Origin: a virus
Lineage: Duplodnaviria; Heunggongvirae; Uroviricota; Caudoviricetes
Reading direction: 5' to 3' (one strand)
IMG/VR virus record: IMGVR_UViG_3300019757_000006
DNA length: 64,000 bases
The notes under the pieces were generated by a model. That model was not told the origin of the DNA. It saw only the letters and a program-made list of their open reading frames with translations, and made no database searches. This document shows positions 1 through 64,000 of the stretch, piece after piece (the stretch's first letter is position 1; each line of letters begins with the position of its first letter). The translations under genes and the position numbers were made by a program.

Positions 1-399
1 CCGACTCAATTAAGTTTTGAAGCTAATGTAGAAGATATAGCCCCGATAAGTAATCCATTATTAGAAGATAATAATCAAGAAGAAGAAAATAGTAAATTTT
101 TGCCTTATATAAATCAAGAAATTATTACTTCTTTATCTTTATCATTATTTGATATTAGGGTACTTAGACAAGAAAATAGATTTCTGTATATATTTATAGA
201 TAAATACAATAATAAAAGATATTATAAAGATCATTTTAAAGCAGAATTCTTCATTAGTAAAAAGGATGGTGTTATTAATAATAGTTATATTGAACCGAAC
301 TCCGATGAGTTCATAAAATATATTGTTACTAACCATTTAGATTTAAATAATATTAGGTATTTACTAGACCAAGAATATAGAAAAGAAATTTTATTATAA
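1..399 (+). CDS. hypothetical protein, 5' partial (frame is open from base 1)
   Basis: The frame of the listed 100..399 ORF is open all the way back to position 1. The listed start is a TTG. The true start probably lies upstream of the window. Confidence 0.45.
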   Translation, partial: PTQLSFEANVEDIAPISNPLLEDNNQEEENSKFLPYINQEIITSLSLSLFDIRVLRQENRFLYIFIDKYNNKRYYKDHFKAEFFISKKDGVINNSYIEPNSDEFIKYIVTNHLDLNNIRYLLDQEYRKEILL

Positions 400-418
400 A
401 AAATAAAAGGTATAAACA

Positions 419-841
419 ATGAAAAAAAAGAGTCTAGTATCTATTTTTAAAAAACATTTAGGTATTCCACATTCTAGACATTATTCTAGAATTTATAATA
501 GAAAAGTAAATTATGAAATAGATGGTATAATAACAGAAACAAGAAGAGTTAGTGTAATAATTGGAGGTAAGAATGATTATATTAGACAAAAAGCTAAAAT
601 TCAATCTGATTTTTATATAAAAAAAGATTTAAAAGATTTAGGTTTTAGAGCATATGATATTATTAAATCCCGAGAGGGTCATTTACATATTTATTTAGCC
701 AAATATATTAAACCGAAAAATATCCAGGTAAAAAAAGGTTATTTACAATTTACAATTCAAAGTAATGAATTAGTTTTACATAAAGGAAATGAATGGCAAA
801 ACAAGAAAATCCAACTCCAGAATGGCTCGGACAAGATTTAA
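419..841 (+). CDS. hypothetical protein
   Basis: 140-aa ORF with ATG preceded by aaaaggtataaacaATG. No recognisable motifs. Confidence 0.5.
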   Translation: MKKKSLVSIFKKHLGIPHSRHYSRIYNRKVNYEIDGIITETRRVSVIIGGKNDYIRQKAKIQSDFYIKKDLKDLGFRAYDIIKSREGHLHIYLAKYIKPKNIQVKKGYLQFTIQSNELVLHKGNEWQNKKIQLQNGSDKI

Positions 842-1305
842 GTTCCGAAAAAATATATACTTTTGTAATTAAGAAAATAGAATTCTTAGTGAGAAAAAGT
901 TTTAGATATGATATGTGGCAAAAACGAAGTAAAGTTGGAGCAAAAGATTGTCCTATCTGTAAAGAGAATTTTTATTATTTAAAACCAGAGTCTCATCATT
1001 ATCCAAGAACTTTATTTGATATAGTAGATAATATATTACAACATCATATAGCTGAAAACGATATAGATGAATGTACTGAATTTGAAATATGTGATGAAGT
1101 AATGAATGAGCATTTTCAGAATAAAGTAGATTTTGTAGTTCTATGTAAACAATGTCATGAAAAATATCATGATAGTGTTCCCGATGTAATAGCAAAAATG
1201 TCTAAAGCTCAGCAAGAGCAAAAAGATGAAGTAAAGAATTATTTTAATAAAGATATTTCTTATAGTACTAATAAAATAAAAAAAGAAGAAAGTGATGAAG
1301 CTTAA
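793..1305 (+). CDS. HNH endonuclease-like protein (start uncertain)
   Basis: The Cys/His pattern CPICKEN...ESHHYPRT...N...VLCKQCHEKYH matches an HNH zinc-finger nuclease motif (HH...N...C..C.H..H). The ORF overlaps the end of 419..841 by 49 nt, so the real start may be an internal Met near 913. Confidence 0.5.
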   Translation: MAKQENPTPEWLGQDLSSEKIYTFVIKKIEFLVRKSFRYDMWQKRSKVGAKDCPICKENFYYLKPESHHYPRTLFDIVDNILQHHIAENDIDECTEFEICDEVMNEHFQNKVDFVVLCKQCHEKYHDSVPDVIAKMSKAQQEQKDEVKNYFNKDISYSTNKIKKEESDEA

Positions 1306-1549
1306 TTATAATTCCACCACCGATGTTCTTTATTTAACTTTTATAAAAGCTAAAGCAGATGAGACTATTATGGATGACGAGTTTATAGTTTATCGTTATA
1401 AAGATAAAAAACTATTAGGAATTACAATCGATGGTTTTAAAGATAGAATTCAGAAAAAAGAATTATCAAAAACCTTTCTGGATAAATATATTCCAGAGGA
1501 AACTTTTAAAACCTTAATAAAAAGAATAAAGGAAGAAAATGACAGCTAG
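1292..1549 (+). CDS. hypothetical protein
   Basis: 85-aa ORF tightly packed between neighbours. Confidence 0.4.
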   Translation: MMKLNYNSTTDVLYLTFIKAKADETIMDDEFIVYRYKDKKLLGITIDGFKDRIQKKELSKTFLDKYIPEETFKTLIKRIKEENDS

Positions 1550-2252
1550 AGAAGCAGAAGTAAAAAGTTTTTTAATGTTGGGAAATGTACCATTTGGTCC
1601 AGGTTTAATACACGAAGGAACTCCATTTGGGCAGACTAATTTTATATTTAATACGAGAGTTAAATATGAAATAGGTAGGGTAGAATTTATGTTTAATCAG
1701 CAAACTAAACCATTTGAATATATTCAAGGAAGTACTCCAAGTTCAATGGAATTAGATATAGGTTCTTTACATACAATGATAAGTCATATTAATTTTGGAT
1801 TACCAAATACTAAACTAAAAGTAACTTTTACAACCGGACCAAATGGAGTACAATCGCAAAAATGGTGTACTGTAAATAAAACTATAGTTAATGAGCAATC
1901 AGCTATTTCGTTTATTTTTGGTAGTACCCATTTTGATGTAATTGGACCAGTTCAGTTAGACTTATTGACTAAACAACTTAATACTGCATTAGATATGTTA
2001 GTAAAAGGAAGTATAGAATATTCAGTGAAGAAAGATCATATTGCTGGTAAGATGCAAGGTGGTAGTAATCCTCCTGCTAGTCCAGCTCCTACTCAACCAG
2101 GAAGCACTCCACCAAGTATTCCAGGACAAGTGAATAATATGAATACCGCTCCAGAAGGAATGAATATAGCTAGACCATCAGGTCCAACAATAGACAAAGC
2201 TCCTGCGAATCCTTCTGAAATAATGCCTGCAATCCCGCCAACTAGAAGATAA
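1539..2252 (+). CDS. hypothetical protein with Pro/Ser/Thr-rich C-terminal tail
   Basis: 237-aa ORF. The C-terminus is GGSNPPASPAPTQPGSTPPSIPGQ...PAIPPTRR, a low-complexity linker-like tail. Confidence 0.5.
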   Translation: MTAREAEVKSFLMLGNVPFGPGLIHEGTPFGQTNFIFNTRVKYEIGRVEFMFNQQTKPFEYIQGSTPSSMELDIGSLHTMISHINFGLPNTKLKVTFTTGPNGVQSQKWCTVNKTIVNEQSAISFIFGSTHFDVIGPVQLDLLTKQLNTALDMLVKGSIEYSVKKDHIAGKMQGGSNPPASPAPTQPGSTPPSIPGQVNNMNTAPEGMNIARPSGPTIDKAPANPSEIMPAIPPTRR

Positions 2253-2261
2253 AGGAAAGAA

Positions 2262-2723
2262 ATGGATAATATAAATTTATTAACTGTATTAGATAGGGTA
2301 TCTGAAGAAGATTTAGAGGCAAGTACTGATGAAATTCAAAAAGTAGTTACCGCTTATGTTCAGTCAGAAGCCTTCGATAATGCTTTCCCAGATCAAGAAT
2401 TAATTTATTTTAATAATAATGGTTTTGATATGACTATAGTTACTATTTTAAAAAGAGATAAAGAAAATTATGATAAAACAGACGAAGAGCTATTACCTGC
2501 TTTTCCAAAGATAACATATATTCTAGAAGTAAATAAAAAAATTGAAATTACAGATGAGACTCAGGAAGTACCAAATCCTTTTAGTATTAGTATTGCTCCG
2601 GATGATTTATTAAATTTGTCCGATAATGAAGAAATTAGATTTTTAACAGAAGCAAAGAAAGCTATTATAGAAATAATTTGTATAATATTAAAAGTATTGT
2701 ATTCGAAAATAAATACAAAGTAA
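2262..2723 (+). CDS. hypothetical acidic protein
   Basis: 153-aa ORF with the RBS-like ggaaagaaATG. Asp/Glu-rich. Confidence 0.5.
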   Translation: MDNINLLTVLDRVSEEDLEASTDEIQKVVTAYVQSEAFDNAFPDQELIYFNNNGFDMTIVTILKRDKENYDKTDEELLPAFPKITYILEVNKKIEITDETQEVPNPFSISIAPDDLLNLSDNEEIRFLTEAKKAIIEIICIILKVLYSKINTK

Positions 2724-2746
2724 TATAAATATATTAAAGGATTAAA

Positions 2747-3520
2747 ATGGAAAGAGAAATGTTAGATTTTATCTTAGAAAGATACTCTGAAAAATACGAG
2801 GCTGAAGATTTCGATTTAAATATGAAAAAATATCAAGAATTAGAAAGTTTTAAAATAAACGAAAATGTTTATAAACAAGACCCAAATTTTTCTAATAAAG
2901 TACATTACATAATGAGATTACATGCTCAATATTATATGACGAAAGTATTCGAAAGTATGAAAGTGGATTTAGAAGACCCAAATACAGCCGAAGTTAGAGA
3001 AGAAGGTAATATTGGGACTGCGGGAAGAATAGTTAAAATGTGGTGTGGAGCAAATACTAAAGATGATAATGAATTATTATGTGGTAGATGGGCTAAGCCT
3101 CCTAGATTAGCAAGTTTTCCAAATACTACAAAGGGAAAAAATAATATACCTATTACGAAAAAGGTAGATTTAATTGCGGTATGTTCTCATCATGCTGCTC
3201 CATTTAGTAGTACTTTTAGACCAGATGGTAAAGCAATAGTTTCATATATTCCAGATAAGATCGTTCTTGGAATTAGTAAACTCCAGAGAATTGTAAATCA
3301 TATTTCTAAACGAGGTTGGTTACAAGAAGATTTAACTAAAGCTATTTACAATGCAGTTTCAGAAGCAGCTGGTTGTGAAGATGTATATGTTGGGTTATTA
3401 AATATTGAACATTCATGTGAAAGTATTAGAGGGGCCAATTCTAAAGACGGATCTTTTTCATCAGAATATTATGGTGGAAAATTCACAAAAGATAAAATTA
3501 GAAATGGTTTAAAATTATGA
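2747..3520 (+). CDS. folE: GTP cyclohydrolase I (FolE / T-fold) family protein
   Basis: VCSHHAAPF...VSYIPDKIVLGISKLQRIV aligns to the FolE catalytic region (CEHH...VAYIP..KVLGLSKIARIV). It lies immediately upstream of thymidylate synthase and DHFR. Confidence 0.75.
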   Translation: MEREMLDFILERYSEKYEAEDFDLNMKKYQELESFKINENVYKQDPNFSNKVHYIMRLHAQYYMTKVFESMKVDLEDPNTAEVREEGNIGTAGRIVKMWCGANTKDDNELLCGRWAKPPRLASFPNTTKGKNNIPITKKVDLIAVCSHHAAPFSSTFRPDGKAIVSYIPDKIVLGISKLQRIVNHISKRGWLQEDLTKAIYNAVSEAAGCEDVYVGLLNIEHSCESIRGANSKDGSFSSEYYGGKFTKDKIRNGLKL

Positions 3521-3930
3521 AATGGTTTGGTCCAAGAGAGAAATCTCTTGGACTCCTGCCACCTCTAAAAGATAAATGTACCTGGTGTTATTCAACATCT
3601 AATATATATTTACAGCCAATATTTACACCAAGGGATATTAGTATACCTTATTTGGATTTACAAGTAAAGAAAAGTAATTTTAAATTTTGTAATAAATGTG
3701 GTACTATATTTGATTATAATTACCATGCTTGGGAACCTGTTTTAGAATGGAAGGTGGCTGGAATGCAAAAAGAAATAAGAAAAATTTTTTTCTTAACTTT
3801 AAAAAAATGTGGAAATAAACTATATATTCCAAAAAAAGTAAATAATAGATGTATAGATGGTATTTATAATATGGAGGAAGAAATTAAAAATCGACCCACC
3901 ACTCCTGATATAAGATTAATACCTGACTGA
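3517..3930 (+). CDS. hypothetical Cys-rich protein (two CxxC pairs, zinc-ribbon-like)
   Basis: CTWCYS....CNKCGT pairs. Start overlaps the folE stop (ATGA). Confidence 0.45.
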   Translation: MKWFGPREKSLGLLPPLKDKCTWCYSTSNIYLQPIFTPRDISIPYLDLQVKKSNFKFCNKCGTIFDYNYHAWEPVLEWKVAGMQKEIRKIFFLTLKKCGNKLYIPKKVNNRCIDGIYNMEEEIKNRPTTPDIRLIPD

Positions 3931-3992
3931 AATGAACCTAAAAAAGAATTGGATTATTATAAAGATAGACCAGAGGGTATGTGTGAAGAACA

Positions 3993-4250
3993 GTGGTTAG
4001 AAATATTTCTAGAACAATAATAAAATTAAAAGGAGAAATTATGACTGGTATTTTTATGAGAGTAAAAAGAAATGATGTAATGGTTAATTTAGAATTAGAA
4101 CATCTGACTGATAAGGAAAGAGAACATCTATTCAAAGATAGACCAAAAATGGAAATAATAAAATTTATGAATGGATTATGTAATTCAATTCAAGAAAAAG
4201 AGGACGCCGATTATAATGAACACTTTTTAGATTCGATGCATCAAGATTAA
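3993..4250 (+). CDS. hypothetical protein
   Basis: 85-aa ORF. The internal Met at MTGIFM is preceded by aaaaggagaaatt, so the true start is probably near 4041. Confidence 0.35.
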   Translation: MVRNISRTIIKLKGEIMTGIFMRVKRNDVMVNLELEHLTDKEREHLFKDRPKMEIIKFMNGLCNSIQEKEDADYNEHFLDSMHQD

Positions 4251-4259
4251 AGGAAAAAA

Positions 4260-5264
4260 ATGAATAGATATTTAGATTTATTACAAGATGTTTTATACGA
4301 TCATAATGAAAGAGATGATAGAACTGGTACAGGTACTTTAAGTGTATTTGGAACTCAAACTAGATATAATTTAAAAAAAGGATTTCCTTTAGTAACAACT
4401 AAAAAAATGTTTACAAAAGGAATTATAGCGGAACTACTTTGGTTTATTGAAGGTAGTACGGACGAAAGAAGATTGGCTGAAATTCAATATGGATTACATA
4501 GAGAGGATCTTATTGGAAAAAATACTATTTGGACGGCAAATGCAGACGCTCAAGGAAAAGATTTAGGTTATGATAATACAGATGTAATTAAAGAATTAGG
4601 TCCCGTGTACGGCAAGCAGTGGCGTTCTTGGACTGGAGATTCTGGAGGAGATATTGATCAAATTAAAAAAGTTATTGATCAAATTCAAAACGATCCCTTA
4701 TCTAGAAGATTAATTGTTTCCGCTTGGAATGTGGCCAAAATAGAAAAAATGGTATTACCTCCATGCCATACCATGTTTCAATTTTATGTTCAACCAACTA
4801 CCCCAGCAATTAGAAAAAATAGAAGTTATCTAAAAGGGACTGATTGTTATTCTCAATATTGTTCTATGTATATACAAGGGAAAAATCCTTCTGACGAGGA
4901 TATTGATCAATTCGATAAAAAATGGGGAATTCCAAAAGGAACTCTGAGTTGTCAATTATATCAAAGAAGCGCAGATTTATTTTTAGGTGTACCTTATAAT
5001 ATTGCCTCTTATTCTTTATTAACTGCTATGATTGCTCAGATATGTGATTTAGAACCAGATGAATTTATTCATACTATTGGAGATGCTCATATTTATTCTA
5101 ATCATGTAGAACAATGTAGAGAGCAATTAACTAGAACTCCTAAAGAGTTATGTAAATTAGAGTTAAATCCTGATATAAAAAATATCGACGATTTTACAAT
5201 GGATGATATAAAAATAGTTGATTATTCGAGTTATGATACTATCAAAGCTCCAATGGCTGTTTAG
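4260..5264 (+). CDS. thyA: thymidylate synthase (ThyA type, with phage/eukaryote-like insertion)
   Basis: Hallmark TS motifs are present: [22 protein letters not shown] and [21 protein letters not shown] (catalytic Cys in PPCH). There is a ~45-aa insertion after FQFYVQ. Confidence 0.95.
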
Positions 5265-5272
5265 GATTTAAT

Positions 5273-5773
5273 ATGAAAATTTCAATGATAGTAGCTTATG
5301 GAAACAACTGGGAAATTGGATTTGATAATAAAATGCTTTGGTATATTCCAGAAGATTTTAAAAACTTTAAGAAAATAACTAGTGGTCATTGTATTTTAAT
5401 GGGCAGAAAAACTTTTGAAAGTATTGGTAAACCATTACCAAATAGAACATCTATTATACTATCTAGAAAGCCATTTAATCAGGAAGGAACCCATTCCTTC
5501 ACTGATGTAGAAGAAGTAATAAAATTTGCGGAAGAGACCGGAGAAGAAGAATTATTTGTGATTGGTGGAGCTCAGATATATAAATTAATGATGCCTTATA
5601 TTAGTAAAATGTACATCTCTCATGTTGATTATTCAGCCGACGAAAACAATAAAGTAGATACTTATTTAGATCCAATTAATCTAAACGATTGGAATATGGC
5701 TGAAACTTGGTCTTTTTTATCAGTTGGTGAAACGCCAGCTTGGGATTTTAAAGTATATACAAGAAAGGAATAA
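5273..5773 (+). CDS. folA: dihydrofolate reductase
   Basis: MISMIVAY..N..IG..N.LPW, the LMGRKTFESIG..LPNR motif and FVIGGAQIY are typical DHFR. Adjacent to thyA, like T4 td/frd. Confidence 0.9.
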   Translation: MKISMIVAYGNNWEIGFDNKMLWYIPEDFKNFKKITSGHCILMGRKTFESIGKPLPNRTSIILSRKPFNQEGTHSFTDVEEVIKFAEETGEEELFVIGGAQIYKLMMPYISKMYISHVDYSADENNKVDTYLDPINLNDWNMAETWSFLSVGETPAWDFKVYTRKE

Positions 5774-5774
5774 T

Positions 5775-6122
5775 ATGGGTTTAGATATGGATGTTCATGT
5801 TAATATTGGAACTCAAGAGGAACCGGAATTTAAAGAAATATTATATTGGAGAAAGCAATATTCTTTACAAGACTGGTTTGGAAAATTAGCAATTAGAAAA
5901 AATTTAGTTCGAGATTTAAATGGATTTAATTGTATAGAAGTTCCACTAACAGTTGAAGATATTCAATTACTTAGGAATGATTTAAAAAATAGAAATTGTC
6001 CAGATTTTGATTACGAAGAAAATTATAATCCAGGATGGATAAAGCGCAGATTAGCAGAATGCGATGAAATGCTTAAATATTTATATTTAGGAAAAGAAAC
6101 TAAATACGATTCTAGTTGGTAG
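5775..6122 (+). CDS. hypothetical protein, member A of tandem paralogue pair
   Basis: Starts MGLDMD right after the DHFR stop (aaggaaTAAtATG). It shares LYWRKQ..L.DWF..LA......F.DFNC..VPLT.EDI..L..DL.NR with the next gene. Confidence 0.55.
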   Translation: MGLDMDVHVNIGTQEEPEFKEILYWRKQYSLQDWFGKLAIRKNLVRDLNGFNCIEVPLTVEDIQLLRNDLKNRNCPDFDYEENYNPGWIKRRLAECDEMLKYLYLGKETKYDSSW

Positions 6123-6146
6123 AGTTAAAAAATAAAAGGAGAAATA

Positions 6147-6518
6147 ATGGGTTTAGATATGTACATAGAAATTATTCAAGATAGTGAAGAAGAGGAAGAG
6201 TTAGATCCAGTACTATACTGGAGAAAGCAACCAGCTTTACATGAATGGTTTCATCAATTAGCCTTAGATAAAAAAATAGAATTTGATGATTTTAATTGTG
6301 TTCCCGTTCCATTAACTAAAGAGGATATTTTTAAATTGCAACAAGATTTAAATAATCGGACATTAGATTTTGGAGCAAAAGGTTTTTTCTTTGGAAGTAA
6401 CGATAGTATGTCAGAAGAAGAGATTAAAGATTGGTGTCATGATAGATTACAAGATTGTAATAAATTATTAAAATCAATAGAAGCTGGAAATCAAATTCAA
6501 TATAATTCTTGGTGGTAA
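6147..6518 (+). CDS. hypothetical protein, member B of tandem paralogue pair
   Basis: RBS aaaggagaaataATG. N-terminal MGLDMY and core are clearly homologous to 5775..6122. Confidence 0.55.
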   Translation: MGLDMYIEIIQDSEEEEELDPVLYWRKQPALHEWFHQLALDKKIEFDDFNCVPVPLTKEDIFKLQQDLNNRTLDFGAKGFFFGSNDSMSEEEIKDWCHDRLQDCNKLLKSIEAGNQIQYNSWW

Positions 6519-6521
6519 TAA

Positions 6522-7862
6522 ATGGAAGATAAACCATTAAATCTGGAGAATAAATTAATTAAGATGTATAGCTGGCATCTAAAGGTTCTGGGTGCTTATG
6601 TTCAGAATCCGGATCCAGGTCTATATGGAGTAGAAGATAATATTATTATTAATAGTTCTGATGCAGCCGCTTTATATCCAACGGTTACTGTATTTAGTAA
6701 TATCAGTTCTGAAACTTTATTTGCTAGAGTTTATGATCCAGCCGCGGTAAGTAATCTTGTTAATTTATTGAAGAAAGTATTTGGTATGAAAGCCAAAGGA
6801 GTACCGATAGATACAATCGTATCTCAAGTAATTCCCTCTTTTACTAATGCAGTTGAAACATTATTAAAAGATTATGGTAAACGTAATCAAATTAAAAATA
6901 AAAAAGATGCTTCTGAATTTACTCTAAAATTTTATCCATATGCGTTAGAAAAAATTATTAGATATAATGGGGAACTTGAAGATATTTTCTGTCCAAAAGA
7001 TGATAGAACTTATTATTTATTAAGAAGTTATTTTTTCCCATTAATAGAAACTATTTCCTGGTTGAGTCCACAGAATAAAGGATATAATCAATTAATAGTA
7101 GATTATATTTTTGAACCAGCTTTATTCGATGAGAAGTACGATAATAAAGAACTTTATATATTCGATAATTATCATAATACTAGATTGAATTTTAAAATAG
7201 TAAATAAAGAAACTATTGAGAGGGATTATTTAGAAAAATATCTATTGAATCCTTATGGTTCTTTATTCTATAAACACGATGATAAATTGGCTTTTGAAGT
7301 TGATTTAATTATTCAAGGTTTAGCCGATAGAAGAACTATTAAAAATCAAATGCTTGTTATGGATGCTATTAATGCAAAGATCGATAATAGTCCAACAGTA
7401 AAAGAATTATTTTTAGATACTGACGAAACTATACTTCATTTAACTCGAGAACAAGCTAGCGCTATTCTAGAAGAAATTGAAGATGATCCGGCTATTAGAG
7501 AATATCGTATTAAATCTTTAATATTAGTAGATTTTGAAAATGTAATTTTTGATAATTACGAAGAATTAAAAAGTTATTTTATTAAAAGAAAAGAGCAATT
7601 TGATTCATTGCAAAATGGTATTAAAGTATCGCTGAACTCTGGTTATGGTATTCTAGGAATGCCTACATTTGAATTTTCAGATACTATTGCTGCTAATAGT
7701 ATTACTACTGGTGGTAAAATATTTGGAATTAAAATGTTCCAAGCTGTTTCTGCTTGGGTTATGGAAAGACATGAGGCTAGATTAGATGATTGTGATGATG
7801 AGAATTGGAAGGATGATGATTGGATAGATCTAGAGTTAAAAGATTTATGTGATTATGAATAA
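6522..7862 (+). CDS. hypothetical protein
   Basis: 446-aa ORF with high coding density. No recognisable catalytic motifs. Acidic C-terminus. Confidence 0.55.
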   Translation: MEDKPLNLENKLIKMYSWHLKVLGAYVQNPDPGLYGVEDNIIINSSDAAALYPTVTVFSNISSETLFARVYDPAAVSNLVNLLKKVFGMKAKGVPIDTIVSQVIPSFTNAVETLLKDYGKRNQIKNKKDASEFTLKFYPYALEKIIRYNGELEDIFCPKDDRTYYLLRSYFFPLIETISWLSPQNKGYNQLIVDYIFEPALFDEKYDNKELYIFDNYHNTRLNFKIVNKETIERDYLEKYLLNPYGSLFYKHDDKLAFEVDLIIQGLADRRTIKNQMLVMDAINAKIDNSPTVKELFLDTDETILHLTREQASAILEEIEDDPAIREYRIKSLILVDFENVIFDNYEELKSYFIKRKEQFDSLQNGIKVSLNSGYGILGMPTFEFSDTIAANSITTGGKIFGIKMFQAVSAWVMERHEARLDDCDDENWKDDDWIDLELKDLCDYE

Positions 7863-7879
7863 CTGCAAAAGGATATACT

Positions 7880-8074
7880 ATGGATATAAATAACGAGGAT
7901 AGGGATTTACCTATTCCTCAAACAAAGAAAGTATTTGTATATGGTACTTTAAAAAGCGACTGTTGTAATAATACCGTGATGCAAAATTTAGGAGCTGAGT
8001 TATTATATAAAAGTAATAGGCTAACGGAGAATCAATTAGAACATAAAGAATTTATTTCTGAGTGGATAGAATAA
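7880..8074 (+). CDS. small hypothetical protein
   Basis: 64-aa ORF filling an intergenic gap. Confidence 0.3.
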   Translation: MDINNEDRDLPIPQTKKVFVYGTLKSDCCNNTVMQNLGAELLYKSNRLTENQLEHKEFISEWIE

Positions 8075-8084
8075 AAGGTAAATT

Positions 8085-8501
8085 ATGAAAGATGAATTTG
8101 GAGATAGAGTCCAATTATTAGATATCGCCGAAAAAGCTAGAAGTAATTTATTGAAAGAATTCTATAATGAGGTATTATATGAAGGTTATACTTTCGATGA
8201 GTTAGTTGAGGATGAAGATTTAGATAAAGAAACAATACCTTATTTTTTAGATCATGGAGTAAAAGCTTCCATTTCCAATTATTCTATAACAATAACATGT
8301 AATTATAATGAATATATTTTTCGAAGACATCGTGATACAAATGAGTATCTAAAAATGGAACAGAATAATTGTTTTTTAATAAATAGAAGGGATACTATAG
8401 CCGGATTTAGAAAACTTCTGGAGAAAATGGAAGAAGAAGAAAAACACATTGGACTTATGACCCCAAGAATATTAGAATGGATGTATAATGTTGGTTACTA
8501 A
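8085..8501 (+). CDS. hypothetical protein, tandem paralogue pair member 1
   Basis: RBS aaaaggtaaattATG. The C-terminal half (ITITCNYNEY...EEEEKHIGLMTPRILEWMYNVGY) aligns with the next gene. Confidence 0.5.
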   Translation: MKDEFGDRVQLLDIAEKARSNLLKEFYNEVLYEGYTFDELVEDEDLDKETIPYFLDHGVKASISNYSITITCNYNEYIFRRHRDTNEYLKMEQNNCFLINRRDTIAGFRKLLEKMEEEEKHIGLMTPRILEWMYNVGY

Positions 8502-8910
8502 AGATAGAAAAGGAATAACTCTAAATCCGGATCCAACTCCAGTAGAGTTATTTATAAAAGCCGAAGAATTAAGAAAAGAATTGAAAAAAGATTTTTTTTT
8601 TCAGATACTTCGACAGAGTGTTCCATATGGTAAAGAACATCGAGAACAATTACCCCTTTTATATAAACGTGGGGTAGAAGTAAATATTAGAAATAAACAC
8701 GTGACTATATATACTCAAAATAATGAATTTCAATTTATGAGATTAAATGGGGATATTCGGTTAAATGAAGATGCTTTGAAATTTTCCGTTGATGGATGTA
8801 AAAGTAAATTAGACGTTATGGATAGAATGAGGCGAATAGAAGAAGAATTTAGAGAAATAAATTCATTGATTCCTCAAATTATTCAGTGGATGGAAATGCG
8901 TGGTTACTAA
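8488..8910 (+). CDS. hypothetical protein, tandem paralogue pair member 2
   Basis: C-terminus VTIYTQNNEF...EEEFREINSLIPQIIQWMEMRGY is homologous to 8085..8501. Start overlaps the previous stop. Confidence 0.5.
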   Translation: MLVTKDRKGITLNPDPTPVELFIKAEELRKELKKDFFFQILRQSVPYGKEHREQLPLLYKRGVEVNIRNKHVTIYTQNNEFQFMRLNGDIRLNEDALKFSVDGCKSKLDVMDRMRRIEEEFREINSLIPQIIQWMEMRGY

Positions 8911-8954
8911 GATATTAAAGATATAATCTATGTATTAAATATAAAAGGAGAAAG

Positions 8955-9133
8955 ATGTTATTAAAATTTAAAGCTGTAAGAGGCGAAATTTATTTTAATC
9001 CAGAATGTTCCCAAATAGAATTTTTATCAGATACTGATATAATTATTATTAATGGTGGTGTTCCTCGAAGGTATACTGCTAGTAAAGAGGAAATGAACGT
9101 TCTGAAAAAAAATTTAGGTAAGTTACTATGAAA
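8955..9133 (+). CDS. small hypothetical protein (59 aa, not in the supplied ORF track)
   Basis: Strong RBS ataaaaggagaaagATG. The stop TGA overlaps the ATG of the next gene (cTATGAaa). Confidence 0.3.
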
Positions 9134-9571
9134 ACAATATGTTTAATTTCCTGCGTTAAAGGAAAGAATAATGTTTCAAGTAAAGCAGTTGATTTATATA
9201 AAAGTACTTTATTCTCGGCTCATAAAAATTGGGCTTATAATGTAAGAGGTTTTAAAGAAGAAGATTGTAGAATTTTATCGGCCGAGCATGGTTTAATTCC
9301 AATGGATATTGTTATAGGTCCTTATGAGAAAACCTTGAATAATATGAGTACTCCGGATAAAGGTAAGTGGGCAAGAAAAGTTTATCAGCAATTAAAAGAT
9401 GAATTCGATTTAAAAGAAACAAACTTTGTTATATTAGCTGGAAAAAATTATTATGAAAATTTAGTTCCAGTTTTAAAGAATTTTGAATTACCAGAGAGTC
9501 TTAAAGGTTTACCGATTGGTAAACGAGTTCAGCAATTACATAAAGAAATAACAGAAAGGAAAAATAAATGA
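9128..9571 (+). CDS. hypothetical protein
   Basis: 147-aa ORF translationally coupled on both sides. Confidence 0.5.
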   Translation: MKTICLISCVKGKNNVSSKAVDLYKSTLFSAHKNWAYNVRGFKEEDCRILSAEHGLIPMDIVIGPYEKTLNNMSTPDKGKWARKVYQQLKDEFDLKETNFVILAGKNYYENLVPVLKNFELPESLKGLPIGKRVQQLHKEITERKNK

Positions 9572-10092
9572 TATTAAAAAATAAATTAGATGTTTCGGAA
9601 ATTGAAAGAAATTCAGATATTGTAAGTAGAATGAGTATTGGAGATTATGATTTAATTCAGATTAGTCAAAATCAAAAATTAACCGAAGAAGATATTGAAA
9701 ATGATGTTCCTATTGAAAAGGAAGTAGTTACTTATTCTATTGGAACTACTATGATTAATCTTAGCGAAATACCAAGAACTGGTATTAGTATTGAGGTTAG
9801 AACTGGTAAAGAATTATTAGAAAAACCATTTTTTACAGAAGCATATAATATAATTGAAGATCGAGTTTATTACAATACTCATATTCTTTTAAGAGATAGA
9901 GCCATTAATTATATTTTTGATAATCTAGGAGATGCTACTGAAATGCAATATCTTATTTTATTTATGAAAAGTAATGGATTCTTTAAATCGTTAAATGCTA
10001 AAGAGCAAGAGAATGACAATTTAGTACCAGTAGAAGAATTAATAGATCAAGAAAATGGCTCTGATATTGCGGAGAAACATGATGGAGAATAA
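9568..10092 (+). CDS. hypothetical protein
   Basis: 174-aa ORF whose start overlaps the previous stop (ATGA). Confidence 0.5.
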   Translation: MILKNKLDVSEIERNSDIVSRMSIGDYDLIQISQNQKLTEEDIENDVPIEKEVVTYSIGTTMINLSEIPRTGISIEVRTGKELLEKPFFTEAYNIIEDRVYYNTHILLRDRAINYIFDNLGDATEMQYLILFMKSNGFFKSLNAKEQENDNLVPVEELIDQENGSDIAEKHDGE

Positions 10093-10330
10093 TATTAACG
10101 TAGAGGAATTCAAACAGATAATTCAATCTTATGAAAATGAAAAAATTGGTCTTCAGAAGCAATTACAAGATTTAGAAAAAGAAAAAATTATTAAAAATGA
10201 AAGATTAGCTCAATTAAAAGCTAATCTTGAATCTAGTTATGGTACTTCCAATATAGATGAGTTACAAAATATATTAAAAACGAATATTGATTTTCTTATA
10301 AAAGCTAAACAGGAAATAGATACTTTATAA
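10079..10330 (+). CDS. hypothetical coiled-coil protein
   Basis: The ORF track starts at 10055. The ATG at 10079 (MMENNIN) has a better RBS (gcggagaaacATG) and avoids a long overlap. Heptad-like Leu/Gln/Glu repeats. Confidence 0.4.
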   Translation: MMENNINVEEFKQIIQSYENEKIGLQKQLQDLEKEKIIKNERLAQLKANLESSYGTSNIDELQNILKTNIDFLIKAKQEIDTL

Positions 10331-10340
10331 AAGGATAAAA

Positions 10341-12062
10341 ATGACATATACAAAGAATTTAAAAGAGTATCATAAAATTGATGCCGCGGTTAATTATAAT
10401 AGGCGAAGTTTTTTAAAATTCAAAGACCATAATAATAAAATAAATGAGTTTATTGAATTATTTAATAAACAGGAAACTAGAAATTTTGATATAATTAAAT
10501 TTCTAGTTGATTTAGAATTTGAAGATGAAGATATTAATAAGGTTGTTCAAGAGGTTATGTTTGACTCTTTGCAGGATTCCCATTATACGGGCAGTTCTGT
10601 ATTATCTGCCTATATAACACATTTACATAATCATTATAATGATATAGGAGTATTTGAACATCTAACTGATGAGAATAAAGAAATCTTTACTAATTTAAGC
10701 GAAAAAGATTTTAGTGATGATATAGATTTCTTTTTTAATGATATTAAAACGGCCTATATTTTTGGACATGTTATGTTTACAAAAATACAAGCTATTACTA
10801 AATTTTTAGAAAAATTAAAAGATACTGTTTATAAGAATTGCCCTTCTAATAAATTAACCGCTCATAGGGCATTTGTAGATTGTAATAATTCTTTAATTAG
10901 AATTTATGGGAGAAAACCTCTTAGTGATACTGTTATTAATGAATCGCTGTTATCCTCTTTAGAAAGAGGGAAATATGTAAACCAAGTTAAAAGCAAAGAC
11001 TCTTTAATAGCTATGAAATTTAATTTATTTAATGATTTAACTTCTGTTTTTGATTTCTTTACTTCCGAAGCTTTTAGTGAGCATGCTATAGATTATAGGG
11101 TTGACGGGTTTTCTTTAAATAAAGCCAATAAAGATTTATTTAGAAATATGGATACAGAAAAAATATGTTCTTTAAATTTAATTGGACCAGCTTTAGGGGA
11201 ACAATTAGATGATAGAATTAAACAATTTGATTTTTTAAATTGCGCATTGACTTATAATTTATTATTAGATAGATTTGATACGGATGGAATGTATGGAGAT
11301 AATTCGCATATAATAAATGTTCTTGTTAAGCCGTGGGAAATTACTTTTAATAGAGAATTTTTTAGTTCAAATATTTCAGGATGTAATGATGGTTTTAGAG
11401 ATCCAGAAGGTTTTCATCATCCGGTTTATGAGTTAATAGAAGATTTAAATTTAGAGGTTCCATCAACGGAATTGGAAAAATTATTGCTTCGAGACTATAA
11501 GGCTCCAGAGGCTAGTAATAGTGTTCAGTCTGCTAATTTTTTAAGAGGAAATAAAAAGGAAGATCTTAAAAATAGAAGTATTAATCGAGTTTTAATACCA
11601 TTAAAAGCTGATCATTTACATAGAACTTCCTATCCAGTTTATGATGTACTATCAGAAGTTCCATATACCGGAATAATTGAATCGCAACTGGCTAGAATTA
11701 AAAAGTATAAGGAAAAGGGATTTATATTTGAGCAAAGATCAAATTATATAAGTACCCTTGCTCATGCTAAATTAGCAGATGCTTTAAAAGTACTGGATGA
11801 TAATATATTTGAATTATTAGATGATAATTTAGAAGTATTTAATGATGCTAAGATGGCCCAGCTTTTTATGGGTTCTAGAAAAAATAATAAAGAAGCTCAG
11901 GTACTAAAAAATAATGTAAAATTATTAGATAGGGTTTCTGAAACGCAAAGGTTATTTTTAAAATTTCAAAGAGAGATAAAAGATCTTTATACAAAAGGTG
12001 GTTTAAAGATTATTGGTAATAGGGATTCTAATACAGAAGAAACTCAGGTATTCGAACTATGA
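10341..12062 (+). CDS. hypothetical protein
   Basis: 573-aa ORF with RBS aaaggataaaaATG. No recognisable motifs. Confidence 0.55.
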   Translation: MTYTKNLKEYHKIDAAVNYNRRSFLKFKDHNNKINEFIELFNKQETRNFDIIKFLVDLEFEDEDINKVVQEVMFDSLQDSHYTGSSVLSAYITHLHNHYNDIGVFEHLTDENKEIFTNLSEKDFSDDIDFFFNDIKTAYIFGHVMFTKIQAITKFLEKLKDTVYKNCPSNKLTAHRAFVDCNNSLIRIYGRKPLSDTVINESLLSSLERGKYVNQVKSKDSLIAMKFNLFNDLTSVFDFFTSEAFSEHAIDYRVDGFSLNKANKDLFRNMDTEKICSLNLIGPALGEQLDDRIKQFDFLNCALTYNLLLDRFDTDGMYGDNSHIINVLVKPWEITFNREFFSSNISGCNDGFRDPEGFHHPVYELIEDLNLEVPSTELEKLLLRDYKAPEASNSVQSANFLRGNKKEDLKNRSINRVLIPLKADHLHRTSYPVYDVLSEVPYTGIIESQLARIKKYKEKGFIFEQRSNYISTLAHAKLADALKVLDDNIFELLDDNLEVFNDAKMAQLFMGSRKNNKEAQVLKNNVKLLDRVSETQRLFLKFQREIKDLYTKGGLKIIGNRDSNTEETQVFEL

Positions 12063-12322
12063 AAAAATTCCTAAAAGTATTCTTTCTTGGATTAATAGTT
12101 TTAGTATTCACTGGTTGTAATGATGGAGTAATTACAAAAAGTACCCTAATTAAAGCTAGGATATTTTGTGACTCAAGATTGGGTACTCATCAATTAAATC
12201 AACTGGATGATGGATCTTTTGGTGCTACCTGTGTTAATGGAGAGTTCACAAGATTACATGAAATTAAAATAGATAGCGAAACTATTAGTGATGAAATTAT
12301 GATTTGGGCTAATAAATTTTAA
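12059..12322 (+). CDS. putative lipoprotein
   Basis: N-terminal MKKFLKVFFLGLIVLVFTGC looks like a signal peptide plus lipobox (L-V-F-T-G-C). Confidence 0.5.
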   Translation: MKKFLKVFFLGLIVLVFTGCNDGVITKSTLIKARIFCDSRLGTHQLNQLDDGSFGATCVNGEFTRLHEIKIDSETISDEIMIWANKF

Positions 12323-12387
12323 CTCGGAACCATAAGTAGTTGTTATAGAAAAAAAGGATATACTAATTGAAAGGAAGTAAGTAGTAA

Positions 12388-14304
12388 ATGAAAGAAAATA
12401 AAGTTGTCTTATTAAGTGAGAAAACTCATGTTTTAAAAAGAAGTGCTAGATATCTTGGAAGTATTGTTCCAGTAAAGATTTCTAGACCATTAATTCAAGA
12501 TGGTAAAATAGTGTTTGGGGAAGTAGATTATGTTCCAGCATTATTAAAAATTGCTAGAGAATTTATAGATAATAAAATTGATGAAAATATTAGGACTGGT
12601 GGTAAGTTCGCCAATGTAATTGATATTCAATTAGATCATGAAAAATTAGTAGCTTCTGATAATGGAAGAGGTATTCCAGTTATTAAAAGTGTGGATGAGT
12701 CCGGTCAAGAACTTGAACAGACAATGCCGGAATTAGCTTGGGCTAATCTTAGAGCTGGTTCTAATTTTGATGATGAAGCAGACAATACTAGTATTGGGCA
12801 AAATGGAGAAGGTGCCTCCTTAGGTGTTATGTTTAGTTCTAAATTTATTGGAGAAACTGATGATTTAAATAAACATTTTAAAATGGTATGTACTGATAAT
12901 ATTAGTACGAAAGATGTAAAGATTACTCCTTCTAAAAAGAAGAATGGTACTAAGATCCAATTTTATCCAGATATGGATAAGTTAAATCTTGGAGATAAAA
13001 TAGATCCAATATATCAAGATTTATTATATTTTGATTTATTATTCTTAAGTATAACATATCCAGATATTACATTTAAATTTAATAAAAGAGTTATTAAAAT
13101 TAAAAGTTATAATCAATTAATTAAAGAATATTTTGACTCTAAGATAATTTGTACTGAGCAAGATAATGTTATTATTGGTGTTACTAGTTCGGAAATTGGA
13201 TACAATTTTATTCAATTCGTTAATGGTATTAATGCTTATAATGGGGGCAATACTTTAGACTATATTGAAAAAAGAGTAGTGCTTCCTTTAACCGAAAGAT
13301 TCCAAAAGAGTCTTAAAACTATTAAAGCGGCTGATATAAAAAATAAAATTAGTATTCATGTAATTTTTAAAGATATGGTTAATCCTAGATTTGAAGATCA
13401 ATTAAAAACTAGTTGTATTAATACTGCAAGTCAATTTCCAGAAATAGCAGAACAGATTTTAGAAATATCTAAAAGTAAATTTATTGAAAAGATATATAAA
13501 GAAAAAAGTATATCAGACCCAATTAGAGATTTACATAAAGCTAATGAATTAGTTGCTTTAGGTAAAGATGCAAAAAATGCTCAGAAGAAAGTAAAGGTTT
13601 CGGCTAAGTATTGGAAAGCATCTAAAGTTAAAAAAAGATTATTTCTAGCGGAAGGGGATTCGGCTATTAATCCTATTATTGCTGAGATTGGAAGAGAAGA
13701 AAATGGGTTTTTCCCACTAAAGGGTAAATTGATTAATTGTCTAAAAAAATCTTTAAAACTAGTTTTAAAGAATGATGAAGTAATTCAGTTAGCAGATATT
13801 CTTGGAATTAATCTTAGTCATAATGAAAATGGTAAAGATAAAGATTTAGACTATTTAGAAATCTGGTTAGCTGGAGATATGGATGTTGATGGTTCTCATG
13901 TTGTATTATTAGTACTTTCTTTTATAGAAAAATTTGCCCCAGCTTATTTAGATAAAGTTAGGGTCTTTAGATTTATGTCTCCAGTTATGATTGCTCTTAA
14001 AAATGATATCCCAATAAATATGTTTTTTACTATGAAAGAATTTGCTGACTTTAGAGATAATAAAAACACTAGAGGAATTTCTTGGTATTATGCTAAAGGT
14101 CTTGGATCTTTATCCGAAGAAATGTGGGAGTTTTTATTTAAAGAATTTCCTTTAAAAGATTTAGGATTACCACTATCATTTGATAATGTAGATGATCCAG
14201 AAAAAGAAAGACAAGAAATGTATTCTTGGTTAACTGATGATATTGATTTTAGAAAAGTAAAAATTAAAGAAAATATAGCTAATTTTGATTTAGGAGATAG
14301 TTAA
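12388..14304 (+). CDS. type II DNA topoisomerase large subunit (T4 gp39-like: GyrB-type ATPase + TOPRIM)
   Basis: The N-terminus has a GHKL ATPase-like region. The TOPRIM motif LFLAEGDSA and the DxD motif GDMDVDGSH are both present. The next gene encodes the Tyr-bearing cleavage subunit. Confidence 0.9.
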   Translation: MKENKVVLLSEKTHVLKRSARYLGSIVPVKISRPLIQDGKIVFGEVDYVPALLKIAREFIDNKIDENIRTGGKFANVIDIQLDHEKLVASDNGRGIPVIKSVDESGQELEQTMPELAWANLRAGSNFDDEADNTSIGQNGEGASLGVMFSSKFIGETDDLNKHFKMVCTDNISTKDVKITPSKKKNGTKIQFYPDMDKLNLGDKIDPIYQDLLYFDLLFLSITYPDITFKFNKRVIKIKSYNQLIKEYFDSKIICTEQDNVIIGVTSSEIGYNFIQFVNGINAYNGGNTLDYIEKRVVLPLTERFQKSLKTIKAADIKNKISIHVIFKDMVNPRFEDQLKTSCINTASQFPEIAEQILEISKSKFIEKIYKEKSISDPIRDLHKANELVALGKDAKNAQKKVKVSAKYWKASKVKKRLFLAEGDSAINPIIAEIGREENGFFPLKGKLINCLKKSLKLVLKNDEVIQLADILGINLSHNENGKDKDLDYLEIWLAGDMDVDGSHVVLLVLSFIEKFAPAYLDKVRVFRFMSPVMIALKNDIPINMFFTMKEFADFRDNKNTRGISWYYAKGLGSLSEEMWEFLFKEFPLKDLGLPLSFDNVDDPEKERQEMYSWLTDDIDFRKVKIKENIANFDLGDS

Positions 14305-15680
14305 TGAAAAAGTTTTTAGATTCAGAAGTGCTTACTTATGGAACTTATAAAGTAGTACAACAGTTACCAAATGCTCTTAGTGGGATGTCTCAGACTCAAA
14401 CTAAGATCATGCATGAGCTTCAAAAGAAACCAGATAAGAAGATAAAGACCGCTGAGGTTTTTACTCTTATTTATAATAATACGAAGTACAGACATGGTGA
14501 TGTATCAGCAAATACTACTACTAGTAATCTGGCTGCTCCATATAGTAATAATATTAATTTATTAAAGCCTAGTGGAACATTTGGATTTAGAAGTGCCAAG
14601 AAAGCATCTTCTGCTAGATATACTAATGTTATTTTTAGTAAGATGGGACAATCTATATTTAATAAAAAAGATATACCATTACTAGAAGAACAGATATTAG
14701 AAGAAACTGTAGTTGAACCACATTATTTATTACCTATTATTCCAGTTGGTTTAATTAATGGTATGGATGGTATTGGTATGGGATATTCTTGTAAAGTACA
14801 TCCTAGAAATCCTTTAGAGATAATTGATTTAATCATTAATATATTAAGTGGTAAAACTAAAGTAATTCCTAGTGTTCTTAACTTACATTACCCGTTCTTT
14901 GATGGAGTAATTGAAAATGGAGAAAATCCTAGACAATTTATTATTAAAGGTAAAGTTTCTAAACCTAAAAAGAATGTTGTAAAAATTACTCAAGTACCCG
15001 TTTCTTTAGATAGAGAAAAAATTATTGATAATTTAAATAAATTAATTGATAAAGATTTAATTAGATCGTTCGAAGAAGATTGTGTAAAAAACACATTTGA
15101 CTTTACTGTTAGAGTAACTCCAGAAGTATGGAATATGGATGAAGAAACTCTATTAGAATTATTCTCATTAAACTCTACTGTATCAGATAGTATTACTCTT
15201 ATTCATAGAGTTAATAATAAATATGAATTATTATTCTTTGATTCGGTTTCTGAGTATCTTGGTTTTTGGATTAAAGAAAGATTAGGTTTATATAAAGAAA
15301 GATTAGCTATTGAAATAATTGAATATGAATTTAGATTAATGAAAAACGAGGAACAACGTAGATTTATTGAATTAGAAAATAATGGGACTATAGTTGTTTC
15401 TAAAAAATCTAAAGTTGATATTTTAAAGCAAATTAAAGCTAATAATTTAAAAAATATTGCAGATGGTTCTTCGGAAACTGGATGGAATTATTTATTAAAT
15501 ATGCCTATTTATAATTTAAGTGCTGAAAAATTAAAAGAATTAGAAATCGAACATGCTAGATTAACTCAAGAGTTAATTGATTATAGAAAATTAAAGCCAA
15601 CGAGTGTTTGGTTAGAAGAATTAAAAAATCTTCATAAATTAGTATTAAAAGAATACGAATCGAAATTGGTTGTGGTATAA
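14304..15680 (+). CDS. type II DNA topoisomerase medium subunit (T4 gp52-like, GyrA/ParC-type cleavage domain)
   Basis: SSARYTNV active-site tyrosine context (AxRYTE in GyrA). Start overlaps the gp39-like stop (TAATG). Confidence 0.85.
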   Translation: MKKFLDSEVLTYGTYKVVQQLPNALSGMSQTQTKIMHELQKKPDKKIKTAEVFTLIYNNTKYRHGDVSANTTTSNLAAPYSNNINLLKPSGTFGFRSAKKASSARYTNVIFSKMGQSIFNKKDIPLLEEQILEETVVEPHYLLPIIPVGLINGMDGIGMGYSCKVHPRNPLEIIDLIINILSGKTKVIPSVLNLHYPFFDGVIENGENPRQFIIKGKVSKPKKNVVKITQVPVSLDREKIIDNLNKLIDKDLIRSFEEDCVKNTFDFTVRVTPEVWNMDEETLLELFSLNSTVSDSITLIHRVNNKYELLFFDSVSEYLGFWIKERLGLYKERLAIEIIEYEFRLMKNEEQRRFIELENNGTIVVSKKSKVDILKQIKANNLKNIADGSSETGWNYLLNMPIYNLSAEKLKELEIEHARLTQELIDYRKLKPTSVWLEELKNLHKLVLKEYESKLVVV

Positions 15681-15706
15681 TCCACAACCAATTTTCCTGT
15701 CGTTAT
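15669..15706 (+). terminator. stem-loop + TTTCCTGTCGTTA element on the topoisomerase stop codon
   Basis: ggttgtgg-tataat-ccacaacc hairpin; the topoisomerase stop TAA (15678-15680) sits in its loop. It is followed by aattttcctgtcgttattttt. Confidence 0.45.
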
Positions 15707-15740
15707 TTTTGGGTAATTTATATTATAACCACTCGGTTTA

Positions 15741-15797
15741 AAAACGTGATAGCTGGTCAACTATACTAAGCTATAGCTATCTTAAGCTAAGCTATTG
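15741..15797 (+). repeat. AGCTA-rich dispersed intergenic repeat, copy A
   Basis: aaaacgtgatagctggtcaactatactaagctatagctatcttaagctaagctattg. The reverse complement of copy C (41101..41163) matches it. Confidence 0.5.
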
Positions 15798-15807
15798 TAT
15801 AATAATA

Positions 15808-15870
15808 CTTTAGAATAAGTACATCAGAGTATAGATATATTATAATCAGATAAGATGATATAATTGAAAA
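15808..15870 (+). promoter_or_regulatory. conserved ~60-bp promoter-like block, copy 1
   Basis: ctttagaataagtacatcagagtatagatatattataatcagataagatgatataattgaaaa. Its 26-nt core agtatagatatattataatcagataa is identical at 34775..34800 and contains TATAAT-like hexamers. It lies ~160 bp upstream of gene 16027. Confidence 0.45.
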
Positions 15871-16026
15871 GTTATATTTTTTTATAGTCTATTTTTTGGC
15901 CCTGACGAGGGCATTATAAATACAATATTAAATATAAAAGGAGATCTTTTTTTATAGTTGTTAATTATTTTTTATAAATAATTAAACCGAGATTCGCGAT
16001 GAAAAAATTAAAAGGAGAGTCACACG

Positions 16027-16413
16027 ATGAATCATACCCCCGTATGTGCGGATAAAGAAAAAGTAAAGAAGCTTTTTTATTCCGTTTTAAAAGAGAAAAA
16101 ATGCTCTCATGAAGATTATACTCTTATTAAAAAATTAATACTAAATGAGGAACATAATGTTCTTTATTACAGAAGTGTAAATAATAATCCTTTTGGAAAA
16201 GGGATGTTGAAAGATTTAAGTATAAAAGAGGGAGAGGTATTTTATTTAAGAAAAAATGTTATTTTTGCTCAACATAAAACATTAGGATTAATTAAAATTT
16301 TAGGTATCAATACTAAAAGAAAAGATATCAAATTATATATAAAGGGTCAATTAGGTAACTTAATTATGGAAAGCACTACTCCAGTTTTAGTGCATAGTGC
16401 TAAGGTTGATTAA
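16027..16413 (+). CDS. hypothetical protein
   Basis: RBS aaaaggagagtcacacgATG. First gene after a 346-bp regulatory intergenic region. Confidence 0.5.
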   Translation: MNHTPVCADKEKVKKLFYSVLKEKKCSHEDYTLIKKLILNEEHNVLYYRSVNNNPFGKGMLKDLSIKEGEVFYLRKNVIFAQHKTLGLIKILGINTKRKDIKLYIKGQLGNLIMESTTPVLVHSAKVD

Positions 16414-17009
16414 TGAATTACTCTAAAGTTAAATTTAATAAATGTATTAGACTTCTTAAACCTATTGTAGATGCATTTTCAAGTACTATTGTTGGAATAG
16501 AAAGAGAGTATGTTATTGAAAGTATTTTTATTACTAAGAATAATCGAATAGGTGTGGTTATTTTAGGTAGTATGGGATTTAGATGTGGTTATATAAGTAT
16601 TGGAGAAAATGATTTATTAGAAGATTATGAATATTATGAAATTGATGTTCATGGTGGTTTAACCTATCAAGGAAAAGATAATATTGATGAAGTTATTAAA
16701 AACAAGTTAACTCCTGAAGAATTTAATTACATTAAAAAAAATATAACTTATATTGGATTTGATTGTGGCCATTATACTGATGGAAATTCTTATGCTGATT
16801 TAATAGAGTACGGAGTTGAAGTTGAACATCAATTTTCTATAGGTGGTCAAGTAAAAACTTTAGACTATGTTAAAAATGAAATTCAGAAAATGGATTCTCA
16901 ATTAAAAAAGACTAATATTAAAGTTAGAAAAAAGTTAGATACTTTAATTCAAACCAGATTAGTATTTGAAAGAGGTCGTTTTAAATTTAAAGGTAAAAAG
17001 AATGGGTAG
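16413..17009 (+). CDS. hypothetical protein
   Basis: 198-aa ORF whose start overlaps the previous stop (TAATG). Confidence 0.5.
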   Translation: MNYSKVKFNKCIRLLKPIVDAFSSTIVGIEREYVIESIFITKNNRIGVVILGSMGFRCGYISIGENDLLEDYEYYEIDVHGGLTYQGKDNIDEVIKNKLTPEEFNYIKKNITYIGFDCGHYTDGNSYADLIEYGVEVEHQFSIGGQVKTLDYVKNEIQKMDSQLKKTNIKVRKKLDTLIQTRLVFERGRFKFKGKKNG

Positions 17010-19089
17010 AGGAAACAGAAGTAGAAACCGAAGAAGAAGAAAAAAAAATAATAATTCTTCTGAAGAAAATACAGAAAATAGAGGTAGTTCTTTTTCTAAA
17101 CAGAGAAAAACTAAAGAGCAAAAAAAACAAGAGAAAATACAAAGAAAGAAGGAAGCGAAAATGGGTAAAAGAAAAAGTAATTTTTTAAGTAATGTGTCAG
17201 ATGCCGTATCAAATGCAATGAGTGTAAATAATTATTATGGTGGTGGTTATGGTTATAATGCGTTTCAGGTAACTAGACCAACTGATGGTGAAGAAAAAAC
17301 AACTTTAAATTTAGCAATCTTTTCACAAAAATTTTTAAATGATATTGCTGCACAATGTGTACCAGTAGCTGGTGGAGCTGAGTTCCAAACTCATTATAGA
17401 TGTTTACAAGTAGTAATTGGTAATGGTCAAGGTAGAGTTGTATTTACAATTCCTACTGTATTCTTTAACTTTCCTCAAACTGTTTCGACAGGTTCTGTTG
17501 ATTTTGATTTAAGAGAAGTAGATACTATTTCAGCTGGATTAAAAGAAAAATCAAATGAACTTGCTATGCAAATTGCAAATGTTTTTCCAAAAGCTTATTT
17601 TGAAGGTATGGGATTTAATGTATCATTTAGAGAAGGTGAAGTTGGAAGTATTCATAGACATCCAGGGGATTTCTCATTCTCGAGTATTGACTTAGATAAA
17701 GATCCTACAAATCCAGGGGTTATTTATAGACAAGGTAATGCAAAAGATGTTATTCAAACGGATTCTGTTTTATATATTCAAGGTGGAAATCATGTTAAGT
17801 TAGTAACTACTCAAACTAGAGTTGTTAATGTAGAAGCAGCTGAGGATGGTGGTGTTGCTGGAACATATGATAAAGCTAAAACTATTGCAATGATTTATAA
17901 AGATTCTGATACTACTCCAGAAATAGATACAACTGCTACGGAAATTGCTTTTGATCAATTTTTTATACCAGATGGAGAAACAGAACAACAAGGTGTTGCA
18001 GAAGTACTTACTCATTATTTAAATAGATTTGATGGTATTTCTCAAGGAGAAGCTGAAGGGTTTATTGAACATGCTGCTAAAGTTATGCAAATTTTAATTT
18101 CAAATAACTATACTGCAATTAACAAGATTGATCCAAATCTTATTAAACCACATTACCATTCTCCAAAAGTTACTTATAGTCGTAATAAAGCAAGTAATAG
18201 TAATACTAAGAGTCATTTCGCAAAAGATATTGGTACTGACTTAGATGTTAAAGATATGATGTTAAATGAAGTATTAGATTTCTTAAATATAGAACCTTCT
18301 AAATCTAAAATTACTGAAATTACTGATGAGGAAGTTAGAACATTATTCTGGAATTGTGCTGGAAATAAAAGTAATTCTGTAACAATATCTTGTTCTGATG
18401 GTACTATTAAATCAGATGTTATTACAAAAACAAGTGTATTAATTAAAGTAACTTTTACTCAAAAATTAGCTAAAGGTACTAGTACTAGTACTAGATATAT
18501 TCAAAAAGGGAATGGTAATGAGTACATTATCGAAGATAAACCTGAAATTACCCCAGAAGTAATTATAGAAGATGATGATGAAAGCAATATTATTCTTGAT
18601 TATAATGATGCTAGTATTGATCTTGATCATATCGAAACTGACGGAATAGATACCGTTCAAAATGATATTCCAGATATTATTGACGCAGATGCTACTAAAG
18701 CTATCCTTGATTCAGAACAAGAAGTAGAATCTATTGATACTATTACAGAAGATGATAAAGAGGAAACTAAAGAAGTTGGTGGTACTCAGGTTCAAGAAGT
18801 TAAAGAAAAAAAACCAGATTTAGATGAGGTTACTATAGATGATATTAAAAAGTTATTTAAGGAATCTTATGGAAAACAATTTACTGAATTGACCGTAGTA
18901 AATCAATTCCAAGTTGATGGTCTTAAGAAAATGTTATTGGTTTTAAAACCATTAGGTACAGAGTATCTAAGAATTAAAACAGAGAATGTAGAAATTTTTG
19001 CTGATGAATTGAATGATAAAGAGTGTTGTATTATTACATTAGAAACAGCTACAAACTCGTTTCCTAAGCCAATCGATTTATCGATTTAA
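17003..19089 (+). CDS. hypothetical protein with poly-basic N-terminus and acidic C-terminal region
   Basis: The ATG at 17003 (MGRGNRSRNRRRRKKNN) has RBS aaaggtaaaaagaATG. I preferred it over the track start at 16966, which would overlap the previous gene. The C-terminus has D/E-rich tracts. Confidence 0.55.
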
Positions 19090-19091
19090 TT

Positions 19092-20144
19092 ATGGATGTG
19101 GCCTTTATAAAGGATCCACATTTAATGTTTGGCTTTCGTAATTTAATTAGAAAGCCAGGTTGGGAAAATGATGTGATTCTAAAATTAGAAACTATTAAAA
19201 ATTTGATGATTGAAAGAGGATGTACTATTTTACTTTTCTCTGGAGATATGTTAGATAGAAGTAAATCTAAAGAATGGTCTTTTAAATTATATTTAAAAGT
19301 TTTAGAAGTACTTACAAAAATCTTTGTGGAAAACGGAATTAATATCTATAGTATTCAGGGTAATCATGATATGTTAGATGGTAATGAATCTGTCGAAGGA
19401 AGTGTATTTGGTAAGTTAGTTGAAGATGGTATTATTCATCATATAACTACTAATCCATTAGTACTTAATCTTCAAGATGAAGCTACTGGAAAACGGGTAG
19501 ATGTTTCTATTCAGGGTTTAGATTATACTGAGGTAAAAGAAAATATTCAATCTGGTATGGAGCGAATAAATTCTAGTACTTTAAATACGGAGATGATAAA
19601 TTGTATGATGACTCATACTAATATTACTCCAAATGAAACTCAAGTATCTGATTTTACGTATAAACATTTATCTGAAACTTATCCAAATATCGATATTCAC
19701 TTTTGTGGGCATTATCATTTAGGTTTTGAACCAGATAAAGTTAATAATACTACATTTATTAATCCTTGGAACTTAACTAGAGTTATAAGAGATTATAATT
19801 CTAGAATGGAGTTACATACTCCAGAAGTAACTTTTATAAATTTTATAAAATATTCAAAAGATGCTGAACCGGAGGAGTTTACTGAGGTAATTCAATTACC
19901 TCATAAATCTTTTTCAGAAGCATTCAGAGAGGAAGTTATAAATTTATTAGAGGAATCAGATAATGGTTTTAAATTCTTTAAAGAGGGAGTAGTTGATTTA
20001 GAAGAATTGCTTCAGAATCAGGAAATGACTGATGAAGAAATGATTTCGGTTTTAATTACTAAAACTCTTGAGGGAGTTCCAGATGAAAGAAAGAGCCTAA
20101 TTAAAAATAAGGTTCTTCAATATCTTGGAGAAGAAAATGTTTAA
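19092..20144 (+). CDS. Mre11/SbcD-like metallophosphoesterase nuclease (T4 gp47-like)
   Basis: Calcineurin-like phosphoesterase motifs appear in order: DPHL (DxH), LFSGDMLDR (GDxxD), IQGNHDM (GNHD), CGHYHLG (GHxH). Confidence 0.7.
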   Translation: MDVAFIKDPHLMFGFRNLIRKPGWENDVILKLETIKNLMIERGCTILLFSGDMLDRSKSKEWSFKLYLKVLEVLTKIFVENGINIYSIQGNHDMLDGNESVEGSVFGKLVEDGIIHHITTNPLVLNLQDEATGKRVDVSIQGLDYTEVKENIQSGMERINSSTLNTEMINCMMTHTNITPNETQVSDFTYKHLSETYPNIDIHFCGHYHLGFEPDKVNNTTFINPWNLTRVIRDYNSRMELHTPEVTFINFIKYSKDAEPEEFTEVIQLPHKSFSEAFREEVINLLEESDNGFKFFKEGVVDLEELLQNQEMTDEEMISVLITKTLEGVPDERKSLIKNKVLQYLGEENV

Positions 20145-20706
20145 TTATTATCCAAGTAAAATAGATACTTATTGGAAATCCGACCCATTAGATAAAAGAA
20201 GATTTTTAGCCAGTTATATGCATTATTTATCTTTAATTAAATTATGTCATAAAGCTCAAGAGAATGGAAAAACTATTGGTTGGGAAATTAAAGAAATATT
20301 AGATTTATCCGCGAAGGATGTTTCTAATTATTATTTTAAACTTAAGTACTTATCGTATTATAAAGTATCAATCTCTCCAAAGATGGTAAAGGATAAAGAA
20401 TCGAAAGAATATTTATTTAATATTAATCTAGAGGGTGATGAGTTAATAGATATAAAGCATAAAGATAACGTGGCTGCATTATATGATAATATATGTGCAG
20501 TTATTGGTGATTATGATTTATATAAAGAGGAAGCTGTTTTAGATATGGGATTACTAGTTCCAGGTAAAAATATGTTCGTTTTAAATAATAGAGACTTAGT
20601 ACAAGTTGAAGAATTTAAAGATAGTCTAGTTAATTTCTTATTAACAGAACCATATACAAAGTTAGAAAAAGGTTCGAAAGTAATCGGATCACTTGTATTT
20701 AAATAA
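20125..20706 (+). CDS. hypothetical protein
   Basis: 193-aa ORF that overlaps the end of the nuclease gene. Confidence 0.5.
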   Translation: MEKKMFNYYPSKIDTYWKSDPLDKRRFLASYMHYLSLIKLCHKAQENGKTIGWEIKEILDLSAKDVSNYYFKLKYLSYYKVSISPKMVKDKESKEYLFNINLEGDELIDIKHKDNVAALYDNICAVIGDYDLYKEEAVLDMGLLVPGKNMFVLNNRDLVQVEEFKDSLVNFLLTEPYTKLEKGSKVIGSLVFK

Positions 20707-20717
20707 AGGAAAAAAAA

Positions 20718-21779
20718 ATGAAAAAAAATTTTGAAGAGTTTACAAATAGTTTACAAGGTGGTAGTTGTTTAAATAAAAACGATATTCTGCATCCAAATGG
20801 TCTTCCAAATATTGGAAAAATTATGGATAAATTAAAAAGTGGGGTGTACTCAAATGCTGGTGGAATCGATACTAAAATAATTGAAGGTAACTTAAAAAAA
20901 GTAACTGAGATGATTGAAAATAAAGAAGCTCCAACTGCAGTATTAAAGCAATTATTTAATGGTATTCCAGGTATTTCTGATACTATTGCAAGCCTATCAG
21001 ATGAAGATTTATTAAATCCTGAAGCGGCAATTAAAAAAATTAAAGAAAATGTTCAAGCTGGAAAGACTGGATATACTGGTTGTAAAACTTGTAGTACTCC
21101 AGACCCAAAACCAAAGTCGGTAAATGATAAAGAGATGTTAGAACTTACTGCTTTACTTAGAATGATTGATCCAACTCAACAATTTATTACAGAGCTGGAA
21201 GCTATCAGACTTAAGCCAGCTAAGTTTGTAAAAAATGTAAAGAAGCTAATTAAAAAATTAGTGAAAGATAGAGAAGGGTTTGAAGCTACTTTAGAATATT
21301 TAAAAGTAGATGATTTCTCAATGCAAAATTTAGCTGAATTATTAATTCAAGATACAAAACCATCTTTAAAAAAATTATCGGAAAAGTTATTAAATAGTTC
21401 TGATATGCCAGAAGAATTAAAAAAACCATTAAAAGCAGTTTCAAAAATGATTGGTTCTTTAGATACTCTTGGTTCTATCGAAAATGCAGATGAAGAAACA
21501 GTTAAAAAAGCATTTAAACCACTTGGTAAAGAGATGAAAAAATTAACGGCAGAGGCTAGAAATAAACCGGAAAATGCTGGTTTATTAAAAGAGTTAAAAA
21601 AACTTAAAAAAAATTATCTATCTAATAAAATTGCAAAAGAAGCTGCAATGAAAAAAATTCTTGATCTTCAAATTCAGGACTTGAATCCTGAAAGAGCTAT
21701 GATTTGCCAATCGTTTCTTCTAGAGGAAATTGATGGCTTTATGAAAAAAGAAGAGGAAGATAATAAAAAAGGTAAATAA
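20718..21779 (+). CDS. hypothetical Lys-rich alpha-helical protein
   Basis: 353-aa ORF with RBS aaaggaaaaaaaaATG. Very K/E-rich. Confidence 0.5.
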   Translation: MKKNFEEFTNSLQGGSCLNKNDILHPNGLPNIGKIMDKLKSGVYSNAGGIDTKIIEGNLKKVTEMIENKEAPTAVLKQLFNGIPGISDTIASLSDEDLLNPEAAIKKIKENVQAGKTGYTGCKTCSTPDPKPKSVNDKEMLELTALLRMIDPTQQFITELEAIRLKPAKFVKNVKKLIKKLVKDREGFEATLEYLKVDDFSMQNLAELLIQDTKPSLKKLSEKLLNSSDMPEELKKPLKAVSKMIGSLDTLGSIENADEETVKKAFKPLGKEMKKLTAEARNKPENAGLLKELKKLKKNYLSNKIAKEAAMKKILDLQIQDLNPERAMICQSFLLEEIDGFMKKEEEDNKKGK

Positions 21780-22586
21780 ATGAAACCAGGTAAAAACGAT
21801 TTAGTAACTATTAATAGTAGTGGTGGTTTAGATAGTACTGTATTATTATATAAAGTACTTAAAACTACAAAAGCAGATGTTATCTTAATTAATTATAAGT
21901 ACGGTCAAAATCATGGTATTGAAATTGAAGTACAAAAAAAATTATATAGAGATATTAAAGAAGATTTTGGAGATAGAGTTCTAGGTAATATTACTATAGA
22001 TCTTGGTCCTGTATACAAAGCTTCTAAAGATGTATTTGATGATCTTAAAACTCTTAGAGAGTCTAAAGGTATTAAAGATAGTACTAATCATGAATTTTAT
22101 ACTCCAAGTAGAAACTTATTATTTATGAGTGCAGCTTCTGCACTCGGCGAATTAGTAAGTATTGCTCAAGGATATAAAAATCTTTATTTAGGAATTGGAG
22201 TTCATAAGCATTCGGAAGAAGCTTATGGAAAAGATGGGGAAAATGGTAGTACTCAATATTGGGATATTACTCCAGAATTCATTGGCCAGTTACAAAATGT
22301 TTTAAATTTAAATGATGTTGTAAATATTGAAATTTATGCTCCATATAAAAATAAGTTCAAGAAAAAGATAATCAAAGATATGGTAAAACATAAAGTTGAT
22401 TTTAAAAAAACTTGGACTTGCTATGATCCATTGTATGATGAAGTTCAACATGAGGTTATGGTTAAAACGTGTAAGAAATGTGAAGCTTGTGTTGAAAGAG
22501 AATTACAAGGAAAATTAGCTGGTGTTGAAGGCATTAATGATTACTATGTAACTCTTAGAAAAAACCAAAAGCATGCTATAGCATAA
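21780..22586 (+). CDS. queC: 7-cyano-7-deazaguanine (preQ0) synthase QueC-like PP-loop ATPase
   Basis: PP-loop SSGGLDST is present. NYKYGQNHG matches QueC (DYGQRH). PSRN matches PGRN. TWTCYDP and the C-terminal zinc motif CKKCEAC match QueC (TWSCY...CGRCDSC). Confidence 0.85.
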   Translation: MKPGKNDLVTINSSGGLDSTVLLYKVLKTTKADVILINYKYGQNHGIEIEVQKKLYRDIKEDFGDRVLGNITIDLGPVYKASKDVFDDLKTLRESKGIKDSTNHEFYTPSRNLLFMSAASALGELVSIAQGYKNLYLGIGVHKHSEEAYGKDGENGSTQYWDITPEFIGQLQNVLNLNDVVNIEIYAPYKNKFKKKIIKDMVKHKVDFKKTWTCYDPLYDEVQHEVMVKTCKKCEACVERELQGKLAGVEGINDYYVTLRKNQKHAIA

Positions 22587-22588
22587 TT

Positions 22589-22873
22589 ATGTTTCCGGTA
22601 CAAAGATTAGGTTACGGTGATATCAAACATCATATATATGAAGATCTTGATAAAGCCTTAGACGTTATTAATAATGCCAACGCCTGGACTACTACCATAA
22701 TAGAACATATGGATATAGCTAGAAACGGTGAAGTTACTATTCTATTCAGAAAACAATCTGCAAGCTTTAAAGAAAAAGGATATAGATTAACTGATGGTAC
22801 TATTAGTATGACCTTAGAAAAATTTAAAGAGATAAAAGCTCAAGACATCCCTATAATATTAAGGGATCAATGA
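22589..22873 (+). CDS. hypothetical protein
   Basis: 94-aa ORF directly after queC. No motif match to QueD/QueE/QueF. Confidence 0.45.
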   Translation: MFPVQRLGYGDIKHHIYEDLDKALDVINNANAWTTTIIEHMDIARNGEVTILFRKQSASFKEKGYRLTDGTISMTLEKFKEIKAQDIPIILRDQ

Positions 22874-22901
22874 TAGGAAGTTCCGAGGAACTTCAACCGC
22901 T

Positions 22902-25544
22902 ATGGAAGCGGTATATAAATATCTAAATAAAAAAATTAAAAATCAAAAGGCGAACCAGATGATATATAAATCACTTACAACAGAATTATTAGAGTTAATT
23001 AAAGCGGCATTATTAAAAGCAAGAGAATATAGATTAATGGAATTAACTCCAGAAGTTTTATTAGAAATGATTTTAACTAAAGATACAATCGTTAGAAATA
23101 TTCTATTGAATTTAGAAATTGATATTGAAGGTGTACTTAACCAACTTAGATTAAGTATTGAAAAAGACCCTATTAAATTTCCAGCGGAAATAGTAAATCC
23201 GGAAGAGATGAATGTAACATTTAGTACAAAAATTGAAGAGCTGTTTGCTATTGCATATCAACAAGCATCTTCAAATAAAGATAAATATCTTGCATTAGAT
23301 ATTTTAATGATAGCTGGTAATGAATTACCAATTATCGAATACCTTAGATCGGTAATGGATGTTCAAATGTTATTTGATGATCTAGTACTTCTTAGAGGGG
23401 ATAGAAAGATTTCGGAAAAAAGTTATATTGAACAATCGTATTTAAATACATATTGTGAAAATTTAAATGAGAAATATCTTGCAGGTAAAATTGATGAAGT
23501 TCATGGTAGAAATGAGCAAGTTGAAAGAATCTCAAATATTTTAAATAAAAGAACTAAAAACAATCCTATTTTAGTAGGACCTCCAGGTACAGGTAAAACT
23601 GCAATCGTTGAAGGTTTAGCTGGTAGAATTTGTACTGGAGATGTAGAGAACCTAACTCAAGCAATTATTTGGGAATTAGATTTAACTGCATTAGCTGCTG
23701 GTGCAGGTGGTAAAGGTGAACTTGAAGCTAGAATGGATGGTTTAATGAAAGAAATCAAAAGAAAGAATGGTATGGAAAATGAAGATATTATTCTATTTAT
23801 TGATGAAGCGCATACTATAATTGATCCACAAGGTGGAATGGATTTAGCTAATGTACTTAAGCCAGCTTTAGCTAGAGGAGAGCTTAGAACTATTGGTGCT
23901 ACTACTTTAAAAGAGTATCAAAAATATTTCGAAAAAGATCCAGCAATCCAAAGAAGATTCCAAATTATTAATGTTGATGAGCCATCGGTTGAAGAAACTA
24001 TGGTAATCCTTAGAGGATTAAGACCAAAGATGATGGAATATCATAAAGTTGAAATTACAGATGAATCTTTAATTGCTGCTGCAAAATTATCTAATAGATA
24101 TATTGCTGATAGATTTCTTCCAGATAAAGCTATTGACTTATTAGATGAGGCTGCTTCTCAAGTATCTAATTCTAAATTTCAAACTCCAGTGGAAGTAAAA
24201 GATTTAAAATTAGAAATTGATAATAGAGTTTTTAGAATTGAAGTTCTAGAAAAATCTAAACTTGGTTCTGATAAAGAAGTATTTATTAATAGACAAAATG
24301 AATCTATTGCAAAATTAAATGAAGAAATCGAAGAGCTTTCTAAAGAAATGGAAGAGATGATGAATCACTTCTTAGAAGAGAAAGAAAAAAGAAAAGAGTA
24401 CATTGCAATTAAACATGAAATCAAAGAGAGAAACGATGAGTTAAATGATTGTCTTGCTGAAAGTAAAATTGAAGAAGCTTTTGAATTAAGAGTTAATATT
24501 ATTCCTGCGTTAGAAGCTAGATTAGAAGAGATTGGAAATACTTTTGAAAAGAGTACTGTAAAACCAGATGATATTACAACTGTATTATTTAACTGGACAG
24601 GTATTCCAACTGATAAAATCCAAGAAGATGAAGATCACTCTAAAGTAAAAGATATAGCTGAATTATTAAAAACTCAAGTTATGGGTCAAGATGAATCTTT
24701 AGATGCAGTGTCTAGAGTTATTAGAAGAAACAAAGCTGGTTTATCAGATGCTGGAAAACCTATCGGTTCATTTATGTTCCTTGGGCCTACTGGTGTTGGT
24801 AAAACTGAAACTTCTAAAGCTGTTGCAGATATCGTATTTGGTAGTTCAAAAGATATGGTTAGATTCGACATGTCTGAATTCCAACAAGAGCATACAGTTT
24901 CAAAACTTATAGGTTCTCCTGCAGGTTATGTTGGACATGATGATGGTGGTCAATTAACTAATGCAATTAAAAGAAAACCTTATTCTGTAATCTTATTTGA
25001 TGAGATTGAGAAAGCTCATCCAAAAGTTTTTGATGTACTTTTACAAGTACTTGATGATGGTAGACTTACAGATGGTAAAGGTATTACAGTAGATTTCAAA
25101 AATACTATTATTATTATGACAAGTAATATTGGTGGTAAAGAGTTAGCTGAAATTCCAAATGCGGCGGTAAGAAAACAAGAAGCTAAAAGAAAACTTCTAG
25201 AAACATATCGACCTGAATTCTTAAATAGAATGGATGAGATTTTAGTATTTAATCCATTAAATGTAGAGTCTTTAGTAAATATTATGAACTATAGAATTGA
25301 AAAATTATCTGATAAATTATGGGAAGACAGATACATTGATGTAAAAGTTTCTCCAGAAGCTAAAGGTAATATGCTTGATACTATTGATATTGGTGTTGAT
25401 GGTGCTAGACCAATTAATAGATTAATTGCTTCTGAGATTGAAGATAGAATTACAGATTTAATTCTAGAAGATAATGTAAGAAGTGGTTCTGAAATCGTAA
25501 TTGATTTAGATGAAAATAATGAGATCTTTGTTGCCACTCTATAG
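22902..25544 (+). CDS. ClpB/Hsp104-like double AAA+ ATPase (class I Clp ATPase with middle coiled-coil domain)
   Basis: Two Walker A motifs, VGPPGTGKTAIVEGLA and FLGPTGVGKTETSKAVA. Walker B motifs ILFIDEAH and VILFDEIEKAH. A ~120-aa coiled-coil insert lies between D1 and D2. The real start may be the internal MIYKSLTTELLELIKAAL at 22961. Confidence 0.85.
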   Translation: MEAVYKYLNKKIKNQKANQMIYKSLTTELLELIKAALLKAREYRLMELTPEVLLEMILTKDTIVRNILLNLEIDIEGVLNQLRLSIEKDPIKFPAEIVNPEEMNVTFSTKIEELFAIAYQQASSNKDKYLALDILMIAGNELPIIEYLRSVMDVQMLFDDLVLLRGDRKISEKSYIEQSYLNTYCENLNEKYLAGKIDEVHGRNEQVERISNILNKRTKNNPILVGPPGTGKTAIVEGLAGRICTGDVENLTQAIIWELDLTALAAGAGGKGELEARMDGLMKEIKRKNGMENEDIILFIDEAHTIIDPQGGMDLANVLKPALARGELRTIGATTLKEYQKYFEKDPAIQRRFQIINVDEPSVEETMVILRGLRPKMMEYHKVEITDESLIAAAKLSNRYIADRFLPDKAIDLLDEAASQVSNSKFQTPVEVKDLKLEIDNRVFRIEVLEKSKLGSDKEVFINRQNESIAKLNEEIEELSKEMEEMMNHFLEEKEKRKEYIAIKHEIKERNDELNDCLAESKIEEAFELRVNIIPALEARLEEIGNTFEKSTVKPDDITTVLFNWTGIPTDKIQEDEDHSKVKDIAELLKTQVMGQDESLDAVSRVIRRNKAGLSDAGKPIGSFMFLGPTGVGKTETSKAVADIVFGSSKDMVRFDMSEFQQEHTVSKLIGSPAGYVGHDDGGQLTNAIKRKPYSVILFDEIEKAHPKVFDVLLQVLDDGRLTDGKGITVDFKNTIIIMTSNIGGKELAEIPNAAVRKQEAKRKLLETYRPEFLNRMDEILVFNPLNVESLVNIMNYRIEKLSDKLWEDRYIDVKVSPEAKGNMLDTIDIGVDGARPINRLIASEIEDRITDLILEDNVRSGSEIVIDLDENNEIFVATL

Positions 25545-26023
25545 TGACAACAATGCCTAGAATGGCCCATAATAGATACATTGAACCGGTAATAGACCAT
25601 CGAATTGTTGAAGAATTAAGAAGTGAAGATGTGAATAATAATATTAGATTTCATAATTTTCGACCATCTATAGATAGTGAATTATTAGAAGAGATTGGAT
25701 CGTTTGTTTATGAAATAAGCGGTAGTAGTATTAATATTAGTATTATGTTTAAGGATACTTCTAAATTTAATAAAACTTTACTTTCAGTTCCAGTAGCATC
25801 AGGAAATGATTTATTAGGTACTTTAGATTATTTAAATAATCTATTGATAATGAGAGATAATCCAGTTCCTTTAGAACCGGAGGTAAGCGTAGCGGAAATT
25901 TTAGCAAATTTGGATGCAAATTCAACTTCTAAAACTTCCATAGATGATCTAATTAACACTGACGTCCCAGAAGAAATTCAAACCGAATTATCTTTTGAGA
26001 ATGGTGGAAGATTTAACCAGTAG
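25544..26023 (+). CDS. hypothetical protein
   Basis: 159-aa ORF whose start overlaps the ClpB-like stop. Confidence 0.45.
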   Translation: MTTMPRMAHNRYIEPVIDHRIVEELRSEDVNNNIRFHNFRPSIDSELLEEIGSFVYEISGSSINISIMFKDTSKFNKTLLSVPVASGNDLLGTLDYLNNLLIMRDNPVPLEPEVSVAEILANLDANSTSKTSIDDLINTDVPEEIQTELSFENGGRFNQ

Positions 26024-26068
26024 CTAAAGATAGTTAGCTTAGTATAGTGAGCTAGCTACCAGCTAAAT
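26021..26068 (+). repeat. AGCTA-rich dispersed intergenic repeat, copy B
   Basis: tagctaaagatagttagcttagtatagtgagctagctaccagctaaat. It overlaps the stop codon of 25544..26023 and matches the reverse complement of copy D. Confidence 0.5.
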
Positions 26069-26101
26069 AAAAAAAATTAAATATAAAAAGGAAAGACCAA
26101 A

Positions 26102-26560
26102 ATGGCAAAAAAAATTAAATTAACAGATATATTAGTAAACTTAACTCCGGAACAAGCAGAAGCAAATAAAAAAAAATTACTTAAATTAGAAGAGCAAAAA
26201 AATGAACATATGACTGTTATTAGAGATTTCGATTCTGAAATTGCTGAACTTGTAAAACAAAAAAATCTTGTTGTTACAAAAATAGATGTTATTCATAAAA
26301 AACAAGAAGCTTTAGTTCCAAAAGGGGCTACACTAGATACTCTATCAGCAAAATTCTTTTGGAAGATTTCTGATACAGCTGTAATTGAAGATGCTGATGC
26401 TTTACCAACTGAGGTTCTTAAAGATGTTGCTGCAGTTCCAGCTCACACAAAACCAGATAAAACGTTAATTAAAAAATACGCTAATGATCATGAGGGTGTT
26501 TGTGCTGGAGCAAGAATTGACCAATCATTTTCATTCCAAATTAATGAAAAAACGCTTTAA
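26102..26560 (+). CDS. hypothetical protein
   Basis: RBS aaaaaggaaagaccaaaATG. 152 aa. Confidence 0.5.
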   Translation: MAKKIKLTDILVNLTPEQAEANKKKLLKLEEQKNEHMTVIRDFDSEIAELVKQKNLVVTKIDVIHKKQEALVPKGATLDTLSAKFFWKISDTAVIEDADALPTEVLKDVAAVPAHTKPDKTLIKKYANDHEGVCAGARIDQSFSFQINEKTL

Positions 26561-26737
26561 TGTTTATTGGTATAAAAAAAATTAAGACAATTTGATACTA
26601 TGGAAAACGCAATTAATTGTCTAATATTTTTTTAGTGGATTTTTAAGTGCTGGATCAGTTAGTATAAAAAAAGGTAGAGGACAAGGTTTTCCAAATGGAA
26701 GATTTTGTCCTAAGCCAAAAATAAAAAGGAACAATAA

Positions 26738-27388
26738 ATGAAACACGAAATGTTTAAAGGAAGCGCCTTAGAAGGTGATAAAAATAATACAACTAATTTA
26801 AAATTAGGTGAAGTAAGATATTATATGAGAGATAATGGTAATTTATTTTATCCAGAAATTAACGAGGTTTCGATAGACGATTTTATTTCTAAAATAGAAA
26901 AAACTTTTGAAGGACATTCAGTTGAAGTTAATGGAGGGTGCATTAATACAGTTATTAATTCAGAAGGTGATTCTGTAATGACTAATAAAGGTTATGTATG
27001 TATTAAAGAAGCTAGTCCAGAAAGTATTGGACTTGCTTTATATATTCATGATGCTGATTTACATATTATTGGTGAAAGATATAATGCCGCTGAAGTTGAA
27101 GAGGTTGAAGAAGAAAAAACTTTAGATATTACAGATGTAAAAGGTGCTAAAAAAAAGATCTCTGATATAAAAGTATTTGGTAATGGTGATTTATTTCAAT
27201 TAATTGCTAAAGCTAGTTCTCAAGGTGAGGGATGGATGAAAAGTACTAAAGCTATGGAAGTAAAAGGTCTTGGAGTTACATTACAAGTATCAACTCAACA
27301 AGGAGATAATGTAGCAGAAGCTTTAACATTTATTCCTGGAGCTAAAATCATTGGAGAAGGCGAAAACAGAGAGATTGTAGTAATTTAA
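26738..27388 (+). CDS. hypothetical protein
   Basis: RBS aaaaaggaacaataaATG. 216 aa. Confidence 0.5.
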   Translation: MKHEMFKGSALEGDKNNTTNLKLGEVRYYMRDNGNLFYPEINEVSIDDFISKIEKTFEGHSVEVNGGCINTVINSEGDSVMTNKGYVCIKEASPESIGLALYIHDADLHIIGERYNAAEVEEVEEEKTLDITDVKGAKKKISDIKVFGNGDLFQLIAKASSQGEGWMKSTKAMEVKGLGVTLQVSTQQGDNVAEALTFIPGAKIIGEGENREIVVI

Positions 27389-27417
27389 TAAATTAAATAA
27401 ATTCCCGAGGAGAAATT

Positions 27418-27900
27418 ATGTTAAAAAAAATTTTAATAGTTATGTTATTAATTAGTGTTGGATGCGCTCATAAGCATTTTCAAATCGATTTTACACAGCC
27501 AGAATATACTACCAATAATAACTTTGTAAAAATTGGTAATGATAATACTGGTCAATGTACTTGGTTTGTGGATGGTAGAGTACAAGAAAAATTAGGTTTT
27601 AAATTAAAGTTTAAAAGACCATATAGTAGACATGCAAAACACTGGATGGAATTGTTGGATTATCAAAAGGGGTTAAAACCTAAACCAAATTCTATTGCAG
27701 TATATGCAAGTGAAAAATATGGGCATGTTGTTTTTGTAGAAGATGTAACTGAAAATTATATTTACTATAGAGAAGCTAATTTTCCACCTAATCACAAAAT
27801 TGATAAACATGATGGTATATTAAGAAAAATGAGTAAAAATAGATTTCCAAATAAAGGACGAGGTCAAGTTCTTATCGGGTATATTTATTTAGAAAATTAA
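27418..27900 (+). CDS. putative lipoprotein with CHAP-like cysteine/histidine peptidase domain
   Basis: Signal peptide plus lipobox MLKKILIVMLLISVGC. GQCTWFVDGR resembles the CHAP catalytic Cys motif, and a downstream YGHVVFVEDV could supply the His. Confidence 0.5.
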   Translation: MLKKILIVMLLISVGCAHKHFQIDFTQPEYTTNNNFVKIGNDNTGQCTWFVDGRVQEKLGFKLKFKRPYSRHAKHWMELLDYQKGLKPKPNSIAVYASEKYGHVVFVEDVTENYIYYREANFPPNHKIDKHDGILRKMSKNRFPNKGRGQVLIGYIYLEN

Positions 27901-27948
27901 ATCTATAATTAAGATGTAATAGATATTTTGAATGATAACTTATAAAAT

Positions 27949-27980
27949 GGGGAGTGAGTTTTCACTCCCCATTTTTTTTA
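27949..27980 (+). terminator. intrinsic terminator
   Basis: ggggagtga-gttt-tcactcccc stem-loop followed by attttttttatt. Confidence 0.7.
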
Positions 27981-28009
27981 TTCGTCACTAAAATTAAAAA
28001 AGGAAAAAT

Positions 28010-28282
28010 ATGCCATATATAAAAGAAGAAGATAAAAAGAAATTACAAGATGGAAAATTAATAGAATCAGCAGGAGAACTTAATTATCTATTTACTAATT
28101 TAATTCAAGAATATATTGATGATAATCAAGGATTAAATTATCAAGTAATAAATGATATCGTTGGAGCTTTAGATGGGGCTAAAGCTGAGTTTCAAAGAAG
28201 AATAGTTATTCCTTACGAAGATAAAAAAATTAGAGAAAATGGCGATGCTTATAATGATAATATTTTAAAGCAAGTTGAATAA
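28010..28282 (+). CDS. hypothetical protein
   Basis: RBS aaaaaggaaaaatATG. 90 aa. Confidence 0.45.
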   Translation: MPYIKEEDKKKLQDGKLIESAGELNYLFTNLIQEYIDDNQGLNYQVINDIVGALDGAKAEFQRRIVIPYEDKKIRENGDAYNDNILKQVE

Positions 28283-28290
28283 GGATTCCG

Positions 28291-30249
28291 ATGTTAGAAA
28301 TTGTTCAGGAACATTTAACTGATTTAAAAATTTATAATACTACTTTAGTAAATATAAATTCGGAATATCATGTTCGTTCAAAAGAAAAAGAAATTCTAGA
28401 AAAAAATATTAAAGAATCTTCAGATTCATTAAGTACAATAGAAGAAGAAGTTCTTTTATTAGAAGAAGCTAAAAAATTATTAGAAACTTTAAAGACTTAT
28501 AAATTACAAGAAAAGAAAGATTTTATTTTAAATATTATTAATACTGCTCTTGGAGATATCTTTAATGATGATGTAAAAATAGATATAGAAGCCCAAGAAA
28601 AGAAAACTTCTAAAAGTACTTCTCAAAAATATGATATAGTATTTTATCAGCAAGGTATTGAGATGGCTAGAAATGAAGAACTTCTAGTTACTAATGGTGG
28701 TGGAATAATGCAAGTTATTTCAATGTTATTTAAAATTCTGATTGGATATATTTATAGTAAGAATACTTTCTATATATTTGATGAAAGTTTTAGTCAATTA
28801 TCTGGAGAAAATAGAACTAGATTATCGAAGTTCTTAAAAGATTTTTGTGATAAATTTAAATTTACTTTAGTAGTAGTTTCTCAAGTTCAAGACTTAGATG
28901 AATTCGCCGATGTAGTATATGATGTTGACGGTCATTATAACGATAGAAATATTAGAACATTAAGTATTACTAATAAAATAATTCCAGAAGATCTAGAAGA
29001 TGGAGAAGGTTATTGGGATTTAGACATTACTAATTTTCAAAGTATTGAAAGACAATCTTTTCAATTTAAAGGATATACTATTATTAGAGGTCCTAATAAT
29101 TCTGGGAAAAGTGCCAGTCTTAGAGCCATTAATAGTATTTTATATAATTCATTTGATGTAAAAAAGTTTCCAAGAAATTCTGGAACGAATAGAGCCTTAC
29201 CAGTTAATATTAAATTATCTAAAATAAAAAATGGTACTACAAAAGAAATATCATTAAAGTATCATAATTCCAAAGTATCTTTTGTAATTGAAGGAAATGA
29301 ATATTATGGAAAAAATTTAGCTGGAGATAAATTAAGAGAAGCTGTTGAAGATATAGGTTTTAAATATATTAATCTTAAAGAATTCTATAAGAATTTTAAA
29401 GGGAATTTAAAAGATCAAACAGAAAGAATTGCTAGTACGACACAATACGATTCTTTATTTCTAGTTGGTAATAAAGGAAATGAAACAGAAAAGGTTTTTA
29501 ACTTTTTATTTAATACCGAAAATATTAGTATGGCTATATTTAAAATTAAAGAAGATATGGTTAATTGGAATAAAAATTATAAAGAACTACAAGAAGAAAT
29601 ACTTTCTAAAACAGAAAGGGTTCTTAGTATTACGGATGAATTAGAATTACTCGGAAGTATTTATTATATAATGAATATCCAGGAGTACCTCAATACTAAC
29701 GAAAATATTAATAATATAGATATAGAACTTTTATCCACCGGAAATAAGATAAATAAACGAGATGAATTTATAAATATCTTTCAGAAAATTAAAGATATTC
29801 CGGAGGCATTAGAATTAATAAATAGTAGTACTCAGGATAATTCAAATAACGACGATACTATTATTAATCTAAGTACTCGTCTAGATAAGGTAAATCTAGA
29901 ATTAGAAAAAAGTAAACCATTATTAGAAAAAAGTATGTTTGTGTATAAATTAGAAAATGATTTAGTACGTTTAAAAGATTTTAATAATACTGATAGTATA
30001 ATAAACCCAGAGAATATGATTAAGAAAATTGAATTAATAGATCAGATAGCTAATAAATACACTCATGTAAAATATATTACTGATAGTATTTCTTATAGTA
30101 ATCATGTGCTAGCGGAAGAAGCTCAATTAGATGAAAAGATAAAAGAGATTAATCATAAAGATTTATTACTTAAAGATAAGTACAATATTCATGAATGTAA
30201 TTCCTGTTCGGGACATGGTTATACTCATTATCATAAAAAGGAAAATTAA
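28291..30249 (+). CDS. SbcC/Rad50-like ABC ATPase with apparently circularly permuted domain order and C-terminal CxxC
   Basis: The SbcC N-terminal motif (NFQSIERQSFQFKGYTIIRGPNNSGKSASLRAI, P-loop) sits at aa ~245-290. The C-lobe-like motifs precede it at aa ~125-200: TNGGG (signature-like), FYIFDES (Walker B) and LVVVSQ (H-loop position). Coiled coil follows, and HECNSCSGHGY lies at the extreme C-terminus. Confidence 0.65.
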   Translation: MLEIVQEHLTDLKIYNTTLVNINSEYHVRSKEKEILEKNIKESSDSLSTIEEEVLLLEEAKKLLETLKTYKLQEKKDFILNIINTALGDIFNDDVKIDIEAQEKKTSKSTSQKYDIVFYQQGIEMARNEELLVTNGGGIMQVISMLFKILIGYIYSKNTFYIFDESFSQLSGENRTRLSKFLKDFCDKFKFTLVVVSQVQDLDEFADVVYDVDGHYNDRNIRTLSITNKIIPEDLEDGEGYWDLDITNFQSIERQSFQFKGYTIIRGPNNSGKSASLRAINSILYNSFDVKKFPRNSGTNRALPVNIKLSKIKNGTTKEISLKYHNSKVSFVIEGNEYYGKNLAGDKLREAVEDIGFKYINLKEFYKNFKGNLKDQTERIASTTQYDSLFLVGNKGNETEKVFNFLFNTENISMAIFKIKEDMVNWNKNYKELQEEILSKTERVLSITDELELLGSIYYIMNIQEYLNTNENINNIDIELLSTGNKINKRDEFINIFQKIKDIPEALELINSSTQDNSNNDDTIINLSTRLDKVNLELEKSKPLLEKSMFVYKLENDLVRLKDFNNTDSIINPENMIKKIELIDQIANKYTHVKYITDSISYSNHVLAEEAQLDEKIKEINHKDLLLKDKYNIHECNSCSGHGYTHYHKKEN

Positions 30250-30941
30250 TGAATTATTTAGATAGTATTATTAATGATACAATGCATGGTCGTAGTAATA
30301 ACTTTGACCCAAATACCACAACTAGTCTTAGTTATTCTAGGAATGATTTAGATATTGGTAATTCGGACAAGGTAATTCCAAAAGAAATTAAACAATCGGG
30401 TATTTCTGATTTGGTGGATATAGATAATTTAGGTTCTAAAGCATTAAAAGAATCCAGTATTAATGAAATACTAGATTTTGGATTATTTGAGAAAACTGTT
30501 AATATAGTAAACAACGATAATAAAAAAACTATAGGAAATAATTGGGCAAGTATTCCAGAAAATAAAAGTTCATTTAATAATGAATTATTATTAGATGCTT
30601 ATAATATAAATAAGTTATTAATTGATGGTAGAAATAATTCTATAACTGATTGGAATAATATTAGAATACATATGGTGGAAATGTTCAGAACGCTTATTAG
30701 TATTAATATAAAGAAGAATTCTGAGCTAACCTTATATTCTTTAATGTCTGCTAATCAAAAACAATTTCAGGAAAATCCCAGTACCCAATTAGAGAAATTC
30801 GATACTGAGTTTTGGGATTTATTCTTAATTCCGTTAACACTAAAACAGGAACAATTACTTGGTATTAAAGCGACTGAATTCTGGATGTATCTAGGATTTG
30901 ATATAAAAGATTTAATAAAAGATTTACAAGCTAATACGTAG
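30249..30941 (+). CDS. hypothetical protein
   Basis: 230-aa ORF coupled to the previous stop (TAATG). Confidence 0.5.
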   Translation: MNYLDSIINDTMHGRSNNFDPNTTTSLSYSRNDLDIGNSDKVIPKEIKQSGISDLVDIDNLGSKALKESSINEILDFGLFEKTVNIVNNDNKKTIGNNWASIPENKSSFNNELLLDAYNINKLLIDGRNNSITDWNNIRIHMVEMFRTLISINIKKNSELTLYSLMSANQKQFQENPSTQLEKFDTEFWDLFLIPLTLKQEQLLGIKATEFWMYLGFDIKDLIKDLQANT

Positions 30942-30983
30942 AGCTTATAGATAATTTATATATAAAAATAAAAGGAAATAAAC

Positions 30984-31550
30984 ATGGCATTAACGCATGA
31001 TTTTAAAAAAGATAGTTTAGTTGCCCCAGAGGTGCTCAGTATTGATAAAGATAGAAAAGAATTAGTGTCTTTAGAAATTTTAAAGTTTACAGAAGACACC
31101 TCTGAACTTTCGGAAGCAGAAATTAAAGATTTATATGAAAGAGTTACAAAAGAAGAATTTATTAAAGTTGATGATTTATCTCAACCATATGTTCTTAGAT
31201 TAGTAACTAGTACTGAAAAAGAATTAAGAAGTCTTGAACCAGACTTCTTACCATCGGGTGACGATTTTGAAATGGCCGAAACTATTCAAGATACATTAAA
31301 AGAAAATGGTATTAATGTTTACGGAGGTGATTTTAAAACTGAAGATTTAGAATACGCTGGAGAAATTAAACAACAGAAGTTATCCGATGCAATTAAACAA
31401 GAGATGTATAATGGATTAAAAGAATTAAGTGAAAAAACAAGCGCTGATAATTTAAGTATTGCGAAAGTAGATGAAGCCATTGATAATTCAGAAGAAATTG
31501 ATGCCGCTATCGAAGATGCAGAGATTATTGAAATCAACCAGAAGGATTAA
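30984..31550 (+). CDS. hypothetical acidic protein
   Basis: RBS aaaaggaaataaacATG. 188 aa, D/E-rich. Confidence 0.5.
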   Translation: MALTHDFKKDSLVAPEVLSIDKDRKELVSLEILKFTEDTSELSEAEIKDLYERVTKEEFIKVDDLSQPYVLRLVTSTEKELRSLEPDFLPSGDDFEMAETIQDTLKENGINVYGGDFKTEDLEYAGEIKQQKLSDAIKQEMYNGLKELSEKTSADNLSIAKVDEAIDNSEEIDAAIEDAEIIEINQKD

Positions 31551-31553
31551 TAA

Positions 31554-33059
31554 ATGAAATTAATTAGGTCAAAGCTTGCGGATAAACGAGAAAAGAAATT
31601 AACATATGACTATAATTTTATAGAAGAAAAGATACAGCTATTCTTGGAAAAATACCAAGTGGATAAAGAAATGGAAATATTTATCCAGGATCTAATTGAT
31701 AAAGAAATCGATCTCGATAAAGCATATATTAATATTACTGCTAAAAAAATTGATAAAGAGCCTCAGGTTCAGGTTGATTTTTTTAGTAGAATTAAAGTTA
31801 AGTTAGAAGAATTCATTGTCGATTGTATTAAAAAAGAAATTATTTTAGTACAAGCTAATGATGGAGAAGAGAGTGCTGCTATAACAGAAGAGATTTTAAT
31901 GAACACATTAGAAACTATTCCACTTACTATGTTTGAAGATGGTATTCAAAGAACTACTTTAGTTGCTTATCATTATTTCTTAAAAATTCTGCACCAGAAT
32001 ACAGAAGCTTATATGGAAAAAAATAAGATTAAAAAAATTAAAGGTATTAAAAATCCTAATGAAATCTTAGCAAATGAAATATATAATGTTATTGGTAAAG
32101 ATAAAGAAATGATTAGATTTACATTAACTATTAAAAACCTTATTGAACAATGGTTGGTAAAATATACTAGTAAAACTAAAATTGGCGATTTCTATTATGA
32201 TATATTAATGATTACTCCAGAGTATATAGTTGAGAAAATTCTAAAATATTTAATTATGGTTGCCATAAGAAATAAGAATCCTATGACTCTAAGAGCTATC
32301 TTTAGTTCATATATTACTTTAATTCATAAAAATTTATTTAGTTATTATGCTACGAATCTTAGTAAAGTAAAGGTTGGATATTTTAAGCAATTAGAAAATC
32401 TATTTACAGAGAATTTTGATTTACTTCATGATAAAGGCGAGAGTCGAGATCCAAAGAAATTCATTATGGATATTATGATAAAGACTTATCTAATGAAAAA
32501 TAAAAGACATCTAAAAGATGATATGGATTTTTTAAATGATGAATACTATCAACATTTCTTCGAGACTAATTATTTTGATGCTATGAGTTCATATAAATAT
32601 GAAAGTAATATGTCATTACTCGATCATATGTATTTTTATGAAACTGTATATAAATATACAAAGAATAGTTCGGATGCTCATGGAACTAGCAATGAATTAA
32701 ATAATAAATATATCGTTAATTCTGAATTCTTTAAGAAAAGTAATAAAAAGAAAAATCTTTTATATATCCAAGAAAAATTAGGAAAGAAACTATTTTCTCA
32801 TTTCTATAATATTTTTGGAGATAAAGAAAGTGTAATGCAAATTTTAGAAAGTATGTCAAAAGATATAATTAAGAAATTAAATTTTAATTATTATCTAGAT
32901 GAAGATTTAAAAAGTGTTGAATTTAACTTTAATGAATACTTAGATAATATCGATTATTTTATTGATAGAATCGAAAAAGTAATTCTAAGAGATAAAAGTA
33001 TTACTCCAAATATTAATGTAATGGACATTTTAAGTAATCCAAACGACAAGAAGGCTTAG
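31554..33059 (+). CDS. hypothetical protein
   Basis: 501-aa ORF. Last gene of the rightward block. Confidence 0.55.
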   Translation: MKLIRSKLADKREKKLTYDYNFIEEKIQLFLEKYQVDKEMEIFIQDLIDKEIDLDKAYINITAKKIDKEPQVQVDFFSRIKVKLEEFIVDCIKKEIILVQANDGEESAAITEEILMNTLETIPLTMFEDGIQRTTLVAYHYFLKILHQNTEAYMEKNKIKKIKGIKNPNEILANEIYNVIGKDKEMIRFTLTIKNLIEQWLVKYTSKTKIGDFYYDILMITPEYIVEKILKYLIMVAIRNKNPMTLRAIFSSYITLIHKNLFSYYATNLSKVKVGYFKQLENLFTENFDLLHDKGESRDPKKFIMDIMIKTYLMKNKRHLKDDMDFLNDEYYQHFFETNYFDAMSSYKYESNMSLLDHMYFYETVYKYTKNSSDAHGTSNELNNKYIVNSEFFKKSNKKKNLLYIQEKLGKKLFSHFYNIFGDKESVMQILESMSKDIIKKLNFNYYLDEDLKSVEFNFNEYLDNIDYFIDRIEKVILRDKSITPNINVMDILSNPNDKKA

Positions 33060-33096
33060 GAAAGAGATTAATCTCTTTCCGTATTCCTGTGCTTTA
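33059..33096. terminator. bidirectional terminator (perfect 22-bp palindrome) between convergent genes, followed by TATTCCTGTG
   Basis: ggaaagagattaatctctttcc lies between the stop of 31554..33059 (+) and the stop of 33098..33730 (-). The downstream gtattcctgtgcttt resembles the TTCCTGTCG motif family. Confidence 0.6.
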
Positions 33097-33097
33097 T

Positions 33098-33730
33098 TTA
33101 ACCTTGGTATATATTTTCGCCCATATTATCAAAATTATTTTCTTGTTGTTTAGTAGGATTATTATTTATATCTATCCCCATTTTTTTTAGGAATTGAGTT
33201 TCTCCCGATTGGGCCTGAACGGCCTTCTGTAAATTATTAGTCCCGCTAAAATCATATTGATTACCAGTTACTTCTGGTTCCTTCTTTACTAAGGTACTTG
33301 TTATAATATCCTCTTTTTTTAATGGTCCAGTTACTGGAGTCTGATCATTATTTATAGTACTAATATTTTCATCAGCTGGTTTTATATTAGATTCTATTTT
33401 TTTAGCCGGAGCCGTTCCAAATTTATCTGTATATTCTTTAGCTGCTGGATTATTTACATCAAATGATTTATTATTTAAATGTTTATTATAATCCTCGTGT
33501 GAGTTAATATTTAATGATTTCATATAATCTTGCGATTTGGTAGCATCCGTTATTGGAGTAACTACCTGCTGTGGTTCAACTTTAACTGGTTCCGAAACAT
33601 GTCCGGAATTTTTATTCATTAAATGTTGAGCTCCATAAGCACCTCCAGCTGTTCCAGCTAGACCTAAACCTACCTTAGTACCTAATCCCATTTCTTCTAA
33701 TAAAGAACTTTTATTTACTTCTAATTTCAT
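33098..33730 (-). CDS. hypothetical protein with Gly/Ala-rich N-terminal segment
   Basis: 210-aa ORF on the minus strand. GLGTKVGLGLAGTAGGAYGAQ is glycine-zipper-like. Confidence 0.5.
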   Translation of the reverse strand: MKLEVNKSSLLEEMGLGTKVGLGLAGTAGGAYGAQHLMNKNSGHVSEPVKVEPQQVVTPITDATKSQDYMKSLNINSHEDYNKHLNNKSFDVNNPAAKEYTDKFGTAPAKKIESNIKPADENISTINNDQTPVTGPLKKEDIITSTLVKKEPEVTGNQYDFSGTNNLQKAVQAQSGETQFLKKMGIDINNNPTKQQENNFDNMGENIYQG

Positions 33731-34105
33731 TTATTTTCCTGTAAGACTTGTTTTTAATCTAGTATCTTTCCAAACTCTCCATCTACCTTGAACTATAGAT
33801 AATTCTAAATACATTCCATCTTTAAAATACATACTAACTTCGACAAGACTACTCTTACTCGTTACTACTGCATTCTCTTCCATGAAAGTAATATTATTTG
33901 GATTAATATAATAACCATTTATATTATAAAAATTATATTGACTAAAGAATTTAACACTTGTATCCTTCAACTCTTGATGCATATCTAATTTAACTCTTTT
34001 AATACTAGCCTTATGTTTATATACCACATAAAACTCTTCCTCTTTTAATTCTATATATCCGATATTCTCTGTATTAATAGTTACGTTACCTAATTTTAAA
34101 AACAT
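33731..34105 (-). CDS. hypothetical protein
   Basis: 124-aa ORF whose start is adjacent to the previous gene. Confidence 0.45.
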   Translation of the reverse strand: MFLKLGNVTINTENIGYIELKEEEFYVVYKHKASIKRVKLDMHQELKDTSVKFFSQYNFYNINGYYINPNNITFMEENAVVTSKSSLVEVSMYFKDGMYLELSIVQGRWRVWKDTRLKTSLTGK

Positions 34106-34124
34106 TCTTTTTCCTTTGATTTAT

Positions 34125-34607
34125 TTATATCTTTATTTTAGTTAGGTACTCTTTTTGACTTAGTCCATTAGGGGAAATTCTTTTATGTCCTCTTTTAATT
34201 AACATATTTGCTAACTCAGAACAATACCATTTATTATTTAATTGAAATCCAACAGGTATTACCCAATCAAATAATATTCCAATATAATCATATTTTAAAT
34301 CTAAATATTTATTTGCTTTATCTTTTATTCTTCTTTCTTGAAAATCATCAATTGTAGTATTAAATAATCCAGTAACTTGATAAATATCCCAATGACCATT
34401 TGTAAGATCTATATCTTTATATCTTACTATATTTTCTCTACCTGATATACCAAAACAATTAGCTTTGCTATAATTATACTCTTTATTTATTTCATGAGTA
34501 CCATCGAATACTATCTCTACATGGGAATATCCATTTCTACCAGTAAATAAATCGATTACTTTATCTAATAGTTTTCCCTTTTCTTTTTTATAAAATGCTA
34601 ATTTCAT
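34125..34607 (-). CDS. hypothetical protein; possible permuted papain-fold (NlpC/P60-like) hydrolase
   Basis: 160-aa ORF. Candidate His (YSHVEIVFDG) precedes candidate Cys (NKWYCSELA), as in permuted NlpC/P60/YiiX-like enzymes. This is a weak motif-level inference. Confidence 0.4.
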   Translation of the reverse strand: MKLAFYKKEKGKLLDKVIDLFTGRNGYSHVEIVFDGTHEINKEYNYSKANCFGISGRENIVRYKDIDLTNGHWDIYQVTGLFNTTIDDFQERRIKDKANKYLDLKYDYIGILFDWVIPVGFQLNNKWYCSELANMLIKRGHKRISPNGLSQKEYLTKIKI

Positions 34608-34754
34608 TTTACCTCCAACTCTTAAAAATTATTTTTTATTGTGTCTTGATATATTTTTGTTAATCCTGGACTAATAAGTCCAATCTTAAAAAATGGAAAA
34701 ATTATTTTTTTTATTATGATTATGCAAATTAGTTCTAGAATTTGCATGGACTAA

Positions 34755-34818
34755 CTTTAAAATAAGTAAATTAAAGTATAGATATATTATAATCAGATAA
34801 AGAAGTAGTATTGAAAAA
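34755..34818 (+). promoter_or_regulatory. conserved ~60-bp promoter-like block, copy 2 (divergent promoter region)
   Basis: ctttaaaataagtaaattaaagtatagatatattataatcagataaagaagtagtattgaaaaa, ~85% identical to 15808..15870. It sits in the 314-bp divergent intergenic region 34608..34921. Confidence 0.45.
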
Positions 34819-34921
34819 TACTATTATTTTATTCAGTTTAAAAAATAGGTTTTAGACAGAAGAAATAGTACATCGGTGTTTTGAATGATGTAGAGATAAA
34901 TAAACAGTATAAGGATAAAAA

Positions 34922-35710
34922 TTGTTAAATTTAAACAACTCGATAATAATTGAAGAGGTAGATAAAATTGAAAAATTAACTACTTGTATAGAAATTTTAA
35001 AAAAAAATGGTATTTCTGAAAAAGAAACAGAATTAAAAATGAATACTTTATTTTATAAAACAATTAATTTAATTAATGATAGCACAGATTATTATATAGA
35101 ATTAATTGAAAATTTTGCAGAGTTTGAAAAAAAGTGGGTTATAGATAAAACAGAACCTACTCCAATTCATAACGCTTTAAATAAAGAAGTAGATATTTTA
35201 TTAAATATTAGAAAAAAACTAGTTGAACTAACTGGAATAAAATTAGAGGACGAAAAAGAAAAAGCTGTTGAAACAGTAAAAGAAGTAAAAGAAGTAAAAG
35301 AAGTAAAAAAAACTAATACTATTAGTTTAAAAGTTCATAAAGAGCATGTTCTTAAAGTTGATTTCAAAGATGATTTTTCTGGAAGCGTTCAAGATAATTC
35401 AAAAACTATTCAATTAGTATTTAGAGGAAAGCAAAAAAGCTCTAAAGTAGGTTATATTTTTGAGTACTTCAAAGGTAAGGATGGAATGACATGTAATCAT
35501 ATATTATATGTTGGAACTACTTATATTGATAAAAAATACAGTAAAATGTATGTGGTTACTCTCGAAGGAGTGGCTAGTTATAATTTAAATATTATAAATA
35601 AATATGTTACTGGTTTTGGAAAAGAAACTCCTATTGGAGATGGCTTGAGTATTATTAATCCTAATTTTATAAAATTAAAAGCAGGACATGAATTAAAGCT
35701 AGTGGAATAA
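34922..35710 (+). CDS. hypothetical protein with KEV tandem repeats
   Basis: The listed start is a TTG (aaggataaaaaTTG). The first ATG (MNTLFYKT) lies ~120 nt downstream. Contains VKEVKEVKEVKEVKK. Confidence 0.4.
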   Translation: MLNLNNSIIIEEVDKIEKLTTCIEILKKNGISEKETELKMNTLFYKTINLINDSTDYYIELIENFAEFEKKWVIDKTEPTPIHNALNKEVDILLNIRKKLVELTGIKLEDEKEKAVETVKEVKEVKEVKKTNTISLKVHKEHVLKVDFKDDFSGSVQDNSKTIQLVFRGKQKSSKVGYIFEYFKGKDGMTCNHILYVGTTYIDKKYSKMYVVTLEGVASYNLNIINKYVTGFGKETPIGDGLSIINPNFIKLKAGHELKLVE

Positions 35711-35712
35711 AA

Positions 35713-36081
35713 ATGGTAGTTTCGTTACAATATATTTTAAATAATTTAAGTATTGATGATTTAACATCCGGTAAACAGATAGAATCATCTAGCTTAAATT
35801 TAAGGTGTCCAAATACAGGGAATAAATTAAGTACTAGTACTATAGAACAACTTTTTATAGAAGCTGGTTACTTAGTTCTTATTCCTAGTTCGGATATTAT
35901 TATTCCAGTTTGTCCTATTCAATTAGACATATCTAGAAGAAAGAAAAGAGGATTTACTTTATTAATTAAAGATGAATACATCAATAGAGTGATTGGATAT
36001 CAAGGTAAAAAAATTTTAGCTTTAAATGATACTTATAACGCTAAATTTAATATAAAAGAGTACTTAATAGAAAAGGAATAA
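35713..36081 (+). CDS. hypothetical protein
   Basis: 122-aa ORF coupled to its upstream neighbour. Confidence 0.45.
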   Translation: MVVSLQYILNNLSIDDLTSGKQIESSSLNLRCPNTGNKLSTSTIEQLFIEAGYLVLIPSSDIIIPVCPIQLDISRRKKRGFTLLIKDEYINRVIGYQGKKILALNDTYNAKFNIKEYLIEKE

Positions 36082-36083
36082 AA

Positions 36084-36359
36084 ATGGAAATACTGCAATA
36101 TAAAAAAGTAACTGCTAATGAAGATCAAAAAATAATGGATCTAGATATTCCAACTAGAATTTTATATGATCAGAAAAAAGATGATTCTATTATTATGACT
36201 GATATGGAGTGGAGTAATTTTATTGAATATACTCTTGGTCAAAACATGACATGGGAACAAGCTAATACTTGGCGTGCAAATAATACAATTATTGATACCC
36301 CAGTTTTAGTTGCTAATAATGGGGATGCTTATCAGTTAATTCCATTAAAATATAATTAA
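36084..36359 (+). CDS. hypothetical protein
   Basis: 91-aa ORF. Confidence 0.4.
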   Translation: MEILQYKKVTANEDQKIMDLDIPTRILYDQKKDDSIIMTDMEWSNFIEYTLGQNMTWEQANTWRANNTIIDTPVLVANNGDAYQLIPLKYN

Positions 36360-36384
36360 AAATAAAAGATTGGAGAAGATAAAG

Positions 36385-36606
36385 ATGGATTTAGAGGATT
36401 TTGAAAAAGGTAAAAAGATTCAATTAGCTATCGAAACGGTAAAAAGAAATCTACAACTATTAGAAAGTTCTAATAAAATAAATGTTAGTATTTCTGGTAC
36501 TAAGCTTATTATGCCAGACGATATGGCAAATGAAGTTAAAGCTAGTTTGAAAGAAAAATACAATAGTCGATTAGGCCAATTAAATGTGGATTTTAAAAAT
36601 TTATAA
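36385..36606 (+). CDS. small hypothetical protein
   Basis: ATG at 36385 (MDLEDF) with RBS ttggagaagataaagATG. The track start at 36370 is a TTG. Confidence 0.4.
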   Translation: MDLEDFEKGKKIQLAIETVKRNLQLLESSNKINVSISGTKLIMPDDMANEVKASLKEKYNSRLGQLNVDFKNL

Positions 36607-36623
36607 AATAAAAAGGATTCTTT

Positions 36624-36833
36624 ATGGAAGATTCTAAACAAGCATTAGAAAAAGAAGAACAATTATTAACTAATGATATATCTATTATTAAAAATAATTC
36701 TTTAATTGAAGTTTTTGCTGATGGTAAAAAAATATATATACCAGATGATATATTAGAAGAAGCAGTGCAGTTAATTACAGAGCAAATGGAATATTATTTA
36801 GCTGATGTAAAATGCAAAATAGTAAATTTATAA
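36624..36833 (+). CDS. small hypothetical protein
   Basis: 69-aa ORF with RBS aaaaggattctttATG. Confidence 0.4.
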   Translation: MEDSKQALEKEEQLLTNDISIIKNNSLIEVFADGKKIYIPDDILEEAVQLITEQMEYYLADVKCKIVNL

Positions 36834-36843
36834 GGAGTTCTTT

Positions 36844-37044
36844 ATGGACTTAGGTTGGAAGAATTTTAAAAAAAAATTGGATATGAAATTTATATTACTG
36901 ATGATTATAGCTATTGTTTTTAGTTTAAATGGATATGTGGTTGGATATCAGAAAGGGTATGTTTCTGGTAAACGGGATGGAATAAAATTAGGAGTAAGTG
37001 ATGAAAAGAATAATGTTTTTACTATTAGTAATATTAATAAGTAA
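36844..37044 (+). CDS. small membrane protein
   Basis: 66-aa ORF with a hydrophobic segment, FILLMIIAIVFSLNGYVV. Confidence 0.35.
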   Translation: MDLGWKNFKKKLDMKFILLMIIAIVFSLNGYVVGYQKGYVSGKRDGIKLGVSDEKNNVFTISNINK

Positions 37045-37591
37045 TGTATCTGGAACTAAGTTAATTCCTATCGAACAATTAGAACGCGAATTTTTAGAGT
37101 TACGGCCATATCAAAGAGAGAATTTAGTTCAGATTTTTATGAGGGCTCGTAAAGATAATTTATCCTGGACGGCGGTAGCCACATCTTGGGAAGAATCAAA
37201 ATTTGGTAGATTTCAAATGGGGTTTCCTAGAGATGGTAGTATAGATTGTGGGGTATTCCATAATAATACTACAGTGCTTTTAGATGCTAGAGATTTAAAA
37301 AGATCCCTTTATAATAAGATTGGGATTTGTACTACAATAATAAGTAATCCGGAATTGGCTTATCAAGAGTTTAAAAAAAATATAGACTATTGGAAAAGAA
37401 CTAGAGGAAAGGGAAATTGGTTTGGTATATGGAAAGGATATAATTCTGGATATAGAAAAACTAATAATAATTATCCTATTATGATAATGAGACGTATAAG
37501 AGTTATTAAAACTTTTATGCCTTATTTAAAAGGCAATCCTTTTTTCGGTAATGTTAAGTTCATTATAAAAAAAGATCCGGAAAGTATTTAG
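36998..37591 (+). CDS. secreted lytic transglycosylase (SLT-domain)-like protein
   Basis: The N-terminus has a signal peptide MMKRIMFLLLVILISNVSG. SWEESKFGRFQMG resembles the SLT catalytic E-S motif plus GLMQ. GYNSGY resembles the AYNAG motif. Confidence 0.5.
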   Translation: MMKRIMFLLLVILISNVSGTKLIPIEQLEREFLELRPYQRENLVQIFMRARKDNLSWTAVATSWEESKFGRFQMGFPRDGSIDCGVFHNNTTVLLDARDLKRSLYNKIGICTTIISNPELAYQEFKKNIDYWKRTRGKGNWFGIWKGYNSGYRKTNNNYPIMIMRRIRVIKTFMPYLKGNPFFGNVKFIIKKDPESI

Positions 37592-37600
37592 AGTTTTAAA

Positions 37601-37927
37601 ATGAAAGAACTAAGCCTCTATACTAAGCAGGAACTATTGTTAGTTATATCTAGTTCTATTCCAAATATAGATTTCGGTATTATGAAAGATGGGACTGTCT
37701 CTGGAATTTTAATTCCAAGAATAGGAAATCAATTTTATAATATCTGGTTTAAATTCAGAGTAGATAATAACGAGTTAGTTTGCGAAATGAAAGAAAATGA
37801 TAGTGAAACTATCTTTTTAAGAATAAAAGATCTTAGAGAAATTCTTAATACAGTTATTGCATTAAGAAGTACTCTTGTAAATACCTATCAATTTGGATAC
37901 GAATTTTATCCAAATAAGGTACATTAA
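37601..37927 (+). CDS. hypothetical protein
   Basis: 108-aa ORF. Confidence 0.45.
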   Translation: MKELSLYTKQELLLVISSSIPNIDFGIMKDGTVSGILIPRIGNQFYNIWFKFRVDNNELVCEMKENDSETIFLRIKDLREILNTVIALRSTLVNTYQFGYEFYPNKVH

Positions 37928-37943
37928 AAACAAAGGAAATAAA

Positions 37944-38513
37944 ATGTCTAAATATACATTTAAAAATAATCCAGAGAATGTGGCTAGAACAGAAGAGTTT
38001 AGTCAAGTTGTAGTATATAAAATGTCGGCTCAGAAATTAGAGGAATACTTAGAATTAACTAGAAAACCTATAACGGAAGAACTTATAAAAGATTGTTTAA
38101 AAATGCTTTTAGAACATATTGATCCACGAATGGATTATCAGATTTTAGAGGTACTTAATGGTTTACCAGTATGGTGTAATGAAGGTCATAAACAAGATGG
38201 TTTAGGTGTTTATGTATTATTTGCGGTAAGACCAGATAATATTAGTGATGCTTTTGCTATGCAAAAAAAAGCATATGATATGGCTTGGATAGAAGATCTA
38301 ATGAGTGATTGTATGTATTATTCAGAAAGAAAATTCTTTCCAGAGAGATGCTTTGATTATCTTACTTGGGATGCTGAAGTTGGTTTGGATGAGTATAGAG
38401 AATTTGCTATGGCTAGAAGAGTTAGAAATGATTGTCTTATTTGGAATAGTATTCTAACCAAAAAAATATTAGAAGAATCAACTCGTGGGTGTAGTCGTCA
38501 TGCCTCAGATTAG
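37944..38513 (+). CDS. hypothetical protein
   Basis: ATG at 37944 (MSKYTF) with RBS aaacaaaggaaataaaATG. I preferred it over the overlapping track start at 37893. Confidence 0.5.
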   Translation: MSKYTFKNNPENVARTEEFSQVVVYKMSAQKLEEYLELTRKPITEELIKDCLKMLLEHIDPRMDYQILEVLNGLPVWCNEGHKQDGLGVYVLFAVRPDNISDAFAMQKKAYDMAWIEDLMSDCMYYSERKFFPERCFDYLTWDAEVGLDEYREFAMARRVRNDCLIWNSILTKKILEESTRGCSRHASD

Positions 38514-38703
38514 AGCTAAGATATTAATAGAACATATTAATGGAACTTATAAAATTTATCTAGATCAAGTGTCTAGTGTAAATCTTAATAAAGAAACTAG
38601 GATGGACAAAGCCAGTTTAGAAATAGCTAAAACTAATTCGGATTTTGTCAAATTAGAATTTGACAATGACGCTACTGCTTTAGATTATTTTGATAAATTA
38701 TAA
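38500..38703 (+). CDS. small hypothetical protein
   Basis: The ATG start (MPQIRAK) has no clear RBS. The track gives a GTG start at 38485. Confidence 0.3.
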   Translation: MPQIRAKILIEHINGTYKIYLDQVSSVNLNKETRMDKASLEIAKTNSDFVKLEFDNDATALDYFDKL

Positions 38704-38714
38704 ATGGAGTTAAT

Positions 38715-38933
38715 ATGCCAAAGATAAAAAACTTTGATAAGTTCAAGGTCTTTATAAATTGTTTATTTGGATCTTGGGGTGGTGATACGCCAGCGGAAGT
38801 CTATTGGGCAGCAGAAGATTTATTATTATTTCTAGAGGAAGAATACGATGTAATAATAATTAATAGATTTGATGAAAGTAAACCCGAAAACGTGGAATTA
38901 GTTTTAGAAGAATTGCAAAAAAAATTAGGATAA
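38715..38933 (+). CDS. small hypothetical protein
   Basis: 72-aa ORF with RBS aatggagttaatATG. Confidence 0.4.
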   Translation: MPKIKNFDKFKVFINCLFGSWGGDTPAEVYWAAEDLLLFLEEEYDVIIINRFDESKPENVELVLEELQKKLG

Positions 38934-38936
38934 TTT

Positions 38937-39389
38937 ATGGAAAATTTAGGATGTAATAAATATGTAGATGGTTTAAAATTTAGAAGACAGTTAATGTGTG
39001 TTGATATAGATATAGAAAATATGATTAAAATATATGGTCTTAAATTGATAATAGATACATTTGAAGAATTTGATGTAGATGAAGAAAATTTAAATTTAGC
39101 CATAGCTTTTGGAGAAGCTAGGTTTACAATTTTACAATTAAGAAGAGATGAATTAAAAAGATATATTCATTTAGCTATATCTAATGCTGAAGAATTTGGT
39201 TCCCTTCTTAATATTATTATTAAAAATAATAATATTGATATTAAATTAGAAGCTCAGGCAATTATAGATTTAGTATCTCATACAAATCAATTTGAAGTAA
39301 ATAATGATATTGAGATGGATATTTTAGACGAAGAAAATCTATATAACAGTCAAAATATTATTTTAGAAATTAGTCAAAAATTAAATTAA
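38937..39389 (+). CDS. hypothetical protein
   Basis: 150-aa ORF. Confidence 0.45.
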   Translation: MENLGCNKYVDGLKFRRQLMCVDIDIENMIKIYGLKLIIDTFEEFDVDEENLNLAIAFGEARFTILQLRRDELKRYIHLAISNAEEFGSLLNIIIKNNNIDIKLEAQAIIDLVSHTNQFEVNNDIEMDILDEENLYNSQNIILEISQKLN

Positions 39390-39444
39390 GTCTAGTATGT
39401 CCGTAGGCCGAAGCCTACAATATTAAATTAAAAAAGGAAAAAAG

Positions 39445-40353
39445 ATGCCGAATCAAAATACGGAACAAGTTACAGGAACTACAAGAGGTGAGAAGATAGG
39501 AATAATTTCGCTAATACTAGCGGCCTTGGTTACGATTCAATTTATGTTTGGATTTATTATTATTAAAGAGGGTACTGCTGGTATTAAAATGAGAGGTACG
39601 GTTTATGTAAAAGAGCCAATGTTGCCTGGTTATAGATTCTTTATACCATTTTATGATATAGTAATAGTTATACCAACTAAGCCAATTATGTTGAATTACT
39701 CTAAAACTAAATTCAATGAGAAAGATACTAAATTATTAAAATTTGATAAAGTAATTGAGAGTTTAGATGAATTAGGAAATGTAGTAAAAGTAGCTATATC
39801 ATTTGAGGCAGTTGCTGTATTAGATCAAATGCCTACTATGTTTGCAAAAGATGGTACCTTTGACGCTGGTTTCTTTAAGAAAGTAGAAGATCCATTTAGA
39901 TCTGTAGTTAGAAATACTATAGCTGAATTTAATGCAAATACTATGCAAAAAAATAGAGCTGCTATTTCAAATAGATTAATCGCACGAATTCAAATATCCT
40001 TTGATAAAAATGAATACTTTGAACTAGTAAATAATTCGGTTAACTTAAAAGAACTTATTCCTTCGGATGCAGTTAAAAAGTTACAAGAAGAGGTATCTAT
40101 TGCTCAACAAAGAACATCAGTTAATAAAAAGAAAGCTGATAGTATGAGAGAATTAGCAAATGGTAAAGCAGATGCTATTACTATTGAAGCAAATGCTCAG
40201 GCAAAAGCAAATAAAGAATTAGCAAATAGTATTACTCCAGAGTTAATTGATTATATTGAAGCAACTAGATGGAATGGGGATAGAAGACATACTGTTGTAA
40301 ATCCTGGAAGAGATGGAGTTACTCCTCCAATTATAATTGGTGGTGACAAATAA
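39445..40353 (+). CDS. SPFH/band-7 (prohibitin/HflKC-like) membrane protein
   Basis: An N-terminal TM helix is followed by an SPFH-like core (GTAGIKMRG...), then an Ala/Gln/Lys-rich coiled tail (ANAQAKANKELAN). Confidence 0.65.
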   Translation: MPNQNTEQVTGTTRGEKIGIISLILAALVTIQFMFGFIIIKEGTAGIKMRGTVYVKEPMLPGYRFFIPFYDIVIVIPTKPIMLNYSKTKFNEKDTKLLKFDKVIESLDELGNVVKVAISFEAVAVLDQMPTMFAKDGTFDAGFFKKVEDPFRSVVRNTIAEFNANTMQKNRAAISNRLIARIQISFDKNEYFELVNNSVNLKELIPSDAVKKLQEEVSIAQQRTSVNKKKADSMRELANGKADAITIEANAQAKANKELANSITPELIDYIEATRWNGDRRHTVVNPGRDGVTPPIIIGGDK

Positions 40354-41048
40354 TGACACTAACTCAAAAAAATACTATGGAGAGTGCTTTTAAAAAGCTC
40401 TCTACCGTAATTCTTCACGAGATTAAGGTATTGCATTATGCCTCTCTTGGAAATGCTTTAAATGTTTATATTCAGACATTTGGAAAAATGGGTGGTACAT
40501 TACCGGAGTTAATGCCTATACTATGGCAAGTAAGAGAAGCTGATGAAAAGGGTTTATTAATGCCTAAAATCAGACAAGTACTTGCGGACTATATTGTAGT
40601 AGGAGATACTTCTCATGTTGGTACAAATGCTCCTATTAATACTCAAAAGAATGCTCCTGGTTTAAGAATAGTTGAAAAAGCTAAACCAGGACCAAATCAA
40701 GTAGTGGCTAATAAAAAAAAACAACAAGAAGTTGAATATGCTAAAACACATTTAGTTGCGGCTGAAGGGGTTGCTGTAAAATGGAAACCCGAAGCGATGT
40801 TAAGATTTTCAGATAAGTGGGCGGAAGATATACATAATGGAAATTATTGTAAACTTCCTCCTAATATGCAAGAAAATTTAAAAATTTTCTTTGCGTCTGG
40901 TGGGACAGAAGAGGAGTTTAATAGTTTCTTTACCTTTGGAGATAAAATTGTAGATTATAATTATATTAAAAAAGAGGTACTTACAGAGTATAATATTTTT
41001 CATAATATTAAAGGGATTGATAGAACTAAATATAAATTATACGAATAA
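40353..41048 (+). CDS. hypothetical protein
   Basis: 231-aa ORF translationally coupled to the SPFH gene (TAATG). Confidence 0.5.
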   Translation: MTLTQKNTMESAFKKLSTVILHEIKVLHYASLGNALNVYIQTFGKMGGTLPELMPILWQVREADEKGLLMPKIRQVLADYIVVGDTSHVGTNAPINTQKNAPGLRIVEKAKPGPNQVVANKKKQQEVEYAKTHLVAAEGVAVKWKPEAMLRFSDKWAEDIHNGNYCKLPPNMQENLKIFFASGGTEEEFNSFFTFGDKIVDYNYIKKEVLTEYNIFHNIKGIDRTKYKLYE

Positions 41049-41052
41049 AAAT

Positions 41053-41083
41053 TGGGGAAGATATCTTCCCCAATTTTTTTTAT
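41053..41083 (+). terminator. intrinsic terminator
   Basis: ttggggaag-atat-cttccccaa stem-loop plus tttttttta. Its flanks (aaaa..tttttttattcgtc) match those of the terminator at 27949. Confidence 0.7.
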
Positions 41084-41100
41084 TCGTCTCTTTTTTATTT

Positions 41101-41163
41101 TTAGCTGGTAGCTAGCTCACTACCTCCAGCTATAGCTTAGTATAGTGCTCCAGCTATCACGTT
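41101..41163 (-). repeat. AGCTA-rich dispersed intergenic repeat, copy C
   Basis: ttagctggtagctagctcactacctccagctatagcttagtatagtgctccagctatcacg. Its reverse complement matches copy A. Confidence 0.5.
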
Positions 41164-41167
41164 TTTT

Positions 41168-41202
41168 TAACGACAGGAAGGCTGGATGGGAAGACCCATC
41201 CT
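41168..41202 (-). terminator. stem-loop + TTCCTGTCGTTA element on the stop codon of the GIY-YIG gene
   Basis: Minus-sense ggatgggtcttcccatcc hairpin, followed by agccttcctgtcgttaaaaaaac. The hairpin overlaps the stop of 41201..41728. Confidence 0.45.
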
Positions 41203-41728
41203 AATTTTCTATTTTATTAACTAAAGTATTTAATTTACCAGTTTTAGTATATTGAGTACCAAGTTGTTTAATTAAATCTACTTCGTATTTAAGTAAATCA
41301 TCTTTATTATCAAATTCTTCTATAATCGTAACCCAATTCATTTGATATTCTTTCCAATCATGAGGCATACTACTAGTATTTAATGATTTAGATAACTTCA
41401 TTTTATTCTCTAATTCCTTAAATGCCTTTACTTTCAGTATATTATTCTCAGACCCTTTAATAAAAGAACTGATATGTTGATTATGTCTATAACCAAAACC
41501 TCTACTAGCTTTTCCAACATAAAGTGGTTCGAATGCCAAACAATGTTCTTTATTCTTTAAAGTACTAATAGTTACTGGTTTTTGTAAAGGTTTAAAAGGA
41601 TTTATATAAATATAAATATAGAATTGATATTTCATATAATTAAAATCGTCTATCTTTGGGAATATTTTATATAATTGAAGAGTATCTTTGTTAGGACATA
41701 ACGCCCTTTTTAATGCTCCTTTATCCAT
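41201..41728 (-). CDS. GIY-YIG family endonuclease (Seg/I-TevI-like homing endonuclease candidate)
   Basis: YIYIYINPFKP...PLYVGKASRGFGYRHNQH matches the GIY-x10-YIG...R...H module. Confidence 0.65.
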   Translation of the reverse strand: MDKGALKRALCPNKDTLQLYKIFPKIDDFNYMKYQFYIYIYINPFKPLQKPVTISTLKNKEHCLAFEPLYVGKASRGFGYRHNQHISSFIKGSENNILKVKAFKELENKMKLSKSLNTSSMPHDWKEYQMNWVTIIEEFDNKDDLLKYEVDLIKQLGTQYTKTGKLNTLVNKIEN

Positions 41729-41730
41729 AA

Positions 41731-42048
41731 CTACTCCTGTATTCTTTTAATTATTTCTTCTATTACATCATTTCTAGAAAATTTTAATTGTTCCATTTTA
41801 GTTAATCTAGAATCAAAAGAATATAAATTTTCTAATTTTTTATCAATATCTTTGGTAATACCATTTAATATTTCTATCTTAGAATCTATACTGGCTTCCA
41901 ATTCCTGCAACTGTTGTACCTTTTTTTTGTTTTTTATTTCTAATTTATTTACATGTATTTTAGTTTTCTGTTCTATTTTCTTTTCGGAAAAAGGTAATAG
42001 ATTATCTTTAAAATAATTCTCCATGTATTTTATATCTTCTGGTGACAT
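41731..42048 (-). CDS. hypothetical coiled-coil protein
   Basis: 105-aa ORF preceded (in mRNA sense) by the conserved 29-bp leader plus TATAAAAG and RBS aaagga. Confidence 0.45.
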   Translation of the reverse strand: MSPEDIKYMENYFKDNLLPFSEKKIEQKTKIHVNKLEIKNKKKVQQLQELEASIDSKIEILNGITKDIDKKLENLYSFDSRLTKMEQLKFSRNDVIEEIIKRIQE

Positions 42049-42063
42049 ATTAAATCCTTTATC

Positions 42064-42092
42064 TTTTATAAGTTTTAGTTAGTTCTTTTTTT
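42064..42092 (-). promoter_or_regulatory. conserved 29-bp late-promoter-like leader, copy 1
   Basis: Minus-sense aaaaaaagaactaactaaaacttataaaa. It is identical at 59935..59963 and ends in TATAAAAG ~20 nt before the ATG at 42048. Confidence 0.45.
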
Positions 42093-42093
42093 G

Positions 42094-42120
42094 GAGACAG
42101 GAAAATCCCCGAAGGGATTA
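42094..42120 (-). terminator. stem-loop + TTTTCCTGTC element after the stop of 42125..42481
   Basis: Minus-sense aatccc-ttcg-gggatt hairpin, followed by ttcctgtctcc. Confidence 0.45.
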
Positions 42121-42124
42121 GTCT

Positions 42125-42481
42125 TTATTTTTTATCTTTATCAGTATCTTCGTCTTTACCTAATCCAGTTAATCTTCTAAATAGAATTGGTAATGATTTT
42201 TCAACTAGACCTAAAATAGGATAAGCGAATACAGATACAGCTCCAATTATTAGACCTTTATGTTGTTCTAAATTAGCTGGTATACTACTATCTACGATAG
42301 TTCCTAAAAAACCACCTATTGCAATGAGAATAAACATATGTTCCCAATCAAACTTAACTTCAGTTTCAGTTCCTTTTGCAAGTTCTTTTTCTTTAAGATG
42401 TATATAAATATAACTTACAAAACCACCAAAGATACTTAAGAGAAAGATTTTAATAGATTCCCAGTACTCAAGAGCCGTCAT
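42125..42481 (-). CDS. holin-like small membrane protein (three predicted TM helices, charged C-terminus)
   Basis: Hydrophobic segments IFLLSIFGGFVSYIYI, ILIAIGGFLGTIV and IIGAVSVFAYPILGLV. C-terminus KDEDTDKDKK. Two genes downstream of the M15 peptidase. Confidence 0.4.
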   Translation of the reverse strand: MTALEYWESIKIFLLSIFGGFVSYIYIHLKEKELAKGTETEVKFDWEHMFILIAIGGFLGTIVDSSIPANLEQHKGLIIGAVSVFAYPILGLVEKSLPILFRRLTGLGKDEDTDKDKK

Positions 42482-42501
42482 TTATATCTCCTTCTCTATT
42501 T

Positions 42502-43461
42502 TTATTGACATTTTGTAGTACAACTACCACATTCATTATCAACTTCGCGCTTTACTTTACAAACTTCTTCAAATTCGCATTTCATAACACTACATTCAAA
42601 TCTTTCTTCGTTATTTTCTTCTCTAAGAATATGAAATAATTTCTTATTCTCGTCTCTTGTATTAGTTAAGACCCTATTAATAAACTTACCTTTTCTAGGC
42701 TCTACTATATATTTTTTATAACAATAATCTACTAATATACTTAATATATATAACCCAATCATTAATTGAAAGGTTACTTTAATATAATCTACATGTTCCT
42801 GAATTTTTTCCATATTCTTTCCATGATTTACTAAAACTTCGTCCGATTGAACTCCCTGACAAACTTTTAATTGAAACGATTTTCCAGTTGCGCTTGGAAT
42901 ACCATTAAAACCTTTAGTACTATCTGGTAATGTAACACATACTAACCATTCATCTCTACCATCAAAATTATATTTAACCATATCTTCTGGTGGATTATCG
43001 ATTACCTTTTTTAAATGATTATCCCACGCTAGTTGCATTGAATGAGGATCCCCACCGAGTGGTAAAGTATGTTGAAATATTTCTTCGTAATTCCATTTTG
43101 GATGGGATAATTCTAAGTAGCTGGCAACGTCTTTACTATTATCGTAAAACATAGTACCGTCCCGAAGATCGATAACATACATATCTCCAGTTTTTCCACC
43201 TACATAAGAAACTCCATGTTCCGCAAATAATCTAAATAATAAATCTTCATCTATTTCTTCGTTATAATCTTCTCTATGAGTTTTTACTTCATATAAAATA
43301 CTATGACTTATTTGATTAACATTTCTCCAGGCTTGTTTTCTCCAAATCATTTCGATTTCGTATTTATTTATTTCATTATAAGTATTTACTGCGTCTCTAG
43401 TTTTAAATTCAGTAAAGAACATTAACAATATAGATAATAAAATAACTATTCTTAAAAACAT
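42502..43461 (-). CDS. membrane-anchored protein (N-terminal TM, Cys-rich C-terminus)
   Basis: MFLRIVILLSILLMFF signal-anchor. C-terminus CSVMKCEFEEVCKVKREVDNECGSCTTKCQ. Lies between the endolysin and the holin-like gene. Confidence 0.45.
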   Translation of the reverse strand: MFLRIVILLSILLMFFTEFKTRDAVNTYNEINKYEIEMIWRKQAWRNVNQISHSILYEVKTHREDYNEEIDEDLLFRLFAEHGVSYVGGKTGDMYVIDLRDGTMFYDNSKDVASYLELSHPKWNYEEIFQHTLPLGGDPHSMQLAWDNHLKKVIDNPPEDMVKYNFDGRDEWLVCVTLPDSTKGFNGIPSATGKSFQLKVCQGVQSDEVLVNHGKNMEKIQEHVDYIKVTFQLMIGLYILSILVDYCYKKYIVEPRKGKFINRVLTNTRDENKKLFHILREENNEERFECSVMKCEFEEVCKVKREVDNECGSCTTKCQ

Positions 43462-43937
43462 TAATATTTGCCTGGCTTTGCAGGAATTATTTCCAGGTGT
43501 GGTAGATCGTCAAAATTTTGATCAGTATAAACATCATCTGAATCCCAATCTAATCCTAATCTTACCTCATGTGTTATTTTTCCTTCTTTAAGAAGTCTAA
43601 TAGCACACCCTTTAACGATTCCCATCATAAAATAAAATCTATCCCCGTCTTTTATTTTACCACTAAAAGCATTAGTACCTTTTTTATAAGGCATTATATC
43701 AACTGCATACGAAACTAATTCATTATCCTCGTTTAGTTTACCCTGATGTTTACTTTTTCTATTAACACCATCCAGTTTACTTCTACCAGCTTTGAATAAC
43801 TTTTCCTGTTCTCGTTGAGTTCGTAAACCATCTATAACACTAAAATCATACATAATAATAGCCTCTTCTAGAATTAATTGTATATCTTTATGACATGTCT
43901 TTAAATTTTTAAGACTCTTTTTTCCAAATGAATACAT
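43461..43937 (-). CDS. peptidase M15 (VanY/L-alanyl-D-glutamate peptidase-like) endolysin candidate
   Basis: GLRTQREQEKLFKAG...SKHQ.G..AVDI...HEVRLGLDWDSDD...DLPHLEI matches the zinc D,D/L,D-peptidase pattern (SxHxxGxAxD ... WGGDW ... D.xHxE). Confidence 0.75.
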   Translation of the reverse strand: MYSFGKKSLKNLKTCHKDIQLILEEAIIMYDFSVIDGLRTQREQEKLFKAGRSKLDGVNRKSKHQGKLNEDNELVSYAVDIMPYKKGTNAFSGKIKDGDRFYFMMGIVKGCAIRLLKEGKITHEVRLGLDWDSDDVYTDQNFDDLPHLEIIPAKPGKY

Positions 43938-43946
43938 AATTTATCC

Positions 43947-44270
43947 TTAATCTTTATTTATCGCTTCCGGTTTCTCAGTTGCTTTTTTAGGTTCTTTTGT
44001 AATCCCCTCTAATTCTTCAGCACTAACATCATCTAATCCTAAAGCTTTTAATGCTTTAACTAATTTCTCTTGAGTAATACCATTTCTTTTAGATTTAGCT
44101 ACAGCTACTAAAATATCTTTAGCTGATTTATCAGAAACCCCATCTTTTGTATTTTTTACGTTTACTAACTTTTCAATCATATTTAAAATAACTAATCCTA
44201 CTGGACTTGATCCAGCAAGAACTTTAGCTAGCTTTAATATCAAAGGTAAAAATTTCATCAAAAAATTCAT
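43947..44270 (-). CDS. hypothetical protein
   Basis: 107-aa ORF with a hydrophobic N-terminal region. Confidence 0.45.
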   Translation of the reverse strand: MNFLMKFLPLILKLAKVLAGSSPVGLVILNMIEKLVNVKNTKDGVSDKSAKDILVAVAKSKRNGITQEKLVKALKALGLDDVSAEELEGITKEPKKATEKPEAINKD

Positions 44271-44331
44271 AATTTATCCTTTTATTTTATGTGTATATCT
44301 TTGTTCGTTTATATTATTATAGAAGAACTGA

Positions 44332-44901
44332 TTATAAAAATAAATCGTTTATTTCTTCTATAGTACTGGCAGGATTAAATGGTTGCATAAAAGGTAAAAC
44401 TTCTTCTAGTTTTACAAAGTTTCCGGTAATGATTAAATCATCCGCTTGCATTCTAAATGCTTCAATCTTATCAATTAATGATCTAATAGCTACTTGATAA
44501 GCTTCATGATTAGCAATAATTCGTTGATTCTCTTCTTCATCCCAAGAACCAGTTCCAGCTAATGCTCTATGGTACTTATCAATATATCTGTCTAATTGTA
44601 ACGGAGTATTCTTATATCCAAGAATCATATCGTTAACTTGATTTTGAGCAGCGTCGCATAAATACATTAAATCTTTTTTAGCTTCTTCCTGTTTATATTC
44701 TAACATAATTTCATTATATTTAATAACTATCATATCTACTGTTGGACATGTATCACAATTTGGAAGTACTTCTGGTACGATAATACTTCCATCTTCATTA
44801 TCATAAGTAATTATTTCTAAGTCAGGTACGAGTCTTCTAAAAGACTCTATTAATAAATCCTGATTTAATGCTTTGTCAAAAGGTAATATTGTATTTGCCA
44901 T
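44332..44901 (-). CDS. hypothetical protein
   Basis: 189-aa ORF whose start overlaps the previous stop. Confidence 0.5.
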   Translation of the reverse strand: MANTILPFDKALNQDLLIESFRRLVPDLEIITYDNEDGSIIVPEVLPNCDTCPTVDMIVIKYNEIMLEYKQEEAKKDLMYLCDAAQNQVNDMILGYKNTPLQLDRYIDKYHRALAGTGSWDEEENQRIIANHEAYQVAIRSLIDKIEAFRMQADDLIITGNFVKLEEVLPFMQPFNPASTIEEINDLFL

Positions 44902-45566
44902 TATAAATCTCCAATCTTATATACAGTAGTTCTCATTCTCATTTTAATACCATAATTACTATAAGCATCCGGAGTTCTACCTTTAAATCTCATAATGCTT
45001 TCAGTAGGTACTCTAACTATTAACATTTGAGAACCATTATTTCTTTCACCACCATCACCATAATTATTTTCAGATAAGTCCGCGATGTTAGTCCAAACAC
45101 CACCTTCTTTTTTAGATGTACTATCCATAATATCTAAACCACCTATAATTTCTAAGTCGTCTATAAATACTCCAAATTGTCCACCACTTGCTTTTTCTAA
45201 TCTTTTATTATTTTTAGTATAATCAAATGACTTAGAATGGGCATCTAAATAAATACAATATATTCCTCTATCTATAGGAAGTTCTTTGAGTTCTGACCAA
45301 GCAGTACTTCTTTTATATTCTCCATCCCACATATTTTTATATATAAGATCGTACACTTCATTATTATCTGTTCTTAATTCAATTGCAGCTATTTCTTCTT
45401 CTATAATAGTAACCATATCTAGAATTTCTTCCATCGTTGGATAAGAACTTACGCTATTACTTGTAATAGTTTCAGTTCTTTTATTATAGAAAATGTTTTT
45501 AGCACTTGGTCTAAGTCTTTTAAAGGCTCTTAATATAAGAGCCCCATCTATATTTTCATAATTCAT
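44901..45566 (-). CDS. fibre-tip-domain protein, paralogous to the C-terminus of the 1012-aa fibre
   Basis: About 150 C-terminal residues align with the end of 45577..48615: SGGQFGVFIDDLEIIGG...GGVWTNIADLSE...RTTVYKIGDL against EGSQFGAFIDGIDINGG...TGVWTNICSLEK...RTIIYKLADI. Confidence 0.6.
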   Translation of the reverse strand: MNYENIDGALILRAFKRLRPSAKNIFYNKRTETITSNSVSSYPTMEEILDMVTIIEEEIAAIELRTDNNEVYDLIYKNMWDGEYKRSTAWSELKELPIDRGIYCIYLDAHSKSFDYTKNNKRLEKASGGQFGVFIDDLEIIGGLDIMDSTSKKEGGVWTNIADLSENNYGDGGERNNGSQMLIVRVPTESIMRFKGRTPDAYSNYGIKMRMRTTVYKIGDL

Positions 45567-45576
45567 AATATTCCTT

Positions 45577-48500
45577 TTATATATCAGCTAATTTATAAAT
45601 AATTGTTCTGTTCTTAATTTCGACATCTGATTTATTACTTCTTATAGGTCTAGCATTAAATCTAATAGTAGTATTTTGCTCTACTCTTACATAGAATTCA
45701 GCACTACCAAAATTTCTAATACCAGCTTTTTCATCATAACCTTTTTCAAGAGAACATATATTAGTCCAAACACCAGTACTAATTCTATCATTAATTAATT
45801 GACCACCATTAATATCAATACCATCAATAAATGCTCCAAATTGAGAACCCTCTTGAACATTATCTGTAGTACTACTATCCATCTTAATTTGATAAACACC
45901 AGGCACTAATAAAAATGTATCTAATTCATACCAAATATTTTGTCCCCATAAATCTAAGTCCCAAATATTTTTATAATAAAATGTAGGTTCTACAATTAAT
46001 CCAATATTACTTTCTAATCTTAAATTAATATCTTGGATATCCGCAGCTCTAGCATCTTCTTCTATCGCTAATCTAACAGTTAATTCATTATCTTTAAAAG
46101 TACTTCTTTCAATTTCTTGATTAATCTTTTCATCTAGAGTTGTACTTGTTTGAGATAAAGTACTCCCTAAAGAATTAAGAGTATTTTCATTAATTGTAAT
46201 TTTAGCCTCTAAACCAGATTCAACTGTATCTATTTTAGCATTTAAAATAGTATCTTGGTTAGTTCTATTAGTCGTTTCTTCAGTAATAATATTATCAAGA
46301 AGTACTAAACTATTTTGATTATCTGATTTAAATTCAGAAACTTCATTATCTAATTCTGTAATAGTTTCAGTTAATACCATATTAGTTTTATTAACAGCAT
46401 CTGTTAAATTAGTAGGAGCATAACCATTTTCATCATTTAATGATTGCACAAAGTTTAATGTTCCATCATTAGCTTCTCTAGTACTAATTTCATCATCTAA
46501 ATTACCTTGAATAATATTATCATTATTAGATCTTTCAGTCGTTTCCTGATTAATAAAAGTATTTAAAGTTTCGATTTCATTAATTCTATTAGTAGTTTCC
46601 GCATCAAGATTGCCTTGAATTTCATTTAAAGAATCATATCTTGTTTGAGATTCAATTAATAAATTAGCGTTTGTAGCATCAATATTTTCCTGCAAGAATG
46701 AATCTCTAGATAAACTAGCTTCCTCGTTTTCCGCTATAGTTAAATCTTGTAAGCTATCGGCAGCTGTTCTATCGATAATTTCTTGAGCAAAACTATCTTC
46801 AATTATAACGCTTCTAGCATTATTAGTACTAACATACGAAGCGAAAGCATCATCATTTTCCTGATCTATATTATTAATTAAATTAACCATTTCAGCAAAA
46901 CTATCTAAGTCAGCAGAACTAGCAGCTAAGATACCATCTATTCTATTTTTCTCTACAGTAACTCTACCAGATAAAATTAAGTTCTCACTTTCTCTTGTTT
47001 GAGTCTCTAGAACTAAAGCAGCTCCAACAGAAGTAAGTTCGGCGTGTAATTCATCATCTTTATTTTCAGAAGCTAATTTATTACCCTCAATTACTGTTCT
47101 AATACTAGCATCTTCGTTAGTACTTCTAGTAATCTCATTGTTTAGGGATAAAGTAACATTATCTATACTATTCTGTCTAGTTGTACTTTCTAATTCAATT
47201 AAATTAGCTAAATTAATTTCTTCATTAGTACTTCTAGTAATTTCATTATTAATCTTAGTATTTAAAATAGTTTCTTCTGCAATCGCTCTTGATTTCTCAT
47301 TTGCGATATCTAATTTTCTAGCTTCGTTTTCTTGAAGTAAAGATAATTCTAAATCATTAATACTATCAGTAATAGCAACATCATGAGCTTCTCTATCTAA
47401 AGTTTCTTGAACAATTTTAGTATTTAAAGCTTCATCTGCTAATTCAGAAGTATCTCTTAAAGCAGTAATCTTATTATCTAAAGCTGTTTCAACTAAAGCA
47501 TTTTGTACTTTGAAGTTATCTAAATCTAACTGAATAGTTCCTTCTGATTCATTAGCTCTTCTAGCTTCTGTATTAATAGCATCAGTTAAGTTTTTAGGAG
47601 TAACTATATTATTACTAATATCTGTTTTATTTAATAAAGAATCAAATACTAAATTACCATCTTTTAATTCTCTTGTGTCCACTTCATTTTGAATAGCTTG
47701 ATTTATTTGAGTATCAGATGCATCTAATCTATCAATTTCCCCTTCTAGGATTAATTTCTCAGCTTGGAAATCAACTTTATCTAATTTTTGATTATCCATA
47801 TTTAACATTTCTGTATTATATGTAACCTTATCAACTTTAGTATCTACTAAAGATCTAATTTGAATAGCTTGAAGATTATTCTCACCATCAATTCTCTGTA
47901 CTTGTTCATTAACATAAGTAAGATCTGCTTTTGTATCGATAAAGTTTTGAATAAAATCATTTAATCTATTTAATATATTAGCCTCTGCTTGGATAGCTCT
48001 AATTTCTTCCGCTACAATTTTAGCTTCATTATTTTCATCAGCTAAAGTACTTCTACCAATTTCATTATCTAATCTAGTATTTAATTCTTGATCTTCTTCA
48101 GTTCTTACTTGAATCTCATCATTCATTTGAATTAAAAATTCAGTTGTATCTAAATTCTTCTCATCTAAATCAGAATTCAATTGAAGCATTCTATTTGATA
48201 ATTCATTAATATCAGTATTTACTTTATTAGTAAGACTTGTTACTACAGCTTCTAATTCTACTTTACTAGCTTTATCAGCAGTAAGTATGGCATCTATACC
48301 ATTAATATAAGTTCTTAAGTCTTGTAACTTAGTTTCTGCAACAGCTACATCCATCTTTGAAGTAGTTAAAACATCATCAGCTGCATCAATATACGCCGTT
48401 AAATTATCAGCTTCTATTTGTAATTCGGCTTTACTAGCTTTTAAATTATCGAGCGATAATATTCTAGCATCAAGACCATTAAACATTTCACTATCTTTTA

Positions 48501-48615
48501 AATCACTATAGTCTTTAGTATCTTGAATTTTAGTATCTGTCGATGCAATTACTTCAGAGGCTTTATTATCTATTTGTAGTCTAGTTTCTGCGCCTAGTTC
48601 GTTTAATAAACTCAT
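45577..48615 (-). CDS. tail fibre protein (long alpha-helical coiled-coil shaft with C-terminal tip domain)
   Basis: 1012 aa, about 850 aa of them low-complexity heptad-like N/T/E/I/L-rich sequence. The C-terminal ~150 aa is a globular domain shared with 44901..45566. It sits within the structural block. Confidence 0.7.
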   Translation of the reverse strand: MSLLNELGAETRLQIDNKASEVIASTDTKIQDTKDYSDLKDSEMFNGLDARILSLDNLKASKAELQIEADNLTAYIDAADDVLTTSKMDVAVAETKLQDLRTYINGIDAILTADKASKVELEAVVTSLTNKVNTDINELSNRMLQLNSDLDEKNLDTTEFLIQMNDEIQVRTEEDQELNTRLDNEIGRSTLADENNEAKIVAEEIRAIQAEANILNRLNDFIQNFIDTKADLTYVNEQVQRIDGENNLQAIQIRSLVDTKVDKVTYNTEMLNMDNQKLDKVDFQAEKLILEGEIDRLDASDTQINQAIQNEVDTRELKDGNLVFDSLLNKTDISNNIVTPKNLTDAINTEARRANESEGTIQLDLDNFKVQNALVETALDNKITALRDTSELADEALNTKIVQETLDREAHDVAITDSINDLELSLLQENEARKLDIANEKSRAIAEETILNTKINNEITRSTNEEINLANLIELESTTRQNSIDNVTLSLNNEITRSTNEDASIRTVIEGNKLASENKDDELHAELTSVGAALVLETQTRESENLILSGRVTVEKNRIDGILAASSADLDSFAEMVNLINNIDQENDDAFASYVSTNNARSVIIEDSFAQEIIDRTAADSLQDLTIAENEEASLSRDSFLQENIDATNANLLIESQTRYDSLNEIQGNLDAETTNRINEIETLNTFINQETTERSNNDNIIQGNLDDEISTREANDGTLNFVQSLNDENGYAPTNLTDAVNKTNMVLTETITELDNEVSEFKSDNQNSLVLLDNIITEETTNRTNQDTILNAKIDTVESGLEAKITINENTLNSLGSTLSQTSTTLDEKINQEIERSTFKDNELTVRLAIEEDARAADIQDINLRLESNIGLIVEPTFYYKNIWDLDLWGQNIWYELDTFLLVPGVYQIKMDSSTTDNVQEGSQFGAFIDGIDINGGQLINDRISTGVWTNICSLEKGYDEKAGIRNFGSAEFYVRVEQNTTIRFNARPIRSNKSDVEIKNRTIIYKLADI

Positions 48616-48643
48616 TTTATTCCTTTTCTTTTAATTACGGTTA

Positions 48644-48973
48644 CTATATAGTAACCGTTTCTTGGATTGAAGATCTAAAATCTTCTATCGTACCTAAATG
48701 AGTTTTAAATTCATCTATTTGCAATTGCATATCTTCTTTATGTAATTCATATTCTGCAACGAAAGTATTATAAGTAACCATAAAAGTAGTTCTGAACTCT
48801 TCTAAATCTTCAATTCTTTCTTTATTTTGAATATACTTACTATTTAAATCTAAATATACTTTTCCCATCTTAGAACCTAAGAAGGTAACTAAATCTTCAA
48901 ATCTAATACCATTAACATAACCAGAGGATTGTTCCTCGGGTAATGCTAGTAGTGCTCTAATTTCTTCTTCCAT
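48644..48973 (-). CDS. hypothetical protein between the two fibre genes (possible fibre chaperone)
   Basis: 109-aa ORF. Function inferred from position only. Confidence 0.4.
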   Translation of the reverse strand: MEEEIRALLALPEEQSSGYVNGIRFEDLVTFLGSKMGKVYLDLNSKYIQNKERIEDLEEFRTTFMVTYNTFVAEYELHKEDMQLQIDEFKTHLGTIEDFRSSIQETVTI

Positions 48974-48985
48974 AATCTTCCTTTA

Positions 48986-51900
48986 TTATATTACTGCTAT
49001 TCCCGCAGCTCTTAAAAATGCATCGTTAAATGCATCTTCATTCTCTGCAGTCAAGTTTTGTAAATTAGTATTTACTTCATTAATACTTTGTACTAAGTTA
49101 GTTTTGTCTACTGTATTTAAATCAGTTCTTACACCAACATCATCTTGAAGAGTTCCAAGAATTCCATCTAGAGTAATTAAACTATCTTTTAAACTAATAG
49201 CGCTATCAATAAATCTTGTTCCAGAAATATCTAAAGTTCCATCTGTTTCTAATCCAGTACTTAATCTATCTAAGTCAATATTACTTTGTAAGAAATTATC
49301 TTTCTCTTGTAAAGCTGTAATTAAATTTTGTACTAAAATTTTATTCTCTTCATAAGAAGCTAAGTTCGAAGCTATACTATTAGTATTCGCTGTAATTAAA
49401 GCTCTTAATGCAGTTTCTAAATTTTGTACTGTAAGGTTAATTGCCTCGCCTAAATCAATTCTAGCTTGTACTTCTGTACTTAAATTTTGAGTAAGAGTTA
49501 ATAACTCTGCATCATTATCAGTACTTTCAGCTTTTAAAGCATCATCTAATAACTTAATACTATCTTTAATACTTGTTGATGTAGCTGTATAAGCTCTCGT
49601 TGCATCTGCTAAATAAACTCCACCTACTTCTAATCCAGTACTTGAAATAATTTCAGTAATTGTATTAGTAATATCAGTATCATTAAGATTTACATAATCA
49701 ATAAGTTCTTTAATACTATCTAATTCTAAACTAGTATCGGCTAAGATACCATCTACTCTAGCAGTAACATCATTAATCTTAGTTGTTTGATCAGCATCAG
49801 TTAATAATATAGCAGCTATTTGCTCATTAATAATACTATCAGCATTTGCTCTTTCAGTTATCTCATTATTAAGATTAGTCTCTAAAACATCCTCAGCTGT
49901 ACTAGCTCTTTCTGTCTCAACTGCAATCTTTTGATCTATCTGAATATTTAAAGCTGTTCTATAAGCTTCTGTAGCTAATTTGGTACTTGTAATATCAGTT
50001 TCAATATCTTGTATTGAAGTTCTATTATCAGTAACTCTAGTATCTATAGCATCAATTTGAATATCTCTAGCAGCTTCGAGGTTTCTTATTTCAGCTCTAA
50101 TAGCAGTCTCTTCTTGAACAGCTCTATTAGTCTCTGTTGTATATAACCCAGTTGCATATTCTCTAGCTTGTTCTACATCTACAATTAATTCATCAACTCT
50201 TACACCAGCAGTAGTAATTCTAATCTCTTGCTCATCTGTAATAGCTTGGAATTTATCATTTAATAATTGTTCCGCAGCAATACTTCTAGCTTCTTCTTGT
50301 GCAATTCTTTCATCAGCTACTATTCTAACATCTACCATTAATCTATCAAAGAATTCGGCTTCGTTAATTTGAATAGGTATTTCGATTCTACCATCTTGAA
50401 TCATAGAATCAATAGTCGAAACTATTTCAATTTCTAGTACTCCTAGACTTCTAACCATAGAGTTAATTGCATCAGTTGTATTAGTTAAATGGTCTCCATT
50501 GATATCTTTTAACTTATTATCAAATATCATATCTCCATCAAATTGCTTTCTTTCTGCAATTTCTAAATCAAGTTTTGTATTAATACTAGCATCGTTATTA
50601 TCAACAATTTCAGTTAAATCAATAATACTATCTTTAATAACTACTTCCGCAGCTAATCTTTTAATATCATTTGCATTAATTTCTTCTCTAATACTATCTT
50701 CTTGTACTAATCTATTTTGAATTTCTGCATCAAGACCTGTACTTAATTTAGTATCTAAAGAGTTAATTGCATTACCTCTTAATTGTACTTCTAATTGTAG
50801 CTTTTGAGCTAAATCTAAAATACTAGCAACTCTTGCTTGAATTTCATTATCGATATTATTATTTAATAGAGTTCTAACATCATTAATATGTTCTTGTCTA
50901 TTAATTATCTCTGCACTAATTCTAGAATCAACCCCATCTATATGAGCATTAATTAAATTAGTATTCTGATCTAATTCATTTAATAAAGAACTTTGAATTT
51001 CGTTTCTAGTAGTTTCAGCATTAATATTATTAGTATTTACTAAATCCATTAATGAAGTTTCTAATTCATTTAAATTATTAGTCCATGTATCACTTCTTGT
51101 TTCTACCATTGCAGTTAAGTTAGCAACCGATGTAGATACAGTATTTTGTACACAAGCTAAAACATCATTTTCTCTATCAATATTATTTAAGATATCAACA
51201 ATATCTTTAAATTCTGCTAAGTTAATATCAGTTCCCGCTAAAATAGCTTCTGTTTGTTTAATAACATTATCAATTTTAGTATTTAAAATATTATCAGAAA
51301 CACCTAACTCTACTTTAATTCTATCAATTTTACTATCAACTATTCCAATAGCTAAAGCTCTATCCGCAGTTTCTCTTACTATCTTATTAGTAACAACTGT
51401 ATCTCCAGCAATTCTATTTGTAGTTTCATTTGCTAAGTTACTTCTATCAGTTTGGATCTGTAAATCTCTAGTACTAATTTCTTCATTTATTTTTTCAGTA
51501 AGAAGTTGAACATCTAATATTCTTTCTTCTGTTTCTGTACTAATTTTATTATTAGTACTTTCAATAAATGTTAAAAGACTTGTTTCTAAAGTTTCTAAAT
51601 CATTTCTAAGAACATTATCAACCGCACTTAAAGTAGCAACTTCTAATACAATACTATCTTTAATAGTAGTTTGCTCATTACTTAAATCATTAATTAAAGC
51701 AGTTAAACTATTTGTACTAGCATTTAAGGTATTTTGTAAATCAACTTGAACAACTTGAACTTCATCTCTTACTACTTGAACTTGAGATAATCTATCTTGT
51801 ACTTCTGTACTAATTAAAGCATTTAAAGTACTAATATTATTAGCTCGTGCAATAGTTTCATTCATAATTAAACTATTAATTACTGAATTCTGAGATAATC

Positions 51901-54900
51901 TTTCATTTGTCTCTGCCGTTAAATTAGTAGTTAATGTAGTAAGACTTGCATTTACATTACTTGCAAAGTTAGCAATACTTCCTTCTTGAGTAATATCAAT
52001 ACCTTTTAATAATTCTACAATCGCCGCATACTCTGCATAAGAACTATCTACTCCATTAAATATAAGTTGAACTATATTATTTACTTGGTCTACATTATCT
52101 TGAACGGCTTGAGTTGCTTCAATTCTAGCTTGAACTTCATTTCCTAAAGCTTGCTCTAAAGAGGCATTACTTGTATTTAAAGCTTGAATTACTTCTAAGT
52201 TTGCGATATTTTGAGTTTCTAAACCTGCTTTAGATAAAGCTAATTTATTATCCATTAATGCATGTAATGATTCAGTATTTGCTTTTTCAGCATCCATTCT
52301 TGCTAACGTATTAGTAATTAATGATTCTCTTAAAACACCTTCTTGTTCAATTCTTGCTTGTAAAGTTCTTTCACCTGCTAATGATATCTCTTTAGCATTT
52401 TCAATATTTTCTAAACAATTATCAAAAGCTGTACTTCTATCTAGAATTTCAGTTCTAATTAAATTAGATAATTCTATATTTTGAGTACTTCTAGTATCTT
52501 CTTCAATACTTAATCTAGCAGTTAAATCATTTTGTACTTCTAGTATCTTAGTATTTAATGTACCAATGTTTGTATTACTTAGAGTTTTATTTAAATCAAT
52601 CTTATCAGATAATTCTTTAAATGAATTTAAAGAGTTTGTACTATTTGCTAGTATACTATCTAAAGCAATTTTATTAGCTTGAGCAATACTATCAATTCTT
52701 TGATCGTTCGCAATACTTCTATCAATTTCTTCTTGAATCTTATTTCTTAATTCATTAACTTTTGATTCTCTAAGAGCAGTTTCTGCATCAATCTTAGCAG
52801 TAAGTTCAACTTTATCAGCTGCTGTTTTTGTATCTAACTCAGTTAAGTTAGTACTAATTACATCACCTTGATTAATTCTATCTTGAATCTCTGTATTAAC
52901 AATTTGCATAATTTCATTATTTCTTGCTAATCTCTCTTGAGTTTCTAAAGAAATGCTTGTTGCTAGCTCACTATCTCCAGCTAATCTATCATTAATTTCA
53001 TTAAGTACAACTTGTTCTAAACTTGCTACTTGAGCTAATCTAGCTTGAGTTTCTTCATCAATTTTAATATCAGTAGCTTCTTGTAAAGTATTTCTTACTT
53101 GAATTTCATTACCAAGAGCATCACTAAGACTTTGAATAGCAGCAATTCTAATATTAACTTCTGTATTAATACTTAATTCTAAACTATCCATTCTTGCATT
53201 AACACTAGCATGAACTGTATCTAAATTATTTTGAGCAAGTGAAATACTAGCTTCTAATTCATTATATACATTTAAAAGAGTTTGTTTAGTTAATGGAACA
53301 CCATCAATAAAAGCATTAAAGTTATTTTCATTTTCAATTATTTTTGCATCTAAGATTTGGAAATTATCAATAACAGTAGCATTAAGTACTGTAAGGCTTC
53401 CCTTAATTTCATTATCAACATCTACTAATTCATTATGAACTGTATTTAATTCTGCTCTAACAATACCTAAATTCTCAGTAATCTTTACACTTAAACCATT
53501 ATCGCTATCTTTATATTTAGTTTCAACTCTATTTAATTCTAAATTAATTGTACTAATATTTTCAGCAATACTATTAAAAATCTCTACTAACTCAGCTGCT
53601 TTTGCAGTAGTCGTAGCATCAATTCTTGCAACTTCATCTAATCTAGTTTGTACTTCAGCTAAAATTCTAGCATCGATTTCAGTAATAGCATCTTCTCTAA
53701 TACCAATTTCAGTATCTAATTTAGCATCAATTCTAGCATCTTCAGCTTCTCTATCAGCAGCTTCTTCTAAGAAACTATTAGTAGTATTAGTTCTTAATTC
53801 TCCAAGACTAGTTAATATACCATCTAGGGCAGATTCTTTCTCAGCTTTTAAATCATTTACAAAATCAATAACTTCTTTAAAACTATCTAAATCAAAATCA
53901 GAACCAGATAAAATTGAATCAATTCTAGCTTTCTCAATATTTAATAAGTTTAAAGTATCTAAATCTTGTTGGATTCTTTCCGCTGTTTCAGTAATTAATC
54001 TTTGATCTAAAGCATTATCATTACTTAATCTTTCATCTGTTTCAGTATTAATCTGAGTTCTAATTTCAGCAACACTTTCATTTAATAGTTCAGTTGTACT
54101 ATCAATTCCAGCTTGTACTAAATCCATTCTAGTATTAATCGTGCTTATAGTTTCATTAACACTATTTTGTAAAGCGTTATTTTGAACTTCAAAAGCATTA
54201 ATCTGTTCTTGAATACTTAATTCAAGATTACTCATATCTTGTTGTCTAGCAGTTGTTTCTTCAGCAATATCTGTACTTAAAGCAGTTAACTGAGAACCTA
54301 TACTATAATTTAATGTATCAATTCTTTCATTGATTAATAAATATTGACTTTCTCTTGTTTCAGATTCAGAATCTAATTTACCAGATAATTCAGCATTCTT
54401 TAATTCTAAATTATAAACTCTTACATCTAAAGCATTAGTCGTATTTTGAATATCATTTATAGTAGCTACATTTAAAGCTAAGTTAGCAGAATTAAAATCA
54501 TTAATTAAAACTTTTAAAGAACTTATACTATCCGTTCCAGTATTAGTACCATTAATTAAATTAATACCATTTCTTAACTCTTGAATACTTGCATTTAAAG
54601 ATTGAACTTCAGTTTGTCTAGTATCAATTTCATTAGTTAATCCTAATTGTATAATACTATGTTTATCTAAAATACTATCATTAAGACTAGTTACTTGAGT
54701 ATTTAAATCAATTTTAATATTAGTAACCGCACTTCTAAGACTTAGAATATCATTATAATTCTTTAAAATATCAGCTTCATATTCAGAAATACTTGATGTA
54801 ATTATAGCTTTTTCATCTTCTGAAAAGTTACTTCCATCTAAGGTACTACCAAGAACCTTTTCTTTTAATTCTCTAAAGCTAGTATTAATATCTTGAACAT

Positions 54901-56437
54901 CTTTAATTCTAGTAGCAATTTCAGTATCTAATTTTAAAGTTAAATTTGAAACAGCGGCTTCTCTAATATTTTCTTCAGTATCAATTCTACTAATATTATT
55001 TACATAATTTAATTGGAATTTATCAGTTAATAATTTAAGATCGTTTTTAAGTTCTACCTTAATACCATCCATTCTATTACTTAAAGTTTTAAATGTTCCA
55101 GCACTTTCATCAACAGCTTTAGTTAAAGAAATAATATCATCAGATTTATCTACTTCACTTATTCTATCATAAATTTCAGTAATCTCATTTGTAATTCTAA
55201 GATCTAAAACCTTATTATTATTTTCTCTAAGGTCAGCTTCAGCTTCTATTAAATCAAATACTTTTTGATATTCAGAACCTAGAGTCCTATTTATACCAGA
55301 AATTAAATCAGATAATCTTAAAATTTCATTGTTAGTCTTCTCTTCAAATTCTATAACTTCATTTTTAATTAATCCTAATCTCTCTTGAGTATTCCCTTTA
55401 AGTAAGTTAATCCCTTCATCTAATCTAGTTACTTCTTTATCTCTAGTACTTATTTCATCAAATGTAAGATTTTTAGCATCTTGAATTTGATCTTGAATAC
55501 CATTATCAATATCTTGTACTTTAGTCTGTACTTGATTTAATAAGAAAGTAGCCGATTGAATAGTTCCTTCGAAGTCATCAATTTTAGATACTAAAGAACC
55601 TAAGGCAGTTGCCCCATCACTTGAATCTAATTCAGCTAAAATATTTAACTTTTCTTGGAAAGCATTTGTATCTAATAAAAGAGTATTTAACTTAGACTTT
55701 TGATTTTGTAAATCTAATTGTAAAGTATTAACTTCGTTATTTACAGTACTAAATTTTAAATTAATATTAGAATTAAGGCTAGCATTAGTTAAATCTAATT
55801 TAGTATTAAATTCTTCTTTAGATAATTTAGAATCTAAAGCAATATTTAAATTTTTACTTTCATTATTAATTTTTGTATTTAAAGTATTATCTAAAAGGAT
55901 TCTATTTTCTCTTTCTGTTTGGATTAGATTAATAATATCTTCTGATCTCTCGATATTATGAATACTTGCTTCAACAAGACTCAACGATCCGGATAATTTT
56001 TGATATTGATATTCTAAATTGTTTTTAATTTGATGAATACTAGCAGAGTTTGTTTCAGTAGTTGTATTAGTACTTTCTAATTTTGCTTCAACAACATCTA
56101 AATCTTTTAATATATCATCTTTTACTTCATTAATATAGTCTTTATTATCATTAAGATTATTAATAGTCCCCAGAACTTCTTGAACAATTAATGTTTCTAT
56201 TTCCGTTCTTGGAATTACATTAGCTTCTACAGCTAATTGTTCTATTAGATTTCTTAGTTCTTCCTGTGTTTGAACTCCAGCGCCAGTTGCAATATCTTCT
56301 ATATAACTTGTTATGTCAGCTTTTGACATTACTCCTGCTTCTAAAGATAATTTTTTAATATAATCTTTTATATCTTGAACAGTTAACCCACTTAAAGGTA
56401 TTACATCTAAGTTAGTTAATTCATTTTGATCTGCCAT
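48986..56437 (-). CDS. giant fibrous structural protein (2483 aa, almost entirely coiled-coil/low-complexity repeats)
   Basis: Single uninterrupted 7.45-kb ORF. Periodic N/T/I/L/E/D/Q composition with recurring ETxxRxxxD and IxxNxxxL patterns, similar in style to the 1012-aa fibre shaft. Confidence 0.7.
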   Translation of the reverse strand: MADQNELTNLDVIPLSGLTVQDIKDYIKKLSLEAGVMSKADITSYIEDIATGAGVQTQEELRNLIEQLAVEANVIPRTEIETLIVQEVLGTINNLNDNKDYINEVKDDILKDLDVVEAKLESTNTTTETNSASIHQIKNNLEYQYQKLSGSLSLVEASIHNIERSEDIINLIQTERENRILLDNTLNTKINNESKNLNIALDSKLSKEEFNTKLDLTNASLNSNINLKFSTVNNEVNTLQLDLQNQKSKLNTLLLDTNAFQEKLNILAELDSSDGATALGSLVSKIDDFEGTIQSATFLLNQVQTKVQDIDNGIQDQIQDAKNLTFDEISTRDKEVTRLDEGINLLKGNTQERLGLIKNEVIEFEEKTNNEILRLSDLISGINRTLGSEYQKVFDLIEAEADLRENNNKVLDLRITNEITEIYDRISEVDKSDDIISLTKAVDESAGTFKTLSNRMDGIKVELKNDLKLLTDKFQLNYVNNISRIDTEENIREAAVSNLTLKLDTEIATRIKDVQDINTSFRELKEKVLGSTLDGSNFSEDEKAIITSSISEYEADILKNYNDILSLRSAVTNIKIDLNTQVTSLNDSILDKHSIIQLGLTNEIDTRQTEVQSLNASIQELRNGINLINGTNTGTDSISSLKVLINDFNSANLALNVATINDIQNTTNALDVRVYNLELKNAELSGKLDSESETRESQYLLINERIDTLNYSIGSQLTALSTDIAEETTARQQDMSNLELSIQEQINAFEVQNNALQNSVNETISTINTRMDLVQAGIDSTTELLNESVAEIRTQINTETDERLSNDNALDQRLITETAERIQQDLDTLNLLNIEKARIDSILSGSDFDLDSFKEVIDFVNDLKAEKESALDGILTSLGELRTNTTNSFLEEAADREAEDARIDAKLDTEIGIREDAITEIDARILAEVQTRLDEVARIDATTTAKAAELVEIFNSIAENISTINLELNRVETKYKDSDNGLSVKITENLGIVRAELNTVHNELVDVDNEIKGSLTVLNATVIDNFQILDAKIIENENNFNAFIDGVPLTKQTLLNVYNELEASISLAQNNLDTVHASVNARMDSLELSINTEVNIRIAAIQSLSDALGNEIQVRNTLQEATDIKIDEETQARLAQVASLEQVVLNEINDRLAGDSELATSISLETQERLARNNEIMQIVNTEIQDRINQGDVISTNLTELDTKTAADKVELTAKIDAETALRESKVNELRNKIQEEIDRSIANDQRIDSIAQANKIALDSILANSTNSLNSFKELSDKIDLNKTLSNTNIGTLNTKILEVQNDLTARLSIEEDTRSTQNIELSNLIRTEILDRSTAFDNCLENIENAKEISLAGERTLQARIEQEGVLRESLITNTLARMDAEKANTESLHALMDNKLALSKAGLETQNIANLEVIQALNTSNASLEQALGNEVQARIEATQAVQDNVDQVNNIVQLIFNGVDSSYAEYAAIVELLKGIDITQEGSIANFASNVNASLTTLTTNLTAETNERLSQNSVINSLIMNETIARANNISTLNALISTEVQDRLSQVQVVRDEVQVVQVDLQNTLNASTNSLTALINDLSNEQTTIKDSIVLEVATLSAVDNVLRNDLETLETSLLTFIESTNNKISTETEERILDVQLLTEKINEEISTRDLQIQTDRSNLANETTNRIAGDTVVTNKIVRETADRALAIGIVDSKIDRIKVELGVSDNILNTKIDNVIKQTEAILAGTDINLAEFKDIVDILNNIDRENDVLACVQNTVSTSVANLTAMVETRSDTWTNNLNELETSLMDLVNTNNINAETTRNEIQSSLLNELDQNTNLINAHIDGVDSRISAEIINRQEHINDVRTLLNNNIDNEIQARVASILDLAQKLQLEVQLRGNAINSLDTKLSTGLDAEIQNRLVQEDSIREEINANDIKRLAAEVVIKDSIIDLTEIVDNNDASINTKLDLEIAERKQFDGDMIFDNKLKDINGDHLTNTTDAINSMVRSLGVLEIEIVSTIDSMIQDGRIEIPIQINEAEFFDRLMVDVRIVADERIAQEEARSIAAEQLLNDKFQAITDEQEIRITTAGVRVDELIVDVEQAREYATGLYTTETNRAVQEETAIRAEIRNLEAARDIQIDAIDTRVTDNRTSIQDIETDITSTKLATEAYRTALNIQIDQKIAVETERASTAEDVLETNLNNEITERANADSIINEQIAAILLTDADQTTKINDVTARVDGILADTSLELDSIKELIDYVNLNDTDITNTITEIISSTGLEVGGVYLADATRAYTATSTSIKDSIKLLDDALKAESTDNDAELLTLTQNLSTEVQARIDLGEAINLTVQNLETALRALITANTNSIASNLASYEENKILVQNLITALQEKDNFLQSNIDLDRLSTGLETDGTLDISGTRFIDSAISLKDSLITLDGILGTLQDDVGVRTDLNTVDKTNLVQSINEVNTNLQNLTAENEDAFNDAFLRAAGIAVI

Positions 56438-56472
56438 TATTACACTCCTTAATTTTAGGTAATTTATTTGGA

Positions 56473-56509
56473 ATAGCTAATAGCTAGCTCACTATAGCCA
56501 GCTATTTAG
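56473..56509 (-). repeat. AGCTA-rich dispersed repeat, copy D (in the 68-bp region upstream of the giant fibre gene)
   Basis: aatagctaatagctagctcactatagccagctatttag. Its reverse complement matches copy B. It overlaps the stop of 56506..58983. Confidence 0.5.
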
Positions 56510-58983
56510 TGTTTAATTGTTAATTGTATATCATCTACATTAAAATGAAAGAAAGGTGGACAAAAATCTAAAAGAGTATTAATGTCGGCGTTCGCATCAT
56601 TTTTAATATTATAATAAATGGTATCCGCATCATTGACAACGAACATACTAGGGGATAGTACTTCAATATTTTTAATAAATGATGTACTTACAGTTGTTTG
56701 TTTGTATTTTTCATATATAAAATTTTCCAATTCCGATTCGAAATATTCTATTTTAAAGCCAATCTTTTGTTTGAAAAATGTAACAATATCTAATTTTATA
56801 CTTAGCTCTAAATCCTGAATACTGTCAAAACTATTCTCAAGAATAAAGTTTTCTTTATCTATATATACATCTAAAATAACATCTAATTTAGGATTACTCT
56901 TATTATAATTATTATTTATTTTAAATAGATAATCTTGATATTGTGGTGCAATATCTACCGTATTAAAGAACGATTGGGATACTCTTGTATTATAAGCAAT
57001 CTTATCTTTTGCATCATTAACCGCAAAGAAACTATCCAATGTACTAAATAATTCTTCCCAGTTGCTTTGAGTAAAATATTCTTTTTCTATATAAGGTAGT
57101 CTAAGTAAATGAACTATCTCATCTTTAGTAAATGGATCTAAAATTGCATCTACTGGTACTAATAAATCTCTTAACTCATTATCTAAATATTCTAAAGTAA
57201 TATTACTTGTATCGATAGCCAGATCGGCTGCCCCATCTACATGTTCGAAATATTTATATATAATTTGCTTAGGAATTAATTGATAATAACTATCATACGC
57301 GCTATAGTATTGAATAATTTCATTATATTCAAAATCTTGAACTGATAAAGTTAATTCAGTAACCTCTTCTTTAATAATACAATAAGCATCTGTAAACATA
57401 GTATTTACTTCCCAAGTAAAATTATTCCCAAAATCTAATTGAAAATCAAAATTCTTAGTACTTACTTTATATATTTTATCAGAAGCTGCCCCACTAGTAA
57501 TAGTAAAATAAGATTTCTGTCTAATAAAATCATATTTAATATCTAAATTAATTTGATTATTAAAAGCTACATCTTTAAGAGATACCATATCCTGAGCAAG
57601 CTTAATTGAAATACTTGGATTAACTATATAAGCTTCTGTTTCATTATTACTTAAAAATTTATAATAAAATGGAGATACAAAAGTTTTTCCGGCATAATCT
57701 ACTTCTGGATAAAAAGGATTTTCTGCTATATGAGTTTCTGTTTGATTTAAAGAAACTGTATCAATAAGGGTATTATTTTTATCTTTTAAAGCATCGAAAA
57801 TAAATAAAAATGATCTAGCATCTAAAAATTTAGCATCCACATATGGAATACTATCATTAATTTGGAAATACTTTTCAAAATCATTTACACTCGTAAGACT
57901 ATTTCGATAAGATAATTTATTAAAAATATTTTGTCTTATCTCTTCAATACTTTGGATATTATTTCCACCAGTTCCACCAATAACAGATACTCCATTAAGA
58001 CTACTTTTAAGTAGTCTAGTTTCCCCAGTATAGGTAACAGTTTCTGTATTTATATCCTGCAATAAAAATTGCATATTACTTAGATTTCCAGTTTCTCCAA
58101 GGGTAGTAACAATTTCAAGAATAATTTCATTATTAGCAGCTAGATACATTCCTGTTCTACCATCTCCAGTTTCAAAAGTAATACTATTACTATAAATCTG
58201 TAAGAATAAATCTAGATCATAAGCAGAACTACCAAATTTATAATATTTAGTACCAAATTTAGGATAACCTTTTATTCCTTCTATCTCATCAGTGGTTAAG
58301 GTATCGATCGAATCTAAGTTAGCTGGTTCAGATGATGAATTAAGCCAAGCATTAGTTGATACTAATCCTTTATAATCATGAATACTTTGCGAGAAAGAAA
58401 ACGTTTCCCCTATATTATAATTAGGAACTATAATCTTTTTTAATTCCCTTTTCTGTTGAAGAACTCCAGTATAATTTACTAAATAAATATAAGAACCTTC
58501 ATTAACTGGATCAGGAGCTCTTGTAATACTTAATTCCGTTTTATTTACGGAACTATAAGCAAAAGCTTGAACTTTACTAGCTGACATTGTAATTTGAATT
58601 CTTTCTGGAATCATGTAATCAATTCCCGAACTATCGTTAAATAAAGTATTCTTTTCAATATTAAATGTTTGGTATCTTATATTATCGAATGATAATTCTG
58701 GTACAATAAAACTTATATTAAAAGTAGATGGTTTTGCTAATTGTATTTCTGATTTATATATAGTACTATGAAATAATAATGAATTAAAATCTTGAGCCAA
58801 TCCTGGATTCATTTCTCTAAACATTTTACTATAAAATTGTTGAACATCGAATTTGATATTAGTAAGGTAATTAGTAAGTATTCCTAATGCTCCAGATTTT
58901 AATAAAATGGGATTAGTAATATTTAAATTACTTTGTATTAATTCTTCAAATTCGGCTTGCGTTACTTCGAACGTTTTACTCAT
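56506..58983 (-). CDS. large structural protein (baseplate-wedge-like by position)
   Basis: 825-aa ORF immediately upstream (in transcription order) of the fibre genes. No enzymatic motifs. Function inferred from context only. Confidence 0.45.
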   Translation of the reverse strand: MSKTFEVTQAEFEELIQSNLNITNPILLKSGALGILTNYLTNIKFDVQQFYSKMFREMNPGLAQDFNSLLFHSTIYKSEIQLAKPSTFNISFIVPELSFDNIRYQTFNIEKNTLFNDSSGIDYMIPERIQITMSASKVQAFAYSSVNKTELSITRAPDPVNEGSYIYLVNYTGVLQQKRELKKIIVPNYNIGETFSFSQSIHDYKGLVSTNAWLNSSSEPANLDSIDTLTTDEIEGIKGYPKFGTKYYKFGSSAYDLDLFLQIYSNSITFETGDGRTGMYLAANNEIILEIVTTLGETGNLSNMQFLLQDINTETVTYTGETRLLKSSLNGVSVIGGTGGNNIQSIEEIRQNIFNKLSYRNSLTSVNDFEKYFQINDSIPYVDAKFLDARSFLFIFDALKDKNNTLIDTVSLNQTETHIAENPFYPEVDYAGKTFVSPFYYKFLSNNETEAYIVNPSISIKLAQDMVSLKDVAFNNQINLDIKYDFIRQKSYFTITSGAASDKIYKVSTKNFDFQLDFGNNFTWEVNTMFTDAYCIIKEEVTELTLSVQDFEYNEIIQYYSAYDSYYQLIPKQIIYKYFEHVDGAADLAIDTSNITLEYLDNELRDLLVPVDAILDPFTKDEIVHLLRLPYIEKEYFTQSNWEELFSTLDSFFAVNDAKDKIAYNTRVSQSFFNTVDIAPQYQDYLFKINNNYNKSNPKLDVILDVYIDKENFILENSFDSIQDLELSIKLDIVTFFKQKIGFKIEYFESELENFIYEKYKQTTVSTSFIKNIEVLSPSMFVVNDADTIYYNIKNDANADINTLLDFCPPFFHFNVDDIQLTIKH

Positions 58984-59000
58984 AATATTTTTCCTTTCTT

Positions 59001-59918
59001 CTATTTTTGACTTATACTAGCGAATTGAGTAAATAAATAAGCTAAACTTTTTTCATCTTCTGCGCTTTTAGCAAAATGATCCCAACCAGAATAAAAAGCA
59101 TACTGCATATCCATAAATTTATATTGCATTGCATAAGTTCCAACTTTTGGACCGCCTCTATCGCCTACTAAATTTTTAAATGGTAAATTAACTGGAAGAA
59201 TTCCAAATAAAGTTATTAGTCCAGTAATATTATAAGTCTTTGGTTCAAATAATACTATATGCATTGCATTACTATTTGGATTTTGAATTAGATAATCATG
59301 TTTATTTTCATTATGTCTTGCGAACAATAAACCTTCTCTAATCAATTCTATACTTTTATGCCAAGCTTCATGATATTTAAATACATCTAATTCTTTATTA
59401 TCTATATAATTACATGTAAAATCGGACCCAGCAAATTCTCTAGTATTAATAAAAGAATTCTTTTGTCTTGTACTAATTGCAATATATTCTTTAGATGGTT
59501 CCGGTAAATCAATATCTGTAATCATTCTACTAAAATTTCTTATAAGAATTTTATCGTTAGGGTCTGTATTAGTCAGACTCCCAATTAATGAGCTTTCGTA
59601 ATTATCTATTTTCTTTTTATCCCTAGAACTTATATAATTAACCGCTTTATTAGAATCTGGAGCTGCCCGTAAAGCATCTAACCAAGGACCATGTTGCATA
59701 AAGACTGCATAATTTCCACTTGTATATGGATCGAAATCAGAATAACCCCAACCTAATTTATAAGATAAGTCTTTTAAAAAAGAATGTAATGAATTATTCT
59801 TATCTTCGAATATTCCTTCTCCTTCTAATTTTCTAGCAAGAAGGTCTTTTATATGATCATGATAACCATCTTTATATGGATCCCCATTAGCTTTTAAAAA
59901 TTTCTGTTCTTCAGCCAT
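59001..59918 (-). CDS. hypothetical structural-block protein
   Basis: 305-aa ORF preceded by the conserved 29-bp leader plus TATAAAATA and RBS aaagga. Confidence 0.45.
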   Translation of the reverse strand: MAEEQKFLKANGDPYKDGYHDHIKDLLARKLEGEGIFEDKNNSLHSFLKDLSYKLGWGYSDFDPYTSGNYAVFMQHGPWLDALRAAPDSNKAVNYISSRDKKKIDNYESSLIGSLTNTDPNDKILIRNFSRMITDIDLPEPSKEYIAISTRQKNSFINTREFAGSDFTCNYIDNKELDVFKYHEAWHKSIELIREGLLFARHNENKHDYLIQNPNSNAMHIVLFEPKTYNITGLITLFGILPVNLPFKNLVGDRGGPKVGTYAMQYKFMDMQYAFYSGWDHFAKSAEDEKSLAYLFTQFASISQK

Positions 59919-59934
59919 ATTTTTTCCTTTATTA

Positions 59935-59963
59935 TTTTATAAGTTTTAGTTAGTTCTTTTTTT
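59935..59963 (-). promoter_or_regulatory. conserved 29-bp late-promoter-like leader, copy 2
   Basis: Identical to 42064..42092. Minus-sense aaaaaaagaactaactaaaacttataaaa, then taataaaggaaaaaatATG. Confidence 0.45.
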
Positions 59964-59977
59964 TAGCTATCCTTTTT

Positions 59978-60026
59978 GCGTAGTTTTAACTACGACAGGA
60001 ATATCTCCTTCCTACTGGAAGGAGAT
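59978..60026 (-). terminator. double stem-loop + TTCCTGTCGTAG element on the stop of 60026..60988
   Basis: Minus-sense atctccttcc-agta-ggaaggagat hairpin, then attcctgtcgtagttaaaactacg. The second part is a small palindrome, cgtagttttaactacg. Confidence 0.45.
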
Positions 60027-60988
60027 TATATATGAGATTCTGGTAAATCTTTTCTAAATGTTCTATTTATTTTATCCATATTTTTTAATATATCGGTACT
60101 TCTATTTTGTAGTAAACCATTAATATCAGTATTCTTAATATCTAAACTTCTTATTAAATTTAGATTATCTTTTGGTAAACAAGCACCACCAACTCCAGAT
60201 TGACCATCAGATGAAAATATTAATTCCTCTTGAGATGGTAATGGAAGGAGTCCAAGTAATTCATTTAATTTTCTAGGATCGGAATCAAATAATTCCGGTA
60301 AAGAGGCATTAAATAAATATTGATACATAGCTAAGGTATTTCTATAGTACTTAAATTCCATAGCTTCCATTTCAGTACAGCTAGTTTCTATTACAAAATC
60401 AAATGATAACATTCTATCCATAAAGAATTGGAACTCTTCTATTACTTGAATATTTCCACCTACTATATTCGGCTTCGTTTTGAATTCTTCAGTAGCATTT
60501 CTAGCATTTAAAAATTCAGGCCAGTATAATAAATTTAATTCTTCTGTATCACATAAATTACTTACTTCACTTGGAAGACAAGTACTCTTTATAGTAACGA
60601 TACCTTTAAAATTATTATCTATTAAGAAATTTAAATTTTCAGTAATACCAGATAAAGTTTCGACGATAGATTGTTCGTGATTAGTAGGAACAGTGATAAC
60701 TACTATAGTACAAGTTAATAAATCTTCTTGATTATCTTGATATCGTTTTTCTTTACTATAAATTACCGTTCTTTTTTTAGCACAGTCTCTTAAATTATTA
60801 TAGATAGCTTGATTAACTACTCCAAAACCTATTAATCCTAATCTTGGTCTATCGTCCGACCATCCTAAATCTGGTGTTGATTGGTAACCATCTAAATTTA
60901 ATATTTTATCCATCTCAAGTAATTCTTCTGGTGTTGGTAATTCTTCTATTTTATATATTGTTTCTGAGTCAACATAATTAGTTTCCAT
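60026..60988 (-). CDS. UDP-glucose/GDP-mannose dehydrogenase family protein, C-terminally truncated
   Basis: N-terminal Rossmann motif GLIGFGVVNQA. PEFLNARNA matches the family EFLREG motif. GVGGACLPKD matches the catalytic-Cys motif GGSCFPKD. Only ~45 aa follow the Cys, so the C-terminal UDP-binding domain is absent. Confidence 0.6.
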   Translation of the reverse strand: METNYVDSETIYKIEELPTPEELLEMDKILNLDGYQSTPDLGWSDDRPRLGLIGFGVVNQAIYNNLRDCAKKRTVIYSKEKRYQDNQEDLLTCTIVVITVPTNHEQSIVETLSGITENLNFLIDNNFKGIVTIKSTCLPSEVSNLCDTEELNLLYWPEFLNARNATEEFKTKPNIVGGNIQVIEEFQFFMDRMLSFDFVIETSCTEMEAMEFKYYRNTLAMYQYLFNASLPELFDSDPRKLNELLGLLPLPSQEELIFSSDGQSGVGGACLPKDNLNLIRSLDIKNTDINGLLQNRSTDILKNMDKINRTFRKDLPESHI

Positions 60989-61005
60989 TTAAATATCCTT
61001 TGTTA

Positions 61006-61034
61006 ATTTAACGACAGTGATTTAAATCACTGTC
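61006..61034 (-). terminator. stem-loop + TGTCGTTAA element containing the stop of the small ORF 61022..61216
   Basis: Minus-sense gacagtga-tttaaa-tcactgtc hairpin; the stop codon sits in its loop. It is followed by gttaaattaacaaaggatatttaaATG. Confidence 0.45.
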
Positions 61035-61216
61035 ACGTTTACCCATTTCGGGTTGGTTATTCTACCACTTGTTAAACTCATATTCATATAACATTGAATT
61101 ATATTTATATGTTCTAACCAGTACCAATAACCATCTATTTTTTTAGGGAGAGTACAATAAGTTCGTACGATTCTTTTCTCCCCTAATTCAGGCTTCTTAG
61201 AATATATCCTAAACAT
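61022..61216 (-). CDS. small hypothetical protein
   Basis: 64-aa ORF bracketed by repeat copy F upstream and a hairpin at its stop. Confidence 0.3.
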   Translation of the reverse strand: MFRIYSKKPELGEKRIVRTYCTLPKKIDGYWYWLEHINIIQCYMNMSLTSGRITNPKWVNVTVI

Positions 61217-61232
61217 TACAGTCCTTTTCTTA

Positions 61233-61277
61233 AATAGCTAAGGAACTATACTAAGCTAAAAGCTATTCGTAGCTATC
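61233..61277 (-). repeat. AGCTA-rich dispersed repeat, copy F
   Basis: aatagctaaggaactatactaagctaaaagctattcgtagctatcg. It shares ctatactaagcta with copy A. Confidence 0.4.
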
Positions 61278-61355
61278 GAGTTTCCTACTTAGCGTTCAAC
61301 CTTGCTATTGGGCTATTAATTCATACTCCAACTTGAGTAGGTCTTAATGCATCCA

Positions 61356-62561
61356 TTATAATCCTTTACATAATAATATTTTAATATACGTTATTAAACT
61401 AACCATAACAATCTTTTTATATCGATAATCAAGCTGAGTACTTAGTTCACCATTTTGTTCAAAGATAGCTTTCGTGATACCTGCAACTAATTCTTTCGCT
61501 TTCTGAAAACTCTCTTCTTTTCTAGCAGAGTTAATTTTATTAGCAAGTACCTCAATATTTAAAGCACAAATCTCTTCTTCTGATTTAGGTTTAATTCCAC
61601 TAATAATTAATTCTATAAAATATTTTAAATCTTCCTCATTCTCATCATTATCTAACCAGTTATCTATTTTAGAAATTACCGCATCAGAAATAAAGAATTT
61701 TTTATAAAGGAATTCTTTGGGGATTGGTTTTTGAAGTACTTTTCTTTTTAGCACAGCATTCTTAGAAACTTTATCAGCAACTCTTTCTACAATACCAGAG
61801 AAGTGTTCATTTCTTTCTACCATATCAGAACCACTATCAAATGAATCTTTTTGTAAAGAACCAACCGCTTCTTTTTTACCTTCTTTATAAGATCTATAAT
61901 AAGCCTCTGCAATACCTTTAAGTAATTGATTATATCTACTTCTAAGAGTACTAATAATTCTTTTTAAACCACCATATACATCCATAGGATTAGCGGCAAT
62001 CTCAGCTGGATATTTAGCTTCTAATGCTGGTACTGATAATTTAAGAATATAACCAAATGGAGTTCCATGTTTTTTAAATGTATGATTACCTTGTAATTCA
62101 TAATTAATAACATATCTAGCAATATCGGGATTACATACTTTTGGAAAGAATCTCATTTTATAATAATTCCAGATACGAACTGAAATAAGCGTTAATGAGT
62201 ATTGTCTCAACTCTGGATCATCTTGATCTAATCCAATAAGATACCCTAACATTAATGTTAAGTAATAAATATCATCATATACGGAATAATCTTTTAGATG
62301 AAATTGTTTCATCTCTTCTTTTAATTCTCTTTCATTTAGCCCAAACAATTTTAACATAAGAGTTGGTAATTTTTTTGGGTATAAAAAGTAATCGCAAAAT
62401 GAATCATGTTTCATACTATCTTGCATTAATTTATGAGTACCCATTTGTAAATAATGTTTTAAAGTAGTCATTGCCAATTTATCATTTTTAAATTTATCTA
62501 GTACTGCTATCATTCTAGGTGATATATCTTTTCTATTTAGTACTGCTTTTGGTGGAGTCAT
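61356..62561 (-). CDS. hypothetical protein
   Basis: 401-aa ORF. Upstream, in mRNA sense, lie ctatataaaaag, the RBS aaagga, then ATG. Confidence 0.5.
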   Translation of the reverse strand: MTPPKAVLNRKDISPRMIAVLDKFKNDKLAMTTLKHYLQMGTHKLMQDSMKHDSFCDYFLYPKKLPTLMLKLFGLNERELKEEMKQFHLKDYSVYDDIYYLTLMLGYLIGLDQDDPELRQYSLTLISVRIWNYYKMRFFPKVCNPDIARYVINYELQGNHTFKKHGTPFGYILKLSVPALEAKYPAEIAANPMDVYGGLKRIISTLRSRYNQLLKGIAEAYYRSYKEGKKEAVGSLQKDSFDSGSDMVERNEHFSGIVERVADKVSKNAVLKRKVLQKPIPKEFLYKKFFISDAVISKIDNWLDNDENEEDLKYFIELIISGIKPKSEEEICALNIEVLANKINSARKEESFQKAKELVAGITKAIFEQNGELSTQLDYRYKKIVMVSLITYIKILLCKGL

Positions 62562-62606
62562 ATTTTTTCCTTTATAATAACTTTTTATATAGTCTATAAT
62601 ATCTAT

Positions 62607-62670
62607 TATAGCTAAGTATAGATCTATAGTTTGCTATATTTAGTTAGCTAGCTATAGTGAGCTAGTTCTT
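62607..62670 (-). repeat. AGCTA-rich dispersed repeat, copy E
   Basis: tatagctaagtatagatctatagtttgctatatttagttagctagctatagtgagctag. It shares gctatagtgagctagc with the reverse complement of copy D. Confidence 0.5.
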
Positions 62671-62686
62671 AGTTTTTCTCTTAATT

Positions 62687-62715
62687 TAATGACAGGAAAA
62701 TCCCCGAAGGGATTT
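62687..62715 (-). terminator. stem-loop + TTTTCCTGTCATTAA element after the stop of 62720..63991
   Basis: Minus-sense aaatccc-ttcg-gggattt hairpin, followed by tcctgtcattaa. The hairpin is nearly identical to the one at 42094..42120. Confidence 0.45.
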
Positions 62716-62719
62716 AAAT

Positions 62720-63991
62720 TTATATTATATAAACTGGATTAAATGGTAAAAACACAGTACCATTTAGATTTTGTAATATATTATCACCGACCATAGCAAG
62801 TTGGTGATTTTGTGTTATATCCATAGAAGTAACATTAGTTAATTCGGGAACTTCCACAAATCCTCCAGAACCATTTGTTTTAATTACAGTACCATCTTCT
62901 CTTTGTAAAAAAGTAATTGTTTTATATGCCCAACCAGTTTTAATATTAGTCACTAATGGATCTAATATATCTTTTTCATAATTCTCTTTCTCTGTATTAT
63001 AATAGATAGTTGTAGAGTCAAAAACATACCCAATAGTTTTAACACTACCATCATTAAAAATAACTATTGTTCTCCGTAAAGAAGAAATTATATCTTTTAC
63101 ACCAGTATATAGAAGTTCATGTACTGTATTATCATTTGCAAAACCATTATATCTTTTACTTCCACAAGAGTATAATTCTCCTAAATCATTTAAAATAAAA
63201 GTAGCATCCCGAGAATTTCTAACCTTAACAGCATTATTAATATTTGGAATTAAAGTTAATTCTGGAGTTGGAACAGTTGTATCTAACCCATGACTATATC
63301 CCAAATTTCTACCGCACATCCAAACAGTACCATCCTTTTTTATAATAGATAAATCGTATTGGGAAAAATGAGCATATTTAATATTATTTATACCAGTATT
63401 CTCTAAAGTGTTTACATCGGAAACAGTTGAAAATTCAGTTCCCAATCCTAATCTACTATTACCATTATCCCCAGCTACATGTAAATAACCAGCAACATCA
63501 ATAATTGCTAAAGTCTTCACGTAACTATCAGTATCTACAAATTTACTAAATTTAGTACCTCCATTATATTTAATATAATCAGTACTTAAACTTCCGGCTA
63601 CGATAGGAAATCCTTGAATTAATATCTGATTATTTCCATATAAATCACCATCTTTTATTAAAAAATTATTACTTCTATTTAATTGAAATAATTGCACATT
63701 TTTTAAATCGTCTAGTACTGTTTTACCATTTTCTTTATCTCCAATAGAAATTAATGGGTTACCAATATCTGGTGGAATTAAGTTACCATCTACATCTGTA
63801 TCTCCAAAAACAGTAGGAAGTACTAACGTAACTGGATTACCCCATCGGTAATCTACTACAGTAATAATTGGTAATAATGATTTATTCGAATCGAATTTCT
63901 CATCTGCTTTAGCTTGAGCTACATCGATAGCTGTAACATAATCTGGAAGAGCTGTATCAGTAGTAATAATTAATTCATATGTATCAGTCAT
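62720..63991 (-). CDS. hypothetical structural-block protein
   Basis: 423-aa ORF with an ATG at 63991, 9 nt inside the window edge. Gly/Asn/Thr-rich and beta-rich composition. Confidence 0.5.
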   Translation of the reverse strand: MTDTYELIITTDTALPDYVTAIDVAQAKADEKFDSNKSLLPIITVVDYRWGNPVTLVLPTVFGDTDVDGNLIPPDIGNPLISIGDKENGKTVLDDLKNVQLFQLNRSNNFLIKDGDLYGNNQILIQGFPIVAGSLSTDYIKYNGGTKFSKFVDTDSYVKTLAIIDVAGYLHVAGDNGNSRLGLGTEFSTVSDVNTLENTGINNIKYAHFSQYDLSIIKKDGTVWMCGRNLGYSHGLDTTVPTPELTLIPNINNAVKVRNSRDATFILNDLGELYSCGSKRYNGFANDNTVHELLYTGVKDIISSLRRTIVIFNDGSVKTIGYVFDSTTIYYNTEKENYEKDILDPLVTNIKTGWAYKTITFLQREDGTVIKTNGSGGFVEVPELTNVTSMDITQNHQLAMVGDNILQNLNGTVFLPFNPVYII

Positions 63992-64000
63992 TTCATTATC

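Follow-up and report, generated by a model that had tools for sequence, protein, structure and literature searches.

The 652-aa protein encoded at 28291..30249 of the window (the whole 64-kb stretch of DNA analysed, from a genome of ~225 kb) is probably, with a likelihood of roughly three in four, a single-chain, circularly permuted Rad50/SbcC-type ABC ATPase that was fused from split halves and works with an Mre11-like nuclease. It is most likely the Mre11 partner of a jumbo phage. From N- to C-terminus, the chain consists of a descending coil (helix aa 19-91), an ABC C-lobe, a linker of ~10 aa, an ABC N-lobe, an ascending coiled coil of ~220 aa and a CxxCxGxG motif, an order that departs from the canonical one of Rad50, SbcC and T4 gp46.

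Gene and features

The gene begins with an ATG at 28291, with AAGGA located 6 nt 5' of it, and its stop codon lies within 30249, in agreement with the preliminary description. The reading frame is unbroken, and no in-frame internal start was found near the lobe junction. All of the strings previously quoted were located in the translation, namely LVTNGGGIMQVISMLFKIL (aa 132-150), FYIFDESFSQLSGEN (aa 160-174), TLVVVSQ (aa 192-198), LDITNFQSIERQSFQFKGYTIIRGPNNSGKSASLRAINSILYN (aa 243-285) and HECNSCSGHGYTHYH (aa 634-648). Motif conservation was scored in 59 homologs with 34-63% identity. The features are listed below.

19092..20144, + strand: Mre11/SbcD-like nuclease (Metallophos), the putative partner, 8.1 kb upstream of the ATPase on the same strand
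28291..30249, + strand: whole gene, circularly permuted Rad50/SbcC-like ABC ATPase, 652 aa (ORF; full-length homologs)
28345..28563, + strand: aa 19-91, long helix at the N-terminus, interpreted as the proximal descending coiled-coil strand into the C-lobe (AF2 helix, pLDDT 84-95)
28564..28980, + strand: aa 92-230, ABC C-lobe (signature, Walker B, D-loop, H-loop region)
28690..28704, + strand: aa 134-138, signature-motif equivalent T-N-G-G-G (family consensus S-N-G-G-G; conservation)
28768..28785, + strand: aa 160-165, Walker B FYIFDE with the catalytic Glu (conservation; aligned to Rad50 Walker B 'LILDE')
28879..28884, + strand: aa 197-198, S-Q at the H-loop position (aligned to Rad50 'VSH')
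28981..29010, + strand: aa 231-240, short acidic linker from the old head C-terminus to the old N-terminus, between strands 222-230 and 241-249
29011..29505, + strand: aa 241-405, ABC N-lobe (AAA_23; SMC_N profile 5-48; Rad50 5-60)
29089..29112, + strand: aa 267-274, Walker A (P-loop) GPNNSGKS (conservation)
29416..29418, + strand: candidate Q-loop glutamine Q376 (59/59 homologs; position inferred)
29518..30180, + strand: aa 410-630, ascending strand of the coiled coil, predicted to be broken at 567-572 (AF2 helices 410-566 and 573-630)
30196..30219, + strand: aa 636-643, terminal CxxCxGxG zinc-knuckle/hook motif C-N-S-C-S-G-H-G (conservation)

Reversed order of the ATPase lobes

The head shares with Rad50, SbcC and T4 gp46 a bipartite organization with Walker A, Q-loop, signature, Walker B and H-loop. 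The signature, Walker B, D-loop and H-loop of their C-terminal-type lobe were all found in aa 92-230, and the Walker A and Q-loop of their N-lobe were found in aa 241-405, although this lobe is not N-terminal in the ATPase. Nearly every motif residue was invariant. G267, N269, G272, K273 and S274 of Walker A were present in 59/59 homologs, and Q376 lies 103 residues past the Walker A lysine, presumably about the same spacing as in P. furiosus Rad50. In the C-lobe, N135 was present in 58/59 homologs, while G136-G138, D164, E165 and S171, the last at the D-loop Asp position, were each found in 59/59. The Gln that had been assigned to the H-loop within TLVVVSQ proved to be Q198; S197 is conserved in 57/59 homologs and is followed by Q in 52/59 and by H in 7/59, and split relatives carry 'ISHQ' or 'LSQD' here. 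Ser in place of the D-loop Asp and, in most homologs, Gln in place of the H-loop His distinguish the family from Rad50, SbcC and gp46, as does the SNGGG signature; given these two substitutions, catalytic details of the predicted ATP hydrolysis may differ.

The lobes were reversed in several alignments, as the preliminary description had proposed. Pfam SMC_N matched twice, with aa 244-284 aligned to profile positions 5-48 and aa 28-212 to positions 91-211, the total score of 29.8 bits being short of the gathering cut-off of 40. Against P. furiosus Rad50 (3qku), family profile positions 232-286 aligned to residues 5-60 and positions 150-215 to residues 293-357. The PADLOC mad3 model also aligned out of order. 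Judged from these alignments and the motif invariance, the swapped order is far beyond chance. Overall sequence similarity to Rad50/SbcC is weak: Rad50 was the best PDB sequence match (E-value 2.6e-5), and NCBIfam, including its sbcC/rad50 models, gave no match for the whole ATPase. The N-lobe passed the Pfam cut-off for AAA_23 (E 1.2e-6; 29.8 versus 27 bits). A model of the C-lobe (aa 55-240, pLDDT 87.6) had fold matches to SMC/Rad50 heads only, which bears out the earlier reading of a C-lobe block ahead of the P-loop lobe.

Family breadth and authenticity of the reading frame

The permuted architecture is common to ~49 clusters at 50% identity on contigs of up to 295 kb. The same lobe order was observed on one ORF in 14 loci, and 48 representatives at E <= 1e-30 matched at their own N-terminus, showing that the arrangement is conserved. 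Within this family, the length of helix aa 19-91 is constant, the linker is poorly conserved and the ascending coiled coil ranges from 202 to 322 aa. Searches of GenBank phages by tblastn found no match to the ATPase, to a conserved ORF of 401 aa or to either of the two halves from locus L015, and megablast of 24 kb returned a sole match of 242 bp, at chance level.

Misassembly had been raised as an alternative, in which adjacent C-half and N-half genes were joined by a sequencing or assembly error. The two halves do match different stand-alone PHROG families. The identical 652-aa protein is, however, present in an independent Logan assembly as well as in JGI and ENA sources, more than 100 homologs with 34-63% identity keep an uninterrupted ORF with the same junction, and the linker was modelled confidently (AF2 pLDDT 84-93). 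An artefact is thus already effectively refuted, its probability being negligible.

Split relatives and the origin of the permutation

The nearest relatives of the ATPase halves are split phage Rad50 proteins, in which an N-half gene ends at the hook and a separate gene encodes a C-half of ~200 aa. The C-half corresponds to phrog_15167 ('ATPase', ~200 aa), which matched ATPase aa 16-212 at E 6e-16, and the N-half to phrog_1499 and phrog_16465 ('exonuclease', ~350-440 aa), matched at E 1.6e-7 and E 2.8e-5. Split N-halves end in CPFCGK (followed by the stop), CPTCGS or CGNCGS. Among the best 150 C-lobe matches, ~100 were stand-alone proteins, 106-265 aa long and in most cases 187-235 aa, and the best BFVD structural matches were proteins of 193-219 aa. 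A locus search with a narrow C-half alignment gave four loci. The closest stand-alone C-halves, P0156 and P0158, are on contigs of ~1 kb, too short for gene order.

The ATPase is co-linear with the C-half followed by the N-half of a split Rad50. In comparison with the two proteins of locus L019, aa 34-211 matched the C-half (E 4e-23) and aa 238-480 matched the N-half from its residue 4 onward (E 3e-15); the N-lobe HMM likewise matched a split N-half at E 1.5e-16, and helix aa 19-91 aligned to the N-terminal helix of stand-alone C-halves. Both forms have a short helix before the C-lobe, an xGGG signature, 'FDESxSxxS', S-Q or S-H at the H-loop, a terminal CxxC after the N-half part and a linked Mre11-like gene. 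They differ in gene organization: a split Rad50 comes from two genes, which lie several genes apart or stand in canonical order, and the ATPase is one chain from one uninterrupted ORF, C-half then N-half. The earlier interpretation, a chain cut at the hook with its old termini fused, gains support from this co-linearity with halves cut right after the zinc hook. Most simply, the permuted ATPase would have arisen when the genes of a split phage Rad50 of this kind were fused in the order C-half, N-half.

A rather unlikely alternative origin is that a canonical Rad50 gene was tandemly duplicated and then lost its outer parts, in which case the split forms would be later fissions of the permuted or the canonical gene and not ancestors. 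Duplication then deletion is the textbook route to circular permutation. None of the examined split loci has the C-half gene directly preceding the N-half gene, which means that a further rearrangement is required for fusion. Nevertheless, split forms are far commoner and more diverse (1602 matches at E <= 1e-3 versus ~49 permuted clusters), occur in canonical order and are cut exactly after the hook. Furthermore, the termini of the permuted chain match those of the split halves, and no canonical-order long protein was present among the best 150 C-lobe matches. No publication on the split form was found, and it is known here only from PHROG and UniProt names; nor did a full-text literature search of incomplete coverage turn up any account of a permuted or hook-split Rad50, SbcC or SMC.

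Linkage to an Mre11-like nuclease

SbcC and SbcD are reported to be practically universal in jumbo phages (PMC7824862). All PDB profile matches of the window nuclease (13/13) were to Mre11/SbcD/Rad32, and it is 39% identical (E 1e-76) to the nuclease whose gene adjoins the ATPase gene in L002. The preliminary description had noted that the two genes are not neighbors, which holds in the window (8.1 kb) but not as a general trait. In L002, L004 and L011, representing three other lineages, the gap is 254-311 bp and the genes for Mre11, a protein of 105 aa and the ATPase form an overlapping string. In L014, L005, L006 and the window the nuclease gene precedes the ATPase gene by 4.4-8.1 kb in the same orientation. 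In the window and four other loci the 4 kb around the ATPase contain no Mre11-like gene, and in four loci there is none within 10 kb. The distance is lineage-specific, given that other members have the orthologs side by side. In split systems, an Mre11-like gene was found within ~6 kb in 5/5 distinct loci. The linkage of nuclease and ATPase genes seen for Rad50, SbcC and gp46 is therefore present in this family also, and the two proteins may form a physical complex.

Two nearby reading frames were considered and rejected for other parts of the system. ORF 16966..19089, directly 5' of the nuclease gene, was considered as the 'real' SbcC but lacks a P-loop and matched neither Pfam nor PHROG. The ORF of 104-106 aa between Mre11 and the ATPase in L002, L004 and L011, considered as a missing distal descending helix, is conserved and not coiled-coil-like, and it has no relationship to either DUF6899 or window ORF 20125..20706. 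Apart from the ATPase, a ClpB-like gene is the sole ORF of at least 100 aa in the window with a clear Walker A. The window covers 64 kb of the ~225-kb genome, and a second, canonical SbcC may be encoded outside it. As side observations, ORF 16966..19089 carries a JAMM-like HxHPx6SxxD motif, and a loose Walker A regex match in an RCC1-repeat ORF of the window is not ABC-like.

A permuted SMC-like ABC ATPase could also serve a role apart from Mre11, such as genome organization or segregation, counter-defence or superinfection exclusion (cf. OLD, Gabija, Lamassu and MADS), which is considered unlikely. Such a role would fit local PADLOC matches to mad3 (E 6e-13), Old (1e-10), NsnB, HEC-01A and GajA, OLD/Gabija-type ATPases being by sequence about as good matches to the N-lobe as Rad50/SbcC. 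It would also fit the distance to the nuclease here, the four loci with none within 10 kb, and the position of the ATPase in a conserved block that also encodes uncharacterized proteins of 188 aa and ~500 aa (conserved neighbors of 501 aa and 707 aa had no match in a PDB sequence search). The PADLOC models, however, never matched end to end, aligning instead as generic N-lobe or C-lobe pieces, partial and out of order. The short-coil defence ATPases OLD, GajA of Gabija, mad3 of MADS, LmuB of Lamassu and PtuA of Septu have the canonical lobe order and carry, fused or next to them, effector nucleases of different types, TOPRIM among them. The ATPase lacks TOPRIM, HNH or any further effector domain, whether fused or in an adjacent gene, and no TOPRIM, HNH or methylase partners were found among its neighbors. 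The gene string in three lineages, the Mre11 linkage of the split relatives and the surrounding replication and recombination module (topoisomerase II, PolB-like and thymidylate synthase genes) likewise argue for the Mre11 partner.

Coiled-coil arm and terminal motif

A long coiled-coil arm from the head and a CxxC motif are further features shared with Rad50, SbcC and T4 gp46. In those proteins the CxxC is mid-chain, whereas in the ATPase the CxxCxGxG lies 13 residues before the C-terminus, and always 7-15 aa from the end in homologs. C636, C639 and G643 were conserved in 59/59 homologs and G641 in 55/59, confirming the CxxC previously noted at the extreme C-terminus. The coiled coil after the N-lobe is shorter than the ~350 aa first estimated, since the AF2 helices span ~220 aa, and the two strands are strongly unequal, the descending one being ~73 aa. 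The whole-protein AF2 model had a pLDDT of 78.4 (head 85-93; ascending strand 84-95 proximally and 50-73 distally). In this monomer the low-confidence distal arm is folded back, and the CxxC would thereby be displaced from the apex. In split relatives a hook-like CPxCG stands at the chain end. The terminal knuckle of the ATPase is a putative zinc site that may lie at the arm tip or mid-arm.

The following mechanism is proposed for the permuted ATPase. The chain would start in the arm, its descending strand leading into the C-lobe; the linker would join this lobe to the N-lobe, and the ascending strand would exit the head toward the CxxCxGxG. The result would be a Rad50-type bipartite head, covalently closed, with both termini in the arm. 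Two heads would dimerize to sandwich two ATPs, and the Cys pair would share a zinc with the second protomer. Together with the nuclease at 19092..20144, the ATPase would process DNA ends for recombination-dependent replication.

To our knowledge, Rad50, SbcC and the SMC proteins have all been described as a single chain folded back on itself, which brings the N- and C-terminal lobes together and makes the coiled coil an unbroken hairpin with a hook or hinge at its tip. A tentative suggestion, somewhat less probable than not, is that the permuted family and its split (possibly three-gene) relatives indicate that an Mre11-partner Rad50 can work without such a hairpin. The knuckle would then sit either at the tip of a distal segment of two parallel ascending strands or folded back to a mid-arm junction; if true, an SMC-class arm would in either case be built, and perhaps also opened, in a manner not described before. 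Because the ATPase resembles a re-joined split Rad50, it offers a natural test of the chain continuity needed by DNA-clamping machines. The family and its relatives cut after the hook are in effect natural topological mutants, touching on arm continuity and hook position in ATP-driven DNA-end clamping, conformational signalling through the arm and the site of DNA entry. The permuted chain or the split halves could be ready designs for engineering Rad50 heads without artificial linkers.

Current annotations call homologs of the ATPase 'EcfA2', 'RecN' or hypothetical, and surveys of phages for the presence of SbcCD will therefore miss such genes.

Reversed lobe order in the Rad50/SbcC-like ATPase

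28291..30249 (+), Rad50/SbcC-like ATPase, 652 aa, ATG start with AAGGA in front
19092..20144 (+), Mre11-like nuclease, the presumed partner of the ATPase

Translation of the ATPase ORF recovered, each in its place, all peptide strings quoted in the preliminary description, which had proposed that the two ABC lobes are swapped. Several independent tests (Pfam, PDB profile search, PADLOC, conservation and AF2 modelling) concur on the reversed order, and the permuted architecture is solidly established. Pfam SMC_N aligned in two stretches, with aa 244-284 on profile positions 5-48 and aa 28-212 on positions 91-211 of 220, and AAA_23 matched aa 244-442 above its gathering score. The SMC_N score was below the family threshold (29.8 bits against a cut-off of 40), and no NCBIfam model matched the ATPase. 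The best PDB match of a 59-member family profile was P. furiosus Rad50 (3qku, E 2.6e-5); profile positions 232-286 aligned to Rad50 5-60 and positions 150-215 to Rad50 293-357, so that the Walker B DE residues coincide and 'VVSQ' pairs with 'LVSH'. Positions 166-339 of the defence-type ABC model mad3 of PADLOC corresponded to aa 31-214, while PADLOC N-lobe models begin at aa 244. No in-frame start codon was found near the lobe junction, and the fusion of the lobes is therefore obligate.

Among 59 homologs (34-63% identity), invariant or nearly invariant residues were signature N135 and G136-G138, Walker B D164 and E165, S171 at the D-loop position, S197, Walker A G267, N269, G272, K273 and S274, Q376, and the C-terminal C636, C639, G641 and G643. 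Position 198 was Q in 52 homologs and H in 7.

Predicted structure and coiled-coil arm

The full-length AF2 model (pLDDT 78.4; head 85-93) comprised, in order, a helix (19-91), two beta/alpha blocks (95-230 and 241-405), a helix (410-566), a loop, a second helix (573-630) and a small hairpin with the Cys pair. Modelled C-lobe matches were SMC, Rad50 and SbcC heads, so that the block taken as a C-lobe in the preliminary description is an ABC lobe and not an unrelated fold.

Fold matches of the C-lobe model (structure; match score)
3kta_B, C-terminal half-chain of the P. furiosus SMC head, 145/171 residues aligned; 11.0
3qku_A, Rad50; 10.2
6qpw_C and 6yuf_A, cohesin Smc3 and Smc1 heads; about 10
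3qf7_A, T. maritima Rad50, 21% identity; 8.5
3qkr_B, partner chain in a two-chain Rad50 head (chain A is the N-lobe); 7.8
6s6v_C, E. coli SbcC; 7.6

The descending strand of the arm is constant in length across the permuted family (~73 aa), and the ascending strand with its tail spans 202-322 aa depending on the member. Residues 19-91 and 410-490 may pair as the base of the arm, consistent with the AF2 confidence profile (pLDDT 84-95 for both segments). In the distal arm AF2 confidence drops (pLDDT 50-73); the chain there turns at 567-572 and comes back as a helix over 573-630. Helix-breaking residues recur ~85-97 aa past the head and once more before the CxxC, where their spacing from it rises with arm length (44, then 63-67, then ~101-116 aa). 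This weakly favors a distal hairpin, which would put the zinc knuckle at a mid-arm junction near the chain N-terminus; alternatively, two protomers may join their distal ascending strands in a parallel coiled coil, zinc-clamped at the tip. The terminal motif of the family is CxxCxGxG, as in a single repeat of the DnaJ zinc finger.

Breadth of the permuted family

A large protein database held at least 189 clusters (90% identity) matching the ATPase at E <= 0.001, and nearly all of the 120 clusters listed were 550-750 aa with most of the query covered. Separate HMMs for C-lobe, N-lobe and coiled-coil tail matched one ORF in the same order in 14 fetched loci, so that the arrangement which the preliminary description had suggested seeking in related phage genomes is indeed present. 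When a C-lobe-only profile was scored against 1.84 billion representatives, 48 proteins were retrieved at E <= 1e-30, all 577-756 aa save a handful that look like fragments; in every case the match began within the first 34 residues. The identical 652-aa protein is recorded on a 224,699-bp contig and, with the same neighbors, in an independent Logan assembly; together with conservation of the arrangement across the family, this answers the earlier concern about an assembly chimera. Contigs carrying the family reach 295 kb, which identifies it with a lineage of uncultured jumbo phages. No close relative of this lineage was found among GenBank phages.

Split relatives and origin of the permutation

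Beyond the permuted family, C-lobe profile scores fell steeply to a far larger set of stand-alone proteins (1602 matches overall at E <= 1e-3). About 100 of the best 150 were such proteins, mostly 187-235 aa and matched end to end; none of the 150 was a long protein in canonical order. Correspondingly, aa 16-212 matched phrog_15167 ('ATPase', 211 positions, E 6e-16) and aa 245-630 matched phrog_1499 and phrog_16465 ('exonuclease'). No viral protein in BFVD spanned the whole arrangement by Foldseek (TMq <= 0.26), the best matches being 193-219 aa.

Genomic context shows the two halves as separate genes. In L019, a 404-aa N-half with a Rad50-type opening (…LHNFQRI…GASDLGKSS…) continues into ~230 aa of coiled coil, and 17 residues before the protein ends it carries CPTCGS. 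Next come an Mre11-like gene and a PD-(D/E)XK gene, and a 229-aa C-half lies several genes downstream. L015 shares this layout, its N-half ending in …CGNCGS…. The split Rad50 of L022 (8051..11345; same in L023) is compact and in canonical order. '…DTCPFCGK*' forms the very end of its N-half, and two small ORFs separate this gene from a 235-aa C-half, its H-loop S-Q, whose end overlaps the beginning of an Mre11-like gene. The split relatives carry CPxCG, more hook-like than the CxxCxGxG of the permuted family. The two small ORFs are an 87-aa, coiled-coil-looking ORF (9131..9394) and a 130-aa ORF. The L022 Rad50 may be in three pieces, because 87 aa plus the ~95-aa C-half helix approximates the N-half coiled coil (~180 aa).

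By BLASTP, window aa 34-211 aligned to residues 21-189 of the L019 C-half (27% identity, E 4e-23) and aa 238-480 to residues 4-234 of the N-half (28%, E 3e-15). The window protein is co-linear with C-half then N-half, and the split chain ends therefore coincide with its junction and termini, consistent with the proposal of a chain cut at the hook with its old termini fused. The simplest reading is that a Rad50, once split after the hook, was re-fused with its halves in the opposite order. This route also needs a rearrangement, since no split locus examined has its C-half gene immediately before the N-half gene; duplication followed by deletion is a possible alternative.

Linkage to an Mre11-like nuclease and function

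The ATPase was described as not adjacent to the Mre11-like gene, which holds in the window (8.1 kb gap, same strand) and fails in three of 12 distinct permuted-family loci.

Position of the Mre11-like gene relative to the ATPase
254-311 bp upstream, overlapping gene string: L002, L004, L011
4.4-8.1 kb upstream, same strand: L014, L005, L006, window
absent within 10 kb upstream: L007, L008, L012, L013
uninformative, 3.5 kb of upstream sequence only: L009

The window nuclease is the ortholog of the gene abutting the ATPase in L002 (39% identity, E 1e-76), and all 13 PDB matches of its profile were Mre11, SbcD or Rad32 (best E 2.3e-6). An Mre11-like gene also lies near all five distinct split systems. 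Among window ORFs of at least 100 aa, the only other clear Walker A belongs to a ClpB-like gene. Practically all jumbo phages are reported to have SbcC plus SbcD (PMC7824862). Nuclease linkage, nuclease identity, the lack of a rival Rad50 in the window and this universality together argue that the ATPase is the phage's Rad50/SbcC equivalent, with a probability of roughly three in four. By analogy with the family, it would hydrolyze ATP, dimerize, bind zinc and enter a complex.

Like Rad50/SbcC, the ATPase has the head fold, motifs, arm, Cys pair and nuclease linkage; unlike them, it breaks the defining chain order and misses curated family thresholds. It falls in no PADLOC defence family, and its function is probably the expected, Rad50/SbcC-like one. 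Family members are publicly named 'EcfA2', 'RecN' or not at all. No published description of a permuted or hook-split Rad50, SbcC or SMC was found in full-text literature of incomplete coverage, and the architecture would surprise Rad50/SMC specialists.

In L005 (4647..9982), an insertion of rIIB (PF26926) and of a HATPase_c protein of 990 aa that may be rIIA-like separates nuclease and ATPase. A conserved 104-106-aa ORF, fitting neither a coiled coil nor DUF6899, occupies this interval in L002 (9681..10001), L004 (9694..10011) and L011 (9594..9908), its start and stop overlapping the flanking genes; the window has no counterpart.

Other genes of the window

The window is AT-rich (~28% GC) with coherent gene strands and no tRNA genes found in its 64 kb. 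Its replication and recombination module includes thymidylate synthase, a PolB-like ORF, a two-subunit type II topoisomerase, the Mre11-like phosphoesterase and the ClpB-like ATPase.

6522..7862 (+), 446-aa ORF matching DNA_pol_B over a short piece only (aa 356-400)
16966..19089 (+), 707-aa ORF, low-complexity and very basic at its N-terminus, with an HxHPx6SxxD (JAMM/MPN-like) motif
27418..27900 (+), 160-aa protein with a CHAP domain and a lipoprotein-like signal (…LLISVGC…)
28010..28282 (+), 90-aa DUF6899 protein (E 5e-25)
30984..31550 (+), acidic 188-aa protein
31554..33059 (+), ~500-aa protein, highly conserved (E 1e-144 to 1e-286)
45577..48615 (-), 1012-aa ORF
48986..56437 (-), 2483-aa ORF
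56506..58983 (-), 825-aa ORF
62720..63991 (-), RCC1-repeat protein

The 446-aa ORF is possibly a divergent polymerase or a split one. The 707-aa ORF, which immediately precedes the nuclease gene and had no Pfam, PHROG or PDB match, was ruled out as a Rad50; it is part of a conserved block, since homologs precede the nuclease in L002, L004, L006, L011 and L013. The CHAP-domain gene lies inside the replication/recombination block. The DUF6899 gene ends 8 nt upstream of the ATPase; its 141-aa homolog in L006 overlaps the ATPase start, and it is missing from lineages with Mre11 adjacent to the ATPase. The 188-aa and ~500-aa proteins, encoded downstream of the ATPase gene in 7-8 distinct loci of the family and without Pfam, PHROG or PDB match, may be further components of its module. 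The three large ORFs of the minus-strand block had no Pfam match; they may encode virion components or other large proteins of a phage lineage not yet described. A loose regex Walker A match in the RCC1-repeat ORF was not ABC-like.

Follow-up and report, generated by a model that had tools for sequence, protein, structure and literature searches.

Duplicated fibre knob on a small downstream protein of an uncultured jumbo phage: a candidate second host-binding head

The fibre locus studied here, from an uncultured and deep-branching jumbo phage with a distant relationship to T4 via topoisomerase II matches, encodes a knob domain twice, namely at the C-terminus of a 1012-aa fibre and on a separately translated protein of 221 aa (s221). 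For s221, the role of a second head for host binding is the most likely one, rather than that of a spare part. We tentatively favour the reading that it is a small trimeric second-knob protein recruited to the fibre apparatus via an N-terminal domain of accessory type, with the product of the following gene (t189) serving as chaperone. Which hosts a phage can infect depends on the distal domains of its fibres and on the helper proteins that fold these domains. The locus presents an old and stably kept pair of paralogous knobs, carried by a long fibre and by a small protein with the N-terminus of a helper family.

The fibre block and its two knobs

Throughout the text, the window is the whole stretch of DNA that was analysed (64 kb). 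Its fibre block comprises the following features:

48986..56437, minus strand: first gene of the fibre block (ORF), giant fibre-like protein of 2483 aa without a knob
48644..48973, minus strand: conserved ORF of 109 aa between the two large fibre genes, possible connector
45577..48615, minus strand: gene of the 1012-aa fibre (ORF) with long repetitive shaft, very few prolines and C-terminal knob
45580..45975, minus strand: fibre-borne knob, residues 881-1012, fibre-type paralog (BLASTP and profile match)
45571..45576, minus strand: ribosome-binding site AAGGAA of s221 (read directly from the sequence)
44901..45566, minus strand: s221 gene, 221 aa, separately translated, with N-domain, neck helix and paralogous knob
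45435..45566, minus strand: N-domain of s221, residues 1-44, helix and beta-hairpin with conserved YPT motif (AF2, hhalign)
45351..45434, minus strand: neck of s221, residues 45-72, amphipathic helix leading to the knob (AF2 helix 45-68)
44904..45350, minus strand: knob of s221, residues 73-221, s-type paralog
44899..44903, minus strand: TAATG, in which the s221 stop codon overlaps the t189 start codon (read directly from the sequence)
44332..44901, minus strand: t189, accessory protein of 189 aa, putative fibre chaperone or cap

Both ORFs on which the initial annotation had focused, 45577-48615 (1012 aa) and 44901-45566 (221 aa), are thus found on the minus strand. The order fibre, s221, t189, in which s221 immediately follows the fibre, recurs in all seven related environmental phage contigs, where lysis genes follow. 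Absence of the small ORF from relatives had been considered a possible objection, but each relative that was found has an intact copy.

Designation of the 1012-aa protein as a fibre is reasonable, its only grounds being the character of the sequence and the surrounding genes. The protein has no match in Pfam, PHROG or NCBIfam, its residues 1-875 contain 2 prolines only and its gene harbors the internal DNA repeat families D1-D5. Shaft repeats are common to this protein and the 2483-aa protein (E=4e-11), which has 4 prolines in its entire length, while the 109-aa ORF between them has three orthologs with a mean identity of 62%. The whole fibre block is without annotated relatives. Among the neighbours scanned, no recognisable tail or baseplate genes adjoin it, so that the attribute "tail" for the fibre is itself inferred. 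The 1012-aa protein would represent a long helical fibre tipped by a jelly-roll knob of C1q/TNF-like type.

With regard to the distal domains, residues 76-221 of s221 and residues 881-1012 of the fibre share 51 of 146 positions (35% identity, E=1e-19, BLASTP with compositional matrix adjustment). The homology proposed in the initial annotation is therefore confirmed, and it survives the composition-corrected statistics that had been named beforehand as its possible refutation, while the identity of about 40% given there has to be lowered to 35%. All motifs quoted in its support (QFGxFIDxxxIxGG, GVWTNI, RF and RTxxYK) fall within the alignment, and the N-terminal parts of the two proteins, already described as different, are unrelated in the comparison. 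The profile match to the fibre (E=1.5e-60) covers fibre residues 845-1012 (profile positions 44-213), i.e., it includes some 35 residues ahead of the knob, corresponding to the neck. The window contains the knob in two copies only, and an exhaustive profile search among 1.84 billion representative proteins yielded five family representatives.

The knob is predicted to fold as a jelly roll of eight strands similar to the trimeric knobs of the C1q/TNF type, i.e., as a compact antiparallel beta-sandwich of about 130-150 residues that is located C-terminally on a rod. The nearest structures are trimeric knobs of fibres and spikes, including PRD1 P5 and the CBD of a cyanophage short tail fibre, but a microvirus capsid, GOLD and PirA, all of them unrelated jelly rolls, score equally well in the structure comparison, and the likeness to PRD1 P5, BclA and the C1q family exists at the level of the fold only. 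Neither s221 nor the fibre knob was assigned to C1q/TNF or any other Pfam family at E<=0.1, and s221 and t189 are both without sequence match in Pfam, PHROG, NCBIfam and PDB sequences. Two signature loops distinguish the s-type knobs, RTPDxDxGGI and DPDGGQFG, the latter reading GGQFG in the copy of the window. In the predicted structure, the s-type motifs DPDGG, ADLSE..GGERNNG and RTPDxDxGG correspond to the 3-4, 5-6 and 7-8 loops and are placed by strand alternation on the side pointing away from the neck, beside loops of variable length. This is the picture that would be expected for a ligand-binding apex.

Age and maintenance of the duplication

Across five to seven lineages, the knob copies cluster by type and not by genome, with identities of 55-74% among s-type copies, 44-61% among fibre-type copies and 32-47% between the types. 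Because of this grouping the duplication must be old, in agreement with the earlier statement that it is not a recent one. Over their full length, the s221 orthologs P0002-P0005 and P0007 are 47-50% identical. In the closest pair, L006 and L010, the s221 genes differ by nine synonymous and one non-synonymous substitution (dN/dS 0.03), and a dN/dS of 0.07 was found for the fibre knob in the closest pair. Both s221 and the fibre knob are under strong purifying selection, which, together with their own conserved signature loops, points to two retained and different functions.

These observations bear directly on the proposal, also made in the initial annotation, that s221 is an alternative tip. 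As a silent cassette, it would be swapped in by homologous recombination, inversion or mutagenic retrohoming driven by a diversity-generating retroelement (DGR). Its place directly downstream of the fibre tip does recall the S-S' segments of Mu and P1 as well as the VR/TR pairs of DGRs. However, both copies have the same orientation, the longest DNA similarity between them amounts to 59 nt at 71% (with one additional stretch of 18 nt), and they never homogenise across lineages. Furthermore, s221 is a complete gene under purifying selection that has its own ATG, an extra N-domain and its own ribosome-binding site, the latter located 4 nt upstream of the ATG within the 10-nt gap behind the fibre stop codon; its reading frame differs from that of the fibre. 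Between 44300 and 48700, there are only short, imperfect inverted repeats (<=28 nt and 71%), none of them standing out as flanking, and no invertase, recombinase or reverse transcriptase is encoded by the neighbouring genes scanned. An invertible segment of the Mu G or P1 C type (Gin/Cin) was rejected in view of the common strand, these poor inverted repeats and the lack of an invertase among the neighbours scanned, and a VR/TR pair in view of a protein identity of only 35% and the lack of a near-identical DNA repeat. Tip switching by any of these routes is already contradicted by the evidence and can hardly apply.

The N-domain of s221 recurs on t189 and on accessory proteins from another phage, L007

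The N-terminal 45 or so residues of s221, for which AF2 predicts the elements H8-18, E23-28 and E33-37, match the N-domain of t189 (hhalign E=9e-6, probability 83%) and the N-domains of accessory proteins from phage L007 (hhalign E=3.8e-5). In 100 controls with shuffled columns, neither of these scores was attained. Among the 351 ORFs of the window, the N-domains of s221 and t189 find each other in reciprocal HMM searches and occur on no other ORF. On this basis, the domain of s221 is homologous to that of t189 and to accessory proteins encoded behind the tail-fibre genes of L007. This sharing is a new fact, absent from the initial annotation, and the most informative one. s221 accordingly starts not with a fibre shaft but with an accessory-type domain.

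For t189, a small alpha/beta N-domain followed by a helical bundle is predicted (AF2 pLDDT 81; E3-7, H14-24, E32-34, E39-43, helices 55-186). Its orthologs are 51-57% identical, and homology to the accessory proteins of L007 extends to its helices (E=7e-5). Judged from the predicted architecture, t189 is the better, putative chaperone candidate. The TAATG overlap is conserved insofar as the end coordinate of the s gene equals the start coordinate of the t gene in every relative, which indicates that s221 and t189 are translationally coupled.

In L007, an s-type knob is present on P0009 (E=4.5e-10), where it follows an N-terminal anchor common to two other proteins resembling receptor-binding proteins (RBPs), one of the anchor-sharing proteins matching a tail-fibre PHROG (E=2.4e-12) and Laminin_G_3. 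An accessory gene lies directly behind the gene of the knob-bearing protein. The s-type knob of L007 is the distal module of a fibre-type protein there. CBA120, phi92 and Klebsiella jumbo phages have cassettes of several RBPs that possess the same N-terminal anchor and differ in distal domains that can be exchanged. As in these cassettes, the knob is a portable distal module that resides on a shared anchor in L007, but in the lineage of the window one copy belongs to the long fibre and the other is attached to an accessory-type N-domain. If s221 is a plain second RBP, it adds one more example of a phage with multiple RBPs.

Possible roles of s221

According to the reading preferred here, an ancient duplication would have placed a second copy of neck and knob on the small, independently translated s221. 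We infer that s221 forms a small trimer consisting of N-domain, short coiled-coil neck and knob, that it is present in the virion as part of the adsorption apparatus, and that it binds a receptor there as a second and functionally distinct head. It would be recruited via its N-domain. The docking site is probably the distal fibre, since such domains grip the TNF-like distal domain in solved fibre-chaperone complexes, while t189 may help one or both knobs to assemble as a chaperone or cap them transiently. The second-head reading is supported by the homology of the knobs, the arrangement conserved in relatives, the age of the duplication, purifying selection on both copies, the type-specific signatures and their predicted apical position, the fold and the use of the knob as a fibre head in L007 as well as by the homology of the N-domains, the chaperone-like architecture of t189 and the conserved TAATG coupling.

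On the other hand, the N-domain of s221 is of accessory type and differs from the RBP anchor of L007, a feature that would fit a helper equally well. Conservation within s221 is highest in the knob (60%), followed by the N-domain (43%) and the neck (40%), the order of knob and N-domain being the reverse of the usual RBP pattern of conserved anchor and variable tip. In addition, the two knobs show a weak same-genome covariation that hints at a direct coupling needless for two independent heads.

A tip-mimicking chaperone and an adapter, both already listed as roles of s221 in the initial annotation, which gave three roles and preferred none, are possible. As a non-structural chaperone that mimics its client, s221 would grip the nascent distal fibre with its N-domain, put the three fibre chains in register by means of a self-trimerising neck and knob in place of a helical bundle, and leave after folding. 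Membership of its N-domain in the accessory-protein family, the position of its gene directly behind the fibre gene, the covariation of the knobs and a knob conserved beyond expectation for a receptor-binding tip all agree with such a function. s221 would follow the two-part logic of Pam3 gp25 and TfaMu, in which the N-domain binds the fibre and a separate C-terminal module trimerises (PMC9608196). Pam3 gp24 is a fibre with a TNF-like distal domain, to which the N-domain of the downstream encoded helper gp25 binds (PMC9608196), and TfaMu is a downstream encoded intermolecular fibre chaperone (North et al., 2019, as cited in PMC9608196). gp25 and TfaMu consist of a small N-terminal domain and a C-terminal helical bundle, a layout that the predicted one of t189 resembles. 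Sequence similarity is not detectable, neither s221 nor t189 matching the Caudo_TAP (PF02413), TfaMu or Pam3 gp25 families. Moreover, the Pam3 fibre contains a glycine-rich domain absent here, and the Pam3 and Mu systems lack a counterpart of s221, which joins an N-domain of helper type to a second version of the client's own knob. A chaperone function of s221, though a serious rival, is less likely, as t189 is already there as a better candidate and coupled to s221, as the same knob type is found on a fibre-type anchor in L007, as no sequence or fold link to a known chaperone family was found, and as a pure trimerisation scaffold would need none of the s-type apical motifs and variable loops, which are absent from the fibre knob.

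Unlikely, too, though previously undescribed, is the combination of knob and accessory-type N-domain as a duplicated and fused binding pair. While L007 has knob and N-domain on adjacent separate proteins, s221 bears both, and it might dock by its N-domain on the knob of the fibre, thereby extending the tip in a self-similar, knob-on-knob manner, with t189 capping the outer knob through the same interaction. Alternatively, s221 might be a chaperone, the trimerisation module of which was copied from the client's knob. Should s221 indeed sit on the tip or template folding, it would stand for a new way of building tips, in which a helper domain is fused to a copy of the domain that it handles, and would offer a compact unit of knob and docking domain usable for engineering binding heads.

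Tip adhesins encoded behind a distal fibre gene are exemplified by gp38 of T2 and S16 (gp38 of T4 is a chaperone), the gene of which lies directly after the distal long-tail-fibre gene 37 and before lysis gene t. These adhesins, which lack homology to the tip of gp37, have glycine-rich motifs that form a polyglycine sandwich with hypervariable segments. s221 resembles them as a small protein encoded directly downstream of the distal fibre gene and adjoining lysis genes, and possibly as an adhesin on the fibre tip. In contrast to gp38, it is a predicted jelly roll paralogous to the tip of its own fibre, and neither PHROG nor Pfam matches identify it as a gp38-type adhesin.

The vicinity of the lysis cassette and the small, free-standing nature of the binding-domain protein would also suit a soluble late decoy or blocker of receptors on infected cells or debris that mediates superinfection exclusion or spares progeny from being trapped. 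This is very improbable. The knob of s221 is a different paralog with surface motifs different from those of the fibre knob, so that the two knobs would not be expected to share a receptor; the N-terminus exhibits neither signal peptide nor lipobox in its sequence, and the shared N-domain and the t189 coupling are left unexplained.

Finally, s221 could be an independent short fibre that is anchored off the long fibre, at baseplate, neck or head, and serves a second adsorption step, comparable to the long and short fibres of T4 or of adenovirus F40/41. Paralogous knobs with distinct signatures that are both under purifying selection, the mini-fibre layout of helix and knob, and structural neighbours including PRD1 P5 and the cyanophage short-tail-fibre CBD are in line with this proposal. 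It is quite unlikely, as the N-domain is shared with t189 and accessory proteins, matches no recognisable virion anchor and is found on no other ORF of the window outside s221 and t189, and as the tight coupling suggests joint action of s221 and t189. In HAdV-F40/41 and fowl adenoviruses, a long and a short fibre gene lie in tandem and encode paralogous knobs (e.g., PMC8156859, PMC11337035). Adenovirus fibres share an N-terminal penton-binding tail, whereas the N-termini are unrelated in the phage, a common N-terminal virion-attachment motif was not found on its two knob-bearing proteins, and the N-domain of s221, matching t189, derives from an accessory protein. Although the adenovirus lineage is unrelated to this phage, adjacent genes for knob-bearing proteins of very different length with diverged paralogous knobs are present in both cases, and the adenovirus knobs are presumed to bind different receptors.

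Two copies of the knob domain

The C-terminal domain of the 1012-aa fibre, a predicted jelly roll referred to here as the knob, recurs at the C-terminus of s221, the 221-aa protein encoded behind it. BLASTP with compositional adjustment aligned residues 76-221 of s221 with residues 881-1012 of the fibre (E = 1e-19), and a knob HMM found exactly two copies among the 351 six-frame ORFs of the window; the homology is real and far beyond chance. In agreement with the initial annotation, the gene coordinates proved correct and the N-terminal parts of the two proteins are unrelated; the identity of the two knobs, put there at about 40%, was measured at 35% (51/146). The block comprises:

48986-56437 (-), 2483-aa protein, first gene of the block
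48644-48973 (-), 109-aa ORF between the two large fibre genes
45577-48615 (-), 1012-aa fibre
44901-45566 (-), s221
44332-44901 (-), t189, a 189-aa accessory protein
42125-44270 (-), lysis cassette directly after t189: 107-aa ORF, endolysin, 319-aa protein and holin-like 118-aa protein

The knob family is very rare, an exhaustive HMM profile search of 1.84 billion representative proteins having returned only five representatives, and the lineage is one without cultured or annotated relatives. JGI metagenomes contributed two short contigs; none of 50,697 GenBank phage records was matched in tblastn by s221, the fibre, t189 or an accessory protein of L007 (contig ena:ERZ27262648:k141_182751, an unrelated phage), and neither IMG/VR, searched with profiles of s221, t189 and the distant family protein P0009, nor a GTDB genome scan yielded relatives. 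A word-indexed search with the C-terminal 175 aa of the fibre came back empty and missed even the query, which the exhaustive search recovered.

The two-copy arrangement, which was to be sought in relatives, was found wherever an s221 ortholog occurs. Orthologs of s221 are 47-50% identical, and every contig carrying one has the constant gene order fibre, s (213-221 aa), t (187-192 aa), an ORF of about 100 aa and endolysin, the fibre upstream of the s gene ending in the same knob module in every relative. Knobs of s221 type (s-type) share 55-74% identity among each other and those of fibre type 44-61%, compared with 32-47% between the types. As the paralogs group by type, the duplication is older than the divergence of these phages, in line with its initial description as not recent, and the copies have not been homogenised. 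Both are functional coding sequence: between the environmental contigs L006 and L010, the closest pair, the s gene differs by nine synonymous and one non-synonymous changes (dN/dS 0.03) and the fibre knob by eleven and three (dN/dS 0.07).

Switching of tips, whether through recombination, inversion or a DGR, is effectively excluded as the role of the second copy. The DNA shared by the copies amounts to only 59 nt at 71% plus 18 nt at 94%, and a DGR, an invertible segment and a recombination cassette were rejected on this ground. Fusion of fibre and s221 by frameshift or read-through was likewise discarded: the genes do not share a reading frame, only 7 codons of the s221 frame remain open ahead of its ATG, and the spacer measures anything from 10 to 62 nt depending on the relative.

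Composition of s221 and its relation to t189

An AlphaFold2 model of s221 built from the ortholog alignment (mean pLDDT 72.8, three low-confidence loops) predicts an N-domain consisting of a helix (residues 8-18) and a hairpin (23-37), followed by a long helix (45-68) and an eight-strand beta-sandwich (73-219). The match to the fibre profile starts about 35 residues ahead of the knob, so that the copied unit probably includes the last segment of the helical neck. Knobs of s-type carry the signatures DPDGGQFG, WTNIADLSE..GGERNNG and RTPDxDxGGIKMRMRTTVYK, those of fibre type EGSQFG and ARPIxxxKxxVE. From the alternating up and down course of the modelled strands we infer that the s-type motifs sit in loops 3-4, 5-6 and 7-8, on the face opposite the neck; loops beside them differ in length among orthologs.

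The stop codon of s221 and the start codon of t189 overlap (TAATG), and in every relative the s gene ends at the coordinate where t begins, which indicates that the two genes are translationally coupled. The 10 nt between the fibre stop codon and s221 contain a ribosome-binding site for s221, AAGGAA. Profile comparison reveals homology between the first approximately 45 residues of s221 and the N-terminal part of t189 (hhalign E = 9e-6, probability 83%). In reciprocal HMM searches each protein was the other's sole match below 0.01 among the ORFs of the window, and the score of 30.0 compares with 9.8 ± 2.4 for 100 column-shuffled controls, none of which came near. The t189 model (pLDDT 81) features the same predicted helix-plus-hairpin N-domain, continued by a helical bundle. 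A resemblance of the N-domain to XkdW was considered and dropped, no Pfam or PDB match supporting it.

P0009, the most distant family member (E = 4.5e-10), is encoded within positions 1-5565 of L007, where three genes resembling those for receptor-binding proteins (RBPs) share an N-terminal anchor of about 55 aa and differ in their C-termini. One of the products, P0009, bears an s-type knob and another has matches to Laminin_G_3 and to a PHROG of tail fibres (E = 2.4e-12 for the PHROG). Interleaved with these genes are three paralogous helical accessory genes, the products of which are homologous to the helical part of t189 (E = 7e-5) and, in their N-termini, to the s221 N-domain (E = 3.8e-5); no match was detected between the latter and the L007 RBP anchor. 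The knob is thus a portable module found at the distal end of fibre-type proteins, and s221 is a chimera, its N-domain being of accessory type and its neck and knob those of a fibre. By domain-fusion logic, the presence of N-domain and knob on separate adjacent genes in L007 and their fusion in s221 suggest that the two interact.

Precedents are well known for several receptor-binding proteins in one phage, for distal domains that are portable and for fibre chaperones encoded downstream; in adenoviruses, long and short fibre genes bearing paralogous knobs occur in tandem. We found no counterpart among described systems for a free-standing copy of a fibre knob that is fused to the N-domain of the neighbouring accessory protein, is conserved and is translationally coupled to that protein. 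It is a clean and evolutionarily stable case that offers a testable choice between a tip adhesin and a client-mimic chaperone.

Candidate roles of s221

In the solved complex of Pam3 gp24 and gp25, the small N-terminal domain of the chaperone gp25 binds the TNF-like distal domain of the fibre, and its C-terminal helical bundle trimerises (PMC9608196); TfaMu is described in the same paper as similar to gp25 (PMC9608196). The predicted layout of t189 resembles this type of chaperone, although its sequence does not, and by analogy we take t189 to be a chaperone or cap. The protein s221 would then combine an N-domain of fibre-binding type with a trimerisation-competent neck and knob of its own, and might be recruited by means of this N-domain, with the distal part of the fibre as the probable docking site. 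We tentatively favour, at somewhat less than even probability, s221 as a small trimeric second binding head of the adsorption apparatus recruited in this way. Such a head is favoured by the distinct conserved apical motifs of s221, by purifying selection on both copies and by L007, where a knob of this type is mounted on a fibre anchor.

The main rival, rather unlikely in our view, casts s221 as a non-structural chaperone whose knob takes the place of the helical trimerisation module. It gains from the accessory type of the N-domain and from the better conservation of the knob (mean identity 60%) relative to the N-domain (43%) and neck (40%). Also in its favour, the two knobs of a genome share more identical residues than in permuted pairings, a weak excess (249 as compared to 236 ± 5.5; 0/44 derangements reach the observed value). 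At one variable knob column, for instance, both copies carry R in the window, S in L001 and K in L008, and QFACF is present in both copies of L006 and L010. This covariation may stem from micro gene conversion, from a partner common to both knobs or from direct contact; mirror-tree correlations of the candidate interacting parts, with only 5 genomes, are dominated by shared phylogeny and set none of the candidates apart. Two further roles compete with the second binding head: that of an independent short fibre anchored elsewhere has a low probability, and that of a soluble decoy is quite improbable.

Source genome and neighbouring genes

The window stems from a 224,699-bp contig with a GC content of about 28%, that of an uncultured jumbo phage on a deep branch of the T4 superfamily. 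Its T4-type topoisomerase II subunits share only about 32% identity with their counterparts in the nearest cultured phages (Vibrio nt-1-like, Aeromonas):

12388-14304 (+), topoisomerase II large subunit
14304-15680 (+), topoisomerase II medium subunit

Both large proteins of the fibre block are internally repetitive with shaft repeats common to both (E = 4e-11), and prolines number 2 in 875 aa of the fibre and 4 in the 2483-aa protein. Low proline and repeats fit long helical rods, and the label 'fibre' for the 1012-aa protein is reasonable; that it is a tail fibre is suggested by the adjoining lysis genes and the T4-like gene order. No baseplate or tail genes were recognisable in the 10 kb upstream of the block, and searches of Pfam, PHROGs and NCBIfam with s221, the fibre, t189 and neighbouring genes assigned no protein of the fibre block to a family. 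The 2483-aa protein carries no knob. In three relatives (L001, L010 and L011) the fibre ortholog measures about 1810 aa compared with 1012 aa in the window: shaft length is highly plastic and the knob is kept. The 109-aa ORF, kept in every relative covering the region (62% mean identity) and without a family match, may be a connector or helper. In the lysis cassette, the endolysin matches phrog_465 (E = 5e-25) and the 319-aa protein is hydrophobic in an N-terminal segment and rich in Cys at its C-terminus; endolysin (74%) and holin (81%) are the best-conserved genes of the block.

Elsewhere in the window, an 880-aa double AAA+ protein of ClpA/ClpB type (22902-25544, +) matches Pfam AAA_2 (E = 6e-64), ClpB_D2-small and phrog_4871 (E = 8e-213). 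An SPFH/Band_7 protein is phage-encoded at 39445-40353 (+); in L010 a GGDEF-domain gene (15429-16022) adjoins the Band_7 gene, but none of the neighbouring window ORFs that were scanned showed a GGDEF domain. Upstream of the fibre block lies a gene for an RCC1-repeat (WD40_RLD) protein (62720-63991, -; in L014 at 8313-9842), the product of which measures 509 aa on the source contig and 423 aa from the first in-window ATG because the window cuts the gene.
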